Part shown: one piece after another, positions 1 to 64,000 of the stretch
How the letters are laid out: each line of letters starts with the position of its first letter
How positions within the stretch are numbered: the first letter of the stretch is position 1
Assembly (NCBI GenBank): GCA_047519465.1
Contig: JAPVTA010000262.1
Location: forward strand, 11,220-75,219
Direction: 5' to 3'
Source: Thermodesulfobacteriota bacterium
GTDB taxonomy: Bacteria > Desulfobacterota > BSN033 > UBA1163
Length of the DNA: 64,000 bases
Position numbers and translations under genes: made by a program
Notes under the pieces: generated by a model
The model's input: the letters and a program-made list of their open reading frames with translations, nothing else
The model's database searches: none
Told to the model about the DNA's origin: nothing

Positions 1-441
1 GTCCCTGCGGCAACCATTTATCGTGAATTGGTTCCTTTCGGGGCGGCCTATCAAAACATCGTCGGCGATTTAGCCGTTTCACCCGAGGGCGTTTTGGCTC
101 ATCTTTCCGGCGGGAATTACGGAGCCGATGAAAATTTGCTTGGCTCGCCATTTCCCCTGGATGCGGCAATGCACGCCGCTTGTGTATGGGGACAACGTTT
201 CAGCGACATTGTCCCCTTTCCCGTAGGTTTTGAAAAGAGGTTGATTTATCAAAAGACAAAAAAAGGAGGCAGCTATCTTGGTCGGGTGGTGCCGGTGAGT
301 ATCGATTGTGAATCGCTCTTGTTCGATGCCTGGATTTATGATTTAAACGGTGTTATTTATGAAGCGATCAGCGGCATTAACATGCGGGATGTCACTCAAG
401 GCCGCCTGCGTCCGCCGCAATGGATTAAAGCAGAATTTTAA
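1..441 (+). CDS. 3' end of a gene running off the window start; hot-dog fold, PKS-type dehydratase-like C-terminal half (partial)
   Basis: Open frame from nt 1 to stop at 439-441; motifs PFPLDAAMHAA and VPFPVGFEKRL resemble the second hot-dog half of PKS/PUFA-type DH domains; no start in window. Confidence 0.4.
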   Translation, partial: VPAATIYRELVPFGAAYQNIVGDLAVSPEGVLAHLSGGNYGADENLLGSPFPLDAAMHAACVWGQRFSDIVPFPVGFEKRLIYQKTKKGGSYLGRVVPVSIDCESLLFDAWIYDLNGVIYEAISGINMRDVTQGRLRPPQWIKAEF

Positions 442-560
442 CCAGCGGGAAAAGCATTTTTGATTTGCCTTTTTGCTTGTTATGCGGGTTCCGTAGATTT
501 GGCTATTATTTTTTTGAACGAAACGTAAAGAGTGGATCATCTTGATCCTACTGGAATTTT

Positions 561-1769
561 TTGAAGAAAGGACTGGACGACGAGGAACTGATGGTGGATG
601 TTTTTGTAGGAGCCAGTAATGCGATCACATCCCTTGGCTTTTCCACAGCCAGGCATGTCGAGCAAGTAAAGGCCAATCAAATCGGTATCAGCATCTATCC
701 GGGCGGAGATCTCTACCCCACCGCTGTTCCGTTGTCTCTTGTTGATACTGGAGAATTACTTGATCTTTTCCAAAAATATCTTTGCAAGACAAGACCGGAT
801 CTTCAACCGGATTTGTTTACCCGCTCGGAAATGCTTCATATTCTGTCGATTTCAGATGTTTTGAAGAGCTCTGGAGTGGATATCACAGATCCTCGGACTC
901 TTATCATCCTGGCCACCCTTAAGGGCAATATGGACCTCATAGGGGGGAACAACCGCCTTCCGGCAATTGACCCAGACCGAGTTTATTTATGGAAATGGGG
1001 CGAGTTTCTCGGGTCTTTCTTTAATAGTTCGAACAAACCCCTTGTGGTTTCTAATGCCTGCATCTCCGGTGTGCTGGCGGTCCTCATTGGGTCACGGCTG
1101 ATCAAAGCCGGCAGGTATGATCACGTGATTGCGGCGGGAGGCGACATTTTGACGGAATTCGCGGTATCCGGCTTTCAATCGTTTCAGTCCCTCAGCCCCA
1201 AACCCTGTAAACCGTTCGATGCGGCCAGAGACGGACTCTCACTCGGCGAAGGCTGCGGTAGCATCGTGCTCAGTCGTGATCATTCATTGTGTGGTATACC
1301 GGAGAAGATCGTCGTTGCAGGAGGGTCTTGCACAAACGATGCCCATCACATCTCAGGCCCTCTCCGAACGGGCGAAAGCTTTTATGTTGCCATCCGCATA
1401 GCTCTGGGAGAGGCATCCTTAGACCCACTGGACATTGATTACATTTCTGCCCATGGAACGGGCACCGATTACTACGACGAGACGGAAGCGAAGGCCTTGT
1501 CATGGGCAGGCTTAGAAAAGGTTCCTGCTAACAGCTTTAAGGGTTATTTCGGACATACCCTCGGCGCAGCGGGAATCATTGAGTCAGCGCTTGCCATTGC
1601 TACAATGAGGAATAATGAATTATTCCGATCGGCAGGGTTTGAAAATCCCGGGACATCACAATCTATTAATATTTTAACGGATCATACGGTCAAAGAAGTG
1701 AATCATTGTTTGAAAACAGCCTCGGGTTTTGGAGGGTGCAATGCGGCGGTCGTCTATAAGAAAATTTAG
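561..1769 (+). CDS. beta-ketoacyl-ACP synthase (FabF/FabB-like elongating KS)
   Basis: 402 aa; Cys-His-His triad motifs NACISG, SAHGTGT, GHTLGAAG, C-terminal GFGGCNAAVV; TTG start at 561 (alternative ATG at 591). Confidence 0.85.
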   Translation: MKKGLDDEELMVDVFVGASNAITSLGFSTARHVEQVKANQIGISIYPGGDLYPTAVPLSLVDTGELLDLFQKYLCKTRPDLQPDLFTRSEMLHILSISDVLKSSGVDITDPRTLIILATLKGNMDLIGGNNRLPAIDPDRVYLWKWGEFLGSFFNSSNKPLVVSNACISGVLAVLIGSRLIKAGRYDHVIAAGGDILTEFAVSGFQSFQSLSPKPCKPFDAARDGLSLGEGCGSIVLSRDHSLCGIPEKIVVAGGSCTNDAHHISGPLRTGESFYVAIRIALGEASLDPLDIDYISAHGTGTDYYDETEAKALSWAGLEKVPANSFKGYFGHTLGAAGIIESALAIATMRNNELFRSAGFENPGTSQSINILTDHTVKEVNHCLKTASGFGGCNAAVVYKKI

Positions 1770-1807
1770 ATTGAGTCTGTCCATAGACTAAGGTTTTCAT
1801 AAGAAGT

Positions 1808-1877
1808 GTCATTCCGGCAAAAGCCGGAATCCAGTCTTTTCAATATCTCTGGATGCCGGATCAAGTCCGGCATGACG
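1808..1877. repeat. REP/MITE-like intergenic hairpin element, copy 1 (short form)
   Basis: GTCATTCCGGCAAAAGCCGGAATCCAGTCTTTT plus TGCCGGATCAAGTCCGGCA hairpin; shares modules with copies at 2839 and 4331. Confidence 0.7.
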
Positions 1878-1887
1878 GAAAAGACGC

Positions 1888-2541
1888 ATGGAATTATTGA
1901 TCACAAGATACATGAAGCTTCAAGACCATCGCGTGTCGCTCAACGGAATCGTTGAATATACATCGGAGGCGGAATCCGTGGATGCATTATTCCGTTCGGT
2001 TTACCGTTATTACAATATCGACTACCCGAAATTTTTCAAAATGGACAACCTCTGCAAGCTCGCTTTTCTGAGCGCCGAGATCTCACTCCAGGGTACTGAC
2101 GTTCTTCAGAAATATCCGGGTGAACAAATCGGGATCATTCTGGAAAATGCCAGCTCCTCACTGGAGTACGACCAAAGACACCAGGAATCCGTCCGTGACC
2201 GGAACCGGTACTTCCCGAGCCCATCCGTGTTCGTCTATACCATTCCAAATATCATGGTCGCCGAGATCGCCATACGGCATAAGGTGAAAGGGGAGAATAC
2301 CGTCTTCATCTCTGAGCAATTTGATCCAGAGTTGATTGATCACTATGTCTCTGAATTGTTCCGTAACCAACAGGTCAACTGTTGCCTCTCCGGCTGGATT
2401 GAATGTTATGTCAATCATTATCAGTCTTTTCTTTTCATTATTGAGCAGGAAGATAAGATCAAAAGATTTAAAGGACTTCAGGAATATGTTATTTTAAACA
2501 CCTTGAACATGGAAAAACTGTATAAAGGAAAATTCATATGA
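1888..2541 (+). CDS. small KS-N-terminal-like / chain-length-factor-like protein (inference)
   Basis: 217 aa, tightly linked between KS and ACP; the CLF-like call is contextual inference by analogy with small KS-N-terminal-like proteins of APE-type clusters, I did not identify a specific KS-like motif in it; translational coupling with ACP (stop overlaps ATG at 2538). Confidence 0.4.
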   Translation: MELLITRYMKLQDHRVSLNGIVEYTSEAESVDALFRSVYRYYNIDYPKFFKMDNLCKLAFLSAEISLQGTDVLQKYPGEQIGIILENASSSLEYDQRHQESVRDRNRYFPSPSVFVYTIPNIMVAEIAIRHKVKGENTVFISEQFDPELIDHYVSELFRNQQVNCCLSGWIECYVNHYQSFLFIIEQEDKIKRFKGLQEYVILNTLNMEKLYKGKFI

Positions 2542-2801
2542 TCGAAGATTTGATTCTCAAACTCAAGAAGGAGATTATTGAAGAACTGAATGTGGAAAAC
2601 ATCACACCGGAAGAGGTGGACGCGGACGCCCCTATTTTCGGGGAGGAGGGGTTAGGCCTTGATTCCATCGATGCGCTGGAGCTCGTGGTGTTACTGGATA
2701 AAAATTACGGTATCAAGATCCAGGCTTCCAAAGAAGGGCGTAAGATATTCCGCTCCGTAAAAACCATCGCCGAATATATACTGGAGCATCAAAAGAAATA
2801 A
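2538..2801 (+). CDS. acyl carrier protein
   Basis: 87 aa, phosphopantetheine attachment motif LGLDSIDALELV. Confidence 0.85.
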   Translation: MIEDLILKLKKEIIEELNVENITPEEVDADAPIFGEEGLGLDSIDALELVVLLDKNYGIKIQASKEGRKIFRSVKTIAEYILEHQKK

Positions 2802-2838
2802 AGCCAGTGTAGTGATTCAGACATTACTTTAGAGAGAC

Positions 2839-2950
2839 CGTCATTCCGGACCCGCCTTGCCGACCCGCAGGCGAGGCAGGCTTGATCCGGAATCCAGTCT
2901 TTTCACTTGGATTCCCGCCCCGTACTTGATACGGGGCGGGAATGACAACC
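2839..2950. repeat. REP/MITE-like intergenic hairpin element, copy 2
   Basis: Contains GTCATTCCGG…CCGGAATCCAGTCTTTTCACTTGGATTCCCGCCCCGTACTTGATACGGGGCGGGAATGACAACC; 3' 60 nt are the reverse complement of the 5' part of copy 3. Confidence 0.8.
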
Positions 2951-3000
2951 CTCATTATCATTGCAAAGAAATGTTAGATTCACTACACTAGTCACAGATT

Positions 3001-4263
3001 ATGAAGTTCACGCTCATTTACCCGAAATGGAAGAAACTCAGGGGCCAGACGGAATTCCACCTTCCTCCGCACGGCCCTGTTGTCTTTGCTGCGACACTGC
3101 CCAGAGACGTGGAAATTACTTTCACCGATGAGAACCTGGAGACAATCGATTTCAGCGATCGGGCAGATCTCATCGGGATCTCCATGATGCTGACGAGCCA
3201 ACTGAAACGGGGTTGGGAAATCGCGGAAGAGTACCGCAGGCGGGGCAGGAAGGTCATCTGCGGCGGCATTGCAACGATGCTTCATGCCGAAGAGACGTCC
3301 CTTCATGCCGATGCGGTCTTCCTCGGGGAGGCGGAAGGACGGATGGAGCAGGTCCTGGATGATTTTCGAAATAACCGACTCCGGAAGGTCTACGACTACC
3401 TGACAGACTTCCCACCCATCGCTTCCGTCGGCACGGCCCGGCGGGACATCCTGAAACGGCAGCTTTACTCCTACAAAGGAATCCAGATGGTCGATCTTTT
3501 TCATGCCTCGCGGGGGTGTCGGTTCGACTGCTACCCATGCTGCATGAGCTTCGTTGGAGGAAGGAAGTTCCGTCCCCGTCCTTTCGAGAAGGTGGTGGAG
3601 GAGCTGACGGCCATTGACAACAACCGTCTGTTTATCGTTGACAATTCTCTATCCCAGGATACGGCATGGCAAAAACAACTCTTCCGTGAGATGATTCCTT
3701 TGAAAAAAAAGTGGTGCTGCCACCCCATCGGGGACGACGATGAAGTCCTCAATCTGGCGGCCCAAGCCGGGGCGTGGTTCGTATATCATGCCATCTTCGA
3801 CACCTCGGACTTCATTCGCAACCGGGTCAAGCGCTATCACGACTTCGGGATCGGGGTGGAGGGAACAATCCTCCTGGGCCTCGACCGCCACACGGAGGAT
3901 TCTATCCACCGCCTCATCGATTTTCTCTTAGAGATAGAATTGGATCTGGCTGAGTTCACTGTATTGACCCCCTTTCCCCACACTCGCGCCTTTACGGACC
4001 TGCAGAGTGAGGGACGGATCCTTTCTTACAACTGGAACGACTATACCTGCGACCAGGTGGTGTTCCAGCCAAAAAAGATGAGCCCGGAGCGTCTTCAGCA
4101 GTTATACGATGAGGCATGGAAAATCTTCTATCGGGAGAAATCCCAACCCTACAGGATGTTCGAACTCTTCGAAAGGGTCATCGACAAGGAAATGGCGGAT
4201 GGTAGCTTCCAGCGGCAGCCTCGGACTCGGGGGAGCCGGAAGTTCGGCCGAGGCGAACCATGA
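3001..4263 (+). CDS. cobalamin(B12)-binding radical SAM enzyme
   Basis: 420 aa; N-terminal B12-binding Rossmann-like region; CxxxCxxC radical-SAM motif in SRGCRFDCYPCC. Confidence 0.85.
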   Translation: MKFTLIYPKWKKLRGQTEFHLPPHGPVVFAATLPRDVEITFTDENLETIDFSDRADLIGISMMLTSQLKRGWEIAEEYRRRGRKVICGGIATMLHAEETSLHADAVFLGEAEGRMEQVLDDFRNNRLRKVYDYLTDFPPIASVGTARRDILKRQLYSYKGIQMVDLFHASRGCRFDCYPCCMSFVGGRKFRPRPFEKVVEELTAIDNNRLFIVDNSLSQDTAWQKQLFREMIPLKKKWCCHPIGDDDEVLNLAAQAGAWFVYHAIFDTSDFIRNRVKRYHDFGIGVEGTILLGLDRHTEDSIHRLIDFLLEIELDLAEFTVLTPFPHTRAFTDLQSEGRILSYNWNDYTCDQVVFQPKKMSPERLQQLYDEAWKIFYREKSQPYRMFELFERVIDKEMADGSFQRQPRTRGSRKFGRGEP

Positions 4264-4330
4264 TGTTATGAAGGCTAAACGGAAACAGCAGTGTGGTTAA
4301 TCTAACAGTTTCTCTACAATAATAACGAAG

Positions 4331-4460
4331 GTTGTCATTCCCGCCCCGTATCAAGTACGGGGCGGGAAATCCAGAGTTGAAAGGACTGGATTTCCCCTTG
4401 TCAAGCACCCCGTGTCAAGCACGGGGCAGGCTAAGGCAGGCTTATCAAGTCCGGAAAGAC
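4331..4460. repeat. REP/MITE-like intergenic hairpin element, copy 3 (inverted relative to copy 2)
   Basis: GTTGTCATTCCCGCCCCGTATCAAGTACGGGGCGGGAAATCCAG… and GGCAGGCTTATCAAGTCCGG module. Confidence 0.8.
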
Positions 4461-4572
4461 AGTCTCGGTAAAGTAATTTTTGAATGACATCAGTAGCGAT
4501 TGGGAAAAATTGCTTAAGAGCTGGGGCAAAGATATCTCGCTGACTGTAATCACCTCATGGATGGTGTCATAA

Positions 4573-4815
4573 ATGCAAAAAGAGGAAGCCCTCAAAAAGG
4601 TATCCGAATATTTGGTGACACAATTTGAAATTCCTTCGGAAAAGATAAGTCCTGATGCAAACCTGTTTAAAGATCTCGAGATGGACAGTATTGATGCCTT
4701 AGATTGGTTCGCGGCAATGCAGTCGGAGATCGGTCTTCCTATTATCGAGAAAGAGCTCAAGAGGATAAGAACCGTTCAGGACGTGGTAGACTATGTGGTC
4801 CGGAATTTGAAATAA
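4573..4815 (+). CDS. acyl carrier protein (second copy)
   Basis: 80 aa, LEMDSIDALDW Ser-containing 4'-PP motif. Confidence 0.85.
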   Translation: MQKEEALKKVSEYLVTQFEIPSEKISPDANLFKDLEMDSIDALDWFAAMQSEIGLPIIEKELKRIRTVQDVVDYVVRNLK

Positions 4816-4816
4816 C

Positions 4817-5206
4817 ATGCCGATATCCCCCGAGAGATGGCTGCCTCTGAAGGATCTCCGGATGACCGCCGAAGGCCGTTGGGAATCCATGGTACGATTC
4901 GAACCCTCTTCGGAATGGTTCTCAGGTCACTTTGATGAATGCCCTCTGGTGCCTGGCGTGGCGCTCCTTGCCTTGGCGGCTGAAATGGTCAAAAGACAAG
5001 GTCTTGAGCAGGGACGTCGTATTGAGGTTTCCGGCTTTTCCAGGGTGAGGTTCAAGCAGTTAGTCTTTCCAGATGAGGAACTGCAAATCTCTGTGGCAGC
5101 CATGCCCTTAGGGCCCGAGGCAAAGCTTGATTTTCATATCACTTGCCGCGGAGATACAGTTGCCCAGGGTTTATTGAAAGCCCGTGAAGAAGTTCCCCGC
5201 CGATGA
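4817..5206 (+). CDS. FabA/FabZ-like 3-hydroxyacyl-ACP dehydratase (hot-dog)
   Basis: 129 aa; SGHFDECPLVPGVALLALAAEM matches FabZ/ApeI-type active-site region; start 1 nt after ACP stop. Confidence 0.75.
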   Translation: MPISPERWLPLKDLRMTAEGRWESMVRFEPSSEWFSGHFDECPLVPGVALLALAAEMVKRQGLEQGRRIEVSGFSRVRFKQLVFPDEELQISVAAMPLGPEAKLDFHITCRGDTVAQGLLKAREEVPRR

Positions 5207-5262
5207 AGAAGCGATAAAACAAATCCTGCGAAAACGGGTTCAGGTCGTCTGAGAGAGTAAGG

Positions 5263-6156
5263 ATGAAGGCTTTCGTTCACGAGACGCTCATCAGGGTTTC
5301 TCTTCTCCTGGGCTCCTGGCCCATCCGGTTCTTCGCCTGGTGGATCGCCACGGGATACTTCCTCTTTCTTTCTTCGAGGAGAAGATCAAGTATCTGCCTC
5401 TATGAAGTGATCTTTCCCGAAAAATCGCGATGGTATTATCTTTATTGCACCTGGCGCCAGTTTCACTCCTACGCAGCCACTTTTGCGGAGCGGATTGAGT
5501 TCGATAGAAATAAACGGCTAACCACCTCGACCCAGGGAAGGGAAAACCTAGTAGAGGTGGCCAGAAGAGGGAGAGGGGGAGTGATCCTCATGTCCCATCT
5601 GGGCAGTTTCGAGATTGCTGCAGGCGTGTTTCGAGAAGTGGGGCCCAAGCTTCTTTTGATCATGGGTGAAAAGGAAGCAAAACAGGTGGCCCGGGATCAG
5701 CGCGAAGCCATGAAGGCGCGAGGAATCCATATTCAGGTGGCCGCTGCAGGAGAGGAGTTTCCCTTCGCCGGGGTGGAGGCCATTCAGTTCGTGAGAGAAG
5801 GAGGCTTCGTCTCTGTCGCCGGTGACCTCGTTTGGACCGAACAGCGCTCCCGTCTGCCGGTAACTCTCTTCGGGCATGAGGTGGGCCTCTCCGCAGGTCC
5901 TCATCTCCTCGCCCTGGTTTCAAACGCGCCCCTCTTCACGATGTTTGCTTTTCGAGCTGAAAAAGGAAAATACCTGATCACGATGTCTTCTCCGAGGGAG
6001 GTGAAGGCAACATCCCGTTCTGAAAGAAGTGCGGCCCTCCAAGCGAGCGCACAGGCATACGCCAATGCTCTGGAAGAGATGGTGCGCCAGCACCCTTTCC
6101 AGTGGTACATCTTTGAGCCCTTCTTTGGACCCGTAGCGGCTGATACGAGGAAATAA
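5263..6156 (+). CDS. lysophospholipid/lipid A acyltransferase family (LpxL/HtrB-like)
   Basis: 297 aa; membrane N-terminus; C-terminal HPFQWYIFEPFF typical of LpxL-family (ApeD-like) acyltransferases. Confidence 0.7.
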   Translation: MKAFVHETLIRVSLLLGSWPIRFFAWWIATGYFLFLSSRRRSSICLYEVIFPEKSRWYYLYCTWRQFHSYAATFAERIEFDRNKRLTTSTQGRENLVEVARRGRGGVILMSHLGSFEIAAGVFREVGPKLLLIMGEKEAKQVARDQREAMKARGIHIQVAAAGEEFPFAGVEAIQFVREGGFVSVAGDLVWTEQRSRLPVTLFGHEVGLSAGPHLLALVSNAPLFTMFAFRAEKGKYLITMSSPREVKATSRSERSAALQASAQAYANALEEMVRQHPFQWYIFEPFFGPVAADTRK

Positions 6157-6202
6157 AGCTCCCCGCCCTAAAGGGCAGGGCTTTCCGGCAAGGTGGTTTG
6201 AT

Positions 6203-6250
6203 CATATTGTGCTCTTTGACCCCTTCCTGAAGGACAGGGCTTGCAGGGCA
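6203..6250. repeat. GC-rich about 48-nt dispersed repeat, copy 1 (CATATTGTGC…TTGACCCC…CTGAAGG…GGGCTTGC.GGG)
   Basis: About 80% identical to 51661-51709; a related shorter motif CCCCGCCCTAAAGGGCAGGGC lies at 6159-6185. Confidence 0.55.
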
Positions 6251-6339
6251 CTTTTCGGTCAAATCTGGGCTTTTTTAGCTTCGAATCCAGAAGAAGATTT
6301 GCGACGGCTCGGACGAGTGGAAAATAAGGAGTCATCTTA

Positions 6340-8511
6340 TTGGAACGTAGGCGGGTCTTTATCACTGGAATGGGAATCATAAGTTCTCTTGGCCAAGGGG
6401 TGGGCCGTCATGTCGATTCTTTGAAAAAGAATTGTTCCGGAATTGAACCGCTTGCACTATTCACCCCGTCGCCGGGCAATCTCCTTCCAGCCGGTGAAAT
6501 TCCCAATTTTAAGCAAACCCTGAACGTTCCTCGGACACACGAACTTGCTTTCCTGGCTGCCCAGGAGGCGCTTTCAACTACTCGGGTCATCCTCGATGCA
6601 ATCATCCTCGGCACGACGACTGGCGGCATGCCGTTTACTGAAGAGCTTTTGAGAAAAAATCAAAAAGATGCGGATCAATACAAATATCATTCAACCTCCT
6701 CAGTGGCTGAATTTCTTGCGGGCGTTCTGCGCTGCAGTGGTCTTGTCCTCACGATCACGACGGCGTGTTCATCGGGCGCGGTTGCGATCAAGCTAGCCTA
6801 TGAGCTGCTCTCCTCTGGCAAAGCGAATCGTGTGCTCGCCGGCGGTGCGGATGCACTCTGCCGGCTCACTTATTATGGATTCAATTCATTGCAGCTCATT
6901 GACCCTTCCGGTGCGCGTCCTCTTGACCTTGACAGAAACGGCATGACGGTGGGCGAAGGTGCTGCGATGCTCCTCTTGGAAGCGGGAGAATCAAGTCCTG
7001 ACAACGCGATTGCAGAGATTTTAGGCGGAGGGCTATCCTGCGACGCGTATCATCCCACAGCACCGCATCCAGAAGGCAAGGGAGCTCTCGCTGCTATGGA
7101 AAAGGCCTTAGAAGCCGCGGGCATTATTCCTGCGGATATCGAATATATCAATCTCCACGGAACCGGAACCAAGGACAATGACCTCGCCGAAGCAAAGGCG
7201 ATTCATTCCGTTTTTGGTGATCATCTTCCTCCCCTGTCATCAGTGAAAGGAGCTACCGGCCACTCCCTGGCAGCTTCAGGCGCGATCGAATCTGTCATCT
7301 GCGCGGCAGCCATTCAGGAAGGACTCATCCCGGCAAATACGGGCTGCGTTAACCCGGACCCGGAATTGAATTTAAAACCGGCTCTCGCTCCCCTTGAGCA
7401 GAAGGTTGCCGTAGCCCTGTCCAACTCCTTCGGGTTTGGTGGCAACAACGCTTGCCTTGTCCTGGCCGATCCTCGGTCCAAGCACGAAAGACAGAAGCGG
7501 GCCGTATCATTTGGATTTGAAGTTTTAGGGTGCGCTTGCGTCACCGGAGCAGGCAACCTGGAGCAGACATTGAAGAATTTAGATGAAGGAAAAACCTGCA
7601 GCGGAACTCTGCCTCTTGCTGATCTATCAAAGAAGCTCCCAGTCCGTGAGGTCCGTCGACTCAAGCGGTTACCAAGGCTTGCGCTTGCCCTGGCCACGGA
7701 AGCGTCTGAAAGCTCACGGCCATCTCAAACACCATCATCTATCTTCTTCGGCACATCATGGGGTCCGCTATCCGAGACATATCACTTTCTCACGAAGCTC
7801 TATGAATCAAATGAGCAGTTTGCGAGCCCCACCGAATTTGTCGGCTCAGTGCACAATGCTCCCGCAGGCCAGGTGGCGATGATGCTAAACGCAACCGGTC
7901 CCAACATCACCACCACCGGCGGCGATTACTCCTTTGAACAGGCGTTATTTGCCGCGTCCCTGGCTGTGTGCGCCAGCGATCACAGCGTGCTGGTCATGGG
8001 AGCTGACGAACACCACGAGATTTTGTCTCCACTGTTTGACAAATCGGTTTGGATCGGCTCGAATCCGTCCGACGGCGGCGGGGCGCTCATGATACGCAAA
8101 ACAGAAAAGGTATCCGGATTACGGATCGCGGTTATTTTTTTTGAAAATACCAGCAACAATCCGTCTATCGTTCAATCGCTCCTTCACCACCTTGGAGAAT
8201 CGGATGAGATCCGATCGAAATACGGTGCCGTTTTTGTCGGAATTCCTGCGGGAGAGCGAGCGAACTGTGAAAAGCAGGTCCGTGAAATTATTTCAGGCGC
8301 AGATTTCAACGGCCCGGTCGTTGATTTCCGTAAATTCACCGGTGAATTCGGGTCGGCCACTGCTGCGGCAGCGGCCCTTGCGGTAAGATTCGTACAGAAC
8401 GGGATAATCCCTGGCTATCTTTCAGGCGGCGCGGAAAGCCGCCTCAACGGAAGGGGAATACTCCTCCTGGGTCTGGGAAGGTTCCTCACCGCCGTCGAAG
8501 TGTTACCGTAA
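6340..8511 (+). CDS. fused ketosynthase - KS-like (CLF-type, Cys-less) two-domain protein
   Basis: 723 aa; N-domain has TACSSG / HGTGT / GHSLAASG; C-domain is KS-like (HNAPAGQVAMMLNATGPN) but active-site Cys replaced (TTTGGDYS); TTG start with AAGGAG RBS 8 nt upstream. Confidence 0.75.
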   Translation: MERRRVFITGMGIISSLGQGVGRHVDSLKKNCSGIEPLALFTPSPGNLLPAGEIPNFKQTLNVPRTHELAFLAAQEALSTTRVILDAIILGTTTGGMPFTEELLRKNQKDADQYKYHSTSSVAEFLAGVLRCSGLVLTITTACSSGAVAIKLAYELLSSGKANRVLAGGADALCRLTYYGFNSLQLIDPSGARPLDLDRNGMTVGEGAAMLLLEAGESSPDNAIAEILGGGLSCDAYHPTAPHPEGKGALAAMEKALEAAGIIPADIEYINLHGTGTKDNDLAEAKAIHSVFGDHLPPLSSVKGATGHSLAASGAIESVICAAAIQEGLIPANTGCVNPDPELNLKPALAPLEQKVAVALSNSFGFGGNNACLVLADPRSKHERQKRAVSFGFEVLGCACVTGAGNLEQTLKNLDEGKTCSGTLPLADLSKKLPVREVRRLKRLPRLALALATEASESSRPSQTPSSIFFGTSWGPLSETYHFLTKLYESNEQFASPTEFVGSVHNAPAGQVAMMLNATGPNITTTGGDYSFEQALFAASLAVCASDHSVLVMGADEHHEILSPLFDKSVWIGSNPSDGGGALMIRKTEKVSGLRIAVIFFENTSNNPSIVQSLLHHLGESDEIRSKYGAVFVGIPAGERANCEKQVREIISGADFNGPVVDFRKFTGEFGSATAAAAALAVRFVQNGIIPGYLSGGAESRLNGRGILLLGLGRFLTAVEVLP

Positions 8512-8663
8512 AAATAGGAAGGCTTTCCTCAGGTCAACAAATACCGTTAGAGTCCCCTATCCGGGACTTGACTATGTAACAGTAGCAAAGTTATTAAAAG
8601 GATGATTCATAAAGTTTGTGAAACCCAACGACTCCGAAACAGAGTGGTCAAATAGGATATAAC

Positions 8664-10403
8664 ATGTACGATAATCTGACGAAGGGCCTGGCCGCAGGCT
8701 ATGAAAGGATTGTGGCGTGGGCCGATATCCTTGACCGGATCAATGTCTATCCTGTACCCGACGGTGACACCGGCCGCAATCTTGTCATTACCCTGGGCGC
8801 CTGCAGGAATATCAACGAAAATCCCGATTCACTGAGCCGAGAGATCCTGCTTTCGGCCAGGGGTAATTCCGGAAACATTGCTGCCGGTTTTTTTGCAGGG
8901 TTCCTCACCTGCAAGGACTTGTCGTCTCTTCCCCTATCCGCCGAGGCCGGCCGTAATCTCGCGTACCGAGCTGTTCCCAACCCTCAACAAGGAACCATGA
9001 TCTCTCTGTTTGATACCCTGGTCGCATCTCTGAAGAAGACCCCTCCCGAAGAGACAGGGATATGGGTGGAATCAATAATCCATGACATGGAAGAGACGGT
9101 TAGGAATACCAGAGAACAATTGCTCGAACTCAGGGAGGCTGGGGTGGTTGATGCAGGAGCCCTCGGCATGCTCGTCTTCTTCGATCCTCTGTTGAATACT
9201 CTGGCTGGCCGCACGGTCAGGCCCTCTCTCTTCACGGATGATCTGAAGGATTCCTTCAACATCTCCGGAACGTGGCAGGACCGAAAATACCATGGCTACT
9301 GCCTTGACGTGTTGCTCAAGATCGAGCACGAAGAGCAGGAAGTTGTGAAGCATATCATGGATGTGGGAGAATCGTTGGTCGCCATGCCCCATGGCGAGTG
9401 CCTCAAAGTACACCTCCATGCCACGGACAGAGAGAGGGCAAGACAAGACCTCACCGCCGTCGGAGCCATCCTGAGCTGGGCCGAAGATGACCTTGCTCAG
9501 CAGACCTTCCGGTTCGGCGAAGCGAGAAAAAATCAGGCCATCCATATCATGACGGATGCGGCTGGCTCCATCACAAGGGATCTGGCTCAGAGCCTTGGAA
9601 TTACTCTCCTCAACAGTTATATCGCCATCGGGAATCGTTTTCTCCCTGAGACCTACGTAGATCCTTCCCAGCTCTTTGCCGCCATGAAGGCTGGAGCCAA
9701 AGTCTCTACGGGCCAAGCCTCAACCGTGGAGCGACAAGAGTGCTATAACAACGTCATGAAAATCCATGACCGCGTCCTCTATCTCTGTGTGGGCTCTTTC
9801 TACACCGGCAATTATGATGTGGCTATCAAATGGAAGGCTGAGAATGATCCCGATGACAGGATGACCATCATTGATACAGGGATCGCCTCGGGCAAGCTCG
9901 GTCTCGTAGCCAGGGCTGCTGCAGAACTCTCCCTCACTGTCAGCGACCCTTTAAAGGTCATCGCCTTCGCCAGGGGTGCGATTCAGAATGTACAGGAATA
10001 TATCTTCCTGGACACGCTGCAATTCTTAGCTGCCGGCGGTAGAATCTCAAAGACCAGTGCCTTTTTTGGCGATGTCCTTCGTATAAAACCGATCGTCAGT
10101 CCCTATCCTGACGGGGCTCGGAAGATCGGGGTAGTTAGAAACCTCAGAGATCAGGTAAAATTCGCCTTCCGTCGTCTTGAACAGGACATTTTAAAAGATC
10201 AAAGGGCGGCTCTGCTTCTCGAGTACTCAGACAACAAGGAGTGGCTTGAGGGGGAAATCAAACCGGAGATAGAGCGCAGGTTTCCTTTGATGCAAATCAT
10301 CGTACAACCTCTCTCCCTTACCACTGCTGCCCATGTGGGCCCGGGCTCCTGGGGCATGGCCTTTCTCAAAGAAGACTCCCAAAAAGGCGACCCATATGTA
10401 TGA
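8664..10403 (+). CDS. FakA-like fatty-acid kinase (DAK2 domain + DegV-like C-terminal domain)
   Basis: 579 aa; N-terminal INVYPVPDGDTGRNL matches DAK2 domain of FakA/YloV; C-terminal half DegV-like. Confidence 0.7.
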   Translation: MYDNLTKGLAAGYERIVAWADILDRINVYPVPDGDTGRNLVITLGACRNINENPDSLSREILLSARGNSGNIAAGFFAGFLTCKDLSSLPLSAEAGRNLAYRAVPNPQQGTMISLFDTLVASLKKTPPEETGIWVESIIHDMEETVRNTREQLLELREAGVVDAGALGMLVFFDPLLNTLAGRTVRPSLFTDDLKDSFNISGTWQDRKYHGYCLDVLLKIEHEEQEVVKHIMDVGESLVAMPHGECLKVHLHATDRERARQDLTAVGAILSWAEDDLAQQTFRFGEARKNQAIHIMTDAAGSITRDLAQSLGITLLNSYIAIGNRFLPETYVDPSQLFAAMKAGAKVSTGQASTVERQECYNNVMKIHDRVLYLCVGSFYTGNYDVAIKWKAENDPDDRMTIIDTGIASGKLGLVARAAAELSLTVSDPLKVIAFARGAIQNVQEYIFLDTLQFLAAGGRISKTSAFFGDVLRIKPIVSPYPDGARKIGVVRNLRDQVKFAFRRLEQDILKDQRAALLLEYSDNKEWLEGEIKPEIERRFPLMQIIVQPLSLTTAAHVGPGSWGMAFLKEDSQKGDPYV

Positions 10404-11604
10404 AAAAATCTTACGCGGCATGAAAGGTCTTCTGATGCTTGGACTTTTCGGCCTGTTTCTCCTCGGCATCTTCCTTGAATTACTGATCATTCTTCCGGTC
10501 CTCTGGGTCCTCAACAGAATCCTTGGGCCTAAGCATTACCGGATGCAGTGGACGATCCGTATCCTCGTCGGCCTGTGGCTCTTCTTCCTGAGAGCGTGCG
10601 GGCTACTCAAGGCGAGGGAGTTGAAAGGGAAGCCTTTCGATGGACCGTGTGTGATTGTTTCGAACCACCCCGGCCTCTTCGACGTGCTCTTCCTGATTCG
10701 GGATATCCCACGCATGTCTGTCATGGTCAAGCAATCCCTGGCAAGGAAGCTTCCCCTCGGCCCTGTCTTTCGCTCTGCAGGGTATGTCCTCTCCCCTGAC
10801 TTCGAGCAGAGGGGACCGTTCCAGTCCCTGGATGAGGCTATCGAGAAGATCGACATGGGGTACAAGTTCATGATCTTTCCTGAGGCCACTCGATCCCCTA
10901 AAGGAGACCTGGGCAGGTTCAGCGCCGGCCCCTTCATGCTTGCAAGGCTATCGAATGTCCCATTGCAGCCGGTGTTTGTCAGAAACGATCCACCTTTTCT
11001 CCCGAAGGAAGACAAATGGTACTTTCCTCCCTCCCGGGTCTCGACCCTTGAGATCGAATTCTGGGAGCCGACGGCCCCTCCGCAAGCAGGACAGGAGCGG
11101 CAGTTTGCCAGGGATCTCGAGGCTCGGTACAGGGAGGCGTTGGGCTTAACCTCTAACCAACTCTTTCCAGCTGAACCTTTGATCCCGCATCGTCTTGGCA
11201 TGAGGCTCATAGACCGGGTGAAGAGACCGACCTGGAACGCTTTGCAGGCTGAGACGATTGTTACTGAGGAATGGCCCTTGTACAACAACGGAGAGGTAAG
11301 TTCCATCCTATGTATTGAACTGGCCGCCCAAGCCATCTCTGCCCTGAGCACATGGCGTCGAGGTAAAGGGGCTGGACCGCGGGTCGGATTGCTCGTTGGC
11401 ATCAAAGAAGCGGAATTCTCAAGGTCGAGCGTTCCTGTAGGGACCAGACTCCACATCGAGATTGAGGAGCTTTCGCACGTTGGGGACTATGCCGTGTTTG
11501 AAGGCAAAGTAAGATCAGATTCGGACTCCTTGTGTAAAATCATTATCCAGGTGATGGAACCTGAAGAGACCCTATCGAACCTAAAGACCAGACAGAGAAT
11601 CTAA
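10396..11604 (+). CDS. PlsC-family acyltransferase fused to C-terminal hot-dog domain
   Basis: N-terminal TM helices; NHxxxxD motif (VSNHPGLFD), FPEATRS motif; C-terminal ~130 aa hot-dog-like; ATG overlaps FakA-like stop (ATGTATGA). Confidence 0.75.
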   Translation: MYEKILRGMKGLLMLGLFGLFLLGIFLELLIILPVLWVLNRILGPKHYRMQWTIRILVGLWLFFLRACGLLKARELKGKPFDGPCVIVSNHPGLFDVLFLIRDIPRMSVMVKQSLARKLPLGPVFRSAGYVLSPDFEQRGPFQSLDEAIEKIDMGYKFMIFPEATRSPKGDLGRFSAGPFMLARLSNVPLQPVFVRNDPPFLPKEDKWYFPPSRVSTLEIEFWEPTAPPQAGQERQFARDLEARYREALGLTSNQLFPAEPLIPHRLGMRLIDRVKRPTWNALQAETIVTEEWPLYNNGEVSSILCIELAAQAISALSTWRRGKGAGPRVGLLVGIKEAEFSRSSVPVGTRLHIEIEELSHVGDYAVFEGKVRSDSDSLCKIIIQVMEPEETLSNLKTRQRI

Positions 11605-11630
11605 CCCTGGGAGAAAGAGAGGGAGAATCG

Positions 11631-12365
11631 ATGCCTACGCTGTCTAAACAGATTGCCCTCGTGACGGGCGGGGGCCGGGGAATTGGACGCGCGATCTGCC
11701 TGGAGCTGGCAAAGAACGGCTGTTACGTGATTATCAATTTCCGCTCCAACACAAAGGCCGCTGAAGAGACCCTGGGGTTGATCCATCAAGTTGGAGGAAA
11801 GGGTGAGATCGTCCGTTTCGACGTCGCCAATCAGGAAGAAACTGAGCGAAACATCGAAACCCTCCTGACACGCCATGATGCGATCGATATTCTGGTAAAC
11901 AATGCAGGAGAAACTGCGGACGGTCTTTTTGTCTTGATGCCTCCCGACGAATGGGTGAAAGTGCTCAACACCTCCTTGCAAGGATTCTACAATGTGACGA
12001 AACCCGTTCTGATGAAGATGGTCAACAGAAAGCATGGTTTTATTGTTGCCATCTCTTCTGTGTCTGCAAGGCTCGGCCACCGTGGTCAGACAAATTACTC
12101 GGCAGCCAAGGCAGGTCTTGAAGGAGCCTGTCGATCCCTTGCCTCGGAGGTTGCTCGTCTTGGTATTCGGGTCAATGTCGTGGCGCCGGGCTTGATTGAA
12201 ACGGAGATGCTTCAGGCTGTTCCCAGGGATATGATAAAACAGATCATACCGATGGGCCGAGTAGGCCTGCCTGAAGAGGTAGCCAAGGTGGTTCGTTTCT
12301 TGTGCTCTGAGGATGCCTCTTACATTACCGGCCAGGTCATATCCGTCAATGGGGGAATGATCTAA
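11631..12365 (+). CDS. 3-oxoacyl-ACP reductase (FabG-like SDR)
   Basis: 244 aa; TGGGRGIGRAI NAD(P)-binding motif, Y-x3-K catalytic pair (NYSAAKAG). Confidence 0.9.
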   Translation: MPTLSKQIALVTGGGRGIGRAICLELAKNGCYVIINFRSNTKAAEETLGLIHQVGGKGEIVRFDVANQEETERNIETLLTRHDAIDILVNNAGETADGLFVLMPPDEWVKVLNTSLQGFYNVTKPVLMKMVNRKHGFIVAISSVSARLGHRGQTNYSAAKAGLEGACRSLASEVARLGIRVNVVAPGLIETEMLQAVPRDMIKQIIPMGRVGLPEEVAKVVRFLCSEDASYITGQVISVNGGMI

Positions 12366-12369
12366 AAAA

Positions 12370-12397
12370 GTAGGGAACGCATATATGCGTTCCCTAC
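12370..12397. promoter_or_regulatory. perfect 28-bp palindrome GTAGGGAACGCATAT/ATGCGTTCCCTAC at FabG-like stop / LolA-like start
   Basis: Exact inverted repeat with no spacer; right arm contains the LolA-like ATG (12385). Confidence 0.6.
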
Positions 12398-13023
12398 TGA
12401 AGGGATTGGCATTGAAAGGATTCCTTTCCATCACACTAGTAATAATAGCGGGAGTTTTCTTCGTCGAAACAGCATCGGCCCAGGATTGGACCTCTCTGAA
12501 AGAAACTTTCAGAAACATTCGATCCGTGAAGGCGGATTTCCTCCAGAAGAGATACCTCAAAATCCTAATAAGACCTCTCCTGTCTGAGGGAAAGCTCTTT
12601 TTTTATATCCCTGATTCTCTGAGATGGGAGTACCTCAACCCGCTGCGAAGCGTGATGCTGGAAAAGGGGAGTACCGTCCAGGTTTACAACTTCTCTGAGG
12701 GTACGTGGAAGCCAGAGATGACGCAGGCTGTTGAGGCAAGGCGGATGGTACTTGCGGAAGTCAGTCATTGGTTTCAGGGCCGTTTCGATGAAAGCACCGC
12801 ATTCAAGCACCTTTATTCTCCCGGACCTCCTGCGCGAGTCACGATGGTTCCTGGGGAAGGGATCAACAGGTTTATCCAGCGGATTGAGATCGTTCTGTCT
12901 GTGAGGCCAGGGGTCATTGATCGGGTGGAGATAGAGGAACCCGGAGGCTCCCGGACCACAATTGAATTCAGGAACGTGGAGATCAATTCCAGCTTCCCTT
13001 CAGAGGTCTTCGAGAAACCATGA
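12385..13023 (+). CDS. LolA-like outer-membrane lipoprotein carrier family protein
   Basis: 212 aa with signal peptide (…FFVETASA/QD); LolA-like size and context (APE-type clusters carry LolA-like genes). Confidence 0.55.
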   Translation: MRSLLKGLALKGFLSITLVIIAGVFFVETASAQDWTSLKETFRNIRSVKADFLQKRYLKILIRPLLSEGKLFFYIPDSLRWEYLNPLRSVMLEKGSTVQVYNFSEGTWKPEMTQAVEARRMVLAEVSHWFQGRFDESTAFKHLYSPGPPARVTMVPGEGINRFIQRIEIVLSVRPGVIDRVEIEEPGGSRTTIEFRNVEINSSFPSEVFEKP

Positions 13024-13676
13024 TTCGCGCCAAGGCCCTTGATGTCTGTCTTCTGGGATTTCTTGTCCTCTGCGTCGGGTGTGCCTCTCCATCCAAGAAA
13101 ACCCTGGGCCCGGGCTCACCGGATGACGTGCCAGGCTGTTATGCCGTTTTTCCGGGAGAGCCCTGGGAGTCGGTGCATCGGATTGAGGCCACCGTCAGAG
13201 GAGAAGGTTCTTCCTCGCTGCTTGGAGTCACCAAAGGCGAACCATCGGAGCGAAGGCTTCAGAGCCTTTTGCTCACCCCCGAAGGGTTCATCCTGTTCGA
13301 TGCGGAACTCTCGGGGGATGGAATCGCTGTCCGAAAGGCAATGGCTCCCTTCGATTCACCGGCTTTTGCCAGAGGGCTGATGGAGGATGTGTCTCTCCTC
13401 TTTCTCCCTCCGCAGGGCAAGCCCGCCGCATGGGCGAAGGAAACGGATGGAACGATGATTTGCAACTGGGAAAACCATGACGATTCCCATACCGAGATTT
13501 CGGGATCGATGGAGAGCGGCTGGCGAATCCTCCGCCAGAACAAAAATGGGAAGGTCATAAAGGAAATCGTCTTGAACGGACCTTTTGTCAACGGTCTTGC
13601 GTCGCGCATCGAGCTCCGCACATTCAGACCGGCGCCGTACAGGCTCAGGATGACTTTGGTCCAACCGTCTCCTTAA
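13020..13676 (+). CDS. lipoprotein of unknown function (LolB/DUF3261-like position)
   Basis: 218 aa; lipobox LVLCVGCAS; overlaps LolA-like stop (ATGA). Confidence 0.45.
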   Translation: MIRAKALDVCLLGFLVLCVGCASPSKKTLGPGSPDDVPGCYAVFPGEPWESVHRIEATVRGEGSSSLLGVTKGEPSERRLQSLLLTPEGFILFDAELSGDGIAVRKAMAPFDSPAFARGLMEDVSLLFLPPQGKPAAWAKETDGTMICNWENHDDSHTEISGSMESGWRILRQNKNGKVIKEIVLNGPFVNGLASRIELRTFRPAPYRLRMTLVQPSP

Positions 13677-13752
13677 ACGATTTTTGTTGAAGTGGCCGTT
13701 CAAAATGAGTAGGGTTTTATATTTGGGGGTTCCCGTGAAACTTTTGCCGACT

Positions 13753-15537
13753 ATGAACAGGTTGCTCGTCATTGTTTTGCCATTCATCCTTCTTTCTCTG
13801 GGCTGCAGCTCCCTGCATTCAGATCAACCGATACTCAAGAAAGGAGATTTTCCGGGTGCGGTAACGACGCTCGATACAATCATCAGGAATAACCTGAAGC
13901 GCTACCGGATCCACGGCGCGGCCGTCGCCCTGGTGCAGGACGGTAGGGTGATCTTCTCGCAATGCTATGGGTATGCGGATACCCAGAAAAAAGTTCCCAT
14001 TACAGAAGACACCTATTTTATGGCCGGTTCCCTGACAAAATCCTTTACGGCGCTGGCCGTCTTGAAATTAATAGAAGAGGGTAAAGTCGATCCTCATGCC
14101 GATATAAAAAAATATATCCCACATTTCTCCATCAGACACCTTTATGACGGTGAAGTCCCTATCACCGTAAACCATCTTCTCACGCATACGTCGGGACTCA
14201 TGATTGATTATTATGTTCGCTTTACCCGTGAAAGAAAACATCCCAACGCTGATCTTCTTTCGCAATTACGGAATGAATACCTCTGCTTTAAGCCGGGTTC
14301 TGCCTATAAGTATTCGAATATCGGATACCGGCTTCTCGGCATGATTATCGAACAAGTAACCGGTGAGCGGTTTGAAGACTATCTCGAAAAAGAAGTTTTC
14401 AAGCCTCTCGGCCTGAACAACTCCTTTTTCGATTATACGGCTGATATGGCCCCTCACATGTCTAAGGGCCACAATGGGGATGCGGAAACCTCCCGGATTG
14501 ACAACGAAGACACGTCTGCCAGCGGCCTGTTCAGCACGCTGAAGGATCTGACCGCATTCTTGAAATTTCTCTCCTCCAGAGCCGGCCAGTTACCCGGGGG
14601 AATCAAGAATGACAAAATCATCGATCTGATCATAAAAAACGCCGATCCCACGATCGATACGTTTTATGACAGCAAAAACATATACTCTTCCGGATGGTAT
14701 TTGAATTCCTATCAGTTCAACGGCATCCGTGAGGTACTCTCCAGCAGCGGAAATATCAACGGCTTTTCTACGGCGATAACTTACATCCCTGAAGAAAGAC
14801 TCGGAATAGTCCTCCTGACGAATTCATCTGTCGGATGGAAAGCCGACATGGACATCATCGCTCGAGGCCTTCTCGGCATAATAGATGTTTTCCGAGACGC
14901 CGGAACCCAGGAGCCTGATCGTAAAAATCAAAAGGATATTAAGCCAACGGAGGAATACGAGTCGTTGTGCGGACGGTATGTGGGTTTTGGTCCCATTGTC
15001 GATATTTTTAAGAAGAAAAATAAATTATACGCAAAGTTTAAAGGCCCTGCGGCTCGGCTTATTCCTGAAGGCGATGGCGTTTTCAAGCCGGTCCTCCGAA
15101 TCCTCTTTCTGGATATTGATGTGGCGAGATTTACCGACTATGAAAGGATACGGTTCAGGTTCAGCAAGAATCGGCAAGGCGAGAAATTCCTGTCTATGGA
15201 AGCACATGTGGCTGAATCGACGTTTCCAATACCCCTTCATTTTACTCAAAAAAACAATATCCCGAAGGCCTACAGCCGCTATTATGGAACCTGGGCTTTA
15301 GATAAAAATGAGACTTACCCGAATATCCTGAAGCTCTACCTGCCGACGGATCGATTAACTTTTTTTGAAAAAGATGGGTGGCCCATGATTCGAATAAATA
15401 CCTGGATGGGTGAAGGACTGCTGCTGCTCGAACCTTTGTCAGAAAACCTGGCCCGCATCGCCGGCTCGGGAGAAATTGTTTCAATGAATGATGATATAGT
15501 GAATTATATCGGGCTCCGTTTTAAGAAAGTCCGCTGA
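13753..15537 (+). CDS. beta-lactamase-family serine hydrolase (PBP/esterase type) lipoprotein with C-terminal extension
   Basis: SxxK motif SLTKSF, YxN motif YSNIGY; lipobox LSLGCSS; start chosen at MNRLL (ORF opens at 13684). Confidence 0.7.
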   Translation: MNRLLVIVLPFILLSLGCSSLHSDQPILKKGDFPGAVTTLDTIIRNNLKRYRIHGAAVALVQDGRVIFSQCYGYADTQKKVPITEDTYFMAGSLTKSFTALAVLKLIEEGKVDPHADIKKYIPHFSIRHLYDGEVPITVNHLLTHTSGLMIDYYVRFTRERKHPNADLLSQLRNEYLCFKPGSAYKYSNIGYRLLGMIIEQVTGERFEDYLEKEVFKPLGLNNSFFDYTADMAPHMSKGHNGDAETSRIDNEDTSASGLFSTLKDLTAFLKFLSSRAGQLPGGIKNDKIIDLIIKNADPTIDTFYDSKNIYSSGWYLNSYQFNGIREVLSSSGNINGFSTAITYIPEERLGIVLLTNSSVGWKADMDIIARGLLGIIDVFRDAGTQEPDRKNQKDIKPTEEYESLCGRYVGFGPIVDIFKKKNKLYAKFKGPAARLIPEGDGVFKPVLRILFLDIDVARFTDYERIRFRFSKNRQGEKFLSMEAHVAESTFPIPLHFTQKNNIPKAYSRYYGTWALDKNETYPNILKLYLPTDRLTFFEKDGWPMIRINTWMGEGLLLLEPLSENLARIAGSGEIVSMNDDIVNYIGLRFKKVR

Positions 15538-15755
15538 AGCGGCCCGAAGACACCAAATCTTCAATCAACGTTAATTATCCTATTTCGCTCTTTCTTCCTG
15601 TAAGCGTGTTTTTCTAACTTCATCTTACAATGTAACATTTCAAATGGAAGTCATTAGGGCAAAGAAATCCATTCTTTTCTCTTTCTTAAGTACTCATATT
15701 GCTTGAATTCATAGCAGGACATAGTTATTTTTAATTTAAAGGGGGAACAAGACCA

Positions 15756-16031
15756 ATGGGAAAGGAGATTAACCCGATGGCACTATATATGGACATCCAC
15801 AGGAATGTTGGAGAAATCCCAAAAGAGAAGATTGATGAAGCTCATAAAAAAGACCTTGCGGTGCAGGGGAAGCATGGAGTTCAGATCACCGACTTTTGGC
15901 ACAGCGAAAAAGATGGGGCTGTTTTCTGCCTTGCCGAAGCTCCCAGCAAGGAGGCCTTTGGAGCCGTCCACCGTGAGGCTCATGGCTTGGAAGCCGACGA
16001 GATTTTCGAAGTTATGGAAGGCCAGAAATAG
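15756..16031 (+). CDS. small DUF4242-like protein
   Basis: 91 aa, MALYMDIH… resembles DUF4242 family; AT-rich promoter region upstream. Confidence 0.35.
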   Translation: MGKEINPMALYMDIHRNVGEIPKEKIDEAHKKDLAVQGKHGVQITDFWHSEKDGAVFCLAEAPSKEAFGAVHREAHGLEADEIFEVMEGQK

Positions 16032-16909
16032 AGAGCTATAAAGTTCAGAGGGGTTCAGGCGATCCAGATAGGGTTTATGCCGCAGAGCGAGAGAGAATCT
16101 TTTTTTCTTCCAGCGACAAGATCATACAGAGTCCGTCCTAGGAAAATCAAGGAAGAGGCTGCTACAGCCTTCAAGTCGTAATCTTCGCCCTCAAAGATCA
16201 TGCTCGGATCAACAATCTACATAGCAGGTGAAAGTTTCAAAATTACCTTTTGCCGGAAAAATTTTGGGGAAGACTGAGAATAACTTCCTCCTACCATCAA
16301 TTCATAGTATAAACTCTGTATGGATCTAGAAACCCTTCGGTAGGTGCAGGAAGTGGCAAGATATGTTGCCTTATTCGGGCGCCGGGTTTCCCAGTATTTG
16401 CGAACCTGGATTTTCGCCATTTTTTCGTAAAATCGGATGATGCCGTTGTGGTCGTTAGCCGCCTTCCCGTCGACTTTCGTGTCTGCATGATTTCCATCAC
16501 TTGGCTGGGCATGGGTAGCGGTACACCTACCTCATGCGCGGTATCAATGGCATCAGCGAGGTCTTGGGGATGGTCCTCACTCGATCGTGAAGGAATGCCT
16601 CTTTACGATCCTGAAGCTGATGGGGCTTTTTGTCCAGGAGCTAAAGATTCATCTTGAATCAAAGATCTTTATCATTGCACTCAACCTTCACCTTAATCCA
16701 CGTCGATTTGCAGGGGAGGCTGTGGAACAATTCCTTTACCTATACGCAAGAAAGAAAAAAACAGGGATAAAACATCTCTTTATCCAGTTCTTCATTTCTA
16801 TAAGAAGGTCTCTCCTGTGAAAATACTAACAAGGTTTTTTTGTTCTTGACAGGGGTTTCCATTTATGATACGAAAACGGATACTGTCAGTTGACGCTTTT
16901 TAAGCAACA

Positions 16910-17473
16910 ATGGACGAAAAACAGATCATCAAGAACATCAAGAAATTTCGTATCAGCAAAAAGATGTCCCTTGACCGATTAGCCAAGCTGACAGGTTTGA
17001 CGAAAGGATATGTCTCTAAGATCGAGAATTCAGATAAGGCCCCGCCTTTTTCGACCCTCATTAAACTTGCGAATGCCCTCGACACAGATATTAGCTTTTT
17101 GATTGCGGAAGATTCCGAAGTGCCGGAAAATATCAACCTATGTATTGTGAGGCGGAGCGAGAGAAAAGAAGTCGTGACAAGAGGAACGCTCTACGGATAT
17201 CATTATGAAGCCTTGGCTCACAAGAAGATCGGGAAAAACATGGAACCGTATATCATCATACCCGCGTTTGATGAAAAAGGGATCTTCTCCCATGAGGGTG
17301 AAGAATTCATGTACATTCTTGAAGGAACACATGAGTTTATGTACGACGGCAAGAAATATTTGTTGAGGGAGGGGGACAGCATCTATTTCGATTCGATCAT
17401 CCCCCATAGCGGCCGAAGTGTTGGGAAGCAAAAAGCTAAGATTTTGGCGATCATGTATTCCTACAAGCGTTAA
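16910..17473 (+). CDS. XRE-family HTH transcriptional regulator with C-terminal cupin domain
   Basis: 187 aa; HTH_3 (LAKLTGLTKGYVSKIEN) plus cupin_2. Confidence 0.8.
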   Translation: MDEKQIIKNIKKFRISKKMSLDRLAKLTGLTKGYVSKIENSDKAPPFSTLIKLANALDTDISFLIAEDSEVPENINLCIVRRSERKEVVTRGTLYGYHYEALAHKKIGKNMEPYIIIPAFDEKGIFSHEGEEFMYILEGTHEFMYDGKKYLLREGDSIYFDSIIPHSGRSVGKQKAKILAIMYSYKR

Positions 17474-17680
17474 TATTCTTTTCGATAATCGTTTCCAATC
17501 TGGAAACGAAAATCTGATTAGTTCCCGGAGATTCCAAAACCGTTGAGGATCTGAGCAAAATCCCTTTTACCACAAGAGATGGAAAGCCAGAGAAGGATCC
17601 ACCTCAGGGGTCTCATGCGTAGGTCTTATAGATTAAAGCTATGAACTTTTGAAATTCCAACTTGATGATTAGGGAGATTT

Positions 17681-19654
17681 ATGGAAGAAAATAAAAGTAA
17701 TTTACTGTATTCACCGGGTGAAGGAAAGGTAAAGAAGACAAACATCATTAAGTTTATGAAATTTGTTAACGAGGCGTATAGTAAAAATATTTCCACGTAT
17801 GAAGAACTTTATCGCTGGTCTGTAGAGGACATACCCAACTTTTGGAGTGCTATATGGGAATTCTGTGGGGTAAAAGCATCTAAGAATTACGAAAAAGTTG
17901 TAGATGATATCACCAGATTTCCCGGTGCAAAATGGTTTATTGGCGCAAGATTGAATTATGCTGAGAATATATTAAGAAGAAGAGATGACCATATAGCTTT
18001 CATATTTAGGGGAGAGAATAAAAAACGAGCTAAGATGACTTATTTTGAACTTTATGACCAAGTAGCAGGTTTTTCAAAATCTTTAAGAGACATAGGGATC
18101 AAGTCAGGAGACAGGGTTGTGGGTTATCTTCCTAATCTAATGGAAGGTATAGTGGCTATGCTGGCTACCTCCAGTATTGGTGCCATATGGGCATCTTGTG
18201 GCCTTGAATTAGGGGTTCAGGGAGCATTGGATCGGTTTAGTCAGATTGAACCTAAGATACTGATCACTTCAGATGGTTATTACTTTAAAGGGAAGGCACT
18301 CAACGCATCTTCTAACGTTGCTCAAGTTGCCAGTGGCATCCCTTCTCTTGAAAAGATTGTGGTCATTCCCTATATAAGCGAAAAACCAAGTTTAAGCTCT
18401 ATTTCTAAGGCCATTTATTATGAAGATTTTATCTCAAAGGGAAAAAACTTAGAAATCCAATTTGAACAATTGCCACCTGATCATCCCCATATAATTCTAT
18501 TTTCCTCAGGAGTTACGGGCAAACCAAAGTGCATCGTCCATGGACTTGCAGGGACATTGATTGTCCATCTAAAGACACATATTTTACATTTCGATTTGTC
18601 GGAAGAGGACATCTCTCTTTTCATCTCAAGTCCAACTTGGATGGTATGGAACGTACAGGTCAGTGCACTTTCAACCAGAGGAAGCCTAGCGCTTTATGAC
18701 GGCAATCCATTTTATCCTGATCACAGCATTATGTGGAAGATCATCCAGGATGAAAAAGTAACATTCTTGGGATGTGGAGCTGGCTTTATCCTTGGATGTA
18801 TGCAACAGGGTATAAAACCTAAGGAGCTATATGATCTTTCAACTTTGAAAGGAATCTTTCAGAGTGGATCCATCCTTCCAGAAGAAGGATTTGAATATGT
18901 CTATAAGGAAGTGAAAGAAGATGTGTATTTTAATTCAGGCTTAGGCGGTACAGATGCCCAAGCTGGTCTTATCGAAGGCACGCCCATTCAACCCCTATAT
19001 TCTGGCGAGATGATGGGACCTGCCTTGGGATTTGCAACCAAAGTCTTCGATGAGAATGGAAATCCCATATACGATAAACCGGGTGAACTAGTCTGTGAAA
19101 AACCATTTCCCTCTGTGCCCTTATATTTCTGGAATGATCCAGATGGCACAAGGTTTATGGAAGCCTATTTTAGTCTATATCCAAATGTTTGGCGTCATGG
19201 GGATTATGTGATCCACCAGAGTAACACAGAGGGTATGACAGCCCTCGGTAGATCTGATTTTACTTTAAAGCCCTCTGGTATTAGATTAGGGCCAGCCGAG
19301 ATCTATAATGTTGTAGAAAAATTTAGTGAAATTTTAGACAGTATTGTGGTAGGACAGTATTGGAAAGGTGATCAGCGTATTCTTTTATTCGTAAAGTTGA
19401 AAGAGGGGTATAGTTTAACAGAGAGGTTGAAACAGGATATTAAATATGCATTAAGAACCCAGGCTTCGCCAAGGCATGTCCCGGATAAAATCATTGAAGT
19501 ACCAGATATCCCATATACCTTCAATATGAAGAAGGTGGAAAGTGCAGTTATGAATGCTGTAAATGGGAAGCCAGTTTTAAATCGGGAGGCATTAATTAAT
19601 CCATCGTGTTTAGACTATTTTGAAAAGATCACAAGGGAAGAATTACAATCCTGA
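17681..19654 (+). CDS. acetoacetyl-CoA synthetase-like AMP-forming ligase
   Basis: 657 aa; ANL superfamily, length and N-terminal region typical of acetoacetate-CoA ligase family. Confidence 0.7.
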   Translation: MEENKSNLLYSPGEGKVKKTNIIKFMKFVNEAYSKNISTYEELYRWSVEDIPNFWSAIWEFCGVKASKNYEKVVDDITRFPGAKWFIGARLNYAENILRRRDDHIAFIFRGENKKRAKMTYFELYDQVAGFSKSLRDIGIKSGDRVVGYLPNLMEGIVAMLATSSIGAIWASCGLELGVQGALDRFSQIEPKILITSDGYYFKGKALNASSNVAQVASGIPSLEKIVVIPYISEKPSLSSISKAIYYEDFISKGKNLEIQFEQLPPDHPHIILFSSGVTGKPKCIVHGLAGTLIVHLKTHILHFDLSEEDISLFISSPTWMVWNVQVSALSTRGSLALYDGNPFYPDHSIMWKIIQDEKVTFLGCGAGFILGCMQQGIKPKELYDLSTLKGIFQSGSILPEEGFEYVYKEVKEDVYFNSGLGGTDAQAGLIEGTPIQPLYSGEMMGPALGFATKVFDENGNPIYDKPGELVCEKPFPSVPLYFWNDPDGTRFMEAYFSLYPNVWRHGDYVIHQSNTEGMTALGRSDFTLKPSGIRLGPAEIYNVVEKFSEILDSIVVGQYWKGDQRILLFVKLKEGYSLTERLKQDIKYALRTQASPRHVPDKIIEVPDIPYTFNMKKVESAVMNAVNGKPVLNREALINPSCLDYFEKITREELQS

Positions 19655-19655
19655 G

Positions 19656-19828
19656 GATTGAAGTGGAATATGGAAAGGAAGCCATAGACCTTGAAGCGTT
19701 AAAGAAAGAGATCGAGGCCTGCTCAACGCGAGGCTCAGCTTCAGGGCGGCCCGTGCATCTGGTCCCGGAAGGATCTTTGCCCCGGTTTGAGATGAAGGCC
19801 CAGCTTATCAAAAAGCTTTGGGAAGCTT
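19656..19828 (+). pseudogene. remnant of C-terminus of a phenylacetate-CoA ligase (PaaK/F390-synthetase family)
   Basis: Frame encodes …VHLVPEGSLPRFEMKAQLIKKLWEA*, matching the conserved PaaK C-terminal tail (LPRxEGKA.R); no upstream start. Confidence 0.4.
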
Positions 19829-19867
19829 GATCTGGCCTTGGAATCTCATCAGTTTAAGGACTGTAAC

Positions 19868-20566
19868 ATGCCTGAAATAATCATTCCGGCTGAACCAGAA
19901 CCAATCCACATCGACCTTCTCAAGACGGCCGTAATGGTGGTCGATATGCAGAATGCCTTCGTCAGCAAAGGGGGTTACTTCGATCTCTTAGGCTATGACC
20001 TTTCGGCGGTTCAGAAGATTATTGAGCCTTGCAAGAAAATCATCAGCATCGCCCGTGAAAAGGGCAGCAAGATTGTATATCTGCAAATGGGATACAGCCC
20101 GGATCTTTCGAATGCAGGAAGCCCTGTTTCACCAAACTGGTTTAAATCACGGGGTTTAAAAATGATTCACCAGCATCCCGAATTGAAAGAGAAGCTTTAT
20201 ATCTACGGCACGTGGGGCGGCGACATCATCGAGGAACTGAAACCCCGGCAGGGGGATGTCATCGTCAAGAAACAGAAGCATGACGGGTTCATCGGAACCA
20301 ATCTGGACATCACCCTTAAGAATTTGGAGATCAAACATCTCGTTTTCGTTGGCACGGCGACAAACATCTGTGTGGAATCGACACTCAGGCATGCATTCTC
20401 ATCGGGATATTATTCCATTCTTGTTTCTGACGCAGTCAGTCAGATGGGGCCAATCCTTACTCAGGAGGCGACACTTTTCAATGTGAAGTCTACTTTCGGA
20501 TGGGTCACCACCTCTGAAAATCTTTTGGGTGCATTAAGAGGTGCTCCGGTTCGCCTCATCACGTAG
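19868..20566 (+). CDS. isochorismatase-family (cysteine hydrolase) protein
   Basis: ORF opens at 19838; start chosen at MPEII (internal ATG); isochorismatase-like fold motifs (VVDMQNAF, catalytic Cys region GTATNICV). Confidence 0.75.
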   Translation: MPEIIIPAEPEPIHIDLLKTAVMVVDMQNAFVSKGGYFDLLGYDLSAVQKIIEPCKKIISIAREKGSKIVYLQMGYSPDLSNAGSPVSPNWFKSRGLKMIHQHPELKEKLYIYGTWGGDIIEELKPRQGDVIVKKQKHDGFIGTNLDITLKNLEIKHLVFVGTATNICVESTLRHAFSSGYYSILVSDAVSQMGPILTQEATLFNVKSTFGWVTTSENLLGALRGAPVRLIT

Positions 20567-20587
20567 AGGGATTAACGGAGGTATGGA

Positions 20588-21613
20588 ATGTCTGAAAAAC
20601 ATGTATTCTGGTTTGAGGAGTTGGGTCAAGAAGATTGTGAGATCGTCGGGAAGAAGTGCGGTAACTTAGGGGAGATGTCGAAAATTGGATTACCGGTTCC
20701 CCCTGGGTTTGCGCTCTCTGTAGAGGCTTATAAGGATTTTATGATACAAACGAATGCGAGGCAGGAGATAGCGGACTATCTGCAACAGTTGAGTGGGGAC
20801 TTTGAAACCATCGAGCAATTCGATCAGGCCAGTAAGGATATTCGTCAGATTGTACAATCAAAAGATATGCCTAAGGCAATGGAAGATACAATTCTAGCCT
20901 TCTATGATGATTTATGCCGCAAATGCGATTGTATTGTCGCAGTTTCCACGAGGTCTGCTGGACCGGTCAGTCGTCCCGGTCAATACGAGACTTACCTCAA
21001 TGTGAAAGGGAAAGCAGACTTGTTAGAAAAGATTAAGAAGGTCTGGGCAAGTTCATTCAATCCCCGTTCTTTAGCTTTTCGAAAACGAAAAGGGCTGCCT
21101 CTGGAGAATGACCCAATTGGTGTGGCTGTCTTGAAGATGGTCAGTGCCCGCGCCGCAGGAATTATTTTTACCGCGGATCCAAATACGGGCGACATGGCAA
21201 GGATGATCATCGAAGCAAACTGGGGGTTGGGCGAGAGCGTGGTCAGCGGTGAGCTCATGCCAGATGTCTATGTCTTGAATAAACAGAATTTAGAAATAGT
21301 CGAAAGAAAACTGGGGAAGAAGTCGAGATATGTCACCTGTAAAGAATTGGGAGTGGCAGAAGAAGATTGTCCTGCCGATTTGAGTAACACCTTCTGTTTA
21401 AAGGACGAGGAGGCAAAAGAGATAGGGAGGTTGGGCGTTCTGTTGGAGAGGCACTTTGGTGCCCCGCAGGATGTCGAATGGGCGATAGAAGGAGACTTGA
21501 AATTGCCCGAGAGCATTATCCTGCTGCAGACTCGTCCCGCAGTCATTGCGCAGAAAAAGGCTCCAGTGGACCAGGTCGTTGACTTAATGCTGAACCTGTT
21601 TTCAAAGGGATGA
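20588..21613 (+). CDS. PEP-utilising enzyme, N-terminal ATP-binding (PPDK_N / PEP-synthase ATP-grasp) subunit
   Basis: 341 aa; matches N-terminal nucleotide-binding domain of PEP synthase; no swivel or PEP domain. Confidence 0.75.
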   Translation: MSEKHVFWFEELGQEDCEIVGKKCGNLGEMSKIGLPVPPGFALSVEAYKDFMIQTNARQEIADYLQQLSGDFETIEQFDQASKDIRQIVQSKDMPKAMEDTILAFYDDLCRKCDCIVAVSTRSAGPVSRPGQYETYLNVKGKADLLEKIKKVWASSFNPRSLAFRKRKGLPLENDPIGVAVLKMVSARAAGIIFTADPNTGDMARMIIEANWGLGESVVSGELMPDVYVLNKQNLEIVERKLGKKSRYVTCKELGVAEEDCPADLSNTFCLKDEEAKEIGRLGVLLERHFGAPQDVEWAIEGDLKLPESIILLQTRPAVIAQKKAPVDQVVDLMLNLFSKG

Positions 21614-21703
21614 AAACATATTACCAATCAAACAGAGAAGGGGAAAGTGATTTACAGTCTGAGTCTGTATCCAATCCATCCTAAATAGAAAGGAGAGACA
21701 AAT

Positions 21704-23386
21704 ATGTTGTTACCTGCTTATGATTTGAGTTTTTATGAATTTGATGAGGAAAATGATCCCAAGAACTATGGCGTCCTTTTATGCGATGTGGTCCACGGCA
21801 AACCGCCGATGAAGCCCCTCTACATCGGCATCGGTTGGTACTGGTATTACCATGGTATACGTTACGGGGCAGAAACCCTCTCTTTGCCCACCACCCATGG
21901 TTGGGATTCAAGGTTCGTCAAGGGCTATCCTTATATCACTGCGATCAGAACGACTGAGGCAGAGGCCAAGGCGCGTGAGCCTTTCTTCCGGGAAAAGATC
22001 AAGCCCTTTATTGAGGACTTTGACGGAGTGTGGAATCCATTGAAAGCAGAGCTGCTGGAAACATATAAAAAAGCCAAGGAGTCTAGGGGGCTTCGAAAAT
22101 GGGAAGACATCAGGAAGCTGAATAATCTCGATCTTCTATCCTTCTTCTTGGATTTTGTCTACATTATTAATCGAAAAGAAGGCGAGACCCACTTCATCAT
22201 GTTGATGGCGTCCTATTATATCAGCGGCTTATTCCAGCAGATGTGGCGTGAGCTCTTTGGAACTGAGGCACCCATAGACCCGAATTTTAATAAATTAATG
22301 GCTGGGTACGAAAGTCAGGATATTAAGGTCGTCAGGGAGCTGTGGCGTCTGAGCAGGCGCGCCGTTGAATTGGGATTAGGAGACGTCTTCACCACTACGG
22401 GAGACGAGAAAGTCATCGAAGAGTTAAAGAGAAGCAAGGCAGGGGCCCAGTGGCTGGACGAGTACGGAGCGTTCTTGGAGGAACACGGTTGGAGATGTGA
22501 GCGGATGCATGCCTATGACACACCCGCGTGGATTGAAAAGCCGAGTCAGGGCATTGGCCGGGTGAAGATACTGATGACAAAGGATGTTTTTCGACTAGAT
22601 ACCGAGAAAGGCCGGGTGATCGAAGAGCGAAAGAAAACGGAGCAGGAAGTTCTGGCCAAGGTGCCCGGAGGGCAACGGGACGCCTTTGCCGTCTTGATGA
22701 AGGCAGCGCAGAAATCTGGTTATTGGAGCGAGGATCATACCTATTTTTGCGATTTCTATATCGGCTCCATGGGACGCTGGATTGTAACTGAATTTGGGCG
22801 GCGCTTTGCCGAGGCTGGATGTATCGATAGTCCGGAAGATATCCATTTTTTGCATCCCAATGAAATTAGAAAAGCAGCCATCCCCATGGGAAGGATCAAC
22901 CTTCGTCCCTACGTCGAACCGAGGAAGAAAGCCTGGGAGGAGAATATGCAATCAGAACCCGTACCCTTCTTCGGAGACATCAGCCAAGCCCAGGCAGTGT
23001 TGAGAAGTGACGCAACGTTATCCGTATCCACTCAACTTCCTATTGTCAGAGAAGAGTTGAAAGCAGATCTCTATGGTGCCGCTGCCGCTCCCGGACTGGT
23101 AGAAGGGATTGCGCGGGTGGTTATGAGCGCAGATAAATTATCCGAAATCCGAATGGGAGAGATCTTAGTGGCCCCTGGAACCTCGGCTGCCTGGACCGTT
23201 GCCTTCAGCATCATCAAGGGTCTCGTCACGGATGGCGGAGGCGCGCTGTCTCACCCAGTGATCATGGCCCGCGAATCTGGCATCCCTTGCGTCGCCGGTT
23301 GTGTGGAGGCCACCGCGAAGATCAAATCCGGACAGAAGATAAGAGTGGATGGCAACCGCGGCGTCGTCTACATCCTTGACAAGTAG
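21704..23386 (+). CDS. PEP-utilising enzyme, central + phosphohistidine swivel-domain subunit (no PEP/pyruvate TIM domain)
   Basis: 560 aa; C-terminal mobile domain with GGALSHPVIMARESGIPCV phospho-His motif. Confidence 0.7.
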   Translation: MLLPAYDLSFYEFDEENDPKNYGVLLCDVVHGKPPMKPLYIGIGWYWYYHGIRYGAETLSLPTTHGWDSRFVKGYPYITAIRTTEAEAKAREPFFREKIKPFIEDFDGVWNPLKAELLETYKKAKESRGLRKWEDIRKLNNLDLLSFFLDFVYIINRKEGETHFIMLMASYYISGLFQQMWRELFGTEAPIDPNFNKLMAGYESQDIKVVRELWRLSRRAVELGLGDVFTTTGDEKVIEELKRSKAGAQWLDEYGAFLEEHGWRCERMHAYDTPAWIEKPSQGIGRVKILMTKDVFRLDTEKGRVIEERKKTEQEVLAKVPGGQRDAFAVLMKAAQKSGYWSEDHTYFCDFYIGSMGRWIVTEFGRRFAEAGCIDSPEDIHFLHPNEIRKAAIPMGRINLRPYVEPRKKAWEENMQSEPVPFFGDISQAQAVLRSDATLSVSTQLPIVREELKADLYGAAAAPGLVEGIARVVMSADKLSEIRMGEILVAPGTSAAWTVAFSIIKGLVTDGGGALSHPVIMARESGIPCVAGCVEATAKIKSGQKIRVDGNRGVVYILDK

Positions 23387-23424
23387 ATCACCCAATTAGA
23401 ACTTTTCAGAAAGGAGGAAGAAAC

Positions 23425-24885
23425 ATGGCCGTGAAAGAGTATAGGATGTACATTAACGGGGAGTGGGTTGGAGCCTTCGACGGCCAGGTCTACGATGATT
23501 TCAACCCTTACACAGGCGAAGTTTTTGCGCACGTTCCGTCGGGAAAGCGGGCTGATGCAAGGCGCGCGGTGGAGTCCGCCGCAGCGGCCTTTCCAGCATG
23601 GTCTCGAACGCTGCCCGCTGAACGTCAGGCGTTGTTCTTAAAGGCTGCTGACGTCCTCCAGAAGAAACAGGATGAGATTGTCACGATTCTCGCGGAGGAA
23701 ACCGGCTGCACGTTTGGCTTTGCGATGTTTCAGTCAATGTTTACCCCCGGTTTACTGCGCGAAGCTGCAGCCCAGGTGCACCAGGTGAGCGGAGAAGTCA
23801 TCCCGGCCGATCTGCCAGGTGCCTTCTATATGGCAGTACGCCAACCCGTGGGTGTGGTCGCTGGGATAGCACCGTGGAATGCACCGCTGATCCTATCGTT
23901 GCGTGCTATCTGCATGCCGATGGCTTACGGAAACACGGCCATTCTCAAGCCTTCAACGGAATCGGCCGTAGCAGGCGGCGTCGTCATTGCAGAGGTCTTT
24001 CATGAAGCGGGTTTCCCAAAAGGTGTTTTGAATCTCGTCACGAACGGGCCGGGGAGAAGCGATGAGATTGGGGACGAATTCATTGAAAACCCAAAGGTGC
24101 GCCGCATCAATTTTACCGGTTCGAGCGCCGTGGGCCGCCAATTTGCGGAAAAAGCAGGCCGGAACCTGAAGCGTGTCGCCCTGGAATTGGGTGGTCAAAA
24201 TCCGATGATCGTCCTGCGCGATGCCGATGTGGATTATGCGGTGAACGCTGCAGCCTTCGGCGGGTTCCTCCATCAGGGACAGATTTGCATGTCCACGCGC
24301 CGGGTCATCGTCGAAAAGCCGATTGCCAAGGAATTCTTGGGGAAATTCGTCAAGAAGGTTTCAACCTTCAAGGTTGGCAACCCGAAAGAACCCGACACGA
24401 TCATTGGACCCCTGATCAATAAGCACCAATTCAGCCAGGTCAAGAGCAGCGTGGACGCTGCTGTCAGAGACGGGGCGAAGATCTTGTACGGCGGGAAGTC
24501 TGAAGGGCCCTGTTACTATCCGACTGTGCTGACCGGGGTAAAGCCGGGCACACCCTTTTCGTTTGAGGAAACCTTCGGCCCAGTGGTCTCGGTGATCGAA
24601 GTCAAGGACGAGAACGAGGCCGTGAGCGTGGCGAACGATACGAGGTATGGGCTTTCGGCAGCTGTTTTCACGCGCGATTTCCCGAAGGGTCTGGCCATTG
24701 CCGAACGTATCGAATCAGGCATTGTTCACATCAACGATCAAACGGTTCACGATGAGCCACAGGTGCCGTTTGGCGGTGTGAAGGATAGCGGGTGGGGTCG
24801 GTTCGGCGGACACGCTGCATTGGAGGAATTCACCGAACTCCGTTGGATCAGTATGCAGCGCGCTCCGCGCCAGTATCCCTTTTAA
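23425..24885 (+). CDS. NAD(P)-dependent aldehyde dehydrogenase
   Basis: 486 aa; ELGG catalytic Glu motif (LELGGQNP) and catalytic Cys (GQICMS). Confidence 0.9.
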   Translation: MAVKEYRMYINGEWVGAFDGQVYDDFNPYTGEVFAHVPSGKRADARRAVESAAAAFPAWSRTLPAERQALFLKAADVLQKKQDEIVTILAEETGCTFGFAMFQSMFTPGLLREAAAQVHQVSGEVIPADLPGAFYMAVRQPVGVVAGIAPWNAPLILSLRAICMPMAYGNTAILKPSTESAVAGGVVIAEVFHEAGFPKGVLNLVTNGPGRSDEIGDEFIENPKVRRINFTGSSAVGRQFAEKAGRNLKRVALELGGQNPMIVLRDADVDYAVNAAAFGGFLHQGQICMSTRRVIVEKPIAKEFLGKFVKKVSTFKVGNPKEPDTIIGPLINKHQFSQVKSSVDAAVRDGAKILYGGKSEGPCYYPTVLTGVKPGTPFSFEETFGPVVSVIEVKDENEAVSVANDTRYGLSAAVFTRDFPKGLAIAERIESGIVHINDQTVHDEPQVPFGGVKDSGWGRFGGHAALEEFTELRWISMQRAPRQYPF

Positions 24886-25053
24886 TAGGAGGTGAGGGAT
24901 AGGGTTTGGGATTCATGAGATCTGCATTCAAGAAAGGAGGCGGGGACTATCACTCTTAAACGGAGGAGGTGGTGGGAGCGACGTTGGCATCGAAGTGTTT
25001 TTGCTTGTGCTAAAGGTCAACATATGCAACAAAATTCCCTAAGGAGGTCAGAG

Positions 25054-26277
25054 ATGAAGTGCAACGTGAAATGTTATAAGTTTGTGGTCTGCATCATCTT
25101 ACTGGTTTTCTTTGCTGTTTATCCGCTTACCGCTTTTTCTCAGACAAAGGATAAAATTCGAATAGGCAATGCCATCGCCCTGTCAGGCCCGTATGCACCC
25201 GGAGCAGGCATGACACAGATTCCCAATTACGATATGTGGGCTGAAGAAGTCAATGCCAAGGGCGGAATATTCGTAAAGAGCTACAACAAGCGTCTGCCTG
25301 TTGAAATCATCCGATATGACGACAAAAGCGATATCGGGACAGCGGTGAAGTTGGTGGAAAAATTGATTCTCGATGACAAGGTGGACCTTTTGCTCCCGCC
25401 CTGGGGAACGGCGATGCACTTTGCTGTGGCGCCGGTGGCCAATAAGTACGGCTATCCCTTAATCGGCCCCACAATTTCTTCAGAAAAACTCAGGGAAGTG
25501 GCGCCGACTATTCCATACTTCTTTGGAATACTGAATATGCCCCGGGAGCAAGGACCAGCTCTTGTATCCCTTCTTTCAGAGCTCAAAATCAAGAGAGTGG
25601 CCCTCATTTACGTTGGAGACGCCTATGGCATCGAGTGGACGGGCGTCGTCGCCCCTGCCCTTGGAATGGCCGGAATCGATACGGTCATATTGAAAAGTTA
25701 TCCCCTGGGCACAAAGGACCTCTCCCCGTTATTAAAAACGATTAAGGCGGCAAAGGTGGATGCTGTGCTCGGGATGTCTTATCCAGATGATACCTTCTTG
25801 ATCACGAAACAGGCCAAGGAACTAGGACTGAATCCAAAAGTTTTCTATCTGGGCGTTGGAGTTGCTTTCCCCATTTACAAACAGATGTTTGGGGGCCCCG
25901 CTGCCGTGGAGGGGATGATGGGCGCCGGCGCCTGGAACCCGAAGCTTCCTTACCCTGGTGCGAAAGAATATTTTGCGAGACACCTCAAGCGATGGAATAA
26001 GGAGCCTGATCGCTGGGGAAGTGCATTCGCTTACGCTTCGGTTCAAATTCTGGAGGCAGCTATCGAAAAAGTGGGGAGCCTTGACCGCGCAAAAATAAGA
26101 GACGTGATTGCTTCAGAGACCTTCCCGACAGTGATAGGCCCGGTAAGGTTTGAGGGTGGGTTCAACGTACAATCCCCCGGTGAGATTGGGCAATGGCAAA
26201 AGGGCGAGTTCGAAGTCGTTGCCGCCAAAGAAAAACGCACGGCAAGCCCAATATTTCCGAAACCCGCGTGGAAATAG
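25054..26277 (+). CDS. ABC transporter periplasmic substrate-binding protein (LivK/branched-chain amino acid type)
   Basis: Signal peptide; type I periplasmic-binding fold; AAGGAGG RBS before ATG at 25054 (ORF opens 25024). Confidence 0.8.
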   Translation: MKCNVKCYKFVVCIILLVFFAVYPLTAFSQTKDKIRIGNAIALSGPYAPGAGMTQIPNYDMWAEEVNAKGGIFVKSYNKRLPVEIIRYDDKSDIGTAVKLVEKLILDDKVDLLLPPWGTAMHFAVAPVANKYGYPLIGPTISSEKLREVAPTIPYFFGILNMPREQGPALVSLLSELKIKRVALIYVGDAYGIEWTGVVAPALGMAGIDTVILKSYPLGTKDLSPLLKTIKAAKVDAVLGMSYPDDTFLITKQAKELGLNPKVFYLGVGVAFPIYKQMFGGPAAVEGMMGAGAWNPKLPYPGAKEYFARHLKRWNKEPDRWGSAFAYASVQILEAAIEKVGSLDRAKIRDVIASETFPTVIGPVRFEGGFNVQSPGEIGQWQKGEFEVVAAKEKRTASPIFPKPAWK

Positions 26278-26417
26278 CGGCCTCCATCGATTTATACATG
26301 TGTCGCTCAAGTGAAAAAAGCTCGCACAAAACAACGGTAGAGGTTTGAGCATCGCCGAGCAGGCTGTCTAAAGATGAAAAGTAACCTTTTTTAGGCAGCC
26401 TGCTTATTATCGATCGA

Positions 26418-27299
26418 TTGGCGAATATGGAACTAACACTCCTTCTTGACATCGTGATTGGAGGCCTGATCATGGGAGGGCTTTATGCCCTCATCGCTCT
26501 TGGGCTTGGCCTTCAGTATGGCGTTGCCAGGGTACTGAACGTATCCCATGGTGAATTTATCATGCTGGGCGCCTTTGCAACTTACTCGCTCTACACCCTT
26601 TTTGGAATGGACCCTCTTCTCTCTCTTGTCATTACCGGTCCCTTCGTCTTGATCATCGGTTTTTTGATCCATCGGATTTTGTTTCAACGTCTCCGGAAGA
26701 TATCGCCATCCATGACCGCATTCGAAGGCAACTCTCTTCTGGCTGCTTTCGGTCTTCTGTTTATCATTCAGAATGCGGCCTTACTGGTCTACGGGCCGGA
26801 TATTAAGGGATACACTTATCTGGACCATACCCTCAACCTCTTTGAAGCCCTCTTTGCGGTCAATCGCCTGATCGCCCTCTTGTTTGCCGCGGTCATCGGA
26901 GCAGCCTTCTATCTCTTTCTTGTGAGGACTCGTCTTGGAAAAGCCATTCGAGCAGCCGCTCAGGATATGAATACCGCTCAACTGATGGGGGTGAATATTC
27001 ATACGGTTCTGGGTCTATGCTTTGGTCTGGGTGCCCTGATGGCAGGCCTCGCAGGCTCATTGATGAGCATGATGTTTGAAATCACGCCGATGATGGGTCT
27101 CCCCTATACGGTCATTGCCATCATTGCAGTGGTCTTGGGCGGGTTAGGCAATATCCTGGGCAGTTTGGTGGGAGGGTTAATTCTGGGTCTGGTCGGAAAC
27201 ATCGTCATGTACATCCATCCGGGCTTATCGTTGATCGCATACTATATTATTTTTCTTCTCTTGCTCTTGGTGAAGCCGACAGGCATCTTGGGAAAATAG
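26418..27299 (+). CDS. ABC transporter permease (LivH-like)
   Basis: 293 aa polytopic membrane protein, LivH family signature region. Confidence 0.85.
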   Translation: MANMELTLLLDIVIGGLIMGGLYALIALGLGLQYGVARVLNVSHGEFIMLGAFATYSLYTLFGMDPLLSLVITGPFVLIIGFLIHRILFQRLRKISPSMTAFEGNSLLAAFGLLFIIQNAALLVYGPDIKGYTYLDHTLNLFEALFAVNRLIALLFAAVIGAAFYLFLVRTRLGKAIRAAAQDMNTAQLMGVNIHTVLGLCFGLGALMAGLAGSLMSMMFEITPMMGLPYTVIAIIAVVLGGLGNILGSLVGGLILGLVGNIVMYIHPGLSLIAYYIIFLLLLLVKPTGILGK

Positions 27300-27303
27300 A
27301 GGC

Positions 27304-28266
27304 ATGGGTCGTATCCGCAGAAGCATTCCTAAGGGTTTCTCATTCACGGTCTCTCTTTTCTTAATGTTAATCCTGCTTACAACGGCTCCGTTGTACGTCT
27401 CGGCCTATCATATCATTTCATTGACCAGCGTGTTCATGTACATCGTTCTCACAGTGAGTTGGACTGTTTTCTCCGGACCCGCCCAATACATCTCCCTTGC
27501 CACGGCAGCTTTCTTTGGACTCGGCATCTATGTAACGGCCATCCTCGGGAAAATCCTATTCTTGCCAATTGTGATTGGCCTTGGAGGGCTAACCAGTTTT
27601 TTGCTCGCCCTTCTCGTAGGCTTATCAAGTCTCAGGTTAAGGGGAATGTACTTTACGATATTCACCTTCGGCCTCAGCGAGCTGATCAGACATTTCGTTT
27701 TATGGTGGGAGGTGAATGAGACAGGCACCGTTGGCAGATGGGTGGTCGGGGTAGATCCGAAAGTCGTTTATTACGTCATGCTCACCATCGTCTTAGCCAC
27801 TCTCGCGACGGCCTATCTCATCAAGCGGTCCAAGCTTGGTCTGGCCCTGCGAGGCATTGGCGAATCAGAAGAAGCGGCTGATCACATCGGTATCAATGTG
27901 AACGTCGTGAAAATCATCACCTTTGCGATCAGCACATTTTTTATGGGGGCAGCGGGCGCCATCATGGCCACCCGGTGGACCTATATCGACCCTTCCATTG
28001 CCTTCAACCCGCTCTACTCTTTCATGCCCGTTCTCATGGCCATTTTCGGAGGGATGGGGCAGATTTACGGCCAAATTTTAGGGGCGGCGATCCTTACGCT
28101 CTTAGCCGACCTGCTCCTCACAAAGTTCCCTTACTACTATATGCTTTTGTACGGGATCATATTGGTCAGCGTTATCCTGTTCCTGCCCAAGGGAATCATC
28201 GGGCTGGAAGAAAAGATTCAGAAGTGGCGGACTGCGGAGAGAACCAGGGAATATGCCGATCCTTGA
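27304..28266 (+). CDS. ABC transporter permease (LivM-like)
   Basis: 320 aa polytopic membrane protein. Confidence 0.85.
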   Translation: MGRIRRSIPKGFSFTVSLFLMLILLTTAPLYVSAYHIISLTSVFMYIVLTVSWTVFSGPAQYISLATAAFFGLGIYVTAILGKILFLPIVIGLGGLTSFLLALLVGLSSLRLRGMYFTIFTFGLSELIRHFVLWWEVNETGTVGRWVVGVDPKVVYYVMLTIVLATLATAYLIKRSKLGLALRGIGESEEAADHIGINVNVVKIITFAISTFFMGAAGAIMATRWTYIDPSIAFNPLYSFMPVLMAIFGGMGQIYGQILGAAILTLLADLLLTKFPYYYMLLYGIILVSVILFLPKGIIGLEEKIQKWRTAERTREYADP

Positions 28267-28972
28267 AGGAAAAGAGGTAAGAAAGTATTTTGGTGGGTTG
28301 GCCGCGGTGGACCGCGTTGACTTTTCAATCAACCGGGGCGAGATCGTAGGTTTAATCGGCCCCAACGGTGCCGGTAAAACGACCCTTTTTAACTTGATTT
28401 CAGGTTCTCTGGCCCCCACGTCTGGAATGATCAGATTCAAAAATGAAAACATTACCGGCTTGAAGCCTCATCGGATTTGTAAGAGAGGAATCGCAAGGAC
28501 TTTTCAACTCGTCAAACTCTTCGGCGAAATGACGGCCCTTGAGAATTCAATGCTCGGATTTCTATTCGGGACCAGAACAGGAGCAGACGAGTCAGAGGTG
28601 AAGGAAGCATCCTTGGAGCTATTAGACTTTGTGGGATTGTCGACCATGGAAAAAGTGCTGGGCAAAGAATTAACCGTTGCCAATCAAAAGCGCCTCGAGA
28701 TGGCCAGAGCCCTGGCGACCAAACCGGAACTGTTATTGCTCGACGAGGTGATGGCGGGTTTAACCCCAGCGGAGGTAGCCCAGGCGACCGAGTTAATTCG
28801 AAAGATAAGGGACAAGGGAATTACGATTTTTATGATCGAACATGTGATGAAGGCGATGATGGATGTTTCTGATCGAATCATCGTCCTCCATTATGGCGAA
28901 AAGATTGCAGAAGGTACCCCGAAGGAGATTGCCGCAAATTCGAAGGTGATCGAAGTATACTTGGGGGTGTAG
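28253..28972 (+). CDS. ABC transporter ATP-binding protein (LivG-like)
   Basis: Walker A GPNGAGKTT, signature and Walker B LLLDEVMAG. Confidence 0.9.
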   Translation: MPILEGKEVRKYFGGLAAVDRVDFSINRGEIVGLIGPNGAGKTTLFNLISGSLAPTSGMIRFKNENITGLKPHRICKRGIARTFQLVKLFGEMTALENSMLGFLFGTRTGADESEVKEASLELLDFVGLSTMEKVLGKELTVANQKRLEMARALATKPELLLLDEVMAGLTPAEVAQATELIRKIRDKGITIFMIEHVMKAMMDVSDRIIVLHYGEKIAEGTPKEIAANSKVIEVYLGV

Positions 28973-28977
28973 GTCCT

Positions 28978-29682
28978 ATGCTGAAGGTCAACAACCTGAA
29001 AACTTTTTACGGAAAGGTTGCGGTCTTGTGGGAAGTTTCCCTAAGGGTGAACGAGAGAGAGATCGTAGCCTTGGTCGGTTCGAACGGAGCTGGGAAGACG
29101 ACGATGTTGAATACCATTTCCGGCTTATTGCATCCCGCTTCCGGTACTCTGGAGTTCCTCGGAACAAGAATAGAAGGGATGTCTCCCCACCGGATCGTTC
29201 AACTCGGCATTTCTCACGTGCCGGAAGGAGGCAAACCCTTCCCGGAGATGACCGTGCATGAGAACTTGGAAATGGGGGCCTATGTTTCCGAAGCATGGAA
29301 AAGCAAGAAGGAAATGCTTGATCGCGTTTATCGAACTTTTCCCAGGCTGAAAGCAAGGGCAGGCCAGCTGGCCAGGACATTAAGCGGTGGGGAGCGACAA
29401 ATGTTGGCGATGGGACGAAGTCTGATGTCAAGGTCAAGACTGTGCATGTTTGACGAGCCATCATACGGCCTTGCTCCGTTATTGGTAAGGGAACTTTTTG
29501 ATATCATCAAGAGGCTATGCGAGCAGGGAATAACCATCTTGCTGGTCGAGCAAAACATTCGACATGCTTTGGAAGTTGCTGACCGGGGCTACGTTTTGGA
29601 GAACGGTCGAATCGTTCTCGAAGGAGAGAGCAAATGGCTTCTCCAAAACGATCATGTCAAGAAAGCCTATTTAGGTTTATAA
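28978..29682 (+). CDS. ABC transporter ATP-binding protein (LivF-like)
   Basis: Walker A GSNGAGKTT, LSGGERQ signature. Confidence 0.9.
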   Translation: MLKVNNLKTFYGKVAVLWEVSLRVNEREIVALVGSNGAGKTTMLNTISGLLHPASGTLEFLGTRIEGMSPHRIVQLGISHVPEGGKPFPEMTVHENLEMGAYVSEAWKSKKEMLDRVYRTFPRLKARAGQLARTLSGGERQMLAMGRSLMSRSRLCMFDEPSYGLAPLLVRELFDIIKRLCEQGITILLVEQNIRHALEVADRGYVLENGRIVLEGESKWLLQNDHVKKAYLGL

Positions 29683-29740
29683 TGGGTCAGTATGTCCAAG
29701 ACGAATTCATAATGACCTTCAGAAGGGAGAATGTCGCCAG

Positions 29741-31498
29741 ATGAACAAGATCGATTTTATCGATCAAACCTTACGAGACGCGCAACAGAGTCTCTGGGGT
29801 TATATGATGAGAACGGACCATATGACCCCGATTGCGGAAACGATGGATAAAGTTGGTTACCGAGCCATTGCGACGGTAGGCTCTCAGGCATTTACGGTCC
29901 AGGTTCGCAATCTCAATGAAGATCCCTGGGAGAGGATCAGGGTCCTTTCCAAGCTCATTACAAAAACCCCTCTTCGCGGGTCCTACCAGATCGGGAGCCT
30001 TTCATCCTTCGACCTCAGTACCCCGCGTGATATCATCACCCTCTGGATAAAACGATCGGTTGCCAATGGGATAAAAAGCTTCTGGATTTGCGATTACCAG
30101 TACGATATGGAGAAATTCATTTCCTTCGCGCGTATAGCCAAGGCTGAGGGAGGAGAGGTCGTACCGGCCTTGATGTATACCTCCAGCCCCGCCCATACGA
30201 ATGAGCACTGGGCGCAAAAGACCCAACGGTTGCTTGAAGCGAAAGATTACATTGATCGGATTATGATAGAGGATGCATCAGGAATTATCACGCCGGAAGG
30301 CACCCGGGAACTCGTATCCACCGTTCAGAAGAACTGCGAGGGACTACCCATCGAGTTTCACTCCCACTGCAATTCAGGACTTGCTCCTCTGTGTTATCTG
30401 GAAGCCATTCAATTAGGTGTCACAACCCTCCATACGGCAGTCGCACCTCTCGCCAATGGCACATCCCTGCCGGCCACGGAAACGGTCTTAAGGAATACCA
30501 GGCGTCTGGGCTTTTCGTCGGATCTGAATGAGGATGCGCTCGCAGCCGTGTCATCCTATTTTAGAAAGATTGCCGAACAGGAGGGGCTGCTAATCGGCGT
30601 TCCGATGGAATATGACCTCTTCCATTTTGAACATCAGGTTCCTGGCGGAATGATGACAAACCTGACCCGCCAGCTCAGGGAAGTGGGGATGGAACATCGT
30701 CTGGATGAGATCCTGGAGGAGGTTGTTCTGGTCCGCAAGGAGTTCGGGTATCCGGTGATGGCAACCCCCTATTCACAGATCGTAGGGGCCCAGGCCGTGG
30801 AGAACCTCGTTTCGGGTGAGCGGTACAAACAGGTAACGGATGAAGCGATCAAGTATGTTCTGGGGTATTATGGAGAGCCAGTTGCTCCGATAGATCAGAA
30901 CATCATGGACAGGGTCATGAGCTTGCCCAGGACCAAAGAATTTCTCAATTGGAAGCCTCAGGGATACGATAAATCCGTTGAAGAGATCCGTCGGGAAATC
31001 GGCCCGGAACTCTCCGATGATGATCTCTTGCTCAAAATCCTGATACCGGGAAAACCCGTGAAACGCGGCGAGCCTAAGAAGACGGTAGCGGCGCCATTAG
31101 TCAAAGCGACGGTTCCTGTTAGCCCTTCCGCTGAATTTCCTACCGAATTTATCGTAGATGTGGACGGAGAAGTATTCAACGTTAAGATCTCGCCCGTATG
31201 GGATGGGAACGGGAATAGGGAAACGACCATGCAGGCCGAGACATTACAGATACCAAAGGCAGCGAAGAAGCCCAAGGAATTACCTGCTGGGGCTGTGCCT
31301 TGCGGGATGGCTGGGCTAATACTTTCGATTGAAGCAAAGGTGGGAGACAGTGTGAAGGCAGGCGATCTCTTGGCAATGATCGAGGCCATGAAAATGAGGA
31401 GACGTGTCAACTCACCCCATAGCGGAGTGATCAAAGAGATTTTTGCCCGTGAAGGCGAGATGGTCAACCCTGAAGACATCTTGATGGTGGTGGGATGA
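29741..31498 (+). CDS. biotin-dependent carboxyltransferase subunit with C-terminal biotinyl (BCCP) domain (pyruvate/2-oxoglutarate carboxylase subunit B / OadA-like)
   Basis: 585 aa; HMGL-like carboxyltransferase TIM barrel N-terminus; C-terminal EAMKM biotin attachment motif. Confidence 0.8.
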   Translation: MNKIDFIDQTLRDAQQSLWGYMMRTDHMTPIAETMDKVGYRAIATVGSQAFTVQVRNLNEDPWERIRVLSKLITKTPLRGSYQIGSLSSFDLSTPRDIITLWIKRSVANGIKSFWICDYQYDMEKFISFARIAKAEGGEVVPALMYTSSPAHTNEHWAQKTQRLLEAKDYIDRIMIEDASGIITPEGTRELVSTVQKNCEGLPIEFHSHCNSGLAPLCYLEAIQLGVTTLHTAVAPLANGTSLPATETVLRNTRRLGFSSDLNEDALAAVSSYFRKIAEQEGLLIGVPMEYDLFHFEHQVPGGMMTNLTRQLREVGMEHRLDEILEEVVLVRKEFGYPVMATPYSQIVGAQAVENLVSGERYKQVTDEAIKYVLGYYGEPVAPIDQNIMDRVMSLPRTKEFLNWKPQGYDKSVEEIRREIGPELSDDDLLLKILIPGKPVKRGEPKKTVAAPLVKATVPVSPSAEFPTEFIVDVDGEVFNVKISPVWDGNGNRETTMQAETLQIPKAAKKPKELPAGAVPCGMAGLILSIEAKVGDSVKAGDLLAMIEAMKMRRRVNSPHSGVIKEIFAREGEMVNPEDILMVVG

Positions 31499-32979
31499 TG
31501 ATCAATAAGATTCTCATAGCCAATCGGGGTGAAATAGCCATCCGGATTATGCGAGCTTGCCGCGAGATGGGCATTGCTTCCGTGGCCGTCTATTCTGAAG
31601 CGGACAAGGAGGCACTATTTGCCAAGTATGCAGATGAAGCCTACTGCATCGGACCTCCACCAGCCGCCGTGAGCTATCTCGACATCCAAAAATTGATTCA
31701 AGTAGCAAAGGAAAGCGGGGCCGACGCTATCCATCCTGGTTACGGCTTCCTTGCTGAGAATCCGAAATTTGCCCGAGCCTGTGAAGAAGAAGGCGTAAAG
31801 TTCATCGGACCTTCGAGTAGGGTCCTTGAACTGGTGGGCGATAAAGTAGGTGCACGCCGGGAGATGGTAAAAGCGAGTATCCCTGTTGTTCCGGGCGCAG
31901 ATGAATGTGTGGCCGATCTTAAACAAGCAAGAGCAATTGCCAAAAAGATTGAATATCCTGTGATCATCAAACCTTCCGGCGGTGGAGGGGGGATCGGGAT
32001 GACCATTGTTGCTAATGAAGGGGAGTTGGCGAAGGCGCTGGAGTCCACGCAGGCAATCGCCAAGACCACCTTCGGTCTGCGTGATGTCTACATCGAAAAA
32101 TACTTATCCAACCCCCGTCATATCGAGTTTCAGATATTGGGAGATTCAGAGGGGAATGTCATCCACTTAGGGGAACGAGAATGCTCTATCCAACGAAGAT
32201 ACCAGAAGTTGATCGAGGAGTCTCCCTCGCCCGTGGTGACTCCTGCGATCCGCACCAAAATGGGATCGCTGGCCGCGAATGCCGCTAAATTTGTGGGTTA
32301 TGAAGGGGCAGGAACGGTAGAATTCCTTTTCTCGGATGGAAACTTCTACTTCCTCGAAGTAAATGCTCGAGTTCAAGTAGAGCACCCGGTGACAGAGATG
32401 GTGACAGGAGTGGATATTGTGAAAGAACAGATACAGATCGCCTCAGGACTTCCCCTCAGTATCAAACAAAAAGAAGTCCGGGTGAACGGTTGGGCCATTG
32501 AATGCCGAATCAACGCCGAGGACCCTTTCAACGATTTTGTCCCCTCACCCGGTAAACTCAGGGGTTATCATCCCCCGGGAGGGAACGGAATTCGGGTGGA
32601 TAGCGGCGTGTACACCCATTACACGATCCCCCCTTTCTACGACCCGATGATATCGAAACTCATCGTGTGGGGCAGGAGCCGCAACGAAGCGATCGTCAGA
32701 ATGCGGCGGGCCCTGTTCGAATACATCATCGTCGGAATCAAAAACAATATTCCATTCCATAAAGCCGTCATGGAAAACCCACGCTTTGTAAAGGGTGAAC
32801 TTGGAACTCATTTTATCGATAGAGAAGCCACCCTGCTCGATGATATGCGACAGATAATGGAGCGGGAGAAACCGTTGGAGGAAAAACTCTCACATCTATT
32901 TGAAGAGAAAAAGAGAATAGCGGCTATTGCTGCTGTGGCAGCGTTATCCCAGATGTATCATCACGGACAGACAGGGTAA
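31495..32979 (+). CDS. biotin carboxylase subunit (pyruvate carboxylase subunit A / AccC-like)
   Basis: 494 aa; ATP-grasp biotin carboxylase motifs; start overlaps upstream stop (ATGATGA). Confidence 0.9.
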   Translation: MMINKILIANRGEIAIRIMRACREMGIASVAVYSEADKEALFAKYADEAYCIGPPPAAVSYLDIQKLIQVAKESGADAIHPGYGFLAENPKFARACEEEGVKFIGPSSRVLELVGDKVGARREMVKASIPVVPGADECVADLKQARAIAKKIEYPVIIKPSGGGGGIGMTIVANEGELAKALESTQAIAKTTFGLRDVYIEKYLSNPRHIEFQILGDSEGNVIHLGERECSIQRRYQKLIEESPSPVVTPAIRTKMGSLAANAAKFVGYEGAGTVEFLFSDGNFYFLEVNARVQVEHPVTEMVTGVDIVKEQIQIASGLPLSIKQKEVRVNGWAIECRINAEDPFNDFVPSPGKLRGYHPPGGNGIRVDSGVYTHYTIPPFYDPMISKLIVWGRSRNEAIVRMRRALFEYIIVGIKNNIPFHKAVMENPRFVKGELGTHFIDREATLLDDMRQIMEREKPLEEKLSHLFEEKKRIAAIAAVAALSQMYHHGQTG

Positions 32980-32989
32980 TAACGAAGAT

Positions 32990-33070
32990 CATGGAGAAGA
33001 CAATCGTCATCCTGGGAACGCTGGATACCAAGGGTGACCACCCCCACCTGCTGAAGAAGACGAATCTTTA
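32990..33070 (+). pseudogene. N-terminal fragment of a UPF0261 (Tm-1-like) gene
   Basis: Encodes MEKTIVILGTLDTKGDHPHLL…*, paralogous to N-terminus of the intact UPF0261 at 33643 (MAHRKCIVLVGTLDTKGEEVGYL). Confidence 0.35.
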
Positions 33071-33098
33071 AGGAGGCACATAGATCGAGGAAAAGTAC

Positions 33099-33460
33099 TT
33101 GAATGAACGTGTGGAGACCATGTCTTTGTCCGAGCTTCGAGCGATACAGGAGCAGAAGTTTTTCAAGCAGCTGGATTATGTGCGGCAATGGTCCGCCTTT
33201 TATCAGGATAAGTTTCGGAGGCATGGCGTCGAGAGGGGTGACATAGCGACGCTGAGCGATCTTTCGAAGCTTCCGTTTACCGAAAAGGACGAGCTGAGGA
33301 AAAGCCAGGGAGAACCCCCCGTTTTGGCAACCACGTGGTAGCACCCCTTGAGGATATTATCAGACTTCATTCCTCTTCCGGCACAACAGGGGTACCAACA
33401 TTCATCGGAAATTTGCCGCTCCCGCCTACGTTGAATTGGGGAAAGCACTATTAGAGGGTT
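33099..33460 (+). pseudogene. frameshifted, truncated phenylacetate-CoA ligase (PaaK family) N-terminal remnant
   Basis: 33099-33341 encodes PaaK-like N-terminus (…TLSDLSKLPFTEKDELRKS…), then +1 frame gives …APLEDIIRLHSSSGTTGVPTFIG… (PaaK P-loop) before stop at ~33460. Confidence 0.55.
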
Positions 33461-33642
33461 CCGAACCGTAACGCATTCCGAGGTTCTCTGAGGAGATGGA
33501 AGATTTTTCATGAAGAGGGTTATACCTCGAAACATCGTATGACAAAAAATCCGGGATAAACTTGAAAGAGGAAGAACAGAGTTGTCACCTCTCTGAGAAA
33601 AGCTAATTTCTGCCAGGTCAAATTACATAGAGGGAGGAGAGA

Positions 33643-34881
33643 ATGGCGCATAGGAAATGCATCGTCCTTGTCGGTACCCTTGACACCAAAGGAGAAGAGG
33701 TCGGCTATCTAAGAGACCTCATACTTAAGCGAGGACACCAGCCTCTGATCATTGACATCGGCGCCGGGGGAAAGGCAAGACTAGATGCGGACATTACTGC
33801 TAACGAAGTGGCCCGAGCTGCCGGTACAGAGTTAGAAAAGCTATGGGGTTCCCGGGAAAGGCAGAAAGTGACCGAGGCGATGATTAAGGGGGCAGTAGCA
33901 AAACTGGTTGCTCTTTGCCGGACAGGTAAAGTGGAAGGGATGATTTCCATCGGCGGCATGACGAGCACGGTGATGGCCTCCAGCATCATGAGAGAGATGC
34001 CTTATAGCATTCCCAAACTGGTTGTCTCCAGTGCAGCCTCGATGCCGGGCTCCAACCGCTTCTTCGGTCCTACAGGGATAACCATGATGCATTCCCTGGT
34101 GGACGTTGGTGGCCTCAACAGCCTGCTCAAAGCTCAATTAAGCCGAGCGGCTGGGGCCATCTGCGGCATGGTGGAAGGCGAGATTTCTCAACCCGGTCTT
34201 GAGGTACGCAGGCCGATGGTCGCCATGTCTGTCTATGGATATGTTGAAAACTGTGCGCGGTACATCAGCGAGGCACTGACAGGGAAGTGGGAGCTTATCC
34301 GGTTCCATGCTACAGGCATACCTGAGATAACCATGGAGAAGCTCATCGAAGAAGGCTTCTTCTGCGGTGTCATTGACCTGGTACCTTCTAGCATCACTAA
34401 CGAGAAATTCGGCGGCTCTCGAAGCTCCTGGCCAAGAAGGTTGGAGGTGGCCGGCGAAAAGGGTATTCCGCAGGTAGTGGCTCCAGCGGGGGTGAACACC
34501 ATTTCCCGGGTTGGACTTACTGCTGAAGAATTAGCTCCTGAGCTCAAGATACGTAAACATTTTTTTATGGAAGCACTACGGGTTACCGTGTGGCTAAATG
34601 CCGAGGAACTAGTGAACATGGCCTCGATCTACGCTGAGAAACTCAATAAGGCAGTGGGGCCGACTAAGTTCCTCATCCCCAAACGAGGCTGGCTTTCCAT
34701 TGAAAAAGAAGGGAGCACCTTCTATGATCCGCAGAGTCTTCAGGCCTTTGTTGACAGGCTTAAAGAGAGGCTGAAAGACGGTATTGAAGTAAGGGAGGTG
34801 GACGCCAATATCGATGACCCGATTTTTGCCCGGGCGATCGTTAATGCATTCGAGGAAGTGATAAAACTGGGGAATAGATAA
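33643..34881 (+). CDS. UPF0261 family protein (Tm-1-like)
   Basis: 412 aa; characteristic N-terminus IVLVGTLDTKGEE…. Confidence 0.8.
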   Translation: MAHRKCIVLVGTLDTKGEEVGYLRDLILKRGHQPLIIDIGAGGKARLDADITANEVARAAGTELEKLWGSRERQKVTEAMIKGAVAKLVALCRTGKVEGMISIGGMTSTVMASSIMREMPYSIPKLVVSSAASMPGSNRFFGPTGITMMHSLVDVGGLNSLLKAQLSRAAGAICGMVEGEISQPGLEVRRPMVAMSVYGYVENCARYISEALTGKWELIRFHATGIPEITMEKLIEEGFFCGVIDLVPSSITNEKFGGSRSSWPRRLEVAGEKGIPQVVAPAGVNTISRVGLTAEELAPELKIRKHFFMEALRVTVWLNAEELVNMASIYAEKLNKAVGPTKFLIPKRGWLSIEKEGSTFYDPQSLQAFVDRLKERLKDGIEVREVDANIDDPIFARAIVNAFEEVIKLGNR

Positions 34882-34987
34882 AACAAGCGGGGCCCGCCGG
34901 GATATTCATCTATGTTGGGATGCCAGGCGCGGCTGCAACGTTTGGACTGAGAAAAAAATAGAAGGGAGATAGAGACAGGAGATCGTT

Positions 34988-35083
34988 ATGTCCGTCCTTT
35001 ACGAAAAAGAGAGTAGAATTGTGACCATTACGCTCAATCGGCCCGAGATGCTGAATCGCATTGATGTGCGCCCAGAGGCCTAG
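34988..35083 (+). pseudogene. N-terminal fragment of an enoyl-CoA hydratase (crotonase family)
   Basis: Encodes MSVLYEKESRIVTITLNRPEMLNRIDVRPEA*, the crotonase N-terminal signature, then stops. Confidence 0.35.
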
Positions 35084-35318
35084 CCTCGCAGTTCACTATC
35101 ATGGCTCGGCACATGAAATGATCTACATCTATAAAGGTGTAGGAGAACTGTATATCAATGGAGAGTGGGTAAAAGTATATCCTGGTGAGATTCATTTCTG
35201 CTCGCGAGGATACATCCACGGCATTCATCCGGCGGGTGATAGCGAGTTCAACATTTTTGCTGTTTTCACTCCGCCACAAGCGGGTGGTAGCGACAGAATA
35301 TTCGTAGATTTAAAGTAA
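35061..35318 (+). CDS. cupin-domain protein (possibly 5'-truncated)
   Basis: 85 aa; cupin motifs HYHGSAHEMIYIYKG…GEIHFCSRGYIHG. Confidence 0.45.
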   Translation: MMCAQRPSLAVHYHGSAHEMIYIYKGVGELYINGEWVKVYPGEIHFCSRGYIHGIHPAGDSEFNIFAVFTPPQAGGSDRIFVDLK

Positions 35319-35328
35319 GTAGATTTCT

Positions 35329-35398
35329 AATCAGCCCGAAGGGCAGAGTTGCACGGGCGTGGGCGCTTGCACACGGCCAACTCTCGTCGGGCTGATTA
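35329..35398 (+). terminator. long imperfect hairpin downstream of cupin ORF
   Basis: AATCAGCCCGAAGGGCAGAGTTG … CAACTCTCGTCGGGCTGATT arms around an internally palindromic GC loop. Confidence 0.35.
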
Positions 35399-35627
35399 TC
35401 GACTAAATTTTAAAGTCAAAAATCTCAATGATGCTGACTTTAGGGCGGCTGGTTCCTTCCCGTCCGGAATAAGTCTCCGATGGGTTACAATTAACCCTTG
35501 AGATTCTGGAAAAATTCGGTTACGGAAAAGATTCATGGTGGAAAGTGTTTAAACCATAGACATCGTGAATCGTGTCTCGTGACCGCACTTCACGGACACG
35601 AAGCACCTCATCTGAAAGAAGAAGGAG

Positions 35628-35813
35628 ATGCCAACCGTACAAATCAGTTTGCTTCCGGGGAGAACTCCGGAGAAGAAAGAAGAGCTCATCAAGAACGTCA
35701 CCCAAGCCATCGCCGATACGCTTCAGATTCCAAAAGACCGAGTTCATATCCTCCTCTACGAACTTCCAAAAGAGAATATAGCACATGGGGGCGTCCCGCT
35801 TTCGAAAAAATAG
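35628..35813 (+). CDS. 4-oxalocrotonate tautomerase family protein
   Basis: 61 aa; N-terminal Pro-1 (MPTVQISL), typical tautomerase length. Confidence 0.8.
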   Translation: MPTVQISLLPGRTPEKKEELIKNVTQAIADTLQIPKDRVHILLYELPKENIAHGGVPLSKK

Positions 35814-36010
35814 GGACACATCCCTCTAATCGTTAACCTCAAAGATTGTCTCAGGGTGAAGAATAGTAGGTGTTGTCGGCAAAAAAAAGAAAATCAATAT
35901 TCAGTTGTCAAAGAACAAGGTAGGGTCATCCGGTTCTGCCTTTATTGTTTCCGAAGAGTAATTCCTGAAATGTTGTTTTTCGATTTCTACTCTTCTATGC
36001 AACCGAAAAT

Positions 36011-36230
36011 CAGCGATAGGAGCAAAATTTCATGAGAAATTTTTTCCTTGACAGTCAACCTATTTAAGAGTATTTTCCAATCATTAGTTCCCACCTGTCT
36101 CTAATCAACCTCATAACCTAAGTTCTAACCTTGTGGGGTGGAGTATGGGGAATTGTCAGAAGATGCCCACACGATAGGCCCCAAGGGAGTTCAATATCCT
36201 CTTGGTGCTCCTTTCTTCGCCCTTCGGACG
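36011..36230 (+). promoter_or_regulatory. conserved promoter-leader element A (TTGACAGTCAA -35 palindrome, -10 TATTTT, leader with 11-codon uORF)
   Basis: -35 36048-36053, 17-nt spacer, -10 36071-36076; about 85% identical over about 100 nt to element B (43797-43912); leader shares blocks and uORF (36145-36177, MGNCQKMPTR) with element C. Confidence 0.55.
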
Positions 36231-36280
36231 CTGGAATTTATAATTGCTGTTAAACGATAATCAGTAAAAAGGAGGTTTAT

Positions 36281-36728
36281 ATGAAAGAGGAAGGCTCTAC
36301 CAAAGCGATCCCTCTCATCGGAGTGTGGAAACTTATCTCCTTTGAAGTCCGCAGAGAAGGTGAAGAACCCTCTTTCCCTTTTGGGAGAGATGCAGGGATT
36401 GTTGATTTATGCGGATGTTGGTCGTTTCTCCGCTCAGTTGATGCGCTCCAATCGACCTAAATTTATTTCCGGTGATCAATTAAAGGGAACCGTTGAGGAG
36501 ATAAATGAGTGTTTTAAGGGATGCATTTCCTATTTCGGAAGGTACGAATTCGATCCAAATGGCGGATTCGTTATTCATCATATTGAAAGTTCTCTATTCC
36601 CAAATTGGGAAGGAACACAAAAGCGATTTGTGGAGATGTCCGATAAACGGATTAGTGTGACTACTCCACCTTTAGAGTGGGGCGGGAAAGGAATTGCGAT
36701 TGGTGCTATGATTTGGGAACGTGTATAG
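36281..36728 (+). CDS. lipocalin-like domain protein, apparently frameshifted (possible pseudogene or sequencing error)
   Basis: Frame from 36281 gives LIGVWKLISFEV…SFPFGRDA then stops; downstream frame (ORF 36342-36728) continues GLLIYADVGRFSAQLM…; shift near 36385. Confidence 0.4.
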
Positions 36729-36864
36729 GTTGGAGTTTTCACTAAAGCCTTCATAATGGACTGAAGATCGAAACCCCGCTTCTCAAAAAGAAAGCGAAGT
36801 TTTCTGTTTTGGATGGAGGTCATTATTGGGGGTATGATTATTCCTAAGCATGAAGGAGGTAATC

Positions 36865-37896
36865 ATGGAAGAGATAAGCGGAAAGACGCAGATGGCAAAG
36901 ATCCGATCCTTCGAAAAAGGTTTTATAGGTATCCATCTTATCAACATTGGCGCCGAACTCGGAATATTTGAAGCGCTCAATAAGGAAAAAGATGGGCTAA
37001 CCGTATCGGACCTGGCTGTAAAGCTCAACCTTCACGAACCTTACCTGAAGATCTGGTGCCAGACTGCCTATCATTACGAAATTCTCGACGCCGATAAGCA
37101 GGGTCGGTTTAGACTTCAGCCTTTTCTTGATGAGATTCTGGGAGACAGAACTCATTTCAGAAACTACCTGGCCAACGTTTCTTTTGATGTCAAAGTCATA
37201 GGAGAAGGCTTTCCGATGGCAATTGAATTATTTCGAACGGGCGGGTACGCGGAAAGCTATAATTCGCCTGAGTTTTCCAAGAGGGCTTACGAACCAACAA
37301 AAAATATATACATGGCTTTTCTTTATATGATTCTCCCGAAAGCCGAGCATTTGAAACAAAGCCTCGAACAAGGAATCCGGTTCTTGGATATCGGCTGCGG
37401 CAATGGTAATTTGATTATCCAATTGGCCCAAGTTTTTGGGAACAGTACATTTGTTGGTGTGAATCCCGATGTGCACGGTATTCAATCAGCCAGATCGACC
37501 ATTTCTCGATTGGGCCTGGGGAACCGTGTGACCGTCGAACAGATGGGAGGGGAAGCGATGTCCTACAAAGACGAATTCGACATGGCGAGTATGGTGGTGA
37601 CACTTCATGAAATCCGACCGGCCGTACGAGAGGAAGTTGTTAAGAAAGCATATCATGCACTAAAAAGGGATGGGCGCCTCCTCATTCTCGACTTTCCTTA
37701 TCCCAGCAAATTGGAGGATTTTAGAAACCCGATATTCGACTTCGCCATAATAGATCAGTTCTGCGAATGTTTCGGAGGATTTATCCACCTCGACAATGAG
37801 CAGCAGAATGAAGTCATCTTGAATGCCGGATTTACAAATATCCAGCGCATGCCCATCGGCAAGGGGATGTTCGATTTCATCACGGCTATAAAATGA
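36865..37896 (+). CDS. class I SAM-dependent methyltransferase
   Basis: SAM-binding motif LDIGCGNGNL; AAGGAGG RBS before ATG 36865. Confidence 0.75.
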   Translation: MEEISGKTQMAKIRSFEKGFIGIHLINIGAELGIFEALNKEKDGLTVSDLAVKLNLHEPYLKIWCQTAYHYEILDADKQGRFRLQPFLDEILGDRTHFRNYLANVSFDVKVIGEGFPMAIELFRTGGYAESYNSPEFSKRAYEPTKNIYMAFLYMILPKAEHLKQSLEQGIRFLDIGCGNGNLIIQLAQVFGNSTFVGVNPDVHGIQSARSTISRLGLGNRVTVEQMGGEAMSYKDEFDMASMVVTLHEIRPAVREEVVKKAYHALKRDGRLLILDFPYPSKLEDFRNPIFDFAIIDQFCECFGGFIHLDNEQQNEVILNAGFTNIQRMPIGKGMFDFITAIK

Positions 37897-38170
37897 GGGA
37901 ACGAGGTCTTCAGGAGGCTCCTTGAGCCAAAGAAAAGATCATGGAAGGGGTGGTGCGGATGCGGTACATAGTTCACGAGTTGTTACTCTCTATTCGCTCC
38001 GCAATACTGAGTTTAAATGAATCCCCTTCACTGAACCGTTTCAGGTGCACTTCGCAAGCTCTTTTTTTGTGGACTGCTTCCTGAAGTCCTCAAGGCGCGT
38101 GCTTAGGCGGCTATGGCAGATTTCAGGTGATAATCCACAAAAAGATAATTTTCACAAAGCCTTTTTTTGA

Positions 38171-38347
38171 TTGACTTGTTCAACATTCTGTGCTACTTGT
38201 CTAATGAAAAATAACTCACCCTAAGTTCGGTAAACCCAACAACATAAACTTTAACCTTCTGGGGGAAGTCATGAGAAGGAGTTTCCAGAAAGTGCCGATA
38301 TAATGGCCCCAAGAGATTTTTGCATCTCTTCGGGGCCTTATTATTTT
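38171..38347 (+). promoter_or_regulatory. conserved leader element C with 10-codon uORF and intrinsic-terminator-like hairpin
   Basis: uORF 38271-38303 (MRRSFQKVPI*); hairpin GGCCCCAAGAGAT-TTTTGC-ATCTCTTCGGGGCC 38305-38337 followed by TTATTATTTT; leader blocks shared with element A. Confidence 0.5.
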
Positions 38348-38481
38348 AGCTCTCAATAAAACTCAACGAGTAATCGATTGGTAGATGAGAACGAAGATAG
38401 AAGTCCGGAGATGAGCCAGCAGGGGTGCGGTCCTATCAATAAAAGATACCCAGCCAAGAACGTTAGATAAGGAGGTGCAAA

Positions 38482-38823
38482 ATGCCAACTCTTTTTGCCA
38501 TATACAATCTGAAAAAAGGGAAAACACCGCAAGAATACGAGAACTTTCTGACCAAAACCAAAATTCCAGCGATGCGGGGAGAATCTTGGATTATTAAAGA
38601 TTTTAAAACCTGGAAGATAGACAAGGTTCTCGCACCTGCGGTTTCCGAGCCTGAGGGAAAGTTGCCCGGGGACCCTCCTTACCAGTATGTAGCTAAAATT
38701 GAGGTCTCGGACTTGAATGCCATGATGAATTTTCTTGGAACAGAGGGAGGCAAAAAACTTATAAAGTCTTGGAGCGAATATATGGATCCCGCAACAATCT
38801 TTACCCTGGGGCGTGAAATGTGA
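38482..38823 (+). CDS. hypothetical small protein
   Basis: 113 aa ORF with RBS (AAGGAGG) preceded by conserved leader element C. Confidence 0.4.
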   Translation: MPTLFAIYNLKKGKTPQEYENFLTKTKIPAMRGESWIIKDFKTWKIDKVLAPAVSEPEGKLPGDPPYQYVAKIEVSDLNAMMNFLGTEGGKKLIKSWSEYMDPATIFTLGREM

Positions 38824-39109
38824 CGACCTATGTACGAGTTTATGCTGAAGAAGGGCCGCACCGATTGTAAGTATTGTTGCTCAGGCAATTTGCCTTGAAG
38901 GTAAATTGTTCTGCTATGAACATTCTGTTTCCGACACCCCGAAAAAGCACGGATTTGGTCCCATATATTCACACGGGATACTTGATTTCTACCAGTAAAC
39001 TTCGGATCAAGATGTCATCGTTGAGCAACGACTCGTAGGTGTTATTTGCAGCGCAGCAGCAATCTTGGAACCGGCGTTGAAATGAAGTAGCGATTAATAT
39101 GAGGACTTT

Positions 39110-39700
39110 TCAAGGGTCGTCGCAGGTGATCAGAGTGATCACATGTCCATTCCCTTCGGCGTGTCTGACAGGGTAAGTCTTTTCTTGATACTTCATCATC
39201 CCATCTTCCTCTCCCACGCTAACTACCTCTACTTCCCGGATAGCTTGAAATAGATCAAGACCCAATGCCTTGGCTGCTGCCTCCTTGGTGGTCCAGGCGC
39301 GAGTGCCGGCCCTCTGAGGGCCCAAACCGGATAGTAAGATAAGGTCTCTTTCCCTAGGTGACATAAAGAGATGCTTCGTCCTTATTACTTTCTCTGAAAC
39401 CATCTCAAGGTCAACGCCAATCCGATGCCTGTACGCAACTGCTGCTATTAGCTGTCCACAATGGGAGACCGAGCAATAGATTCCGCTCTCGTTGAGGCAA
39501 GGCTTTACGTCATCAGGGCTAAGGGTTTCAATCGTCCGGTCAGGCCTGTCCTTTTCTACAAGGTTAAGTTGGCGGGCCAGTCTCTTCAGAGCGACTCTCG
39601 CCGCGGCAAATCCTTTCCGCCTTCGTGGACCCATTCTCATCGCCCTTGCGGCTTCGCGCGGCGTAAAGAGATTCTCCTCGATAAGGGAGATGGTTTCCAT
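39110..39700 (-). CDS. 4'-phosphopantetheinyl transferase (Sfp/EntD-type)
   Basis: Motifs SVSHCG…GVDLE and WTTKEAAAKALG; start assigned to internal Met (METISL) because the ORF N-terminal extension runs through a GC hairpin. Confidence 0.7.
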   Translation of the reverse strand: METISLIEENLFTPREAARAMRMGPRRRKGFAAARVALKRLARQLNLVEKDRPDRTIETLSPDDVKPCLNESGIYCSVSHCGQLIAAVAYRHRIGVDLEMVSEKVIRTKHLFMSPRERDLILLSGLGPQRAGTRAWTTKEAAAKALGLDLFQAIREVEVVSVGEEDGMMKYQEKTYPVRHAEGNGHVITLITCDDP

Positions 39701-39835
39701 ATCGAGGAGGACCATCCCAAGACAGGCCGCCCGCAGCCGCTCGATCCCAGGCCATATGGGGGAATCGTTCGTAAGAGAAGAAGCAGAAATAAAGTCTGGA
39801 CTTATTTCGTTCAAGGCCGAACTCAGCCTCCAGCA

Positions 39836-39882
39836 CCCCTCACCCTCCCCTCTCCCCACTGGGGAGAGGGGAGGGTGAGGGG
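39836..39882. other. perfect 22-bp-stem GC-rich hairpin (CCCCTCACCCTCCCCTCTCCCC-ACT-GGGGAGAGGGGAGGGTGAGGGG)
   Basis: Exact reverse-complement arms with 3-nt loop, in divergent intergenic region between PPTase (-) and thioesterase (+). Confidence 0.8.
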
Positions 39883-40312
39883 GAGCCGAGCCAAATGTCA
39901 AAATTGTTTCTGTGTTTCATCAGTAATGATAGCGATCGAGAGAGGGCCGTGTCAAGATCAGTCAAAGAGAACAGATCAGCGGAGGTAAATCCCGATTTAG
40001 AAAAGAAAGCCCTTTCATCAACGCGTCATTGCGAACACCTGAAAGGGGTGTGGCAGTCTTCGGGAAAAAGCGAGACTGCTTCGTTTCATTCGCAGAGACC
40101 GTTCCCTAAGTCGGGATGAGGGGGCTGCTGTCGCAATTGAAAAAGTATTTATGTTATGATATTTTTAGTTGCCGTTTTGGATGCGTACGTTTTAATACAG
40201 TGGCATTAAATAGAGGTCATTGTGAAGAGTTAAGTGAAGACAGTGGGATCGCTTACAATGATGATGTGAGGGGAATTAATGCGTTCGTTTTAGTTCCCAT
40301 TGAAAATTACTT

Positions 40313-40750
40313 GTGAGAAGAATGCCTCAATCTGTTTCGGCCAGTATCACGATGAAGGTGCCTTATCACGACGTGGACCTGATGCGGGTCGTCTGGCATG
40401 GGAACTACTTAAAATACTTCGAGGTGGCCCGGCAGGCACTTTTTAGAGAATACGGAGTGGACTTACAGCGCTACATGGAGGAGAAAAGGTACGTATTTCC
40501 GATAGTCCGCTCCACGATCAAGCATATCTGGCCTTTGAGATTCGATGAAGAGTTCACGTGCACGGCAATGCTCAAGGAAGCTCGCGTTAGGATCGTCTTA
40601 AATTTCGACATAAAGTTAACCTCTAACGGAAGACTCTGCGCCAAAGGCTGGACCGAGCAGGCAGCGGTTCTATTACCGGAGATGGAAATAGTCTTTCAGA
40701 TCCCCGAGGAAATCCAGAAGGCTTTCTACGAGGATGAACAACTGAAATGA
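40313..40750 (+). CDS. acyl-CoA/acyl-ACP thioesterase (4HBT/YbgC-like hot-dog)
   Basis: 145 aa; YHDVDLMRVVWHGNYLKYFE matches 4HBT active-site region. Confidence 0.75.
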   Translation: MRRMPQSVSASITMKVPYHDVDLMRVVWHGNYLKYFEVARQALFREYGVDLQRYMEEKRYVFPIVRSTIKHIWPLRFDEEFTCTAMLKEARVRIVLNFDIKLTSNGRLCAKGWTEQAAVLLPEMEIVFQIPEEIQKAFYEDEQLK

Positions 40751-40781
40751 GAACAGAGCGCACGCGGGAAATTTCATAAAA

Positions 40782-42017
40782 ATGGGAAATAAGAGAAGAG
40801 TTGTCGTTGTCGGCATGGGGATACGGTCTCCGATCGGCAATACTCCAAACGAATTAGTAAAATCGCTCAAGGAACGCCGAAGTGGCATCTCCATCATGTC
40901 CGAGTGGGAAGGCGTAAAGAATCTACGCACCCGTGTGGCCGGGTTGTGTGATATTGAAGGCGAGGAAGAATCAATCCAGCGGCAGTACCGGCGCAGCATG
41001 GGCAGGGTGGCCATGCTGGCAGCCCTCTCTGCCATCGACGCAGTGAAGGCATCCGGCCTGAGCGAAGAGGAGGTCGCTTCACCGGCCTGCGGCGTCTCTT
41101 ACGGATCGACCGAAGGGAGCGTCAGAAGTCAGATGGAATATATCGGTAACATGATTCAGAACCGCTCCCTCGAAGGCATACCTCCATCTTGGTACTTGAA
41201 ATGCATGAGTCACACGTGTGCAGGCAATCTTTCCATTCTATTCCATACGAGAGGGCCTTTCATAGCATCCTGCCCGGCCTGTGTTTCGGGTTCCCAGGGG
41301 ATCGGCTTCGGTTATGAGGCGATCAAGGCCGGAAAGGCGGACATCATGATCACAGGTGGGGCAGACGAGGTCGACATTCTCTCTGCCGCCGTGTTCGACC
41401 TGATGCTGGCCACATCATCCAATTACAATGACCGGCCGTCAGAAACTCCTCGGCCTTTTGATGAAAAGAGGGATGGCCTAGTCGTAGCCGAAGGGGGAGC
41501 AACGTTGATCCTTGAGGAGTACGAGCGGGCGAAGAAACGAGGGGCCCCCATTCTTGGTGAGATTGAAGGCTTCTGGACAAATGGAAGCGGCGTACACCTT
41601 ACAAACTCGGATGCCCGGTCTATGGAAGAGTGCTTGCTCGCTGCGTTAAAAGACGCCGGGCGCAGCCCGGATGAAATCCAGTATGTGAACGCGCATGCAA
41701 CCGGTACAATCCACGGAGACGAAGTCGAGGCAACGGTGATCAATAAGATCTACGGGCCGGGTGTCCCGACCGCCTCCCTCAAAGGCTACATGGGCCACAC
41801 CATGGGAGCCTGTGGAGCGATTGAAGCCATTGCCACTCTTCTCATGATGCGGGAAGGCTTCATCTCTTCTACCTTAAATCTTGAGAACCCAGACCCAGCC
41901 CTGCCGCCGTTAAACCATGTGATTGGCGAATCGCGCGACCAACGGTCTCGTCTTGCCGCCAGCAACAATTTCGCCTTTGGCGGAGTCAATACTTCCTTAG
42001 TTTTGAGATTGATCTAA
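40782..42017 (+). CDS. beta-ketoacyl-ACP synthase I/II (FabF/FabB-like)
   Basis: 411 aa; PACVSG, NAHATGT, GHTMGACG catalytic motifs. Confidence 0.9.
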   Translation: MGNKRRVVVVGMGIRSPIGNTPNELVKSLKERRSGISIMSEWEGVKNLRTRVAGLCDIEGEEESIQRQYRRSMGRVAMLAALSAIDAVKASGLSEEEVASPACGVSYGSTEGSVRSQMEYIGNMIQNRSLEGIPPSWYLKCMSHTCAGNLSILFHTRGPFIASCPACVSGSQGIGFGYEAIKAGKADIMITGGADEVDILSAAVFDLMLATSSNYNDRPSETPRPFDEKRDGLVVAEGGATLILEEYERAKKRGAPILGEIEGFWTNGSGVHLTNSDARSMEECLLAALKDAGRSPDEIQYVNAHATGTIHGDEVEATVINKIYGPGVPTASLKGYMGHTMGACGAIEAIATLLMMREGFISSTLNLENPDPALPPLNHVIGESRDQRSRLAASNNFAFGGVNTSLVLRLI

Positions 42018-42091
42018 GAGTAGGCTTTCTCCGTCATTCTTTGAACGAAGGCGTCTCTTCCTAACCCGGCATAGCCAGAACCAAACACGGG

Positions 42092-42230
42092 TTGAAATCC
42101 CAATTTCCAAATCCCAAATTCCAAATAATTTCCAATCACCAAATGACCAAATTCCGATTCAAATCCGTTTGGGTCATTCGAAATTTGAATTTGGATATTG
42201 CTTGGGATTTGGTGCTTCGACTGAAGTCTT
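42092..42230. repeat. low-complexity CCAAAT/ATTTGG-rich palindromic region between convergent genes (probable bidirectional terminator region)
   Basis: Multiple TCCCAAATTCCAAAT repeats mirrored by ATTTGAATTTGGAT…TTGGGATTTGG; internal hairpin TGACCAAA…TTTGGGTCA. Confidence 0.5.
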
Positions 42231-42956
42231 TTAATTCCTTCGCCTCGTGGGGACCAGCACCCTCATTGCGATCAGCCTGGCAAAAGTCTTAGTGTTACGC
42301 CAGAAATCGAGCCATGGCCGGAAATGGGAGACCCTCTCCTCACGAGGCCCATAGATGGCATGGACAGGCGCCTCGATAATGGGAATCCCATGCCAAACCG
42401 CAAGAACCAGAACCTCCACCTCAAACTGGTATCTCCTTGCCCTGGTCCCAAGGCGGAGGGTTTCAGGAAGAGGATAAACGCGAAATCCGGACTGCGCATC
42501 GGAAAGCCATCTTCCGCATGAGGTCCAGACCCAGAAGTTGGCAAATCTTCGGCCCCAGCGGCTGGTCCAAGGTACATTCCCTTTTCCCATCCCCACCCGT
42601 TTCCCTATCACCAGGGGGCGCTGCCCTTCTGGGACCGTGCAGATCAGGGAGATCAAGGAAGGAATATCTTCCGCATCGTGCTGTCCGTCGGCATCAATCG
42701 TGATCGCCCAATCCGCGAACTGGAGAGCTGCGGCAAACCCTGTAAGCAAAGAAGCTCCCTTTCCCTGATTCCTCTCATGGCGTATCACTGTGACACCAGA
42801 AAGGGAAGCGAGGACATCGGAAGTGGAGTCTGTCGATCCATCATCCACCACAATCACAGGCAGCCTGAGTTGGAGACACTTTTCAACGACCCCACGCACC
42901 CGTGTCCCATGGTTATAAGCAGGAATGACAATGGCACACCGAAAAGGTATATCCAT
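42231..42956 (-). CDS. family 2 glycosyltransferase (polyprenyl-phosphate / DPM1-ArnC-like, soluble short form)
   Basis: 241 aa; IVIPAYNH…VVDDGSTD and DADGQHD (DxD) motifs. Confidence 0.8.
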   Translation of the reverse strand: MDIPFRCAIVIPAYNHGTRVRGVVEKCLQLRLPVIVVDDGSTDSTSDVLASLSGVTVIRHERNQGKGASLLTGFAAALQFADWAITIDADGQHDAEDIPSLISLICTVPEGQRPLVIGKRVGMGKGNVPWTSRWGRRFANFWVWTSCGRWLSDAQSGFRVYPLPETLRLGTRARRYQFEVEVLVLAVWHGIPIIEAPVHAIYGPREERVSHFRPWLDFWRNTKTFARLIAMRVLVPTRRRN

Positions 42957-42977
42957 GAGATGATACAGCCAAACCTA

Positions 42978-43586
42978 TCAAAACGAGATCCCGAGAAGAA
43001 CGGTGTGTGTATTCAATCCTCTGTCACTTGTATCAAACGGTTCGGAGATATGGTACAAACGGTATTCTATTCTCAATGCGGTTCCCCGACCGATGTTAAA
43101 GAGCATGCCTGCACCTGCATTAACAAATCCTGCAAAATGCTGATCTCCTAGAAGAGGTGCCTCTGAACGGCCACGGTGAAGTCTTTCGCCAGCGCTATCA
43201 TAACCGAGCCCTCCCCCAATAAGGAGAAACAACGAACCCCACCTTTCTTGGATAGGCTTGAAAACAGTATTCTGACTGACCCCCAGAAAATAGACATCAT
43301 GCATCTTGGGGATGTCATAGTAAAAAAAGTTTCCTTCGAATTCTAAGTCCCAATACTTCCAATTTTTACGGAGAGGGAAACTAATACGGGGTAGAAATCC
43401 ATATTCCCTCATGTGGGTTTTAGTGTAGAATGCGTCACCCGTCCCCCCTAAAATGGAAAAACTCCACCTTATTTTTTTCTCCTCCTCCCCATATGAATAG
43501 GAGACTGTTGATCCAATGATCACAAGGAGGATTAAAGTGGAGACCAAATAACTCTTATACGAAACCCCAATGCAACTCTTTTTCAC
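42978..43586 (-). CDS. PagL-like outer-membrane acyloxyacyl hydrolase (lipid A deacylase family), tentative
   Basis: 202 aa; signal/TM N-terminus, beta-barrel-like alternating pattern, C-terminal YHISE…NTH…GISF resembling the PagL H-x-S catalytic region. Confidence 0.45.
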   Translation of the reverse strand: MKKSCIGVSYKSYLVSTLILLVIIGSTVSYSYGEEEKKIRWSFSILGGTGDAFYTKTHMREYGFLPRISFPLRKNWKYWDLEFEGNFFYYDIPKMHDVYFLGVSQNTVFKPIQERWGSLFLLIGGGLGYDSAGERLHRGRSEAPLLGDQHFAGFVNAGAGMLFNIGRGTALRIEYRLYHISEPFDTSDRGLNTHTVLLGISF

Positions 43587-43796
43587 TTACCCTCCCTTAA
43601 ATGAACGTGCCCATCATACAATAAATCGGGACTGACAGGCAATTGTATTTCCTGATTTTCCCCGCCCGTAGGGCGGGAGGCTTCAACCAGAATATATGAG
43701 CCGTCCCCGCAACATTCCCAATCAGGTTAGTGACACAATGTTCCTTCCTGTAATCGTGTTTTTCAATTTTTCCCATTCCATACAACATTTCAACTG

Positions 43797-43912
43797 CAAA
43801 TCAGCAATAGGAGTGAAATTTCAGAGAAAATTTTTACACAGAGAAAATTTTTGCCTTGACAGTCAACAAATTTAAGGGTATTTCCTAAGCATTGGTTTCC
43901 ACTTGTCTCTAA
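43797..43912 (+). promoter_or_regulatory. conserved promoter element B upstream of STAND-SARP regulator
   Basis: -35 TTGACA 43856-43861 in palindrome TTGACAGTCAA, 17-nt spacer, -10 TATTTC 43879-43884; tandem 15-nt duplication CAGAGAAAATTTTT x2 at 43821-43855. Confidence 0.55.
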
Positions 43913-43994
43913 TCTTATTGGAATCTGATGCTTCTCTTGAGTTCTTTTAATTGTGTTCTGAAATCATCCCAATAGGAACGGAAGCGGGTGAATC

Positions 43995-46900
43995 ATGGGC
44001 AAGCTAATCCGCCCTATCCTCACAGATGTCTTCTTAAGGAAGCGGCTGTTTCTTATGCTGAATCAGATGCGAAAACAGCCAGCTATATGGGTCTCCGGGC
44101 CCGCCGGTTGTGGGAAGACCACCCTGGTAAACAGCTACTTGGAGGTTCGAAGAATTCCTTGCCTGTGGTACGAGGTAGACGAGGGCGACTCCGATCTGGC
44201 AACTTTTTTCTATTACCTGGGTCAAGCTGTAAAAAAGGCTGAGCCCAGAAAAAGGATGGTCTTCCCCCTTCTTACATCCGAATATCTGCAAGATATCCCA
44301 ACTTTTACGAAGCGCTATTTTGAAAAGCTCTATGAAACGCTGCGAATCCCCAGTGTAGTTGTATTCGATAATTACCAAGAGGTATCTGCGGAATCACCAT
44401 TTCATGAGGCAATCCTGAAGGGCCTCTCCAATCTTCCACCGGGGATAAATGCCATAGTAATCAGCCGCAGCAGCCCCCCATCTCCCTTCGCCAGGCTCCG
44501 AGCTAATCATCTTATGGAAATTCTTGCCTGGAAAGAACTGCGCTTGACTGTAGAAGAGTCAGCTGGGATCGTCAAGCTGCGGAGTAAGCAGAAACTCTCC
44601 AAAGAGACAATGGCACAACTGCATAAGGCTGCGGACGGCTGGGCAGCGGGACTGGTGCTGATGTTGGAAAGATCTCAGATTGAAGATATTGAACCTCAAA
44701 AAGCTGGAGCAGTCAGGCCCGAAGAGGTCTTTGACTATTTTGCCAGTGAAATCTTCGATACAGCGGACAAGGAGGTTCAGGAATTTCTTCTGAAGACATC
44801 CATTTTGCCCAGGATGACCTCAAGGATGGCAGAAGAGCTGACCGGCCTCTCTTCGGCGAGTCGCCTCCTATCCATGCTAAGCCGCAATAACTACTTCACC
44901 GAGAAACGTATCCATTCCGAGCCTATCTACCAGTATCATCCGTTGTTCAGGGATTTTCTCCTTTCACGGGCCAAAGAAACATTTCCTCGAGAGAGTCTTT
45001 TGGCTTTGTTCCGTCGTGCGGCCTCCCTTCTTGACGACGATGGTCAGATCGAAGCTGCAGTTTCACTCCTTCACGAGGCTAGCGACTGGGAGGGAATGGT
45101 TCGTTTAATAATGAAGCATGCCCCATCGATGGTGGAGCAGGGACGAAGTCGCCCGCTCGAAGAGTGGCTGAATTGTCTTCCAAAAGAGATTATGGAGAAC
45201 AATCCCTGGCTTCTATTCTGGATGGGCATATGCAACCTGTCATTCTCTCCTCCCCAAAGTCAACCCTATTTTGAGGAAGCTTATCAGAGATTTGAAAGCC
45301 AAGGGGATACCGTCGGAATCATTCACGCCTGCTGGGGAATGGTTCAGTCGATCTATATTATGGAGGCCGATTATACACCTCTGGACCGTTGGATTTCTGT
45401 GCTTGAAGAACTTGGGCGTACAATCAAGGAGTTTCCTTCTGAAGAAATCGAACTTCGGTTTGCGTCTGCTATGTTTTCTGCACTGGTATGTAGACGACCC
45501 CAGCATCCTGAGATTGAGATATGGGCGAACCGCGCCGTTTCCCTTGCCGAACACTCTTCAGACCTAACCCTCAAATTTCAAACTATATCTACAGAGGCAA
45601 CCTATCGGATCAGCATCGGAGACTTCACGAAATCCCTGCTGGCCATGAACTCTCTGAAGAAAATGGCTCAATCCAGAGAGTCTTCCCCTTTAAATCAAAT
45701 TCTATTAGCCGTCTTGGAGGCTTACTATAATAACCTTTCGGGATTGCCTGAAAAATGCCTAAAGGCTGTATCCGATGTCTTGGAGTTATCCCGAACGACC
45801 GGCATCCACACGTTTGATAATGCTGTTCTATATCAAGGCGTATCGAGTGCGCTGATGATTAGCGATTACAAAACGGCTTCCAACTATCTGGAACAGATGG
45901 GTTCGTCTTTAAGCCATGCCAGGCCGTGGGATGTCGCCATTTACCACAGCATAAAAACCGATGAAGCTATGTTTCGGGAAGACATCGAACAAGCCGCGTA
46001 TCATATCGACCTTGGGACGAAAATGAGGCTTGAAATAGGATTTGCTCTCGTTACGGGCCGGTGTCATATGCAGAATGCCTACGTGATGCATGCCCTGGGA
46101 AGGCATCGAGAAGCGTCAGAGTATCTAGCCCATGCAGTTGATTTCAGCCGCAGCGTAAAGGGGCCAAACAACGAATATGCTGCAATGTTGTTTGAGTCAC
46201 TTTTTGCCTTCGATCAAGGGGAAGAAGAATCGGGGTCGGCTTTGCTCAGGAAGTCCTTTGCCCTTGGGAAGGAGAGAGGATATTTTGGCGCCTGGGGCCC
46301 CCTGCCTTCCGGGATGGCCAAGCTTTGTATCAAAGCCCTCCAGGCCGGGATCGAGGTCGAATACACGCAGGAACTCATTCGAAGGCTTCATATAGCTCCG
46401 GATCAATCTGCAATCCATTTAGAAAACTGGCCGTGGTATTTGAAAGTATTTACTCTAGGCCAGTTTGAACTGTTAAAAGATGGGAAACCAATCCAGTTTT
46501 CCAGAAAGATTCAGCAAAAACCTCTTTCGTTGCTCAAGGCATTAATTGCCTTGGGAGGACGAGAGGTGAAAGAAGAACAGATAGCGGATTTTCTTTGGCC
46601 GGAGCCAGATGGGGACGCTGCTCATAATGCTTTTCTTTCTGCCCTGCACCGGCTCCGACAGTTGGTTGGTTATGAAAAAGCTCTCCATTTAAGGGAAGGA
46701 AAACTGACCATGGACGATCGATACTTCTGGGTCGATGCCTGGGCACTGGAACGTATTTGGAAGCAGGCGGACGCCCAGAGGAAGGAAGGGCAGATCGACG
46801 TCGCCGTCCAAATGAACGAAAAAGCCGTCGAGATGTATAGGGGACATTTTCTTAGCGGAGAAATCGAGCAGCCTTGGATGGTATCCCTCCGTGAACGTTT

Positions 46901-47222
46901 GAGAAGCAAGTACTTGAGCTGTGTAAACCGTTTGGGCCAGCACTGGCTGCAAGTTGGAAATGGAGAAAAAGCCATAGAATGCTACCAGCGGGGTTTGGAT
47001 GCGGACGACCTGGCCGAAGAATTTTACCAGGGCCTCATGACTTGCTATCAACGCCTGAACCGAGAAACGGAAGCAAGGGCAGTCTACCATCGCTGCCGGA
47101 AAAACCTTTCCTCAGCCCTTGGAATCGAACCATCGGCAAAAACGGTAGCCATTTATGAATCCATAATAAAAAAGGACAATGTTCATGGTCAAATGGCAAG
47201 AGCGAATCAAAGGCTAAACTGA
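43995..47222 (+). CDS. large transcriptional regulator: N-terminal STAND/AAA ATPase, helical repeat region, C-terminal SARP module (OmpR-type wHTH + BTAD)
   Basis: 1075 aa; Walker A GPAGCGKTT near N-terminus; C-terminal VFTLGQFELLKDGKPIQF…ADFLWPE (wHTH) followed by BTAD-like region. Confidence 0.7.
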   Translation: MGKLIRPILTDVFLRKRLFLMLNQMRKQPAIWVSGPAGCGKTTLVNSYLEVRRIPCLWYEVDEGDSDLATFFYYLGQAVKKAEPRKRMVFPLLTSEYLQDIPTFTKRYFEKLYETLRIPSVVVFDNYQEVSAESPFHEAILKGLSNLPPGINAIVISRSSPPSPFARLRANHLMEILAWKELRLTVEESAGIVKLRSKQKLSKETMAQLHKAADGWAAGLVLMLERSQIEDIEPQKAGAVRPEEVFDYFASEIFDTADKEVQEFLLKTSILPRMTSRMAEELTGLSSASRLLSMLSRNNYFTEKRIHSEPIYQYHPLFRDFLLSRAKETFPRESLLALFRRAASLLDDDGQIEAAVSLLHEASDWEGMVRLIMKHAPSMVEQGRSRPLEEWLNCLPKEIMENNPWLLFWMGICNLSFSPPQSQPYFEEAYQRFESQGDTVGIIHACWGMVQSIYIMEADYTPLDRWISVLEELGRTIKEFPSEEIELRFASAMFSALVCRRPQHPEIEIWANRAVSLAEHSSDLTLKFQTISTEATYRISIGDFTKSLLAMNSLKKMAQSRESSPLNQILLAVLEAYYNNLSGLPEKCLKAVSDVLELSRTTGIHTFDNAVLYQGVSSALMISDYKTASNYLEQMGSSLSHARPWDVAIYHSIKTDEAMFREDIEQAAYHIDLGTKMRLEIGFALVTGRCHMQNAYVMHALGRHREASEYLAHAVDFSRSVKGPNNEYAAMLFESLFAFDQGEEESGSALLRKSFALGKERGYFGAWGPLPSGMAKLCIKALQAGIEVEYTQELIRRLHIAPDQSAIHLENWPWYLKVFTLGQFELLKDGKPIQFSRKIQQKPLSLLKALIALGGREVKEEQIADFLWPEPDGDAAHNAFLSALHRLRQLVGYEKALHLREGKLTMDDRYFWVDAWALERIWKQADAQRKEGQIDVAVQMNEKAVEMYRGHFLSGEIEQPWMVSLRERLRSKYLSCVNRLGQHWLQVGNGEKAIECYQRGLDADDLAEEFYQGLMTCYQRLNRETEARAVYHRCRKNLSSALGIEPSAKTVAIYESIIKKDNVHGQMARANQRLN

Positions 47223-47485
47223 TTTAACACTTCGATTTTCTTTGCATTTTAAACTTCCAAATCTACCAATTTTCTCTTCTTTCTAACTCGCTTTTCCAGC
47301 TCCCCAAGTCAATTATTTCCTCTTCTTGATCAAAAAATTTTTAATTTTCAGCGAATCCGTATGCAATCCGTATCTTCATAGGGGTTAGGCTTCCCCATAA
47401 AAATCAGGAACGATTCCCCTCATGAAAGAGTCTAAGCGCACCATATTCCGCAATCTGCATTGTTTGCTTTAATAGGAAAGTTTGC

Positions 47486-47671
47486 GTGAAGACTTACATC
47501 ATTCGTATCTATCGTTTCGAGGATGATAGTCCCTTAAACCTCGTGGGAGTTGTGGAAGAGGTGGGAGTAGAAGGGAGAAAGAAGTTTACCGGTTATCAAG
47601 AACTCTGGAGCATCTTGAAAACCTCGTCTTTTCCTTTTTCAGAGGAGGGCAAGGACAGAGAGGATTTGTAA
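47486..47671 (+). CDS. small hypothetical protein
   Basis: 61 aa ORF with alternative (GTG) start in AT-rich region; no recognised domain. Confidence 0.2.
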   Translation: MKTYIIRIYRFEDDSPLNLVGVVEEVGVEGRKKFTGYQELWSILKTSSFPFSEEGKDREDL

Positions 47672-47885
47672 GGAGAAAAATCAGAATGAAAGGATGTTAC
47701 GGATGAAAAAAAGTCAAAAGGGAACGAAAGATCCCAGCAAAAGATATTTTGAAATGTCCGTTCGATCCCCTCCCTCGTTAGGACTACATCATTACAGGCA
47801 AAATATTATCTAAACAAGAAAGGAGGAAATGTCACTTAACACTTTCTCGTTGTCTAAACAAAAATTATAGAAGGAGGACATTACT

Positions 47886-48368
47886 ATGAAACGGTCAACA
47901 AAATTCTTCGTGGTTCTAGTTGGGTTAGCCTTCTTGTTTTGTGGAGGGATTAAAGCTTACGGACAACAATATACACCCGAGCAAAAAGAAGTATGGAAGA
48001 TGGAAGAGGCGTCGTGGGAATTGTTCAAGCAGGGAGATGTACAGAAGTACCTCACACTATGGGATAAGAGTGCTGAGGTGTGGGGAAACGCATTAGAAGG
48101 GCCGACAACAAAGCAATCATATGAAAAAGGTTGTGGTGGGGAAGGAAAAAGTTTCTTTCCATTCCCTTCTGAGAAGATTCAAGGAAAAGATCTTTCTTAC
48201 AAACTGAGTCCTCCAAGCATCAATATCCATGACAATGTTGCCCTTGTTTTCTACCGCTGCACAATTAATGGAGTTGATGTCTCTCCTTTCGAGACCCGAG
48301 TTTTACACGTGTGGCAAAAACAGGGAGGGAAATGGTTGCTTATCGGCGGCATGAATATGAAAGAATAA
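47886..48368 (+). CDS. secreted SnoaL-like / DUF4440-like (NTF2 fold) protein
   Basis: 160 aa; signal peptide; GGAGG RBS. Confidence 0.45.
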   Translation: MKRSTKFFVVLVGLAFLFCGGIKAYGQQYTPEQKEVWKMEEASWELFKQGDVQKYLTLWDKSAEVWGNALEGPTTKQSYEKGCGGEGKSFFPFPSEKIQGKDLSYKLSPPSINIHDNVALVFYRCTINGVDVSPFETRVLHVWQKQGGKWLLIGGMNMKE

Positions 48369-48997
48369 TTCCGCAGGCAGATGGGCGGTACAGGTTATTT
48401 CAGGATTAGGGCTTGGGGATGGAATAAACAGAGAAAGCGACACAACTCCACCACAATCATTTACGATTCAATACGGATGCGTTGGTTTTAACACACAGCA
48501 CATGATGAGGAGGAAGGCAGGGCCATGTGGCTCTGCCTTCTTTTGTTTATTTCTTTCGGTAATCATCAACTCCGAGACGGATTCACTGTTGCAGAGTGGT
48601 ACGTTAAGTTCGCAATCGGGCATCAGGGTATCGATTGCTGAGATACATTTTCTCCACCCCTCTTTTAATGTAAAAAAGCTTTCATCCAAACTCTGAACAG
48701 CCTCCCTTATGTGTTCCGTTGAAAGGTGACTGCACCTCATTGTCATTCTCAAATCCTTGCGTGCAAGTAAGGTTTGGACGGTCCTTAAATTGACTCTTCC
48801 GATTAACTTTCAAACCTATCTCCAAAGTCAAGAAAATAATCGGTTCCATGCGTCGAGCATGCCAAAAATTTCTTGACAAAAATCCAAAAGAGTTTAAAGT
48901 TCTTGTAAATTAGGAGGATGAAGAACGCCGAAAAGACTCATATGGAGGCAATAACCCGCGGACTTCGCGTGGGCAACAAATGAGAAAGGATTCGTGA

Positions 48998-50488
48998 GTG
49001 GAATACCTTCCTGTTACTGTTGATAAAAGCCACCTCATTACCATCGGAGAAAGACTCTATTCGGAGAGCATTGAGCTCATCCGCGAGTTAGTAAACAATG
49101 CCTATGATGCGGACGCGACAGAGGTCGAAATCAAAATGACCGACGAATCCATCGAGGTCAAGGATAACGGGACAGGAATGGATCGGGAAGGGCTAAGACA
49201 ATATTTCAATATCGGCTCCCCAGAGAAGATCGTAAAGAATAAATCGCCCCTGTTTCATCGGGACCTTATCGGTCAGTTTGGCATCGGAAAGTTTGCAAGC
49301 CTTTCTGCCTGCGAATGTTTTGAGGTCTATACTCAAAGAGGTGATTTTGCGGCCAAGGTGACCTTTGACAAAACGGAGTGGGGAAAGGAGGGAGACGAGT
49401 GGAACTTACCGCTACAAATTTTGCCCGCCGATAGAGAGAGAGGAGATGGAACAACCGTCACCCTTCTTCGATTGATAAGAGCATTTGAACCTGAAGAAGT
49501 GGTCCGGAAGATTGTCGAAGGGACCCCCTTAAAAGTACAGAATTTCGTGGTCAGGCTCAACGGACTGAGAATTACGCCGAGGAGCCTCAGCGGACATCGA
49601 ATTCCCTTTCTCGAGGGCACAGACTTCGGTCCCGTCCACGGAGAGATCATCATCTTACCTTCTTCCACCGCCTCTCCGGAAGAGTTGGGGATTGAAGTGA
49701 AGGTGAAACAGGTCACGATTAAGAGAGAATTTTTTGGGTTGGAGCATTGGGGCAAGCTTGTTTCCAGAATTCGGGGAGAGGTACATGCCGATTTTCTCCC
49801 GGTCACCACAGATCGTTCAGGATTTGTTCAGGACAGCTCCCAGTACCAAGTTTTCCGAAAGATAATGGATAAGGTCGTCCAGGAGGTGGACGATATCCTT
49901 AAGCGGTTAGCAGGCCGCAAAGAGAAACAAAGGGCCGGTAAGGCGTTGAAGGAAGCCCTCCAGAGGGTTCATCGATCACTTGCTCTTAATCCAGATCTTT
50001 GCCCTTTCGGTGCTATTCCTTTGGCTGGCGAAGGTGAGGGGATGGGAGGTGCAGGGGTTCTGCCAAAAAAGTCAGATCAAGATGGAGGGAGAAATGTTCA
50101 AACGAAGGAAGAGGCGAAGACCGAAGGAGAGGTTGGAGAAACTGAAGCACCAAAGAAAGTAAGAAAGAAATCCCCCAAGGTTAAGCGTCTAACTCCCAAT
50201 GCGATCGTTCAGAGAATGAAATTTGGAGAAACAGGGATCTCTGTCTGTGTTGACGATTTTGGCGAGAATGAGCCAGAATGTTTTACGGAAGGGACGGTGA
50301 TTTATGTTAACCGACAGCACCCCCTGTATCAAAGAGAAGCCAAGAAGCAAGAGACCTATATCTTAAACGTCACAAGGCTGATTACCCAGGAGATCTCATT
50401 GATGAAAGATACGAAAAACCCACGGCTTGCTTTTTCGAGACAGAGCAAACTCCTCAGGGATGCCTTCATCGAGAATCCTCCGCGCTGA
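48998..50488 (+). CDS. GHKL-superfamily ATPase (HATPase_c, MORC/Hsp90-like), stand-alone
   Basis: Bergerat-fold motifs ELVNNAYDA (N box), VKDNGTGM (G1), GQFGIGKFAS (G2); long charged linker. Confidence 0.75.
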   Translation: MEYLPVTVDKSHLITIGERLYSESIELIRELVNNAYDADATEVEIKMTDESIEVKDNGTGMDREGLRQYFNIGSPEKIVKNKSPLFHRDLIGQFGIGKFASLSACECFEVYTQRGDFAAKVTFDKTEWGKEGDEWNLPLQILPADRERGDGTTVTLLRLIRAFEPEEVVRKIVEGTPLKVQNFVVRLNGLRITPRSLSGHRIPFLEGTDFGPVHGEIIILPSSTASPEELGIEVKVKQVTIKREFFGLEHWGKLVSRIRGEVHADFLPVTTDRSGFVQDSSQYQVFRKIMDKVVQEVDDILKRLAGRKEKQRAGKALKEALQRVHRSLALNPDLCPFGAIPLAGEGEGMGGAGVLPKKSDQDGGRNVQTKEEAKTEGEVGETEAPKKVRKKSPKVKRLTPNAIVQRMKFGETGISVCVDDFGENEPECFTEGTVIYVNRQHPLYQREAKKQETYILNVTRLITQEISLMKDTKNPRLAFSRQSKLLRDAFIENPPR

Positions 50489-50534
50489 TAGGTGGGCCGT
50501 TCCTTTGGAAATAGTAGAAATGGAAGGAGAAGAA

Positions 50535-50963
50535 ATGAGGCATTATAGAACGTTTACGATGATGGGGTCTGTATTAGTAACTGCTTTATTTGCAGGAGTC
50601 GCCCTGTTGGTTTTCTCTTGTGCGACGGCGCCAAGCGCGCCACTTGCTCCGGGCGAGGTGAAATTGATAAAATTAGATATCCCGCGCGAGGAGAGTATCA
50701 TAAGAAATTTGCCGTTTGTGGTGACTATTCAATTCGAAGCAGATGGCAAACCCGAGATTAAAAGAGCTTGTTTTTATTGGTCGGGTGACGGGCCGTACTG
50801 TTTTAAGGTGGCGGATGTAGGTTATGGCTCCCCGGGGACGATTAGAGTCGAGCCCCGTGCTAAAGGCTCCGGAACGTATGCATTGGAAGCTTATGTTCTA
50901 TATATCCGAGACGGGAAGACGCAACCGACCAAAGCGATAGGCACTCGTGTCCTGGTTCCGTAA
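50535..50963 (+). CDS. lipoprotein of unknown function
   Basis: Lipobox LVFSCAT; AAGGAGAAG RBS before ATG 50535 (ORF opens earlier at 50427). Confidence 0.45.
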   Translation: MRHYRTFTMMGSVLVTALFAGVALLVFSCATAPSAPLAPGEVKLIKLDIPREESIIRNLPFVVTIQFEADGKPEIKRACFYWSGDGPYCFKVADVGYGSPGTIRVEPRAKGSGTYALEAYVLYIRDGKTQPTKAIGTRVLVP

Positions 50964-51059
50964 TAAAAAGACCCGTGGAAAAGGAGATGGCTTACAGGAC
51001 GCCTTTGGAAAAAGAAAGGTTGATTTGTTACCGTTGCATCAGCCGGACGAGATCGTTTA

Positions 51060-51659
51060 TTAGGACTCTGTTTTTATTCGAAGATTGGGATCGTCTTTCT
51101 CGAAGAGATGCATCTTATCGAGGTCTAAGGCAAGCTCGATCACCTGGTGGACTCGAACCGAGGTCTGCACACCCACCACCGCCACAAAATTATGTCTACC
51201 CGATGTGACATTCAAATGGATCTCCGACCCTAACGGCTCGATCACATCGACGACTGCCTTTATGCGATTTCCCTTGAGGCGCCCGGGTGCATACTGCAGA
51301 TCATAGATATCGTTGGGCCGTATTCCACAAATGACTTCTGAGCCTACCATCGGTTTATAAGACAGAGCTTTTTTCTCAGGCATGGGCAGCTGGAATGTTC
51401 CTGCATCGATGAACACAACATTATCTCTCGAAAGCAACCGAGAAGGGAAAAAGTTAATCACAGGACTTCCGATAAATCCTGCCACAAACATATTCACCGG
51501 ATGATGGTAACCCTCCAGAGGGGCTCCGATCTGCTGAATCACCCCATCCTTCATGACGACAATCTTCGTTCCCATCGTCATCGCTTCCACCTGATCATGG
51601 GTCACATAGATGATCGTCGTCTGAAGCCGATCGTGTAGCTTCGAAAGTTCAGCGTGCAT
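51060..51659 (-). pseudogene. 5'-truncated ABC transporter ATPase (MalK/UgpC-like) remnant: only the C-terminal half
   Basis: Begins at …LHDRLQTTIIYVTHDQVEAM (post-Walker-B H-loop) with C-terminal MalK-type regulatory domain; no Walker A; 5' end abuts a GC-rich repeat (51661-51709). Confidence 0.6.
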
Positions 51660-51660
51660 C

Positions 51661-51709
51661 CATATTGTGCCCCTTGACCCCGCCCTGAAGGGAGGGGCTT
51701 GCGGGGTAC
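51661..51709. repeat. GC-rich about 48-nt dispersed repeat, copy 2, abutting truncated MalK-like fragment
   Basis: CATATTGTGCCCCTTGACCCCGCCCTGAAGGGAGGGGCTTGCGGGGTAC. Confidence 0.55.
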
Positions 51710-51789
51710 GGACCGGTCAATCCCTCAGAAAGGATCAAAACTGGCTTAAAAGGTCTGTAAGACGGCAGAATAGAATATTTTCAGCAACT

Positions 51790-52326
51790 CTATTCTGAAT
51801 GACTATGGAATTCCGAGACCTGTCGGAGCCCCTTGACGATAGGGCCATCCTCTTTCCAGAGATGGCAGGTATTTATGAATTTTTTTATGGTCTGTTCGGG
51901 AAGACCTGGTTTCCTTACAAAGGTCCCGTAAGCAGCCCAATATCCCTGGACAGCAGACTCCCCCATGGCAATGACGAGGCTTGTCAGGTGTGCACAACCT
52001 TTTGTCCTGCCAATCACCTTCTTTACTTTCATACTATAGCCTGGGGCAATCTCCAGCCCCTCCAAATGACGGATCTGAGGAAGCATCTCCGGGCATTCTT
52101 TCCTTGGATGATGAGGCATTGCGGCCTCTGCCTGTTCGATCAACATCCCAGGGCCCTTGACCTTTAATCGGACAACCATATGGTGCACAAGCTGGGATTC
52201 CTTCGAACCTTCCTCTTGTCTCGGCGGATACCGATGGTCTATGAGGCTGCCTTCTACAAGGATGTAATGATCCCCCAAGTCAGAAGTTCGCATCGAAATT
52301 TCCCTGGTGTGAACAAGTTTCTCCAT
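51790..52326 (-). CDS. DUF2889-like hypothetical protein
   Basis: 178 aa; family resemblance only. Confidence 0.35.
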   Translation of the reverse strand: MEKLVHTREISMRTSDLGDHYILVEGSLIDHRYPPRQEEGSKESQLVHHMVVRLKVKGPGMLIEQAEAAMPHHPRKECPEMLPQIRHLEGLEIAPGYSMKVKKVIGRTKGCAHLTSLVIAMGESAVQGYWAAYGTFVRKPGLPEQTIKKFINTCHLWKEDGPIVKGLRQVSEFHSHSE

Positions 52327-52398
52327 GTGTCCCCTCTCTTATAAAAGAAGCTGAACTCAAAGTCAACCGCATGGAGGCGGCGGCAGGGACTCCTAACC

Positions 52399-52428
52399 TT
52401 GACAGATTAAGGAGATTCCGCGTATATT
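52399..52428 (+). promoter_or_regulatory. sigma70-like promoter (TTGACA-18-TATATT) about 370 nt upstream of HD-GYP regulator
   Basis: -35 52399-52404, -10 52423-52428. Confidence 0.4.
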
Positions 52429-52464
52429 ACGACCTGTTCAAAAAGATTTATTCCGTTTGCTGAT

Positions 52465-52500
52465 CCCCTACACCCTTCCCCTCCCCACTTGGAGGCTGTG
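52465..52500. repeat. partial second copy of the 39836 GC-rich element
   Basis: CCCCTACACCCTTCCCCTCCCCACTTGGAGG resembles left arm + loop of the 39836 hairpin; right arm degenerate. Confidence 0.4.
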
Positions 52501-52800
52501 TCGTAATCGCAGTCTTGACGGGAAAGAGACAGTCGGGTTTCCAAGCTTCGGAATGCGGTCTTTTAGGAATGGCTAATCGGCGCTTATGGAAAATGAAGTC
52601 ATCTCAAGGATATGGAACGTATGAATCTCACATGTAGAAGGTTGCCGCTCCGAAGACTTTGGGAAGCGAGGCCGCTTCCCGGCAAGCCGCCCAACATCCC
52701 CGACCGTCTCTTCCGTCTTGCCTTGAACCGGCCTTTATGATTGTGGCACAGTCTCTTGAGGGGGAGGGATGGGCGGGGAGACACCCTGAAAGGAGAGAGA

Positions 52801-53844
52801 ATGCCAAAAATCCTTATCGCAGACGATGATCCGGTCCTCCTGAAGTACCTCAGTGCCGTGTTAGAAAAACAGGACTACCAGTATACCGCTGCAAGGAATG
52901 GGATTGAGGCCATCGAAAAGGTGAAAACCTACAGTCCCGATCTCATGTTGCTTGACGTCATGATGCCTGAAATGGATGGGCTGGAGGTTTGCAAGAAGTT
53001 GAAGAATGACCCGGCCACGCGCCACATCCCCATCATCCTCATCACCGGGTCGACAGACAGGGAACTGAGAATTAATGGGCTTTCGGCGGGGGCAAACGAT
53101 TTTCTTACAAAGCCAATCGACAGACCGGAGCTGATCGCAAGAATTAGAAACCTGCTTCGAATAAAGGAATTCGAGGATTTTCTAAGCAATCATAATGAGT
53201 TGCTCAAAAGAGAAGTGGAGGACAAGATAAGGCAGATACGGGAGGGATACATTGATACCATCATCAGGCTTACAACTGTGGCAGAATATAAGGATGAAGA
53301 AACGGCAGCTCATATCCGCAGAGTCGGCCATTACTGTCAACAGATGGCAAAACATCTTGGATGGTCAGAAGAAGACCAAGAGACAATCCTGTATGCCAGC
53401 CCCATGCATGATATAGGCAAGGTGGAGATCCCTCTCGAGATCCTGCTGAAAAGTACGAAACTGACCCCTGAAGAATTTGCATTGATAAAAACCCACACCC
53501 TCATCGGAGCGGATATCCTCCACGATTCGAAATCGAGGTACCTCCGGATGGCGGAAACAATTGCGCTGACCCACCACGAAAGGTGGAACGGTACCGGATA
53601 TCCGCGAGGTCTCAGAGCGGAAGAAATTCCCTTGGCAGGAAGAATCATGAATATTGTTGACCAGTATGATGCCCTTCGAGGCAGAAGGCCATACAAGTCC
53701 CCTTTAGACCACGAAGTGGCAGTGAAGATCATCGTAGAGGGCGATGGAAGAACATCTCCTGAACATTTTGACCCGAATCTGAGAGAAGCTTTCGTAGAGC
53801 TTGTCCCGGTCTTTAAAGACATATTTGAGAGACTCGAAGGGTGA
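52801..53844 (+). CDS. response regulator with HD-GYP domain (c-di-GMP phosphodiesterase, RpfG-like)
   Basis: REC domain (DDDP…LLDVMMPEMDG) + HD…HHERWNGTGYP motif; start at MPKIL with GGAGAG RBS. Confidence 0.85.
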   Translation: MPKILIADDDPVLLKYLSAVLEKQDYQYTAARNGIEAIEKVKTYSPDLMLLDVMMPEMDGLEVCKKLKNDPATRHIPIILITGSTDRELRINGLSAGANDFLTKPIDRPELIARIRNLLRIKEFEDFLSNHNELLKREVEDKIRQIREGYIDTIIRLTTVAEYKDEETAAHIRRVGHYCQQMAKHLGWSEEDQETILYASPMHDIGKVEIPLEILLKSTKLTPEEFALIKTHTLIGADILHDSKSRYLRMAETIALTHHERWNGTGYPRGLRAEEIPLAGRIMNIVDQYDALRGRRPYKSPLDHEVAVKIIVEGDGRTSPEHFDPNLREAFVELVPVFKDIFERLEG

Positions 53845-53907
53845 CGGCTGGGCGGTGAGGGGAGGTACCGACCGCTCTTGTCAAGTGGCCCGTCGTTTTT
53901 ACGGGGT

Positions 53908-54681
53908 TTACAGATACGGCTTCATCCAACTCAGTCCTTCCTCGGTTGTTTTGAGGGGCCTATATTCGCAGCCGATAAATCCTTTGTAGCCCGCTTCATC
54001 GATGAAACGAAAGAGATTTTGATAGTTAATCTCCCCTGTTCCGGGCTCGTGCCGTCCCGGATTATCAGCGATCTGAATATGACCTATTTTATCGAGGTTA
54101 TTTCTGATCGTTTCGGTAAGGTTCCCTTCCATAACCTGCATATGGTAGACATCATACTGGTAGAATAGGTTGGGATGATCTACTTCCATTATCAACGATA
54201 GGGCTTGTCCTGTGGAAGAAAGATAAAAACCCGGAATATCCCTCGTGTTGATCGACTCAACGAGAAGGCGGATGTTCTCCTGGGCCAGCATTTTAGAGGC
54301 GAACCGCAGGTTGTCCACCAATGTTTTCCGTATCCTTTTTTCGGGCAGCTTCGGGGTCAACCCGACAAGACAGTTGATCCGCGAGCACTTCAACGCCCTG
54401 GCATATTCAATGGCATGTCTCACGCCTTCTTGAAATTCCCCCACTCTGTCGGGCAGACACGCGATACCCCGCTCCCCCGCCTCCCACCTGCCAGCGGGGA
54501 GGTTGAAGAGAGCCTGCGTAAGACCGTGCCGTTCCAACTTTGCAGCCAATTCGCCAGCCTCATAGGCATAGGGAGACATGAATTCGACAGCGGTAAATCC
54601 GGCTTCCGCGGCCCGTGCGAAGCGGTCCAAGAAATCGACTTCTGTGAAGAGCATAGTGAGATTTGCGTCGAAATGAGGCAC
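53908..54681 (-). CDS. hydroxypyruvate isomerase-like (xylose-isomerase TIM barrel) protein
   Basis: FDANLTMLFTEVDFLDRFARAAEAGF matches Hyi N-terminus; probable GTG start (ORF opens at 54783). Confidence 0.7.
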   Translation of the reverse strand: MPHFDANLTMLFTEVDFLDRFARAAEAGFTAVEFMSPYAYEAGELAAKLERHGLTQALFNLPAGRWEAGERGIACLPDRVGEFQEGVRHAIEYARALKCSRINCLVGLTPKLPEKRIRKTLVDNLRFASKMLAQENIRLLVESINTRDIPGFYLSSTGQALSLIMEVDHPNLFYQYDVYHMQVMEGNLTETIRNNLDKIGHIQIADNPGRHEPGTGEINYQNLFRFIDEAGYKGFIGCEYRPLKTTEEGLSWMKPYL

Positions 54682-54724
54682 TTGGTTTCTCCTTTGGATG
54701 AAGTAAGAAAACCACGAAAAAGGC

Positions 54725-54753
54725 TTGACACTTGAGATAATTGTATCATATAA
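54725..54753 (+). promoter_or_regulatory. sigma70-like promoter (TTGACA-17-ATATAA)
   Basis: -35 54725-54730, -10 54748-54753, immediately upstream of 54765 ORF and the Liv-like operon. Confidence 0.5.
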
Positions 54754-54764
54754 GCTGATATCAT

Positions 54765-55073
54765 ATGAAGACGATAAGATCAAGCGATGTGGTGATTAAG
54801 TTTCCACTGGACTTGGTCATGGAGGGTGAAGTCAGATATCAGCAGTCCGCGATCAACGATCTTCCCAACGTCATCCGGAGTTCATCCGTCGGCCACAAAG
54901 AGATCCTCAATGCCATCAGAGCGGGAGATCGGGATTTGGCGGCTCAGGTCATGACCAAACATATCACGGAAGTGATCGAGGCTTGGAAGAAGCATATGGG
55001 CCCCGTTCAGGAAAGGAAACGGAAGAATAGAAACAGGACATACAAAAATCCAATTCATAGGAGGCTAAGATGA
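54765..55073 (+). pseudogene. possible remnant: C-terminal FCD domain of a GntR-family regulator without HTH
   Basis: 102 aa; …GHKEILNAIRAGDRDLAAQVMTKHI… typical of FadR C-terminal domain end; N-terminal wHTH absent. Confidence 0.35.
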
Positions 55074-56332
55074 AAGCAAAAGGACCGGTCGTAGTTTGTT
55101 TATCTGTTTTGACGGTTTTTGTTTTGTCAGTCCCACTTTTTGCCCAGCCGTCCAAGGTGATTAGAATTGGGGCCATCTATCCCTTAACGGGGAATTTGGC
55201 AACGACGGGTTTGGACTGCAAACGGGGAGTTGAGATGGCCGTCGATATCATCAACGGCAAATATGATCTTAATCTCCCCTTAGCTAAGACAGAAGGACTG
55301 CCAAATTTGGGGGGTGCCAAGATTGAGATGATCTTTGCGGACAGCAAAGGAGATCCTAAGAACGGCATGGCCGAGGCAGAAAGACTCGTCACCCAGGAGA
55401 AAGTGGTTGCTGTGATTGGAGCTTATCAAAGTGCAGTAACCAAAACGGCGAGCCAGGCTACAGAAAGGTTGAAGATCCCGTACGTTTGTTCTGACTCTAC
55501 TTCTCCGACCTTAACCGAAAGAGGATTTAAGTATTTCTTCAGGGCCGAATGCACGGATACGATCTTTGCCAAGAATCAGTTTGAATTCTTGGAGGATATA
55601 AAGAAAAAGACAAAAAGCAAGATCGAGACAGTCGCCCTCCTGTACGAAAACACCGAATGGGGTGCCAATGTGGGAAAAGAAGAGCAGAAGTATGCAAAAG
55701 AGTTTAAGTACAAAGTCGTTGCTGATATTCCGTATTCACAAAACGCCACGGATGTATCGAGCGAAGCGGGGGTTTTGATTAAAAACAAACCCGACGTATT
55801 ACTCCATGCTTCGTATATTACCGATGCCATTCTGTACACGAAGACCTTCAAGGAGTTAGGGTTTTCTCCTAAAGGATTCCTCACCATGGCCGGATATCTT
55901 GAACCGGGTTATCTCGGCACGGTGAAGGCCGATGGAAATTACATGGTCGTTCGGTCGACCTTTGCGTTAGATCTTGCCAAAAGGAAACCCCTCGTCGCCC
56001 AAGTCAACGACCTTTACAAGAAGAAATACGGAATGGAAATGAGCGGCAACGCCGCTCGCAGCTTTACGGCACCCTTTGTCGTTGCCGAGGCGATTAACAG
56101 GGCCAAGTCTACAGAGGCGGAAGCGGTGACGAAAGCCCTGATGGGAACGAATATCGGGGGAGACCAGATCATTAACCCGTGGAAAGGGGTTAAATTCGAC
56201 CCTCAAACTCACCAAAACATTTATGCGACGGGGATCCTTGTGCAAATCCAGGGGGAGCAGTACCATACCGTATGGCCCTTTGACATGGCCTCCAAAGACG
56301 TGATCTGGCCTTTCCCCGGATGGAAAAAGTAA
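55070..56332 (+). CDS. ABC transporter periplasmic substrate-binding protein (LivK-like)
   Basis: 420 aa; signal peptide; type I PBP fold. Confidence 0.8.
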   Translation: MKAKGPVVVCLSVLTVFVLSVPLFAQPSKVIRIGAIYPLTGNLATTGLDCKRGVEMAVDIINGKYDLNLPLAKTEGLPNLGGAKIEMIFADSKGDPKNGMAEAERLVTQEKVVAVIGAYQSAVTKTASQATERLKIPYVCSDSTSPTLTERGFKYFFRAECTDTIFAKNQFEFLEDIKKKTKSKIETVALLYENTEWGANVGKEEQKYAKEFKYKVVADIPYSQNATDVSSEAGVLIKNKPDVLLHASYITDAILYTKTFKELGFSPKGFLTMAGYLEPGYLGTVKADGNYMVVRSTFALDLAKRKPLVAQVNDLYKKKYGMEMSGNAARSFTAPFVVAEAINRAKSTEAEAVTKALMGTNIGGDQIINPWKGVKFDPQTHQNIYATGILVQIQGEQYHTVWPFDMASKDVIWPFPGWKK

Positions 56333-56402
56333 ACGGACTTCGATAAGAAGAGGAGGAGCTTCACCCAAGCTTCTCCTCTCTTCGTTCGCAAGGGAAGAGA
56401 TC

Positions 56403-57263
56403 ATGACGGATCAACTCGTGCAACAGGTTGTCAATGGATTATTGATTGGGTTTATCTATTCACTGATCGCCATCGGCCTGACTCTCATCTGGGGGGTCAT
56501 GAACATCGTCAACTTCGCCCACGGCGATTTTTTGATGGTCGGCATGTTTACGTCTTTTTGGCTTTACACCCTATATGGTGTCGATCCACTCTTTTCCATT
56601 CCGGTCTGCACAGCCCTCTTATTCATCTTAGGTCTTCTGATCTATCGCTTCATTGTCAGTAAGGTGATGAAGGGACCGATGCTCGCCCAGCTGGTCGTCA
56701 CCTTCGGGGTGAGCATCTTTCTCGCCAATCTGGCTGTATTCTTGTGGACTCCTGATTTCCGTCTCATTGAAAAACCGCTCCTTCACGGAACCTGGGACAT
56801 CGGGGAGATTAAGCTGAGCGTCCCCAAATTTGTTGCCACGATTGGAAGTGTGATCGCCTCTCTTTTTGTTTTCCTTTTCTTGAAAACAACCAAAACAGGA
56901 AAGGCGATCCTTGCTACCGAGATGGACCGGGAGGCAGCGTTACTGATGGGGATCAATACGGAACGCATCAACTCTATCTCTTTTGCACTGGGTTCAGCGC
57001 TGGTGGGCATCGCCGGCGCTTTCTTATCGACCTATTATTATATCTATCCTCAGGTAGGAGGCACTTTCGGACTGATTGCCTTTTGCGTTGTGGCCCTGGG
57101 AGGCTTTGGCAGCATCGAGGGAGCTTTTATTGCGGGCATCATTGTGGGCCTGGCCCAAACTCTCGGAGGCTTCTTCATCGACCCGGCTTACAAGTTTGCC
57201 ATCGTCTTCTTGATCTATCTCATTACCGTCTGGATAAGGCCCGAAGGTCTTCTCGGGTGGTAA
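56403..57263 (+). CDS. ABC transporter permease (LivH-like)
   Basis: 286 aa polytopic. Confidence 0.85.
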   Translation: MTDQLVQQVVNGLLIGFIYSLIAIGLTLIWGVMNIVNFAHGDFLMVGMFTSFWLYTLYGVDPLFSIPVCTALLFILGLLIYRFIVSKVMKGPMLAQLVVTFGVSIFLANLAVFLWTPDFRLIEKPLLHGTWDIGEIKLSVPKFVATIGSVIASLFVFLFLKTTKTGKAILATEMDREAALLMGINTERINSISFALGSALVGIAGAFLSTYYYIYPQVGGTFGLIAFCVVALGGFGSIEGAFIAGIIVGLAQTLGGFFIDPAYKFAIVFLIYLITVWIRPEGLLGW

Positions 57264-57266
57264 GGT

Positions 57267-58232
57267 ATGCGAAATTTATCGTTTAAACAGATCTGTCTTT
57301 GCATCGCTGTCTTGATTCTGGTCGTCCTGTTTCCTCTGGCTTTTTCCAAGCCTTTTCCACAGCATGTGATGATCCTCATCTTCATGTTCGGAACGATGGC
57401 AGTGGCATGGAATATCATGGGCGGATACGCCGGGATGTTTTCCTTCGGCCAGGTCGCTTTTTTTGGAATCGGGGCCTACACCTCGTCTTTTTTCTTAATC
57501 ACCTATCACGTCAATCCCTGGCTGGGACTGATCGTTGGCGGGTTGATCGCCGCTTTGGTTGGGGCAGCCATCGGGTACCCCTGTTCCAACTTAAGGGGTC
57601 ATTACTTTGCGATTGCCAGCATTGCCTTCGGTGAGATCGTTCGAACCCATTTTAATAACTGGAAGCTCATCGGGGCGGCTGAAGGGATGACCCTTCCGAT
57701 GATGGAGGAATCTTTTGAGAACTTCATGTTCCATTCTTCAAAGATACCCTATTATTACATCATGCTCGCTTTTCTTGTTATCTCCCTGCTCGTCTGTTAC
57801 TTTGTGGCAACTTCAAAGATGGGGTATTATTTTCGTGCCATCAAAGAGAGTCACGATGTGGCGAAGGTCTTGGGGATCAATGTGGTCTGGTACCGTCTGA
57901 TCGCAATTATGATCAGTGCCTTTTTGACCGCCATGGCTGGAACTTTTTATGCTCAATACGTCTTGTATCTCGACCCGGAGAGTGTCCTAATTCTCCCCAT
58001 ATCGGTACAGATCGTGCTGATCTCCATGCTCGGTGGGGCTGGTTCCATCATGGGACCTGTCATCGGCGCCGCCATCTTAATGCCTGTCTCTGAAGTCACC
58101 CGAGTGATGTTGGGCCATAAAGGTACGGGAATTGATATGATCATTTATGGGACTTTGATCACCCTGATTTCAGTTTATCAGCCCAAAGGGGTATGGGGTC
58201 TGTTTTCGAATATCGGAAAGAGGATGAAATGA
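57267..58232 (+). CDS. ABC transporter permease (LivM-like)
   Basis: 321 aa polytopic. Confidence 0.85.
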   Translation: MRNLSFKQICLCIAVLILVVLFPLAFSKPFPQHVMILIFMFGTMAVAWNIMGGYAGMFSFGQVAFFGIGAYTSSFFLITYHVNPWLGLIVGGLIAALVGAAIGYPCSNLRGHYFAIASIAFGEIVRTHFNNWKLIGAAEGMTLPMMEESFENFMFHSSKIPYYYIMLAFLVISLLVCYFVATSKMGYYFRAIKESHDVAKVLGINVVWYRLIAIMISAFLTAMAGTFYAQYVLYLDPESVLILPISVQIVLISMLGGAGSIMGPVIGAAILMPVSEVTRVMLGHKGTGIDMIIYGTLITLISVYQPKGVWGLFSNIGKRMK

Positions 58233-58969
58233 AGAAGGTTCCGTGTTTAGAGGTTAATGGTGTGACCAAACGATTTGGAGGGCTTTTCGCAAACGACGAT
58301 ATCCATTTCAGCGTCGAAGAAGGAGAGATCGTAAGTATTATTGGACCCAATGGAGCTGGGAAGTCTACGCTCTTTAATTGCGTTACGGGCTTCTATCATC
58401 CCAATAGTGGAAAAGTCTCCTTTATGGGCGAGGAAATCACGAGCTATCGGGCTGACAGGATTTGCAAGATGGGAGTGGCGAGGACGTTTCAGATCGTCCA
58501 GATCATCAGCGATATGAGCGTTTTGGAAAATGTGATGACGGGGGCACTGTTGCGTTTTAACAAAATCCGGCCTGCTGTTGAGAAGGCAGAGGAGGTCTTG
58601 ACCTTTACCGGTCTCATCGATAAGAGGAACCTCTCAGCAACAGAACTCACCATTGCCGATAAAAAGAGACTTGAGGTGTCGATGGCCTTAGCGACCCGGC
58701 CCAAGCTGCTGATGCTCGACGAATCCATGGCAGGCCTGACGAGGGTCGAGTTGCGGGGGATGATCGATTTAATCAGAAAGATCAGAGAGAAAGGGATCAC
58801 GCTGGTCGTCGTTGAGCATGTGATGGAAGCGGTCATGGAAATATCGGACAGGGTGATCGTACTTAATTCGGGCCGAAAGATCATGGAAGGTTCTCCCCAG
58901 GAGGTAGTGGTCAACAGAGAGGTGATCCAGGCCTATTTAGGGGAAAAGTACAATGTTGTCGGTTCATAA
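58229..58969 (+). CDS. ABC transporter ATP-binding protein (LivG-like)
   Basis: Walker A GPNGAGKST; start ATG overlaps LivM-like stop (ATGA). Confidence 0.9.
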   Translation: MKKVPCLEVNGVTKRFGGLFANDDIHFSVEEGEIVSIIGPNGAGKSTLFNCVTGFYHPNSGKVSFMGEEITSYRADRICKMGVARTFQIVQIISDMSVLENVMTGALLRFNKIRPAVEKAEEVLTFTGLIDKRNLSATELTIADKKRLEVSMALATRPKLLMLDESMAGLTRVELRGMIDLIRKIREKGITLVVVEHVMEAVMEISDRVIVLNSGRKIMEGSPQEVVVNREVIQAYLGEKYNVVGS

Positions 58970-59657
58970 GATCTCTGTCGGGTATAAAGAGCTTTTGGCT
59001 GTTGAGAAAGTTTCCTTTGAAGTCAAAGAAGGGGAGGTGGTCAGCCTGGTAGGTTCCAACGGGGCGGGGAAGTCGACCGTCATCAAAACCATTGCGGGTC
59101 TCCTCCATCCCAAAGACGGCGAGATCTATTTCAACAAAGAGCCGCTTCACGCCACCCCTCCGTACGAGATCGTGAGGAAAAAGATTTCAATGATTCCTGA
59201 AGGTCGACGACTCTTCGGCCGGTTATCCACTTTAGACAATCTCCTCCTCGGGTCTTACGCTCTTGACTCGAAAGGAGAAATCCAGAAGGCCCTTGAGAGT
59301 GTGTTCGGGCTCTTTCCTATTTTAAGAGAGAGGAGGAGCCAGCGGGCAGATACCTTAAGCGGCGGGGAGCAGCAGCAGTTGGCGATTGCCCGCGGCCTGA
59401 TGTCCCAACCCTCTCTTTTGATGTTGGATGAACCTTCCCTGGGATTGATGCCTAAGCTTGTCTCCGAGATCTTCAGAATTATTCAAGAGATCAGCCGGAA
59501 CGGGGTGACCGTGTTATTGGTCGAACAGAATGTTTTTGAAGCCCTGCAGATATCGCATCGAGCCTACGTCCTTCAGACAGGCCGTGTCGTCTTGGAGGGA
59601 AAGGGGGACGAACTCATTAAATCCGACCTTGTCAGAAAAGCCTATCTCGGCATGTGA
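58953..59657 (+). CDS. ABC transporter ATP-binding protein (LivF-like)
   Basis: Walker A GSNGAGKST, LSGGEQQ. Confidence 0.9.
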   Translation: MLSVHKISVGYKELLAVEKVSFEVKEGEVVSLVGSNGAGKSTVIKTIAGLLHPKDGEIYFNKEPLHATPPYEIVRKKISMIPEGRRLFGRLSTLDNLLLGSYALDSKGEIQKALESVFGLFPILRERRSQRADTLSGGEQQQLAIARGLMSQPSLLMLDEPSLGLMPKLVSEIFRIIQEISRNGVTVLLVEQNVFEALQISHRAYVLQTGRVVLEGKGDELIKSDLVRKAYLGM

Positions 59658-59722
59658 TGTCACCAGGACCGTTGACCCCTAAAGGGTGTCCTCACCCGAC
59701 AGCCTATTTCAAGAGGTAACGA

Positions 59723-61033
59723 ATGCAGATTACGATGAAATACGGAAGAAAGGGGTTGCCGATTGAACTCCCGGACGGTCTCAAAGTAGATGTGATCCGG
59801 AAAAAGGCAATGCCCATCCTCGAGGATCCAGCGGCAGCTGTAAAATTCGGCATATCGCACCCTGTGGGGTGTCGTCCCCTGGCGAAAGAGGTTAAGGGAG
59901 CAAAAAGCATCTGCATCGCGATCTGTGATATCACGAGACCCGTCCCTAACGGAATCGTGTTGCCCGTCCTCATTCGAGAATTGATCGACGCCGGCGTGAA
60001 ACCTGCTTCGATCACGTTGCTCATTGCCACAGGCCTTCACCGCCCCAACGAAGGGGAAGAGGTCCGGGAGCTGGTCGGGAGCGATTGGGTCCTTGAGACC
60101 GTGCGCATCGTAAACCACTTTGCAAAAAATGACGAAGACCACGTCGATCTTGGGACGACTGCGCGAGGAATGCCGGTCAAGATAGACAAGCGATTTGTGG
60201 ACGCGGAGGTGCGAATCGCTGTTGGGTTGGTTGAGCCTCATTTTATGGCGGGCTACTCGGGGGGAAGAAAAGTGGTTGTGCCCGGGATCGCACATCAGGA
60301 TACCATTCGGGTGCTGCACTCGACGAGGATGCTCAAGGATGAAGGTGTGGCCAACTGCAGACTGGAGGGGAATCCAATCCACGAGGAGCAAATGGCCGTC
60401 GTCCGGATGCTGGGCAAAAGTCTGACGCTCAACACAATAATCGGTGAAGACCGTCGACTATCTTTTGTAAATTTTGGCGACATCGAAAAGAGTTATCTTG
60501 ACGCCGTTGCCTTTGGCAGGCCCTTTTTTGAAATCCCTGTGGCACGAAGATACAATACGGTGATCACCAGTTCGGCAGGCTACCCATTGGATAGGAACTA
60601 TTACCAAACAGTAAAAGGCATGGTGGGTGTGGCGGATATCGTCGAGCCGGGGGGCAATCTGTTCATCGTCTCCGAATGCTCCGAGGGGTTGGGCACCCCG
60701 GAATATGTCGAGTCACAAGCGAGGTTGGTCCGTGTCGGGATGGAGAGATTCCTTGAGGAGACCTCGCAGAGAGAGTTCGCGTCTATCGATGAATGGGAAT
60801 CCATTATGCAAATTAAGGCCATGAAGGCCGGGACCATACACCTCTTCAGCGAATGCCTCACGAAAGAAGAACGGGGCCTGACAGGCGTTAAGATGGTCAC
60901 CTCCCTGACCGAAGCCATCCAAAGAAGCGTGGAAGAGAAAAAGGACAACCGTGTGGCCGTCGTCCCTGAGGGGCCTTACGTCATCTCTGTTTACAGACCG
61001 AAAAGGAATAAGGGATACAGCCGGAGCGACTGA
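59723..61033 (+). CDS. LarA-like nickel-pincer-dependent 2-hydroxyacid racemase/epimerase family (DUF2088)
   Basis: 436 aa; N-terminal region and DITRP motif consistent with LarA family. Confidence 0.7.
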   Translation: MQITMKYGRKGLPIELPDGLKVDVIRKKAMPILEDPAAAVKFGISHPVGCRPLAKEVKGAKSICIAICDITRPVPNGIVLPVLIRELIDAGVKPASITLLIATGLHRPNEGEEVRELVGSDWVLETVRIVNHFAKNDEDHVDLGTTARGMPVKIDKRFVDAEVRIAVGLVEPHFMAGYSGGRKVVVPGIAHQDTIRVLHSTRMLKDEGVANCRLEGNPIHEEQMAVVRMLGKSLTLNTIIGEDRRLSFVNFGDIEKSYLDAVAFGRPFFEIPVARRYNTVITSSAGYPLDRNYYQTVKGMVGVADIVEPGGNLFIVSECSEGLGTPEYVESQARLVRVGMERFLEETSQREFASIDEWESIMQIKAMKAGTIHLFSECLTKEERGLTGVKMVTSLTEAIQRSVEEKKDNRVAVVPEGPYVISVYRPKRNKGYSRSD

Positions 61034-61152
61034 CGGAACCTCTTTTTGCTTTGGGGGTAGGCGATCTTCAGGAAATCATGGTCATCAAGACCCGAACGGA
61101 TAGCAGCCAGAACCCGCTTGCTGGAAAGAAGCGATCGGGCGTCAACGTAATC

Positions 61153-61602
61153 TTAGGAGCTTAATAAGAGCCCCCACTCAACCTCCGGATCTTTCTCAAA
61201 TCGCTTGGTCATCAGGGTTTCAAGAATCATATGGTGCTTCTTCTCATCTTCCCATATCTGCTCGAAGATATACTGAAGCGCCGGTGTCTTCGTCAGGTAT
61301 TTAATTTCAGCAACAAATTCCCTGTGCTTTTTTTCCATGTCGCTGTGTTTTTCTAATAAATCCCACACCTCTTTTCTTTCCCTTGCCCCCACCACTCTTT
61401 TAAACCCGAGGATTTCGAGAGCGGCTCGGCCAAAATCGGCATGCTTACGCGAATCATGCTGAATGGCTTGCAGCAAATATTTTACGGTCGCATTTTCAGC
61501 TTTGTTGATTGCCTTTTCTGTCAGAGCAACGACCTCCTCCTCCGTTTGAATGAGTTGATTCACCGCCTTCTTCAGTTTTTCACTCCTTTGTTCAGTACCC
61601 AT
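61153..61602 (-). CDS. ferritin-like domain protein
   Basis: 149 aa helical, E…H / EDEKKHH metal-ligand-like pairs. Confidence 0.35.
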   Translation of the reverse strand: MGTEQRSEKLKKAVNQLIQTEEEVVALTEKAINKAENATVKYLLQAIQHDSRKHADFGRAALEILGFKRVVGARERKEVWDLLEKHSDMEKKHREFVAEIKYLTKTPALQYIFEQIWEDEKKHHMILETLMTKRFEKDPEVEWGLLLSS

Positions 61603-61635
61603 ACAAATCGCCCCCTTTCCTCATGTCCTTAGCCG

Positions 61636-62049
61636 CTACGCGGCGGCTCGCGCACTATCCGAACCATTCGGATTAAAACCTTTTTCTAAAAGAATGATCT
61701 TGACCAGCTTGAAAATCTCTTCCGTCGCTACGGAGCTCTTCGAAAGGAAATAATCGGCCTTATATCGGATGGCTGCTTCTCGATATTCCGGAAAATTGTG
61801 GCTTGTAAAAATGATGATGGTGATCTCGGGATGATCTGTCTTTATCCTTTTGGCCAACTCAAGCCCGTTTTCTCCGCGCAACCTGATGTCCATAAAGATG
61901 AGCTGTGGAGGAAGCGCGCCAATTTCTTTCAATGCCTCTTCGGAGCCCCCTGCTTCAGTGATAGCCATTGAAGGGAATCGGGACTTAAGGCCTTCTTTGA
62001 AGACAGTTCTAAACGGAGAGTTATCCTCAATCAGCATTGTCTTAAACAT
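61636..62049 (-). CDS. single-domain response regulator receiver (CheY-like)
   Basis: 137 aa; Asp pocket (IEDN…MDIRL) REC fold. Confidence 0.8.
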   Translation of the reverse strand: MFKTMLIEDNSPFRTVFKEGLKSRFPSMAITEAGGSEEALKEIGALPPQLIFMDIRLRGENGLELAKRIKTDHPEITIIIFTSHNFPEYREAAIRYKADYFLSKSSVATEEIFKLVKIILLEKGFNPNGSDSARAAA

Positions 62050-62345
62050 TTCGTCTCTATTCCTCCTCTCCCGCAGCGCCAGTCGCTGATAATGTTCTCT
62101 TATAATGCAAGTTTACTGAAAATGATATGGGTCGTAAATGGGGTGTAGATTGTATTTTAGGACGGAAAAAGCAGTATTTCGAGGCCAACCTGGAAGGAGA
62201 CCGGGGAAAAAGTGCAGAACGGAAGCGACGGCCTGCGTCTTAAATCGGGTGAGGGGGAGCAAAAATATAGAATTAATGGTACAAAGAGAAATCCCTAGCG
62301 ACCGGAAGACGACAATAACTCGGGTCAGTCAGACCGTCAGGGAGG

Positions 62346-62732
62346 TCATAGAAAACTTGAGGAAAAATTTTTCAACTTGCTCATATCTTCCGGAGAGATA
62401 TCGACGAATCTCACTCCTGATCGATAATGTTTTTCCCCTTCTACTGCCTGGATATTCACCCAGACCACTTGAACAAGCATTTCAATTGCATTCAACTGAG
62501 ACTCAGAAGAGAAAAAAAGTTTCAACTTGAGGTTTTGGCCGATCTCCACCCGTTCAGGGAAAAGGATCTGCAATCCGCCTTCGCTGGCATCAAGAGCCTG
62601 GCCAGGTTGATTGCCTGGCGAGTCAGCCCGGTAATACTCTATCGGGAGACGCATTGGAAATCTCCGGTAGGTTCTTCTTTCAAAATTAGCGATCCCATAG
62701 CGGGGCTTGGCTCCTTTTTCTGCTGCTCTCAT
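62346..62732 (-). CDS. PilZ-domain c-di-GMP-binding protein
   Basis: RRTYRR (RxxxR) and DASEGG (D/NxSxxG) motifs. Confidence 0.7.
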   Translation of the reverse strand: MRAAEKGAKPRYGIANFERRTYRRFPMRLPIEYYRADSPGNQPGQALDASEGGLQILFPERVEIGQNLKLKLFFSSESQLNAIEMLVQVVWVNIQAVEGEKHYRSGVRFVDISPEDMSKLKNFSSSFL

Positions 62733-63083
62733 TTTGACCCCCTAATAGAATATTGGAAAATATGAAACAGTTCATAGCAACCTACTAAATTTCGCCTGCA
62801 AGGTCAAGAAAAATTTAACGGCCGGTAGGCCCGGTCGCCGTGCCTTTGCGGCCTCCGCAGCCGTTTCCACACTGGAACCGACTTTTTTAGACCCGCTTGC
62901 GGACGTTTCCATTTTAAATTAGAATAGCTCACACGTCATGCGGAGTTTTCTTAGGATGGTGTCATTTCTCTTGCTGTGAAAAGAAAGGAACAGAAATGAA
63001 TCGGTTCACGAGTTTGACGGGACATCGAAGGGCCCCTCGTCAATAAAAACAGTGCGTCTGAAACACTTGCGGAGGACCAGATC

Positions 63084-64000
63084 ATGCCAAAGATAGCCGT
63101 TGTTCAAAAACCTCCAAAATTTCTGGATCGAGAAAAGACTATTCAGGATGCGGTTTCGCTGATTGGCGAAGCGGTTTCCTCCGGAGCTTCTTTGGTTGTT
63201 TTTCCGGAAGCGTACATCCCGGGCTATCCTGTGTGGATTTGGCGGCTTCGACCGGGGAGCGACTATGCCTTGAGCGGGGACCTTCATGCCCGACTGGTGA
63301 AAAATTCGGTAACCCTTGACGGTGAAGACCTTCTGCCCCTGTGTGAAGCGGCGAAGCAACACCGTGTCACGGTCGTGTGCGGGATGGACGAACGCGATCA
63401 TGAGCTGAGCCGTGGAACGCTTTACAACACGGTCGTCGTGATCGGACCCAACGGCGAAGTATTGAACAGGCACCGTAAACTCATGCCGACAGATCCCGAG
63501 CGCATGGTGTGGGGTCTCGGCGATGCTTCCGGTCTGAAGGTCGTTGAGACACCGTGCGGGCGGATCGGAACGCTAATCTGCTGGGAGAACTACATGCCGC
63601 TTTCGCGATATGCCCTGTACGCTCAAGGGGTCGAAGTGTACATCGCCCCTACTTACGACTACGGGGATGGTTGGGTTGGCACCCTTCAGCACATTGCCCG
63701 GGAAGGCCGTTGCTGGGTTATTGGAAGCGGTACCGTTCTGAGAGCACGCGACATTCCAGAGACATTCCCGAAGAAGATCAGTCTCTACCCCGACCCGGAA
63801 GAGTGGATTAACCCGGGAGACTCTGTCGTGATCAAACCGGGGGGAAAAATTGTTTCAGGGCCCATGCGAAAGGAAGAAGGTATTCTCTACGGAGAGATCG
63901 ATTCTGACCGTGTGGCAGCTTCCCGTCGCACCCTTGATGTGGCAGGACACTACGCCAGGCCAGACATCTTTCAGCTACATATCAATCGGAAGCCACTCAA
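63084..64000 (+). CDS. nitrilase/cyanide-hydratase family protein (3' end beyond window)
   Basis: E-K-C triad context: FPEAYIPGYP, RKLMPT, LICWENYMP; no stop before window end. Confidence 0.8.
   Translation, partial: MPKIAVVQKPPKFLDREKTIQDAVSLIGEAVSSGASLVVFPEAYIPGYPVWIWRLRPGSDYALSGDLHARLVKNSVTLDGEDLLPLCEAAKQHRVTVVCGMDERDHELSRGTLYNTVVVIGPNGEVLNRHRKLMPTDPERMVWGLGDASGLKVVETPCGRIGTLICWENYMPLSRYALYAQGVEVYIAPTYDYGDGWVGTLQHIAREGRCWVIGSGTVLRARDIPETFPKKISLYPDPEEWINPGDSVVIKPGGKIVSGPMRKEEGILYGEIDSDRVAASRRTLDVAGHYARPDIFQLHINRKPL

Follow-up and report, generated by a model that had tools for sequence, protein, structure and literature searches.

The window analysed here, a stretch of 64,000 nucleotides, encodes a 579-aa protein (ORF A) that appears to join in one chain the catalytic part of FakA and the lipid-binding FakB/DegV part, and that we regard from sequence and structure model as a putative fatty-acid kinase. 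The fused kinase is a conserved, dedicated member of an aryl-polyene/flexirubin-like type II PKS lipid cluster in anaerobic bacteria. In the reading that we favour, with a probability of about 0.55, ORF A works by itself, as a fatty-acid kinase in a single chain, and serves this polyene-lipid cluster by re-activating, for lipid assembly, an acid freed by a thioesterase. ORF A, which starts at the first start codon past the preceding in-frame stop, is arranged as follows.

8664..10403, plus strand: ORF A, single-chain fatty-acid-kinase-like protein, 579 aa (Pfam, NCBIfam and PDB matches, AF2, Foldseek)
8751..9191, plus strand: Dak2/FakA_N ATP-binding domain, aa 30-176 (Pfam, 55.5 bits)
9294..9506, plus strand: FakA middle domain (dimerisation / Zn or catalytic Cys-His-His), aa 211-281 (PF21645)
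9540..10370, plus strand: predicted full DegV/FakB fatty-acid-binding domain, aa 293-569 (PF02645, TIGR00762)

The order is thus FakA_N, FakA middle domain and DegV/FakB domain. An earlier note on this DNA had recognised the protein by its DAK2 signature, and the motif NVYPVPDGDTG is indeed found at residues 27-37, within a protein that the Pfam Dak2 profile also detects. The middle domain scored 31.3 bits against a cut-off of 24.9 (FakA-like_M, PF21645). The DegV-like C-terminal domain proposed in the note was confirmed by HMM, not as a FakA_C-style domain but as a complete domain of the DegV/FakB family: PF02645 gave 135 bits (cut-off 27) over profile positions 2-279 of 280, TIGR00762 gave 148.8 (cut-off 99.7), and the domain aligns end-to-end with the palmitate-binding 1pzx. 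FakA_C (PF13684) was absent from ORF A in the Pfam profile search, and the YloV model TIGR03599 covers the protein over profile positions 5-338 of 530 only. ORF A falls far under the curated whole-protein cut-offs (NF038248, 105 against 975; TIGR03599, 158 against 396) and is also far below that for FakB1. No second DegV or Dak2 gene was detected in the 64-kb window by tblastn with the Dak2 and DegV halves of ORF A, and the statement that no FakB/DegV partner is present therefore holds for separate genes; with FakA_C replaced by a DegV domain, the "missing" partner would be part of the kinase chain itself.

The AlphaFold2 model of ORF A (pLDDT 91.3, pTM 0.90) predicts a two-lobe DegV fold for the C-terminal domain, which would enclose a lipid tunnel. 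Foldseek matched this domain to fatty-acid-bound DegV/FakB structures with target-normalised TM values of 0.80-0.87 (0.77-0.87 over all the DegV/FakB structures that were listed, the majority annotated as binding or carrying a fatty acid), and the N-terminal domain to FakA_N with a TM of 0.80. The closest solved relatives of the N-terminal part are the FakA_N structures 8vip and 7rm7 (E about 1e-24).

The predicted nucleotide and Mg residues N27, D33, D35, T36, N68 and D163, which span aa 27-163, align to N32, D38, D40, T41, N82 and D185, the nucleotide/Mg residues of S. aureus FakA (PMC9136124). N27 lies just ahead of the start of the Pfam Dak2 match at aa 30. In the middle domain, C213, H250 and H252 align to C244, H289 and H291 of S. 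suis FakA. The predicted carboxylate-binding residues of the DegV domain, T349, S378, R460 and H557, correspond to T61, S93, R170 and H264 of S. suis FakB2 by motif (T-x-Q-x-S, GGRxSK, AH-GPG) and spacing, 7w7h_E having been matched without a residue-by-residue alignment. Across 42 sequences of 33-46% identity (alignment A2), the FakA_N and middle-domain residues are invariant, as are T349, R460 and H557; S378 falls outside the lists of positions conserved at 90% or more, with Ser still the majority residue. FakA_N and the middle domain suffice for catalysis in FakA, where FakA_C serves only FakB binding (PMC9136124), so that a covalently attached FakB would make FakA_C dispensable. The same conservation bears on the idea that the protein is a lipid carrier or regulator, in which DegV would carry the completed lipid or acid towards export (LolA-like, MMPL) while Dak2 would use ATP to control loading and release or to signal lipid status. 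Export genes are close by, and some DegV proteins have a part in membrane homeostasis with no clear kinase role (PMC10138225). However, all phosphoryl-transfer and carboxylate-positioning residues are kept across deep divergence, which is hard to explain by a non-catalytic role, and we consider a carrier or regulator improbable.

The surrounding genes of the window were identified as follows.

28..4815, plus strand: PS-DH fragment, KS, 217-aa protein, ACP, B12-binding radical-SAM enzyme, ACP
4817..5206, plus strand: ApeI-like hot-dog protein (PDB matches, segment conservation)
5263..6156, plus strand: LpxL/HtrB-type acyltransferase (PF03279)
6340..8511, plus strand: ketosynthase with a second KS-like (chain-length-factor-like) domain, 723 aa
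11631..13676, plus strand: FabG-type ketoreductase (FlxB-like), LolA-like carrier (LolA2_flexi-like), 218-aa protein
39110-39901, minus strand: PPTase beside the thioesterase
40313..40750, plus strand: 4HBT (YbgC/FadM-like) thioesterase, ApeK-like, ortholog of the gene abutting the kinase upstream in relatives
40782-42017: KS beside the thioesterase
42231-42956, minus strand: GT2, ApeJ-like, beside the thioesterase

The KS-CLF gene stands between the LpxL-type gene and the kinase. The three genes at 11631-13676 match the positions of ApeQ, ApeL and ApeN; since the 218-aa protein at the ApeN position had no family match in profile searches, its label as a putative lipoprotein is an assumption. 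The ApeI-like protein matched 3esi_A best (E 1.3e-05), then 1u1z_A (FabZ) and thirdly 6qsr_A (E 3.8e-04), and the best match of the GT2 was a GalNAc-phosphate transferase family. The window thereby holds KS/CLF, ACPs, KR, a DH pair, LPLAT, GT2, 4HBT thioesterase, a LolA-like protein and the putative lipoprotein, and an MMPL gene was found in relatives only. We classify the cluster as APE-like because of the ApeI/ApeP matches (6qsr), the FlxB-like ketoreductase, the LolA2_flexi-like carrier and the GalNAc-phosphate-transferase-like GT2, and because the loci of relatives carry ammonia-lyase, MMPL and AMP-ligase genes.

Among relatives in three phyla, Thermodesulfobacteriota, Spirochaetota and SAR324, the fused kinase lies within such a cluster in 78 of 80 species loci. 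Its tightest neighbour is the 4HBT thioesterase, not PlsC: the thioesterase is directly upstream in 49 of 74 loci, with a median of 6 nt between matches (53 loci), while the gene directly downstream is GT2 in 34 of 72 loci and PlsC in 13. An LpxL-like gene is directly upstream in 14/74 and is the immediate upstream neighbour in most close relatives. The kinase, the B12-radical-SAM enzyme and likewise the LpxL-type acyltransferase are conserved additions to the cluster, and two further radical-SAM genes occur upstream in relatives. Distant Dak2-DegV fusions (24-33% identity) occur in unrelated contexts, as would suit a housekeeping kinase for exogenous fatty acids that merely adjoins the cluster; the synteny across three phyla, with the kinase inside the cluster and usually abutting the thioesterase, strongly disfavours this explanation, to which we assign hardly any weight. 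The FakA_N structures as closest relatives, the Asn27/Asp33/Asp35 Mg site and the Cys213/His250/His252 middle domain mark the protein as FakA-type, not DhaL-type, and the kinase is linked to lipid genes in related genomes; both points on which the earlier note had staked its proposal thus come out in its favour.

Immediately downstream of the kinase in the window is the acyltransferase gene, with the following features.

10396..11604, plus strand: ORF B, ApeD-like HX4D acyltransferase (membrane-anchored) with ApeP-like hot-dog, 402 aa
10639..10980, plus strand: LPLAT/PlsC-type acyltransferase domain, aa 82-195 (PF01553, 58.8 bits)
11154..11155, plus strand: site of a 43-nt deletion by which the PlsC stop and the ApeP start were lost (DNA alignment A1 against loci L001 and L003)
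11164..11568, plus strand: ApeP-like FabZ-fold hot-dog domain, aa 257-391 (PDB match, FabZ alignment)

As the note had described, the stop codon of ORF A (TGA, 10401-10403) overlaps the start of ORF B (ATG at 10396) in the 8-nt sequence ATGTATGA (10396-10403). A longer mechanical ORF begins at 10333, and the start at 10396 is preferred because a database protein of 100% identity (P0121) has 402 aa from that position. The architecture read earlier from the sequence also holds, with NHPGLFD (HX4D) at aa 90-96, FPEATRS at aa 161-167 and the hot-dog behind them; the 1-acyl-G3P acyltransferase model TIGR00530 was not reached (56.4 bits, cut-off 102.95). The hot-dog matched 6qsr_B best (E 2e-4), labelled FabA/FabZ dehydratase in the PDB table and taken by us to be part of the X. 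doucetiae ApeI:ApeP complex. Within the fused protein this domain scores 18.7 with the Pfam ApeP-like model, short of its cut-off of 27, and the precomputed Pfam annotation of unfused homologues gives PF22817 and PF22818. Whether catalytic residues are retained, as the note had asked, has a divided answer: the hot-dog still has the Glu of the central helix (IELAAQ) but lacks the catalytic His of FabZ (NNGEVSS), GH of 6qsr_B being GE in ORF B at a position that varies among relatives. Conversely, the ApeI-like protein retains the His of the GHF motif, with Ala in place of the Glu, and the ApeP-like and ApeI-like partners would probably pair as a heterodimer with one complementary His/Glu active site. 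In L001-L003 the acyltransferase (276 aa) and the hot-dog (155 aa) are separate overlapping genes, as two separate genes are found in most relatives, and relative to L001 and L003 the fusion was made by the recent 43-nt deletion. By its sequence features the hot-dog is a probable ApeP-like subunit of the dehydratase that acts in building the chain, and a part for it in an acyl-transfer route is not supported.

In the route put forward in the note, the acyl-phosphate made by the kinase would be used directly by the PlsC-type enzyme on a glycerol-phosphate-like acceptor, in a private pathway parallel to PlsX/PlsY. In its favour are the 8-nt overlap in the window and the 13 loci counted above, in which PlsC comes straight after the kinase and the two matches often share 4 nt. 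As a conserved unit, however, the kinase–PlsC pair fails, being lineage-specific, with the thioesterase upstream and GT2 downstream the more frequent neighbours. PlsC-type enzymes of the HX4D family are known to take acyl-ACP or acyl-CoA thioesters. The enzymes that act on acyl-phosphate, PlsY and PlsX, are unrelated to them, and we find no support for its use by the PlsC-like enzyme. Xenorhabdus ApeD has also been proposed to take the chain from ACP (bioRxiv 10.1101/2020.12.19.423268). The acyltransferase of ORF B presumably uses acyl-ACP as donor, and we think the direct route quite unlikely.

The kinase might instead act at the start of the chain, phosphorylating a free aryl or short priming acid and loading it towards ACP in place of or alongside an ApeH-type AMP-ligase; coumarate from ammonia-lyase, or hydroxybenzoate freed by the 4HBT thioesterase, would be examples. 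Ammonia-lyase is present in 35 of the 80 loci, those more distant from the window lineage, and the order ammonia-lyase, thioesterase, kinase is found in about 35 of 80; 4HBT enzymes are, moreover, classically hydroxybenzoyl-CoA thioesterases. Against this, many of these loci already carry AMP-ligases in addition to the kinase (two in L147), and the window lineage, which has no ammonia-lyase, keeps the kinase between two acyltransferases. Genes for aryl starter supply (ammonia-lyase, or chorismate-derived acid with AMP-ligase) were found neither in the 64-kb window nor in the 10 kb upstream in L012. The DegV domain, as judged from sequence and model, is also complete and includes every part that forms the tunnel in proteins binding long-chain fatty acids, and no enzyme except PlsX is known to pass an acyl-phosphate to these ACPs. 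Starter activation is in our estimate unlikely.

The analysis establishes the domain architecture, residue conservation, fold, synteny and the origin of the fusion. In the favoured reading, re-activation of a thioesterase-freed acid, we infer that the protein acts as a kinase, which acid it takes, that the thioesterase hands this acid over and what becomes of the acyl-phosphate. The ApeK-like 4HBT thioesterase, whose gene in most relatives is coupled in translation with that of the kinase, is the most likely source of free acid, and E. coli ApeK has been proposed to free the APE acid ahead of attachment (PMC8253772). In the DegV tunnel the free carboxylic acid would lie with its carboxylate group accessible at T349/S378/R460/H557, and the Dak2 domain (N27, D33, D35, T36, N68, D163) would transfer the gamma-phosphate of ATP to give acyl-phosphate, so that thioesterase and kinase between them would spend one ATP to turn an acyl-thioester into an acyl-phosphate. 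The product may then enter the lipid-assembly stage encoded by the flanking LpxL-like, ApeD-like and ApeJ-like (GT2) genes, with housekeeping PlsY or PlsX as alternative users, while the ApeP-like domain of ORF B would pair with the ApeI-like protein as dehydratase. Several points count against this model. Hydrolysis followed by re-activation spends ATP that direct transfer from ACP would spare, the thioesterase of the window is not adjacent to the kinase but 30 kb away, the curated FakA and YloV scores are far under their cut-offs, and no PlsY or PlsX, the users of acyl-phosphate, is visible in the cluster. Xenorhabdus ApeK, as cited in PMC8253772, did not hydrolyse ACP-bound APE intermediates in vitro. 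No biochemical characterisation of any Dak2-DegV fusion was found in the literature searchable here.

More tentatively, and with the odds somewhat against it, the coupling of a thioesterase to a natural single-chain FakA-FakB kinase may constitute an ATP-driven relay that takes an acyl chain made by the cluster from carrier protein to acyl-phosphate. The latter would be the donor in assembling a specialised polyene lipid, probably of the outer membrane, in anaerobic diderms. If true, fatty-acid kinase chemistry would here have its first biosynthetic role apart from fatty-acid scavenging and its first such role outside Firmicutes, and the purpose of ApeK-type thioesterases would have a possible answer.

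Known systems share much with the genes described here. PlsC/AGPAT enzymes have the HX4D and FPEGTR-like motifs and the N-terminal membrane anchor in common with ORF B, which differs in lying below the TIGR00530 cut-off, in being cluster-specific like ApeD and in its hot-dog fusion in the window lineage. The APE/flexirubin clusters of E. coli CFT073 and Xenorhabdus doucetiae (ApeA-R) share KS/CLF, two ACPs, the ketoreductase, a probable ApeI/ApeP-like dehydratase pair, ApeD-like LPLAT, ApeJ-like GT2, ApeK-like 4HBT, the LolA-like protein and the putative lipoprotein at the ApeN position, and with the loci of relatives also MMPL, AMP-ligase and ammonia-lyase. The canonical ApeA-R lists contain no Dak2-DegV kinase and no B12-radical-SAM enzyme (PMC8253772; bioRxiv 10.1101/2020.12.19.423268), and literature searches gave no paper tying DegV or Dak2 to aryl polyenes.

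The dihydroxyacetone kinase DhaK/DhaL, which FakA is described as mimicking in its evolution (PMC10848957), likewise combines an EDD-fold substrate domain with a Dak2 nucleotide domain. DhaL, however, uses three Asp for Mg whereas the first ligand in ORF A is the FakA-like Asn27, the substrate domain of ORF A is a lipid-tunnel DegV, and neither DhaK nor DhaL was among its solved relatives at E <= 1e-3. The Dak2-DegV fusion as such is already known, and ORF A is a variant of that kind: such fusions were noted by Erni et al. 2006 and adjoin heliorhodopsin genes in Firmicutes and Chloroflexi (bioRxiv 10.1101/2021.02.16.431466). They have the same three-domain architecture but share little identity and no gene context with ORF A, and the three that were scanned (24-27% identical) gave Pfam DegV scores of 233-271 bits, far above that of ORF A. 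FakA/FakB of Firmicutes (S. aureus, S. suis; PDB 7w7h, 7rm7, 8vip, 5woo) have the same Dak2-type ATP domain with its Asn/Asp/Asp Mg site, the middle-domain Cys-His-His and the DegV fold with its Thr/Ser/Arg/His carboxylate site. They are two polypeptides, however, in which a stand-alone FakB of about 280 aa exchanges between membrane and FakA in fatty-acid scavenging, whereas ORF A is a single chain with a covalently fused DegV in place of FakA_C (PF13684), in a diderm anaerobe and within a specialised polyketide-lipid cluster.

The kinase of the window, as judged from sequence, is a fused fatty-acid kinase that appears to have been recruited into a specialised lipid cluster. ORF A (8664-10403, forward strand) opens at the first start codon past the preceding stop and encodes a protein of 579 aa, in which the DAK2 signature NVYPVPDGDTG described in the earlier note was found at residues 27-37. 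The Pfam matches of ORF A are as follows, FakA-like_C not being among them:

aa 30-176, Dak2
aa 211-281, FakA-like_M
aa 293-569, DegV (135 bits, profile positions 2-279 of 280)

The DegV domain also scored above the cut-off of the NCBIfam DegV model (148.8 bits against 99.7). Only the first 338 of the 530 positions of the NCBIfam YloV model were matched, and the scores fell far below the FakA and FakB1 equivalog cut-offs. Among solved structures, the matches to FakA_N (8vip and 7rm7) and to S. suis FakA (7w7h_A) cover residues 12-186 and 12-280, and those to the fatty-acid-binding DegV/FakB proteins (1pzx, 2dt8, 4x9x, 5woo and 7w7h_E) span residues 293-569 from end to end. An AlphaFold2 model based on an alignment of 42 members had a mean pLDDT of 91.3 and a pTM of 0.90. 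Foldseek aligned the C-terminal half with DegV/FakB structures, for the most part annotated as fatty-acid-bound, at target-normalised TM values of 0.77-0.87, and the N-terminal domain with FakA_N (TM 0.80). ORF A thus combines FakA_N, FakA_M and FakB in a single chain. The earlier note is right that the window has no separate FakB gene, but it missed the partner, which is fused within ORF A.

The ADP-Mg2 residues of S. aureus FakA (Asn32, Asp38, Asp40, Thr41, Asn82 and Asp185) have N27, D33, D35, T36, N68 and D163 as counterparts in ORF A, and the functional residues of the middle domain (Cys240, His282 and His284; PMC9136124) correspond to C213, H250 and H252. For the fatty-acid carboxylate residues of FakB (Thr61, Ser93, Arg170 and His264; PMC10848957) the counterparts are T349, S378, R460 and H557, assigned by conserved DegV motifs and spacing and not by a residue-by-residue alignment to 7w7h_E. 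With the exception of S378, none of these residues varied across 42 aligned family members with only 33-46% identity to ORF A. The first Mg position is Asp in DhaL and Asn in FakA (PMC9136124); ORF A carries Asn, the FakA signature. Membership of DhaL/DhaM was rejected on the matches to solved structures together with this FakA-type Mg site. Since catalysis needs just FakA_N and the middle domain, and the role of FakA_C is to bind FakB (PMC9136124), an exchange of FakA_C for a covalently attached FakB is mechanistically sensible.

A scan of all 1.84 billion cluster representatives retrieved 305 proteins at E <= 1e-30. By estimate, roughly 90 of the best 150 of these matches were 550-620 aa long and aligned over residues ~5-570, and Dak2, FakA_M and DegV were present in all ten homologues that were domain-scanned. 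The fusions fall into two tiers, one with 33-46% identity, which is the subfamily of the window, and one with 24-33%. The latter takes in Eubacteriales proteins in unrelated gene contexts, and its most distant members had far higher DegV Pfam scores (233-271 bits). In a Eubacteriales MAG (L166 8001-12218) such a distant fusion adjoins DUF1295, DUF2177 and heliorhodopsin, and in another genome (L164 6644-9824) it adjoins a DUF374 acyltransferase-like gene, in agreement with the association described in a preprint on heliorhodopsin neighbourhoods (bioRxiv 10.1101/2021.02.16.431466). A passage of that preprint credits Erni et al. 2006 with Dak2-DegV fusions, so the architecture itself had been described before; this citation was the sole mention of it found in the literature. 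The literature search found neither a biochemical characterisation of a Dak2-DegV fusion nor a link of such a kinase with polyketide, aryl-polyene, flexirubin or xanthomonadin clusters.

The genes around ORF A, including the region upstream of the window as reconstructed from the metagenome relative L012, are arranged as follows:

L012 2692-9570, upstream of the window's left edge: polysaccharide deacetylase, ACP, two more radical-SAM genes, two KS genes and another 4HBT thioesterase
First group, all forward strand: PS-DH fragment, KS, 217-aa protein, ACP, B12-radical-SAM enzyme, second ACP
Next group, forward strand: ApeI-like hot-dog protein, LpxL-type acyltransferase, KS-CLF fusion, ORF A, ORF B
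3' group, forward strand: FabG (FlxB-like), LolA-like (LolA2_flexi-like), 218-aa protein, beta-lactamase-fold protein
13684-39100: beta-lactamase-fold, HTH-cupin regulator, acetyl-CoA-synthetase-like ligase, isochorismatase, PPDK-like and aldehyde dehydrogenase genes
39-43 kb, second block: PPTase, 4HBT thioesterase, KS, GT2

The cluster genes upstream in L012 indicate that the window cuts the cluster. The two halves are separated by about 25 kb of apparently unrelated genes (13684-39100), which may include genes for amino-acid ABC transport, as one sole periplasmic-binding-protein match (25024-26277) suggests; in relatives, the second block lies within 2-5 kb of the first half. The GT2 of this block had a GalNAc-phosphate transferase as its best family match, and the 218-aa protein, which had no family match, was treated as a putative lipoprotein. 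The 217-aa ORF (1888-2541, forward strand), which follows the first KS and precedes the ACP, takes the place expected of a chain-length factor; it had no match in Pfam or NCBIfam and, among the loci compared, was found only in the closest relatives. A KS and a second, chain-length-factor-like KS domain (PF13723) are joined in one 723-aa protein (6340-8511, forward strand); this fusion recurs in some relatives, and other loci have two separate KS genes. The most conserved cluster protein is the B12-binding radical-SAM enzyme (3001-4263, forward strand), with 66-73% identity in loci where the kinase has only 45-50%. Its best curated matches, HpnJ, ladderane-type rSAM and MJ_1487, were each far below cut-off.

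Among solved structures, 6qsr_B is closest to the ORF B hot-dog, and 6qsr_A ranks third for the ApeI-like protein; 6QSR is, we assume, the Xenorhabdus ApeI:ApeP complex. Gene content and these matches, taken together, make the locus a predicted member of the aryl-polyene/flexirubin-like clusters. In characterised clusters, ApeD (LPLAT), ApeJ (GT2/acyltransferase) and ApeK (thioesterase) attach chains to a glycerol-phosphate-GalNAc anchor (PMC8253772; bioRxiv 10.1101/2020.12.19.423268). A ladderane-type cluster, considered on account of the B12-radical-SAM gene, was rejected: TIGR04072 was matched only weakly (43.7 bits against 360), Rattray 2009 makes no mention of a kinase, and the aryl-polyene-like label was preferred.

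Conservation of the gene order was assessed in 80 loci, one per species, from Thermodesulfobacteriota (Syntrophales, Smithella and Desulfobacterales), Spirochaetota (Leptospirales) and SAR324, onto which the cluster proteins were mapped by tblastn. The linkage of the kinase to a lipid cluster was borne out, as some other cluster gene lay within ±10 kb in 78 of the 80 loci. Immediately upstream (same strand, <700 nt) was a 4HBT thioesterase in 49 of 74 loci and an LpxL-type acyltransferase in 14. The median distance from the end of the thioesterase match to the kinase match was 6 nt (53 loci), and the two genes therefore abut. Immediately downstream, a GT2 was found in 34 of 72 loci and an LpxL-like gene in 6; a PlsC-like gene held this position in 13 only. 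The kinase is by these counts a conserved component of the cluster, and PlsC is not its conserved partner. The commonest order was ApeP, FabG, LolA, putative lipoprotein, B12-rSAM, aromatic ammonia-lyase, thioesterase, kinase, GT2 and MMPL, with AMP-ligases nearby; the order LpxL, kinase, PlsC occurred only in the lineage of the window and in a few others. The aromatic amino-acid ammonia-lyase, absent from the window, was located just upstream of the thioesterase-kinase pair in 35 of the 80 loci, the more distant ones (for example L147 8038-9588 and L120 7944-9494). It matched PF00221 with 520 bits, and its HutH, BagA and FlxA-like matches were all below cut-off. One contig labelled 'uncultured archaeon' (L097, CAYRSQ010000009.1) harboured a cluster of bacterial type, whose kinase shares 49-50% identity with ORF A, and this label is probably a binning or labelling error.

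The best-supported mechanism is a relay in which the thioesterase would free an acid, the DegV domain would take it up, and the Dak2 domain would phosphorylate the bound acid to an acyl-phosphate that would then pass into lipid assembly. The evidence is mixed as to whether a starter or a finished chain is the substrate. Activation of a starter acid is kept alive by the gene order ammonia-lyase, thioesterase, kinase. A long chain at the assembly stage is favoured, however, by the position of the kinase gene between acyltransferase and GT2 genes and by the full-length lipid-tunnel DegV domain. Direct use of the acyl-phosphate by the HX4D enzyme, as the earlier note had envisaged, found no support in synteny or in the known biochemistry of the family. 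The observation made there was confirmed, and its interpretation is supported in part.

ORF B is the acyltransferase-hot-dog fusion that follows. The mechanical listing starts it at 10333; from the ATG at 10396 it encodes 402 aa, and this product matches the database protein P0121 at 100% identity along its whole length. This ATG overlaps the TGA of ORF A (ATGTATGA at 10396-10403), and the PlsC-type motifs quoted in the earlier note are present, as NHPGLFD at residues 90-96 and FPEATRS at 161-167. In most close relatives two separate, overlapping genes encode an acyltransferase of 273-276 aa and an ApeP-like protein of 155 aa. At the junction in ORF B (11154/11155) 43 nt are missing, so that the acyltransferase gene has lost its stop codon and the ApeP-like gene its start. 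Fused or junction-spanning proteins occur in 17 database clusters (P0121-P0137). Their junctions are of at least three kinds: the two parts are joined directly, linked by a short read-through segment, or separated by a linker of 50-60 residues in which the ApeP N-terminus is retained. The fusion is therefore real and recurrent, and an assembly frameshift was excluded by several independent sources and the variety of junctions. This suggests repeated, independent fusion of the two neighbours in related assemblies, and that acyltransferase and ApeP-like protein work side by side at the membrane. As for catalytic residues, the ORF B hot-dog retains the central-helix Glu (IELAAQ; E-x-x-A-Q is invariant in 23 loci) but the catalytic His of FabZ has no counterpart in it (NNGEVSS at this position, which varies among relatives). 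In the ApeI-like protein the GHF His is present and the Glu is replaced by Ala. We infer that the two may form a heterodimer with one composite active site, which would place the hot-dog in chain elongation and not in acyl transfer.

Uncultured anaerobes of three phyla conserve the predicted single-chain kinase within a specialised lipid cluster, and most of them have it physically coupled to a thioesterase. If active, ORF A would be a fatty acid kinase of minimal, self-sufficient design, well suited to structural and mechanistic studies; acyl-phosphates would have a role in secondary lipid assembly, and the thioesterase step of aryl-polyene pathways, so far poorly understood, would gain a concrete, testable one. 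If it is inactive, the correction of the annotation remains, namely the fused FakB partner and the recent-deletion origin of the PlsC-hot-dog fusion. Fatty acid kinase is a two-protein system with which Gram-positive bacteria scavenge host fatty acids. In contrast to that system, the same chemistry is here predicted to reside in one polypeptide.

Follow-up and report, generated by a model that had tools for sequence, protein, structure and literature searches.

Introduction

Ribosomes translating short leader ORFs are known to control intrinsic terminators in several ways. At msrD, a streptococcal macrolide-resistance ABC-F gene, a ribosome stalled on a 6-codon leader, MsrDL, stands in the way of a Rho-independent terminator, and no antiterminator takes part (PMC10314930); in leaders of this type, including those of yxjB/tlrB and vmlR in Bacillus subtilis, the peptide sequence matters (PMC10314930, PMC6851288). 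Short conserved nascent peptides with an output on downstream genes are also found in ErmBL/ErmCL, TnaC, SpeFL and ToiL, and the 9-10 residues at the presumed pause of the leaders described here match in length the arrest peptides that detect molecules in the upper part of the exit tunnel (PMC8429421, PMC12121999). The classical amino-acid attenuators (trpL, hisL, leuL, pheL and thrL) combine a leader peptide with an intrinsic terminator, and the position of the ribosome decides read-through. In Escherichia coli pyrBI, the leader ORF extends as far as the terminator or through it, and a closely trailing ribosome prevents termination; UTP is sensed via polymerase pausing in U-rich tracts, the sequence of the 44-codon peptide shows no conservation and there is a single locus.

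A sequence-only reading of a 64,000-nt stretch of DNA (the window) had proposed three related promoter/leader elements: A before a lipocalin-like gene, B before a STAND-SARP regulator gene and C before a gene for a 113-aa protein. The uORF leaders of this type resemble MsrDL and its relatives in having a very short ORF directly before a Rho-independent terminator and, putatively, in the obstruction of the hairpin by a stalled ribosome with no separate antiterminator. However, their peptide differs (MKRSFQKVPI type) and has no known inducer, the downstream genes are not resistance genes, many copies per genome precede unrelated genes instead of a single operon, half of the copies lack a stop where the ribosome is presumed to pause, and an SD-sequestering helix, P1, is added around the start codon. 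Unlike the amino-acid attenuators, they have a uORF without a run of regulatory codons, no supported 2:3-type antiterminator and no biosynthetic genes behind them, and the UTP sensing, non-conserved 44-codon peptide and single locus of pyrBI also set it apart. The peptide, whose arrest is presumed, shows no sequence resemblance to ErmBL/ErmCL, TnaC, SpeFL or ToiL; TnaC and ToiL act via Rho, and the Erm leaders mostly on translation, unlike the mode proposed here.

Results

A promoter-leader cassette common in Thermodesulfobacteriota

Searches for further copies retrieved 174 uORF leaders, 169 of them distinct, from 205 fetched loci (1.17 Mb), nearly all belonging to Thermodesulfobacteriota MAGs. 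The similarity is therefore not confined to three sites, and conservation of the uORF extends to related genomes. A single MAG held at least 10 copies, and density reached 5 copies per 8 kb. Leader HMMs trained solely on copies from other genomes, window sequences excluded, matched C (E 4e-31) and A (36117-36216, E 1e-15), which places the similarity far above chance; in the rest of the 64,000-nt window there was no further match below E 0.004. A, B and C are best explained as the window copies of a modular promoter-leader cassette common in Thermodesulfobacteriota. The comparative data bear out a genuine, conserved family of leaders that have a promoter, a uORF and a terminator, but the proposed 'small regulon' of three sites proved to be a large, phylum-wide family.

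The hosts are MAGs of the Syntrophales/Syntrophobacterales/Desulfobacterales type, bacteria of sulfate-reducer/syntroph character. A full cassette opens with a newly noticed far-upstream block of 75 nt and continues with a strong sigma-70-type promoter, a CA-rich 5' region, an SD (CUGGAGG) and a uORF with 10 conserved first codons. A stable intrinsic-terminator hairpin follows, and a gene with an SD of its own lies roughly 100 nt beyond. In 165 of the 174 copies, a co-oriented ORF of 55 aa or more begins no more than 450 nt downstream, the median gap between leader and gene is 108 nt (co-oriented ORFs of at least 80 aa), and the source gene calls in L001 and L003 are consistent with the position of the leader. 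Many copies per genome before co-oriented genes are what an attenuator regulon predicts. The downstream genes fall into 88 unrelated clusters, among which no common function names a signal. No Rfam 15 family matches the leader; the best of the Rfam leader models, Phe_leader, scored 21.9 bits against a gathering score of 55, and its match lies on the promoter, not the leader. Literature searches found no description of the family, and this is apparently a widespread, previously undescribed control cassette.

Cassette copies in the window

All the features described for A, B and C were found where the sequence-only reading had placed them. C is a typical full cassette:

38068-38145, + strand: far-upstream conserved block (HMM of non-window copies, E 1.2e-12)
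38161-38189, + strand: promoter; -35 TTGACT (38161-38166), 17-nt spacer, -10 TACTTG (38184-38189)
38253-38293, + strand: helix P1 (MFE fold), AACCTTCTGG (38253-38262, overlapping the SD) paired with CCAGAAAGT (38285-38293, uORF codons 5-8)
38271-38303, + strand: uORF MRRSFQKVPI and stop, with SD GGGGGAAG 6 nt upstream
38305-38348, + strand: predicted intrinsic terminator, a 13-bp stem with one bulge (38305-38337) and UUAUUAUUUUA (MFE)
38415-38481, + strand: conserved block just 5' of the SD of the 113-aa gene (GTGCGGNCCTATCAATAAAAG...AGCCAA..AAGGAGGTG)
38482-38823, + strand: 113-aa gene, putatively the gene controlled by C (485 homologues)

The start codon of the uORF lies within the P1 loop in the MFE fold. 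The terminator of C and its U-tract are present, with arms GGCCCCAAGAGAT and ATCTCTTCGGGGCC at 38305-38337 ahead of UUAUUAUUUUA (MFE -23.7 kcal/mol, z -4.6), but the hairpin is not 'perfect', its 13 pairs being interrupted by one bulged C. The block at 38415-38481, which has no consensus structure, is kept upstream of homologues of the 113-aa gene whether a leader is present or absent. The 113-aa protein belongs to no Pfam family; its structural model (pLDDT 63) may, with low confidence, resemble a dimeric alpha+beta barrel (EthD/OAC-like; TM about 0.6).

A is a decaying cassette:

35954-36022, + strand: far-upstream conserved block (CTTCCTGAA...CAAC..AAATCAGC; HMM from 23 non-window copies, E 4.5e-8)
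36048-36076, + strand: promoter; -35 TTGACA (36048-36053), 17-nt spacer, -10 TATTTT (36071-36076); 10/12 match
36125-36144, + strand: SD region (CTAACCTTGTGGGGTGGAGT), in the family alignment the counterpart of the P1 5' strand
36145-36177, + strand: uORF MGNCQKMPTR and stop, a divergent copy one codon below the family consensus, in frame
36178-36219, + strand: hairpin with a weak U-rich tail, a putative degenerate terminator (fold -17.2 kcal/mol, z -2.5)
36281-37896, + strand: lipocalin-like gene (PF13924), then a methyltransferase gene (36850-37896)

The second leader block shared by A and C was confirmed, 36107-36191 aligning with 38233-38319, and both uORFs are as described. The hairpin of A is weaker than the family median (-17 vs -23 kcal/mol) and its U tract is poor. 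The lipocalin-like gene is broken by a frameshift (ATG at 36281, frame stopping at 36458; ORF 36342-36728); a PF13924 protein also lies behind a leader copy elsewhere.

B and a fourth site at 15.6 kb retain the block and the promoter and nothing else of the cassette:

43739-43813, + strand: far-upstream conserved block of B (HMM of non-window copies, E 1.2e-14)
43822-43852, + strand: tandem duplication, CAGAGAAAATTTTT at 43822-43835 and 43839-43852, 17-nt period
43856-43914, + strand: promoter and first ~30 nt of the 5' UTR in common with A (alignment)
43995-47222, + strand: regulator gene, with a MalT-like STAND NTPase (residues 3-406), TPR and a C-terminal SARP module (residues 817-1070)
15590-16031, + strand: fourth site, with far-upstream block (15590-15656; block HMM E 9e-10), promoter-like element and 91-aa gene

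Downstream of the B promoter there is no uORF, no terminator and no match to the leader HMM. Its far-upstream block is 75% identical to 15591-15653 at the fourth site, where promoter-like boxes (TTGAAT at 15703, 17 nt, TATTTT at 15726) precede a SCO4226-like gene of 91 aa (15756-16031), also without a uORF leader. The reported identity of A and B of about 85% holds (86% over 70 nt, gapless, 36037-36106 vs 43845-43914), and the local alignment reaches 36000-36106 and 43791-43914. The tandem duplication appears there as a single 17-nt insertion in B relative to A; it had been described as a 15-nt repeat, whereas the unit is 14 nt.

In the regulator, the NTPase matches the nucleotide-binding domain of MalT (8bob, E 2e-30), and residues 817-1070 align to the SARP DNA-binding plus BTAD region of AfsR (8hvr, 8k60); the domain order is inverted relative to SARP/AfsR-type activators, the SARP module being C-terminal. 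Regulator homologues in L112 and L164, from two other genomes, stand directly behind a full uORF leader; the regulator does belong to the set.

Promoters and the -35 dyad

The promoters of A and B follow the pattern TTGACA-17-TATTT(T/C) (TATTTT in A; TTGACA at 43856-43861 and TATTTC at 43879-43884 in B), with the -35 box inside the dyad TTGACAGTCAA. This sequence occurs exactly twice, at 36048 and 43856. The TTGAC-A-GTCAA dyad is limited to one promoter subfamily (A, B, L203 and L161), with near-forms in L195 and L127; the promoter subfamily of A recurs in L203, L161 and L195. The remaining subfamilies have different spacer sequences. One of them reads TTGACT-17-TATTTG in L012, and AAAAGATAATTTTCACAA, just 5' of the C promoter, is common to L012, L013, L007 and L010. 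Being specific to one subfamily, the dyad is no general operator, and the idea of the palindromic -35 as a shared operator was not upheld. SARPs act at sites overlapping the -35, a possible parallel to the conservation of cassette promoters immediately 5' of and across this box; no clear 11-bp-phased direct repeats could be defined in them. A TTGAC-like -35 with a TAnnnT -10 at a fixed distance was found in 56 of 156 copies.

Evidence for translation of the uORF

The uORF starts with ATG in 122 copies and GTG in 15, with the SD fixed 6-7 nt away, and encodes the consensus M-[KR]-[RW]-x-[FY]-[QR]-K-[VM]-P-[ILMT]. The previously noted conservation of QK[VM]P is correct but understates the peptide, and had missed that the stop position is not conserved. 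K7 is present in 136 of 137 copies and P9 in 130. The Pro codon has an entropy of 0.17, 0.26 and 1.80 bits at its three positions, all four codons being used almost equally (49/42/32/8). The exchanges, K/R at position 2 and F/Y at position 5, are conservative for the protein, and indels preserve the reading frame (+3 nt in 11 copies, -3 nt in A). The SD spacing, start codons, K7/P9, wobble, exchanges and in-frame indels appear as signs that the uORF is translated. The stop falls at codon 11 in 63 of 137 copies (46%), the others running into the hairpin, and a subclass of 11-codon uORFs, MRRWGYQKM[IVG][MK] and stop, has no Pro.

The terminator hairpin and helix P1

The family hairpin has a median MFE of -23 kcal/mol and 12-20 bp. 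Counted from the first base of the Pro codon, its core begins 7-10 nt downstream. Among 145 copies, compensatory changes were seen in each of the 8 consensus pairs. Of the copies with a stop at codon 11, 72% have five or more U among the 9 nt that follow the stem, and just 49% of those that read on have a good U tract. In the same 145 copies, 86% of the cells of helix P1 are paired, with 20 double changes vs 9.4 +/- 2.6 in shuffles. An antiterminator is unsupported, since pairing of the SD region with the 5' arm of the hairpin shows no copy-specific covariation.

The conservation of uORF codons 5-8, including the Q/R alternation, is explained equally well by P1, and this bears on a possible though unlikely alternative, a sensor of coupling or ribosome availability with no peptide-specific arrest. 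A ribosome that loads before P1 closes and trails the polymerase would prevent termination, as in pyrBI, and in half the copies would pass through the hairpin itself; the conserved codons would be due to P1, the SD-like AAGGAG and the A-tract of the terminator and not to a peptide. The complementarity of P1 accounts for codons 5-8 and for the Q/R alternation as A-U/G.U, the biases towards AUA (78 of 84 Ile codons) and AGU (54 of 57 Ser codons) indicate a constraint at the nucleotide, that is RNA, level, and the variable stop, the 68 of 138 uORFs that extend into the hairpin and the class without Pro all fit. However, Pro9 lies outside P1 and is kept through all four codons, which argues for selection on the amino acid, and the protein-conservative exchanges at positions 2 and 5 and the preservation of frame in indels also speak against it.

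Discussion

Could each unit instead be a gene of its own, encoding a trans-acting sRNA or a micropeptide mRNA, with downstream genes using their own promoters? A unit with promoter, ORF and terminator is self-contained, with a predicted transcript of ~140 nt, units stand in tandem in L029 and L035, and the 113-aa gene retains its proximal upstream block in leaderless loci. The attenuator-derived rnTrpL/peTrpL of Sinorhizobium would be the model, and there are precedents for trans-acting attenuator RNAs and peptides (PMC6614838, PMC7968998). Yet the units consistently point the same way as the next gene, at leader-like distances from it, lie before 88 different gene clusters and not as free-standing loci, and in 100 of 156 copies have no promoter of their own and sit between genes; a 10-residue product with an arbitrary C-terminal extension is also unlikely to be a functional peptide. 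We consider this explanation quite improbable.

It is very doubtful that an RNA-binding protein is in control, for example a CsrA-type dimer on two GGA motifs, the SD (CUGGAGG) and AAGGAG ~18 nt downstream in the P1 loop, which would block uORF translation and enforce termination with the ribosome as mere effector. CsrA dimers prefer paired GGA sites, the two conserved motifs in or beside the P1 loop have nearly invariant spacing, and global post-transcriptional regulators typically have heterogeneous targets. However, the analysis identified no protein partner; GGA within an SD is expected anyway, the conservation of K7 and Pro9 is left unexplained, and such control would be compatible with ribosome-dependent attenuation as an added layer, not an alternative. 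Finally, a MITE-like selfish repeat or mobile-element remnant with an outward promoter and no regulated function, which the high copy number, the sharp 5' edge of the far-upstream block, the varying combination of parts (block and promoter without leader; leader without promoter) and the clustered, sometimes tandem copies might suggest, is extremely improbable, as terminal inverted repeats and target duplications were not seen by eye, orientation is invariably towards a gene start, purifying selection acts on SD, start codon, frame and hairpin pairing across 169 diverged copies, and the wide divergence among copies is unlike recent transposition bursts.

The best reading, to which we assign a probability of about 60%, is that the cassette is an MsrDL-type attenuator of transcription that depends on the ribosome, its termination, read-through and stalling being deduced from comparative sequence data. 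By default the terminator would form and transcripts end at about 140 nt, while helix P1, between the SD region and uORF codons 5-8, would restrict ribosome loading. A ribosome pausing at the K-V/M-P-I end of the uORF, with Pro in the P site and a rare AUA Ile codon or a stop codon in the A site, would cover the 5' arm of the hairpin and block the terminator, and RNA polymerase would continue into the gene. This would be direct occlusion, the mode demonstrated for MsrDL/msrD, and it needs transcription and translation to be tightly coupled, or an RNA polymerase pause. The conserved peptide suggests that the pause depends on the nascent chain; a tunnel ligand, the supply of tRNA-Ile(AUA) or release-factor activity may also contribute. 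Initiation at the cassette set is probably governed by a dedicated factor, for which the STAND-SARP regulator, itself in the set, would be the obvious candidate. The sequence-only interpretation as a whole is partly supported. In these bacteria, the switching on of many unrelated downstream genes probably depends on how the ribosome behaves on a 10-codon mini-gene.

Leader elements in the window

The leaders ahead of the lipocalin-like gene (A) and of the gene for the STAND-SARP regulator (B) are closely alike, as the sequence-only reading had proposed: 36037-36106 aligns with 43845-43914 over 70 nt without gaps at 86% identity, and the alignment can be extended to 36000-36106 against 43791-43914 if a single insertion of 17 nt in B is allowed. 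The dyad TTGACAGTCAA described there occurs exactly twice in the window, at 36048 and 43856, and each occurrence forms the -35 of a TTGACA-17-TATTT(T/C) promoter. A second block, said to be common to A and to the leader of a 113-aa gene (C), was recovered at 36107-36191 and 38233-38319, with a short upstream open reading frame (uORF) inside it:

uORF of A, 36145-36177: MGNCQKMPTR*
uORF of C, 38271-38303: MRRSFQKVPI*

Two details had to be amended. The hairpin and U-rich tail of C are present, but the stem reported as perfect is made up of 13 pairs with a single bulged C (38305-38337, one base past the uORF; minimum free energy -23.7 kcal/mol, z -4.6). The tandem duplication in B is likewise real (CAGAGAAAATTTTT at 43822 and 43839), but its unit is 14 nt and not 15 nt, with a period of 17 nt. 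The hairpin of A is weaker (-17 kcal/mol) and has a poor U tract. With a divergent uORF, a weak terminator and a frameshifted downstream gene, A is probably a decaying copy; its closest relative is locus L203, from a Thermodesulfobacteriota metagenome-assembled genome (MAG). The PF13924 lipocalin-like gene behind A (36281-36728) is split by the frameshift, the frame opened by the ATG at 36281 ending at 36458 and the domain resuming in the ORF 36342-36728; the split marks a pseudogene or else an error in assembly.

Profile hidden Markov models (HMMs) of A/B, of A/C, of the family described below and of that family without window sequences matched only A and C as leaders in the window, and only A, B, C and a site at 15.6 kb as copies of a block lying farther upstream. 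The models free of window sequences gave E values of 4e-31 for C and 1e-15 for A, with no other leader match in the window. In B, only the block and the promoter are present. At the 15.6-kb site, the block is accompanied by a TTGAAT-17-TATTTT promoter and a SCO4226-like gene without a uORF, so the cassette (far-upstream block, promoter, Shine-Dalgarno sequence (SD), uORF and terminator hairpin, then gene) is modular.

Elsewhere in the window, GC-rich REP-like palindromes were seen at 2911-2942 and 4337-4368 (ATTCCCGCCCCGTA..TACGGGGCGGGAA) and at 43655-43685 (CCCCGCCCGTAGGGCGGG). A gene for an HTH_3 and cupin regulator (16910-17473) has a near-consensus promoter ahead of it (TTGACA at about 16848) and is preceded by 0.9 kb (about 16030-16900) in which no ORF reaches 100 aa; GC content over 16001-18000 is 0.42, against about 0.50 for the window.

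A large leader family in Thermodesulfobacteriota

Comparative searches turned the supposed small regulon of three sites into a far larger set. For the 113-aa protein behind C, 485 homologues were found. We sampled 80 metagenome loci encoding this family and searched a single genome from each species for a degenerate pattern (SD, ATG and the CAGAAGGTGCC core), a search that returned at least 119 stretches. Among the 205 loci fetched (L001-L205), nhmmer found 174 leader copies that do not overlap, of which 169 are distinct. The pattern was evident even upstream of the first few homologues of the 113-aa protein: L003 and L004 have a C-type promoter (TTGACT..TTAAGAGTATTTT), an MTRFIQKVPI* uORF and a terminator bearing compensatory changes (GGCTCC../..GGAGCC), and in L002 the uORF reads MRRWGYQKMGM* and the terminator differs. 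Family membership, uORF, terminator and leader position together lend comparative support, at the level of sequence, to the regulon or attenuator reading.

True matches came almost all from MAGs of Thermodesulfobacteriota or 'delta proteobacterium', including Syntrophales, Syntrophaceae, Smithella, Syntrophobacterales, Desulfobacterales and Desulfatiglandales; chance pattern matches in Neobacillus, Paracoccaceae and others had no HMM match. Copies are dense, with five per 8 kb in L096 and also in L125, and numerous, with at least 10 in one MAG (MFD04408.bin.1.124) and at least 8, 7, 6 and 6 in others. Two loci carry tandem leaders before a single 113-aa gene (L029 1189-1443 and L035 610-866), a leader with an 11-codon uORF (MRKWGYQKMVM*) coming first and one of the main, 10-codon class second. 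Leader copies also lie on short contigs assigned to a Promethearchaeota MAG (L205) and a Dehalococcoidales MAG (L192), which are probably mis-binned Thermodesulfobacteriota.

Conservation of the uORF

The uORF is kept in related genomes. In 137 copies of the 10-codon class, the SD CCTTCTGGAG (CUGGAGG) stands at a fixed 6-7 nt ahead of the start codon, which is ATG in 122 and GTG in 15, and the peptide follows the consensus M-[KR]-[RW]-x-[FY]-[QR]-K-[VM]-P-[ILMT]. Lys7 is retained in 136/137 and Pro9 in 130/137, position 8 being V or M and position 10 I, M, L or T. Proline is encoded by CCG, CCC, CCA and CCT in 49, 42, 32 and 8 copies, with entropies of 0.17, 0.26 and 1.80 bits at the three codon positions, the third being free. 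Indels within the uORF preserve the frame (+3 nt in the 11-codon class, -3 nt in A). Judged by these patterns, the uORF is very probably translated.

Conservation covers the first ten residues and not the end of the ORF, since only 63 of the 137 copies have a stop at codon 11; the remaining frames run into the hairpin (..KVPIRSLQG..) and end arbitrarily. A RiPP precursor, with a conserved leader and a variable core, was rejected, as half of the ORFs stop after 10 residues and the longer tails are merely translated hairpin sequence.

Codon choice is strongly biased at two positions. Ile10 is AUA in 78 of 84 isoleucine codons, compared with 16% among the isoleucine codons of 20 window genes, and Ser4 is AGU in 54 of 57. 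On sequence grounds, both biases are nucleotide-level constraints. Amino-acid conservation near the presumed pause, as looked for in an arrest sensor, is found here, with the caveat that codons 5-8 are also constrained by pairing with the SD region (helix P1, below).

Terminator hairpin and helix P1

An intrinsic terminator lies between the leader ORF and the gene. Family hairpins have 12-20 bp and a median of -23 kcal/mol, and compensatory changes occur in all 8 consensus pairs given by RNAalifold. A good U tract follows in 72% of the copies that stop at codon 11 and in 49% of those that read on. The GC core of the hairpin begins 7-10 nt past the first base of the proline codon, and a ribosome located at codons 9-11 would have the start of that core within its footprint; through this overlap of uORF and hairpin, the position of the ribosome could affect the terminator.

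RNAalifold recovered the terminator alone from the leaders, and whole-leader folding is unexceptional (z 0.0 for A, -1.2 for C). Inspection by eye after RNAalifold revealed P1, in which the SD region (AACCUUCUGG) pairs with uORF codons 5-8 (CCAGAAGGU), enclosing the start codon. Over 145 copies, 86% of its cells are paired, and its covariation is weak although above that of shuffles (20 double changes versus 9.4 ± 2.6). The alternation of Q and R at codon 6 exchanges A-U for G.U opposite the same U.

An antiterminator formed by the SD region and the 5' arm of the terminator was also considered. The consensus sequences are complementary (-12.4 kcal/mol versus -7.6 kcal/mol with shuffled arms); native duplexes (-12.4 kcal/mol), however, are no better than those permuted across copies (-12.7 kcal/mol), so the pairing lacks covariation and was rejected. 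Integron attC hairpins were rejected as well, each unit having its own promoter, SD and ORF and no evident R'/R'' core sites.

Promoters and the far-upstream block

A TTGAC-like -35 and a TAnnnT -10 stand at a fixed distance, about 75 nt ahead of the HMM start, in 56 of 156 copies (consensus caAtTTTnCnCTTGACa). The promoters fall into subfamilies, namely GGCAATTTTCCCCTTGACTnnCCATGAGGTTAAGAGTATTTT, AAAATCMGCTTGACAGAATTTGCAG.. and the type of A, B, L203 and L161 with TTGACAGTCAA. The palindromic -35 had been taken for a shared operator; as the other subfamilies differ, the dyad is a trait of one subfamily, and that proposal was abandoned. Upstream of the -35 lie AAATTTC/AATTTTCC repeats at spacings of 13-17 nt that vary among copies; a SARP-dependent promoter would be expected to have direct repeats phased at about 11 bp that overlap the -35, and the regulator does carry a SARP-like C-terminus.

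Farther upstream, 15-45 nt ahead of the -35 at A, C, B and the 15.6-kb site, lies a 75-nt conserved block (aCTTCTTCCTGaAgTc...CAACATTTCAAa.g.AAATCAgCAA) with a sharp 5' edge at CTTCTTCCTG. An HMM of 23 copies, none from the window, placed it as follows:

Far-upstream block in the window
43739-43813, ahead of B, E 1e-14
38068-38145, ahead of C, E 1e-12
15590-15656, 15.6-kb site, E 9e-10
35954-36022, ahead of A, E 4.5e-8

Forty of 62 block matches in all are followed by a uORF leader, and the rest stand mostly before another promoter and gene. The transcription factor of the regulon may bind to this block; by eye, no sigma-54 -24/-12, IHF or CRP/FNR motif fits within it. A divergent small ORF within the block (MLHSEGKYQKQHFRK...) was dismissed, its ATG being unconserved and without an SD. 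That the cassette is a selfish repeat is a lesser possibility; inspection by eye of the cassette ends revealed no terminal inverted repeats or target-site duplications.

Downstream genes and the STAND-SARP regulator

In 165 of the 174 copies, an ORF of 55 aa or more in the same orientation starts within 450 nt, the median gap to co-oriented ORFs of at least 80 aa being 108 nt, and the source gene calls in L001 and L003 agree with this assignment; that the elements are free-standing sRNA or micropeptide genes ranks among the lesser alternatives. The downstream ORFs group into 88 clusters, among them the 113-aa family, class III adenylate cyclases with TPR or CHASE2, alpha/beta hydrolases, a carboxylesterase, an aldo-keto reductase, GYD, tautomerase, cupin, SnoaL, ABM, CMD, DUF3303 and lipocalin-like proteins, periplasmic binding proteins, FIST proteins and many small unknowns. 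The 113-aa protein is tentatively modelled as a dimeric alpha+beta barrel (pLDDT 63). The many small uncharacterised proteins of these genomes, among them GYD, SnoaL, ABM, SCO4226-like and 113-aa proteins, are probably co-controlled.

A further block (GTGCGGCCCTATCAATAAAAG...AGCCAAAA; window 38415-38481), immediately preceding the SD of the 113-aa gene, recurs in L001 (9940-10000), L003 (9585-9649) and L006 (2255-2321). It is kept with or without a uORF leader, and no consensus structure was predicted for it. In L006 (1990-2320), an 85%-identical 113-aa homologue retains the C-type promoter region (AAAAGATAATTTTCACAA..TTGACTT), and another leader of about 250 nt, matching no Rfam family, replaces the uORF leader.

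In the regulator behind B, a MalT-like NOD (8bob, E 2e-30) was recognised, and the C-terminal region aligns with the SARP DNA-binding and BTAD module of AfsR. Homologues in L164 (87% and 58% identity over two segments) and L112 (44%) stand directly behind full uORF leaders, so the regulator gene belongs to the set and might plausibly regulate itself. Elements C and B are separated by a small set of lipid or polyketide-type genes (39110-42956), which, with the SARP-type regulator, suggests a biosynthetic context:

39110-39901, minus strand, 4'-phosphopantetheinyl transferase
40313-40750, thioesterase
40782-42017, ketoacyl synthase
42231-42956, minus strand, family-2 glycosyltransferase

A CCAAAT-rich, low-complexity inverted repeat follows the ketoacyl synthase (42017-42231), and its end, 42202-42236, is 77% identical to 43918-43952, in the 5' UTR of B just past its similarity to A.

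Comparison with known systems and a possible mechanism

No Rfam 15 family matched the whole window at gathering score or the leaders at E up to 10, and 15 leader-rich loci (114 kb) yielded one tRNA only. A description of the family was not found in the literature on leader peptides, attenuation and uORFs in these taxa. Like ribosome-dependent attenuators in general, the family carries, in the 5' leader of a gene, a short ORF that has an SD of its own. It fails the defining tests of classical amino-acid attenuators: these have tandem regulatory codons, whereas about 150 family peptides contain no codon runs, and they have a competing antiterminator, whereas the pairing of SD and 5' arm here shows no copy-specific covariation. 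By analogy, the element may work like ribosome-dependent attenuators, the closest being of the MsrDL type, and direct occlusion has been demonstrated experimentally for MsrDL/msrD (PMC10314930).

A conserved uORF abuts a conserved intrinsic terminator, in leader position, behind a strong promoter and at the scale of a regulon. By default, P1 would restrict ribosome loading, and termination would yield transcripts of about 140 nt. A ribosome that lingers at K-V/M-P-I, its P site occupied by proline and its A site by AUA or a stop codon, would cover the 5' arm of the hairpin and let the polymerase pass. Candidate signals are a tunnel ligand such as a metabolite or an antibiotic, the supply of tRNA-Ile(AUA), and release-factor or ABC-F activity. 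In its fullest form, M(K/R)(R/W)x(F/Y)(Q/R)K(V/M)PI would be a genome-wide sensor of one signal, present in at least 10 copies per genome in uncultured Thermodesulfobacteriota, arresting the ribosome beside a terminator and so gating the whole regulon, including its STAND-SARP activator; such a regulon would span small alpha+beta-barrel enzymes, hydrolases, binding proteins and adenylate cyclases. We regard this reading as tentative, with a probability of roughly 0.3.

Its main rival is that the leader could sense coupling or ribosome availability, the identity of the peptide being secondary. That P1 overlaps codons 5-8, that the 11-codon class lacks proline and that the position of the stop is unconserved all speak for such a sensor; on the other side, selection on Pro9 and Lys7 beyond P1 is an argument for a role of the nascent chain. 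Action of a CsrA-type protein on two GGA motifs is a lesser alternative.

Significance

The hosts of this family, syntrophs and sulfate reducers, are environmentally dominant and uncultured, and to our knowledge almost nothing is known of their gene regulation. The leader-peptide attenuators we know of are mostly one-off devices of model bacteria, serving amino-acid operons and antibiotic-resistance genes. What sets the present family apart, besides its hosts, is that the peptide is conserved and that the same leader stands many times per genome before dozens of unrelated genes. Since the arrest peptides known to us control one operon each, a regulon-scale arrest-peptide switch would, if true, be a new mode of organising gene control. 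If the mechanism holds, the leader would provide a sequence tag delimiting a whole regulon in metagenomes, a new arrest-peptide candidate for ribosome biochemistry and a compact, portable promoter-attenuator module, and the tie of the regulon to a STAND-SARP regulator would make its signal experimentally approachable.
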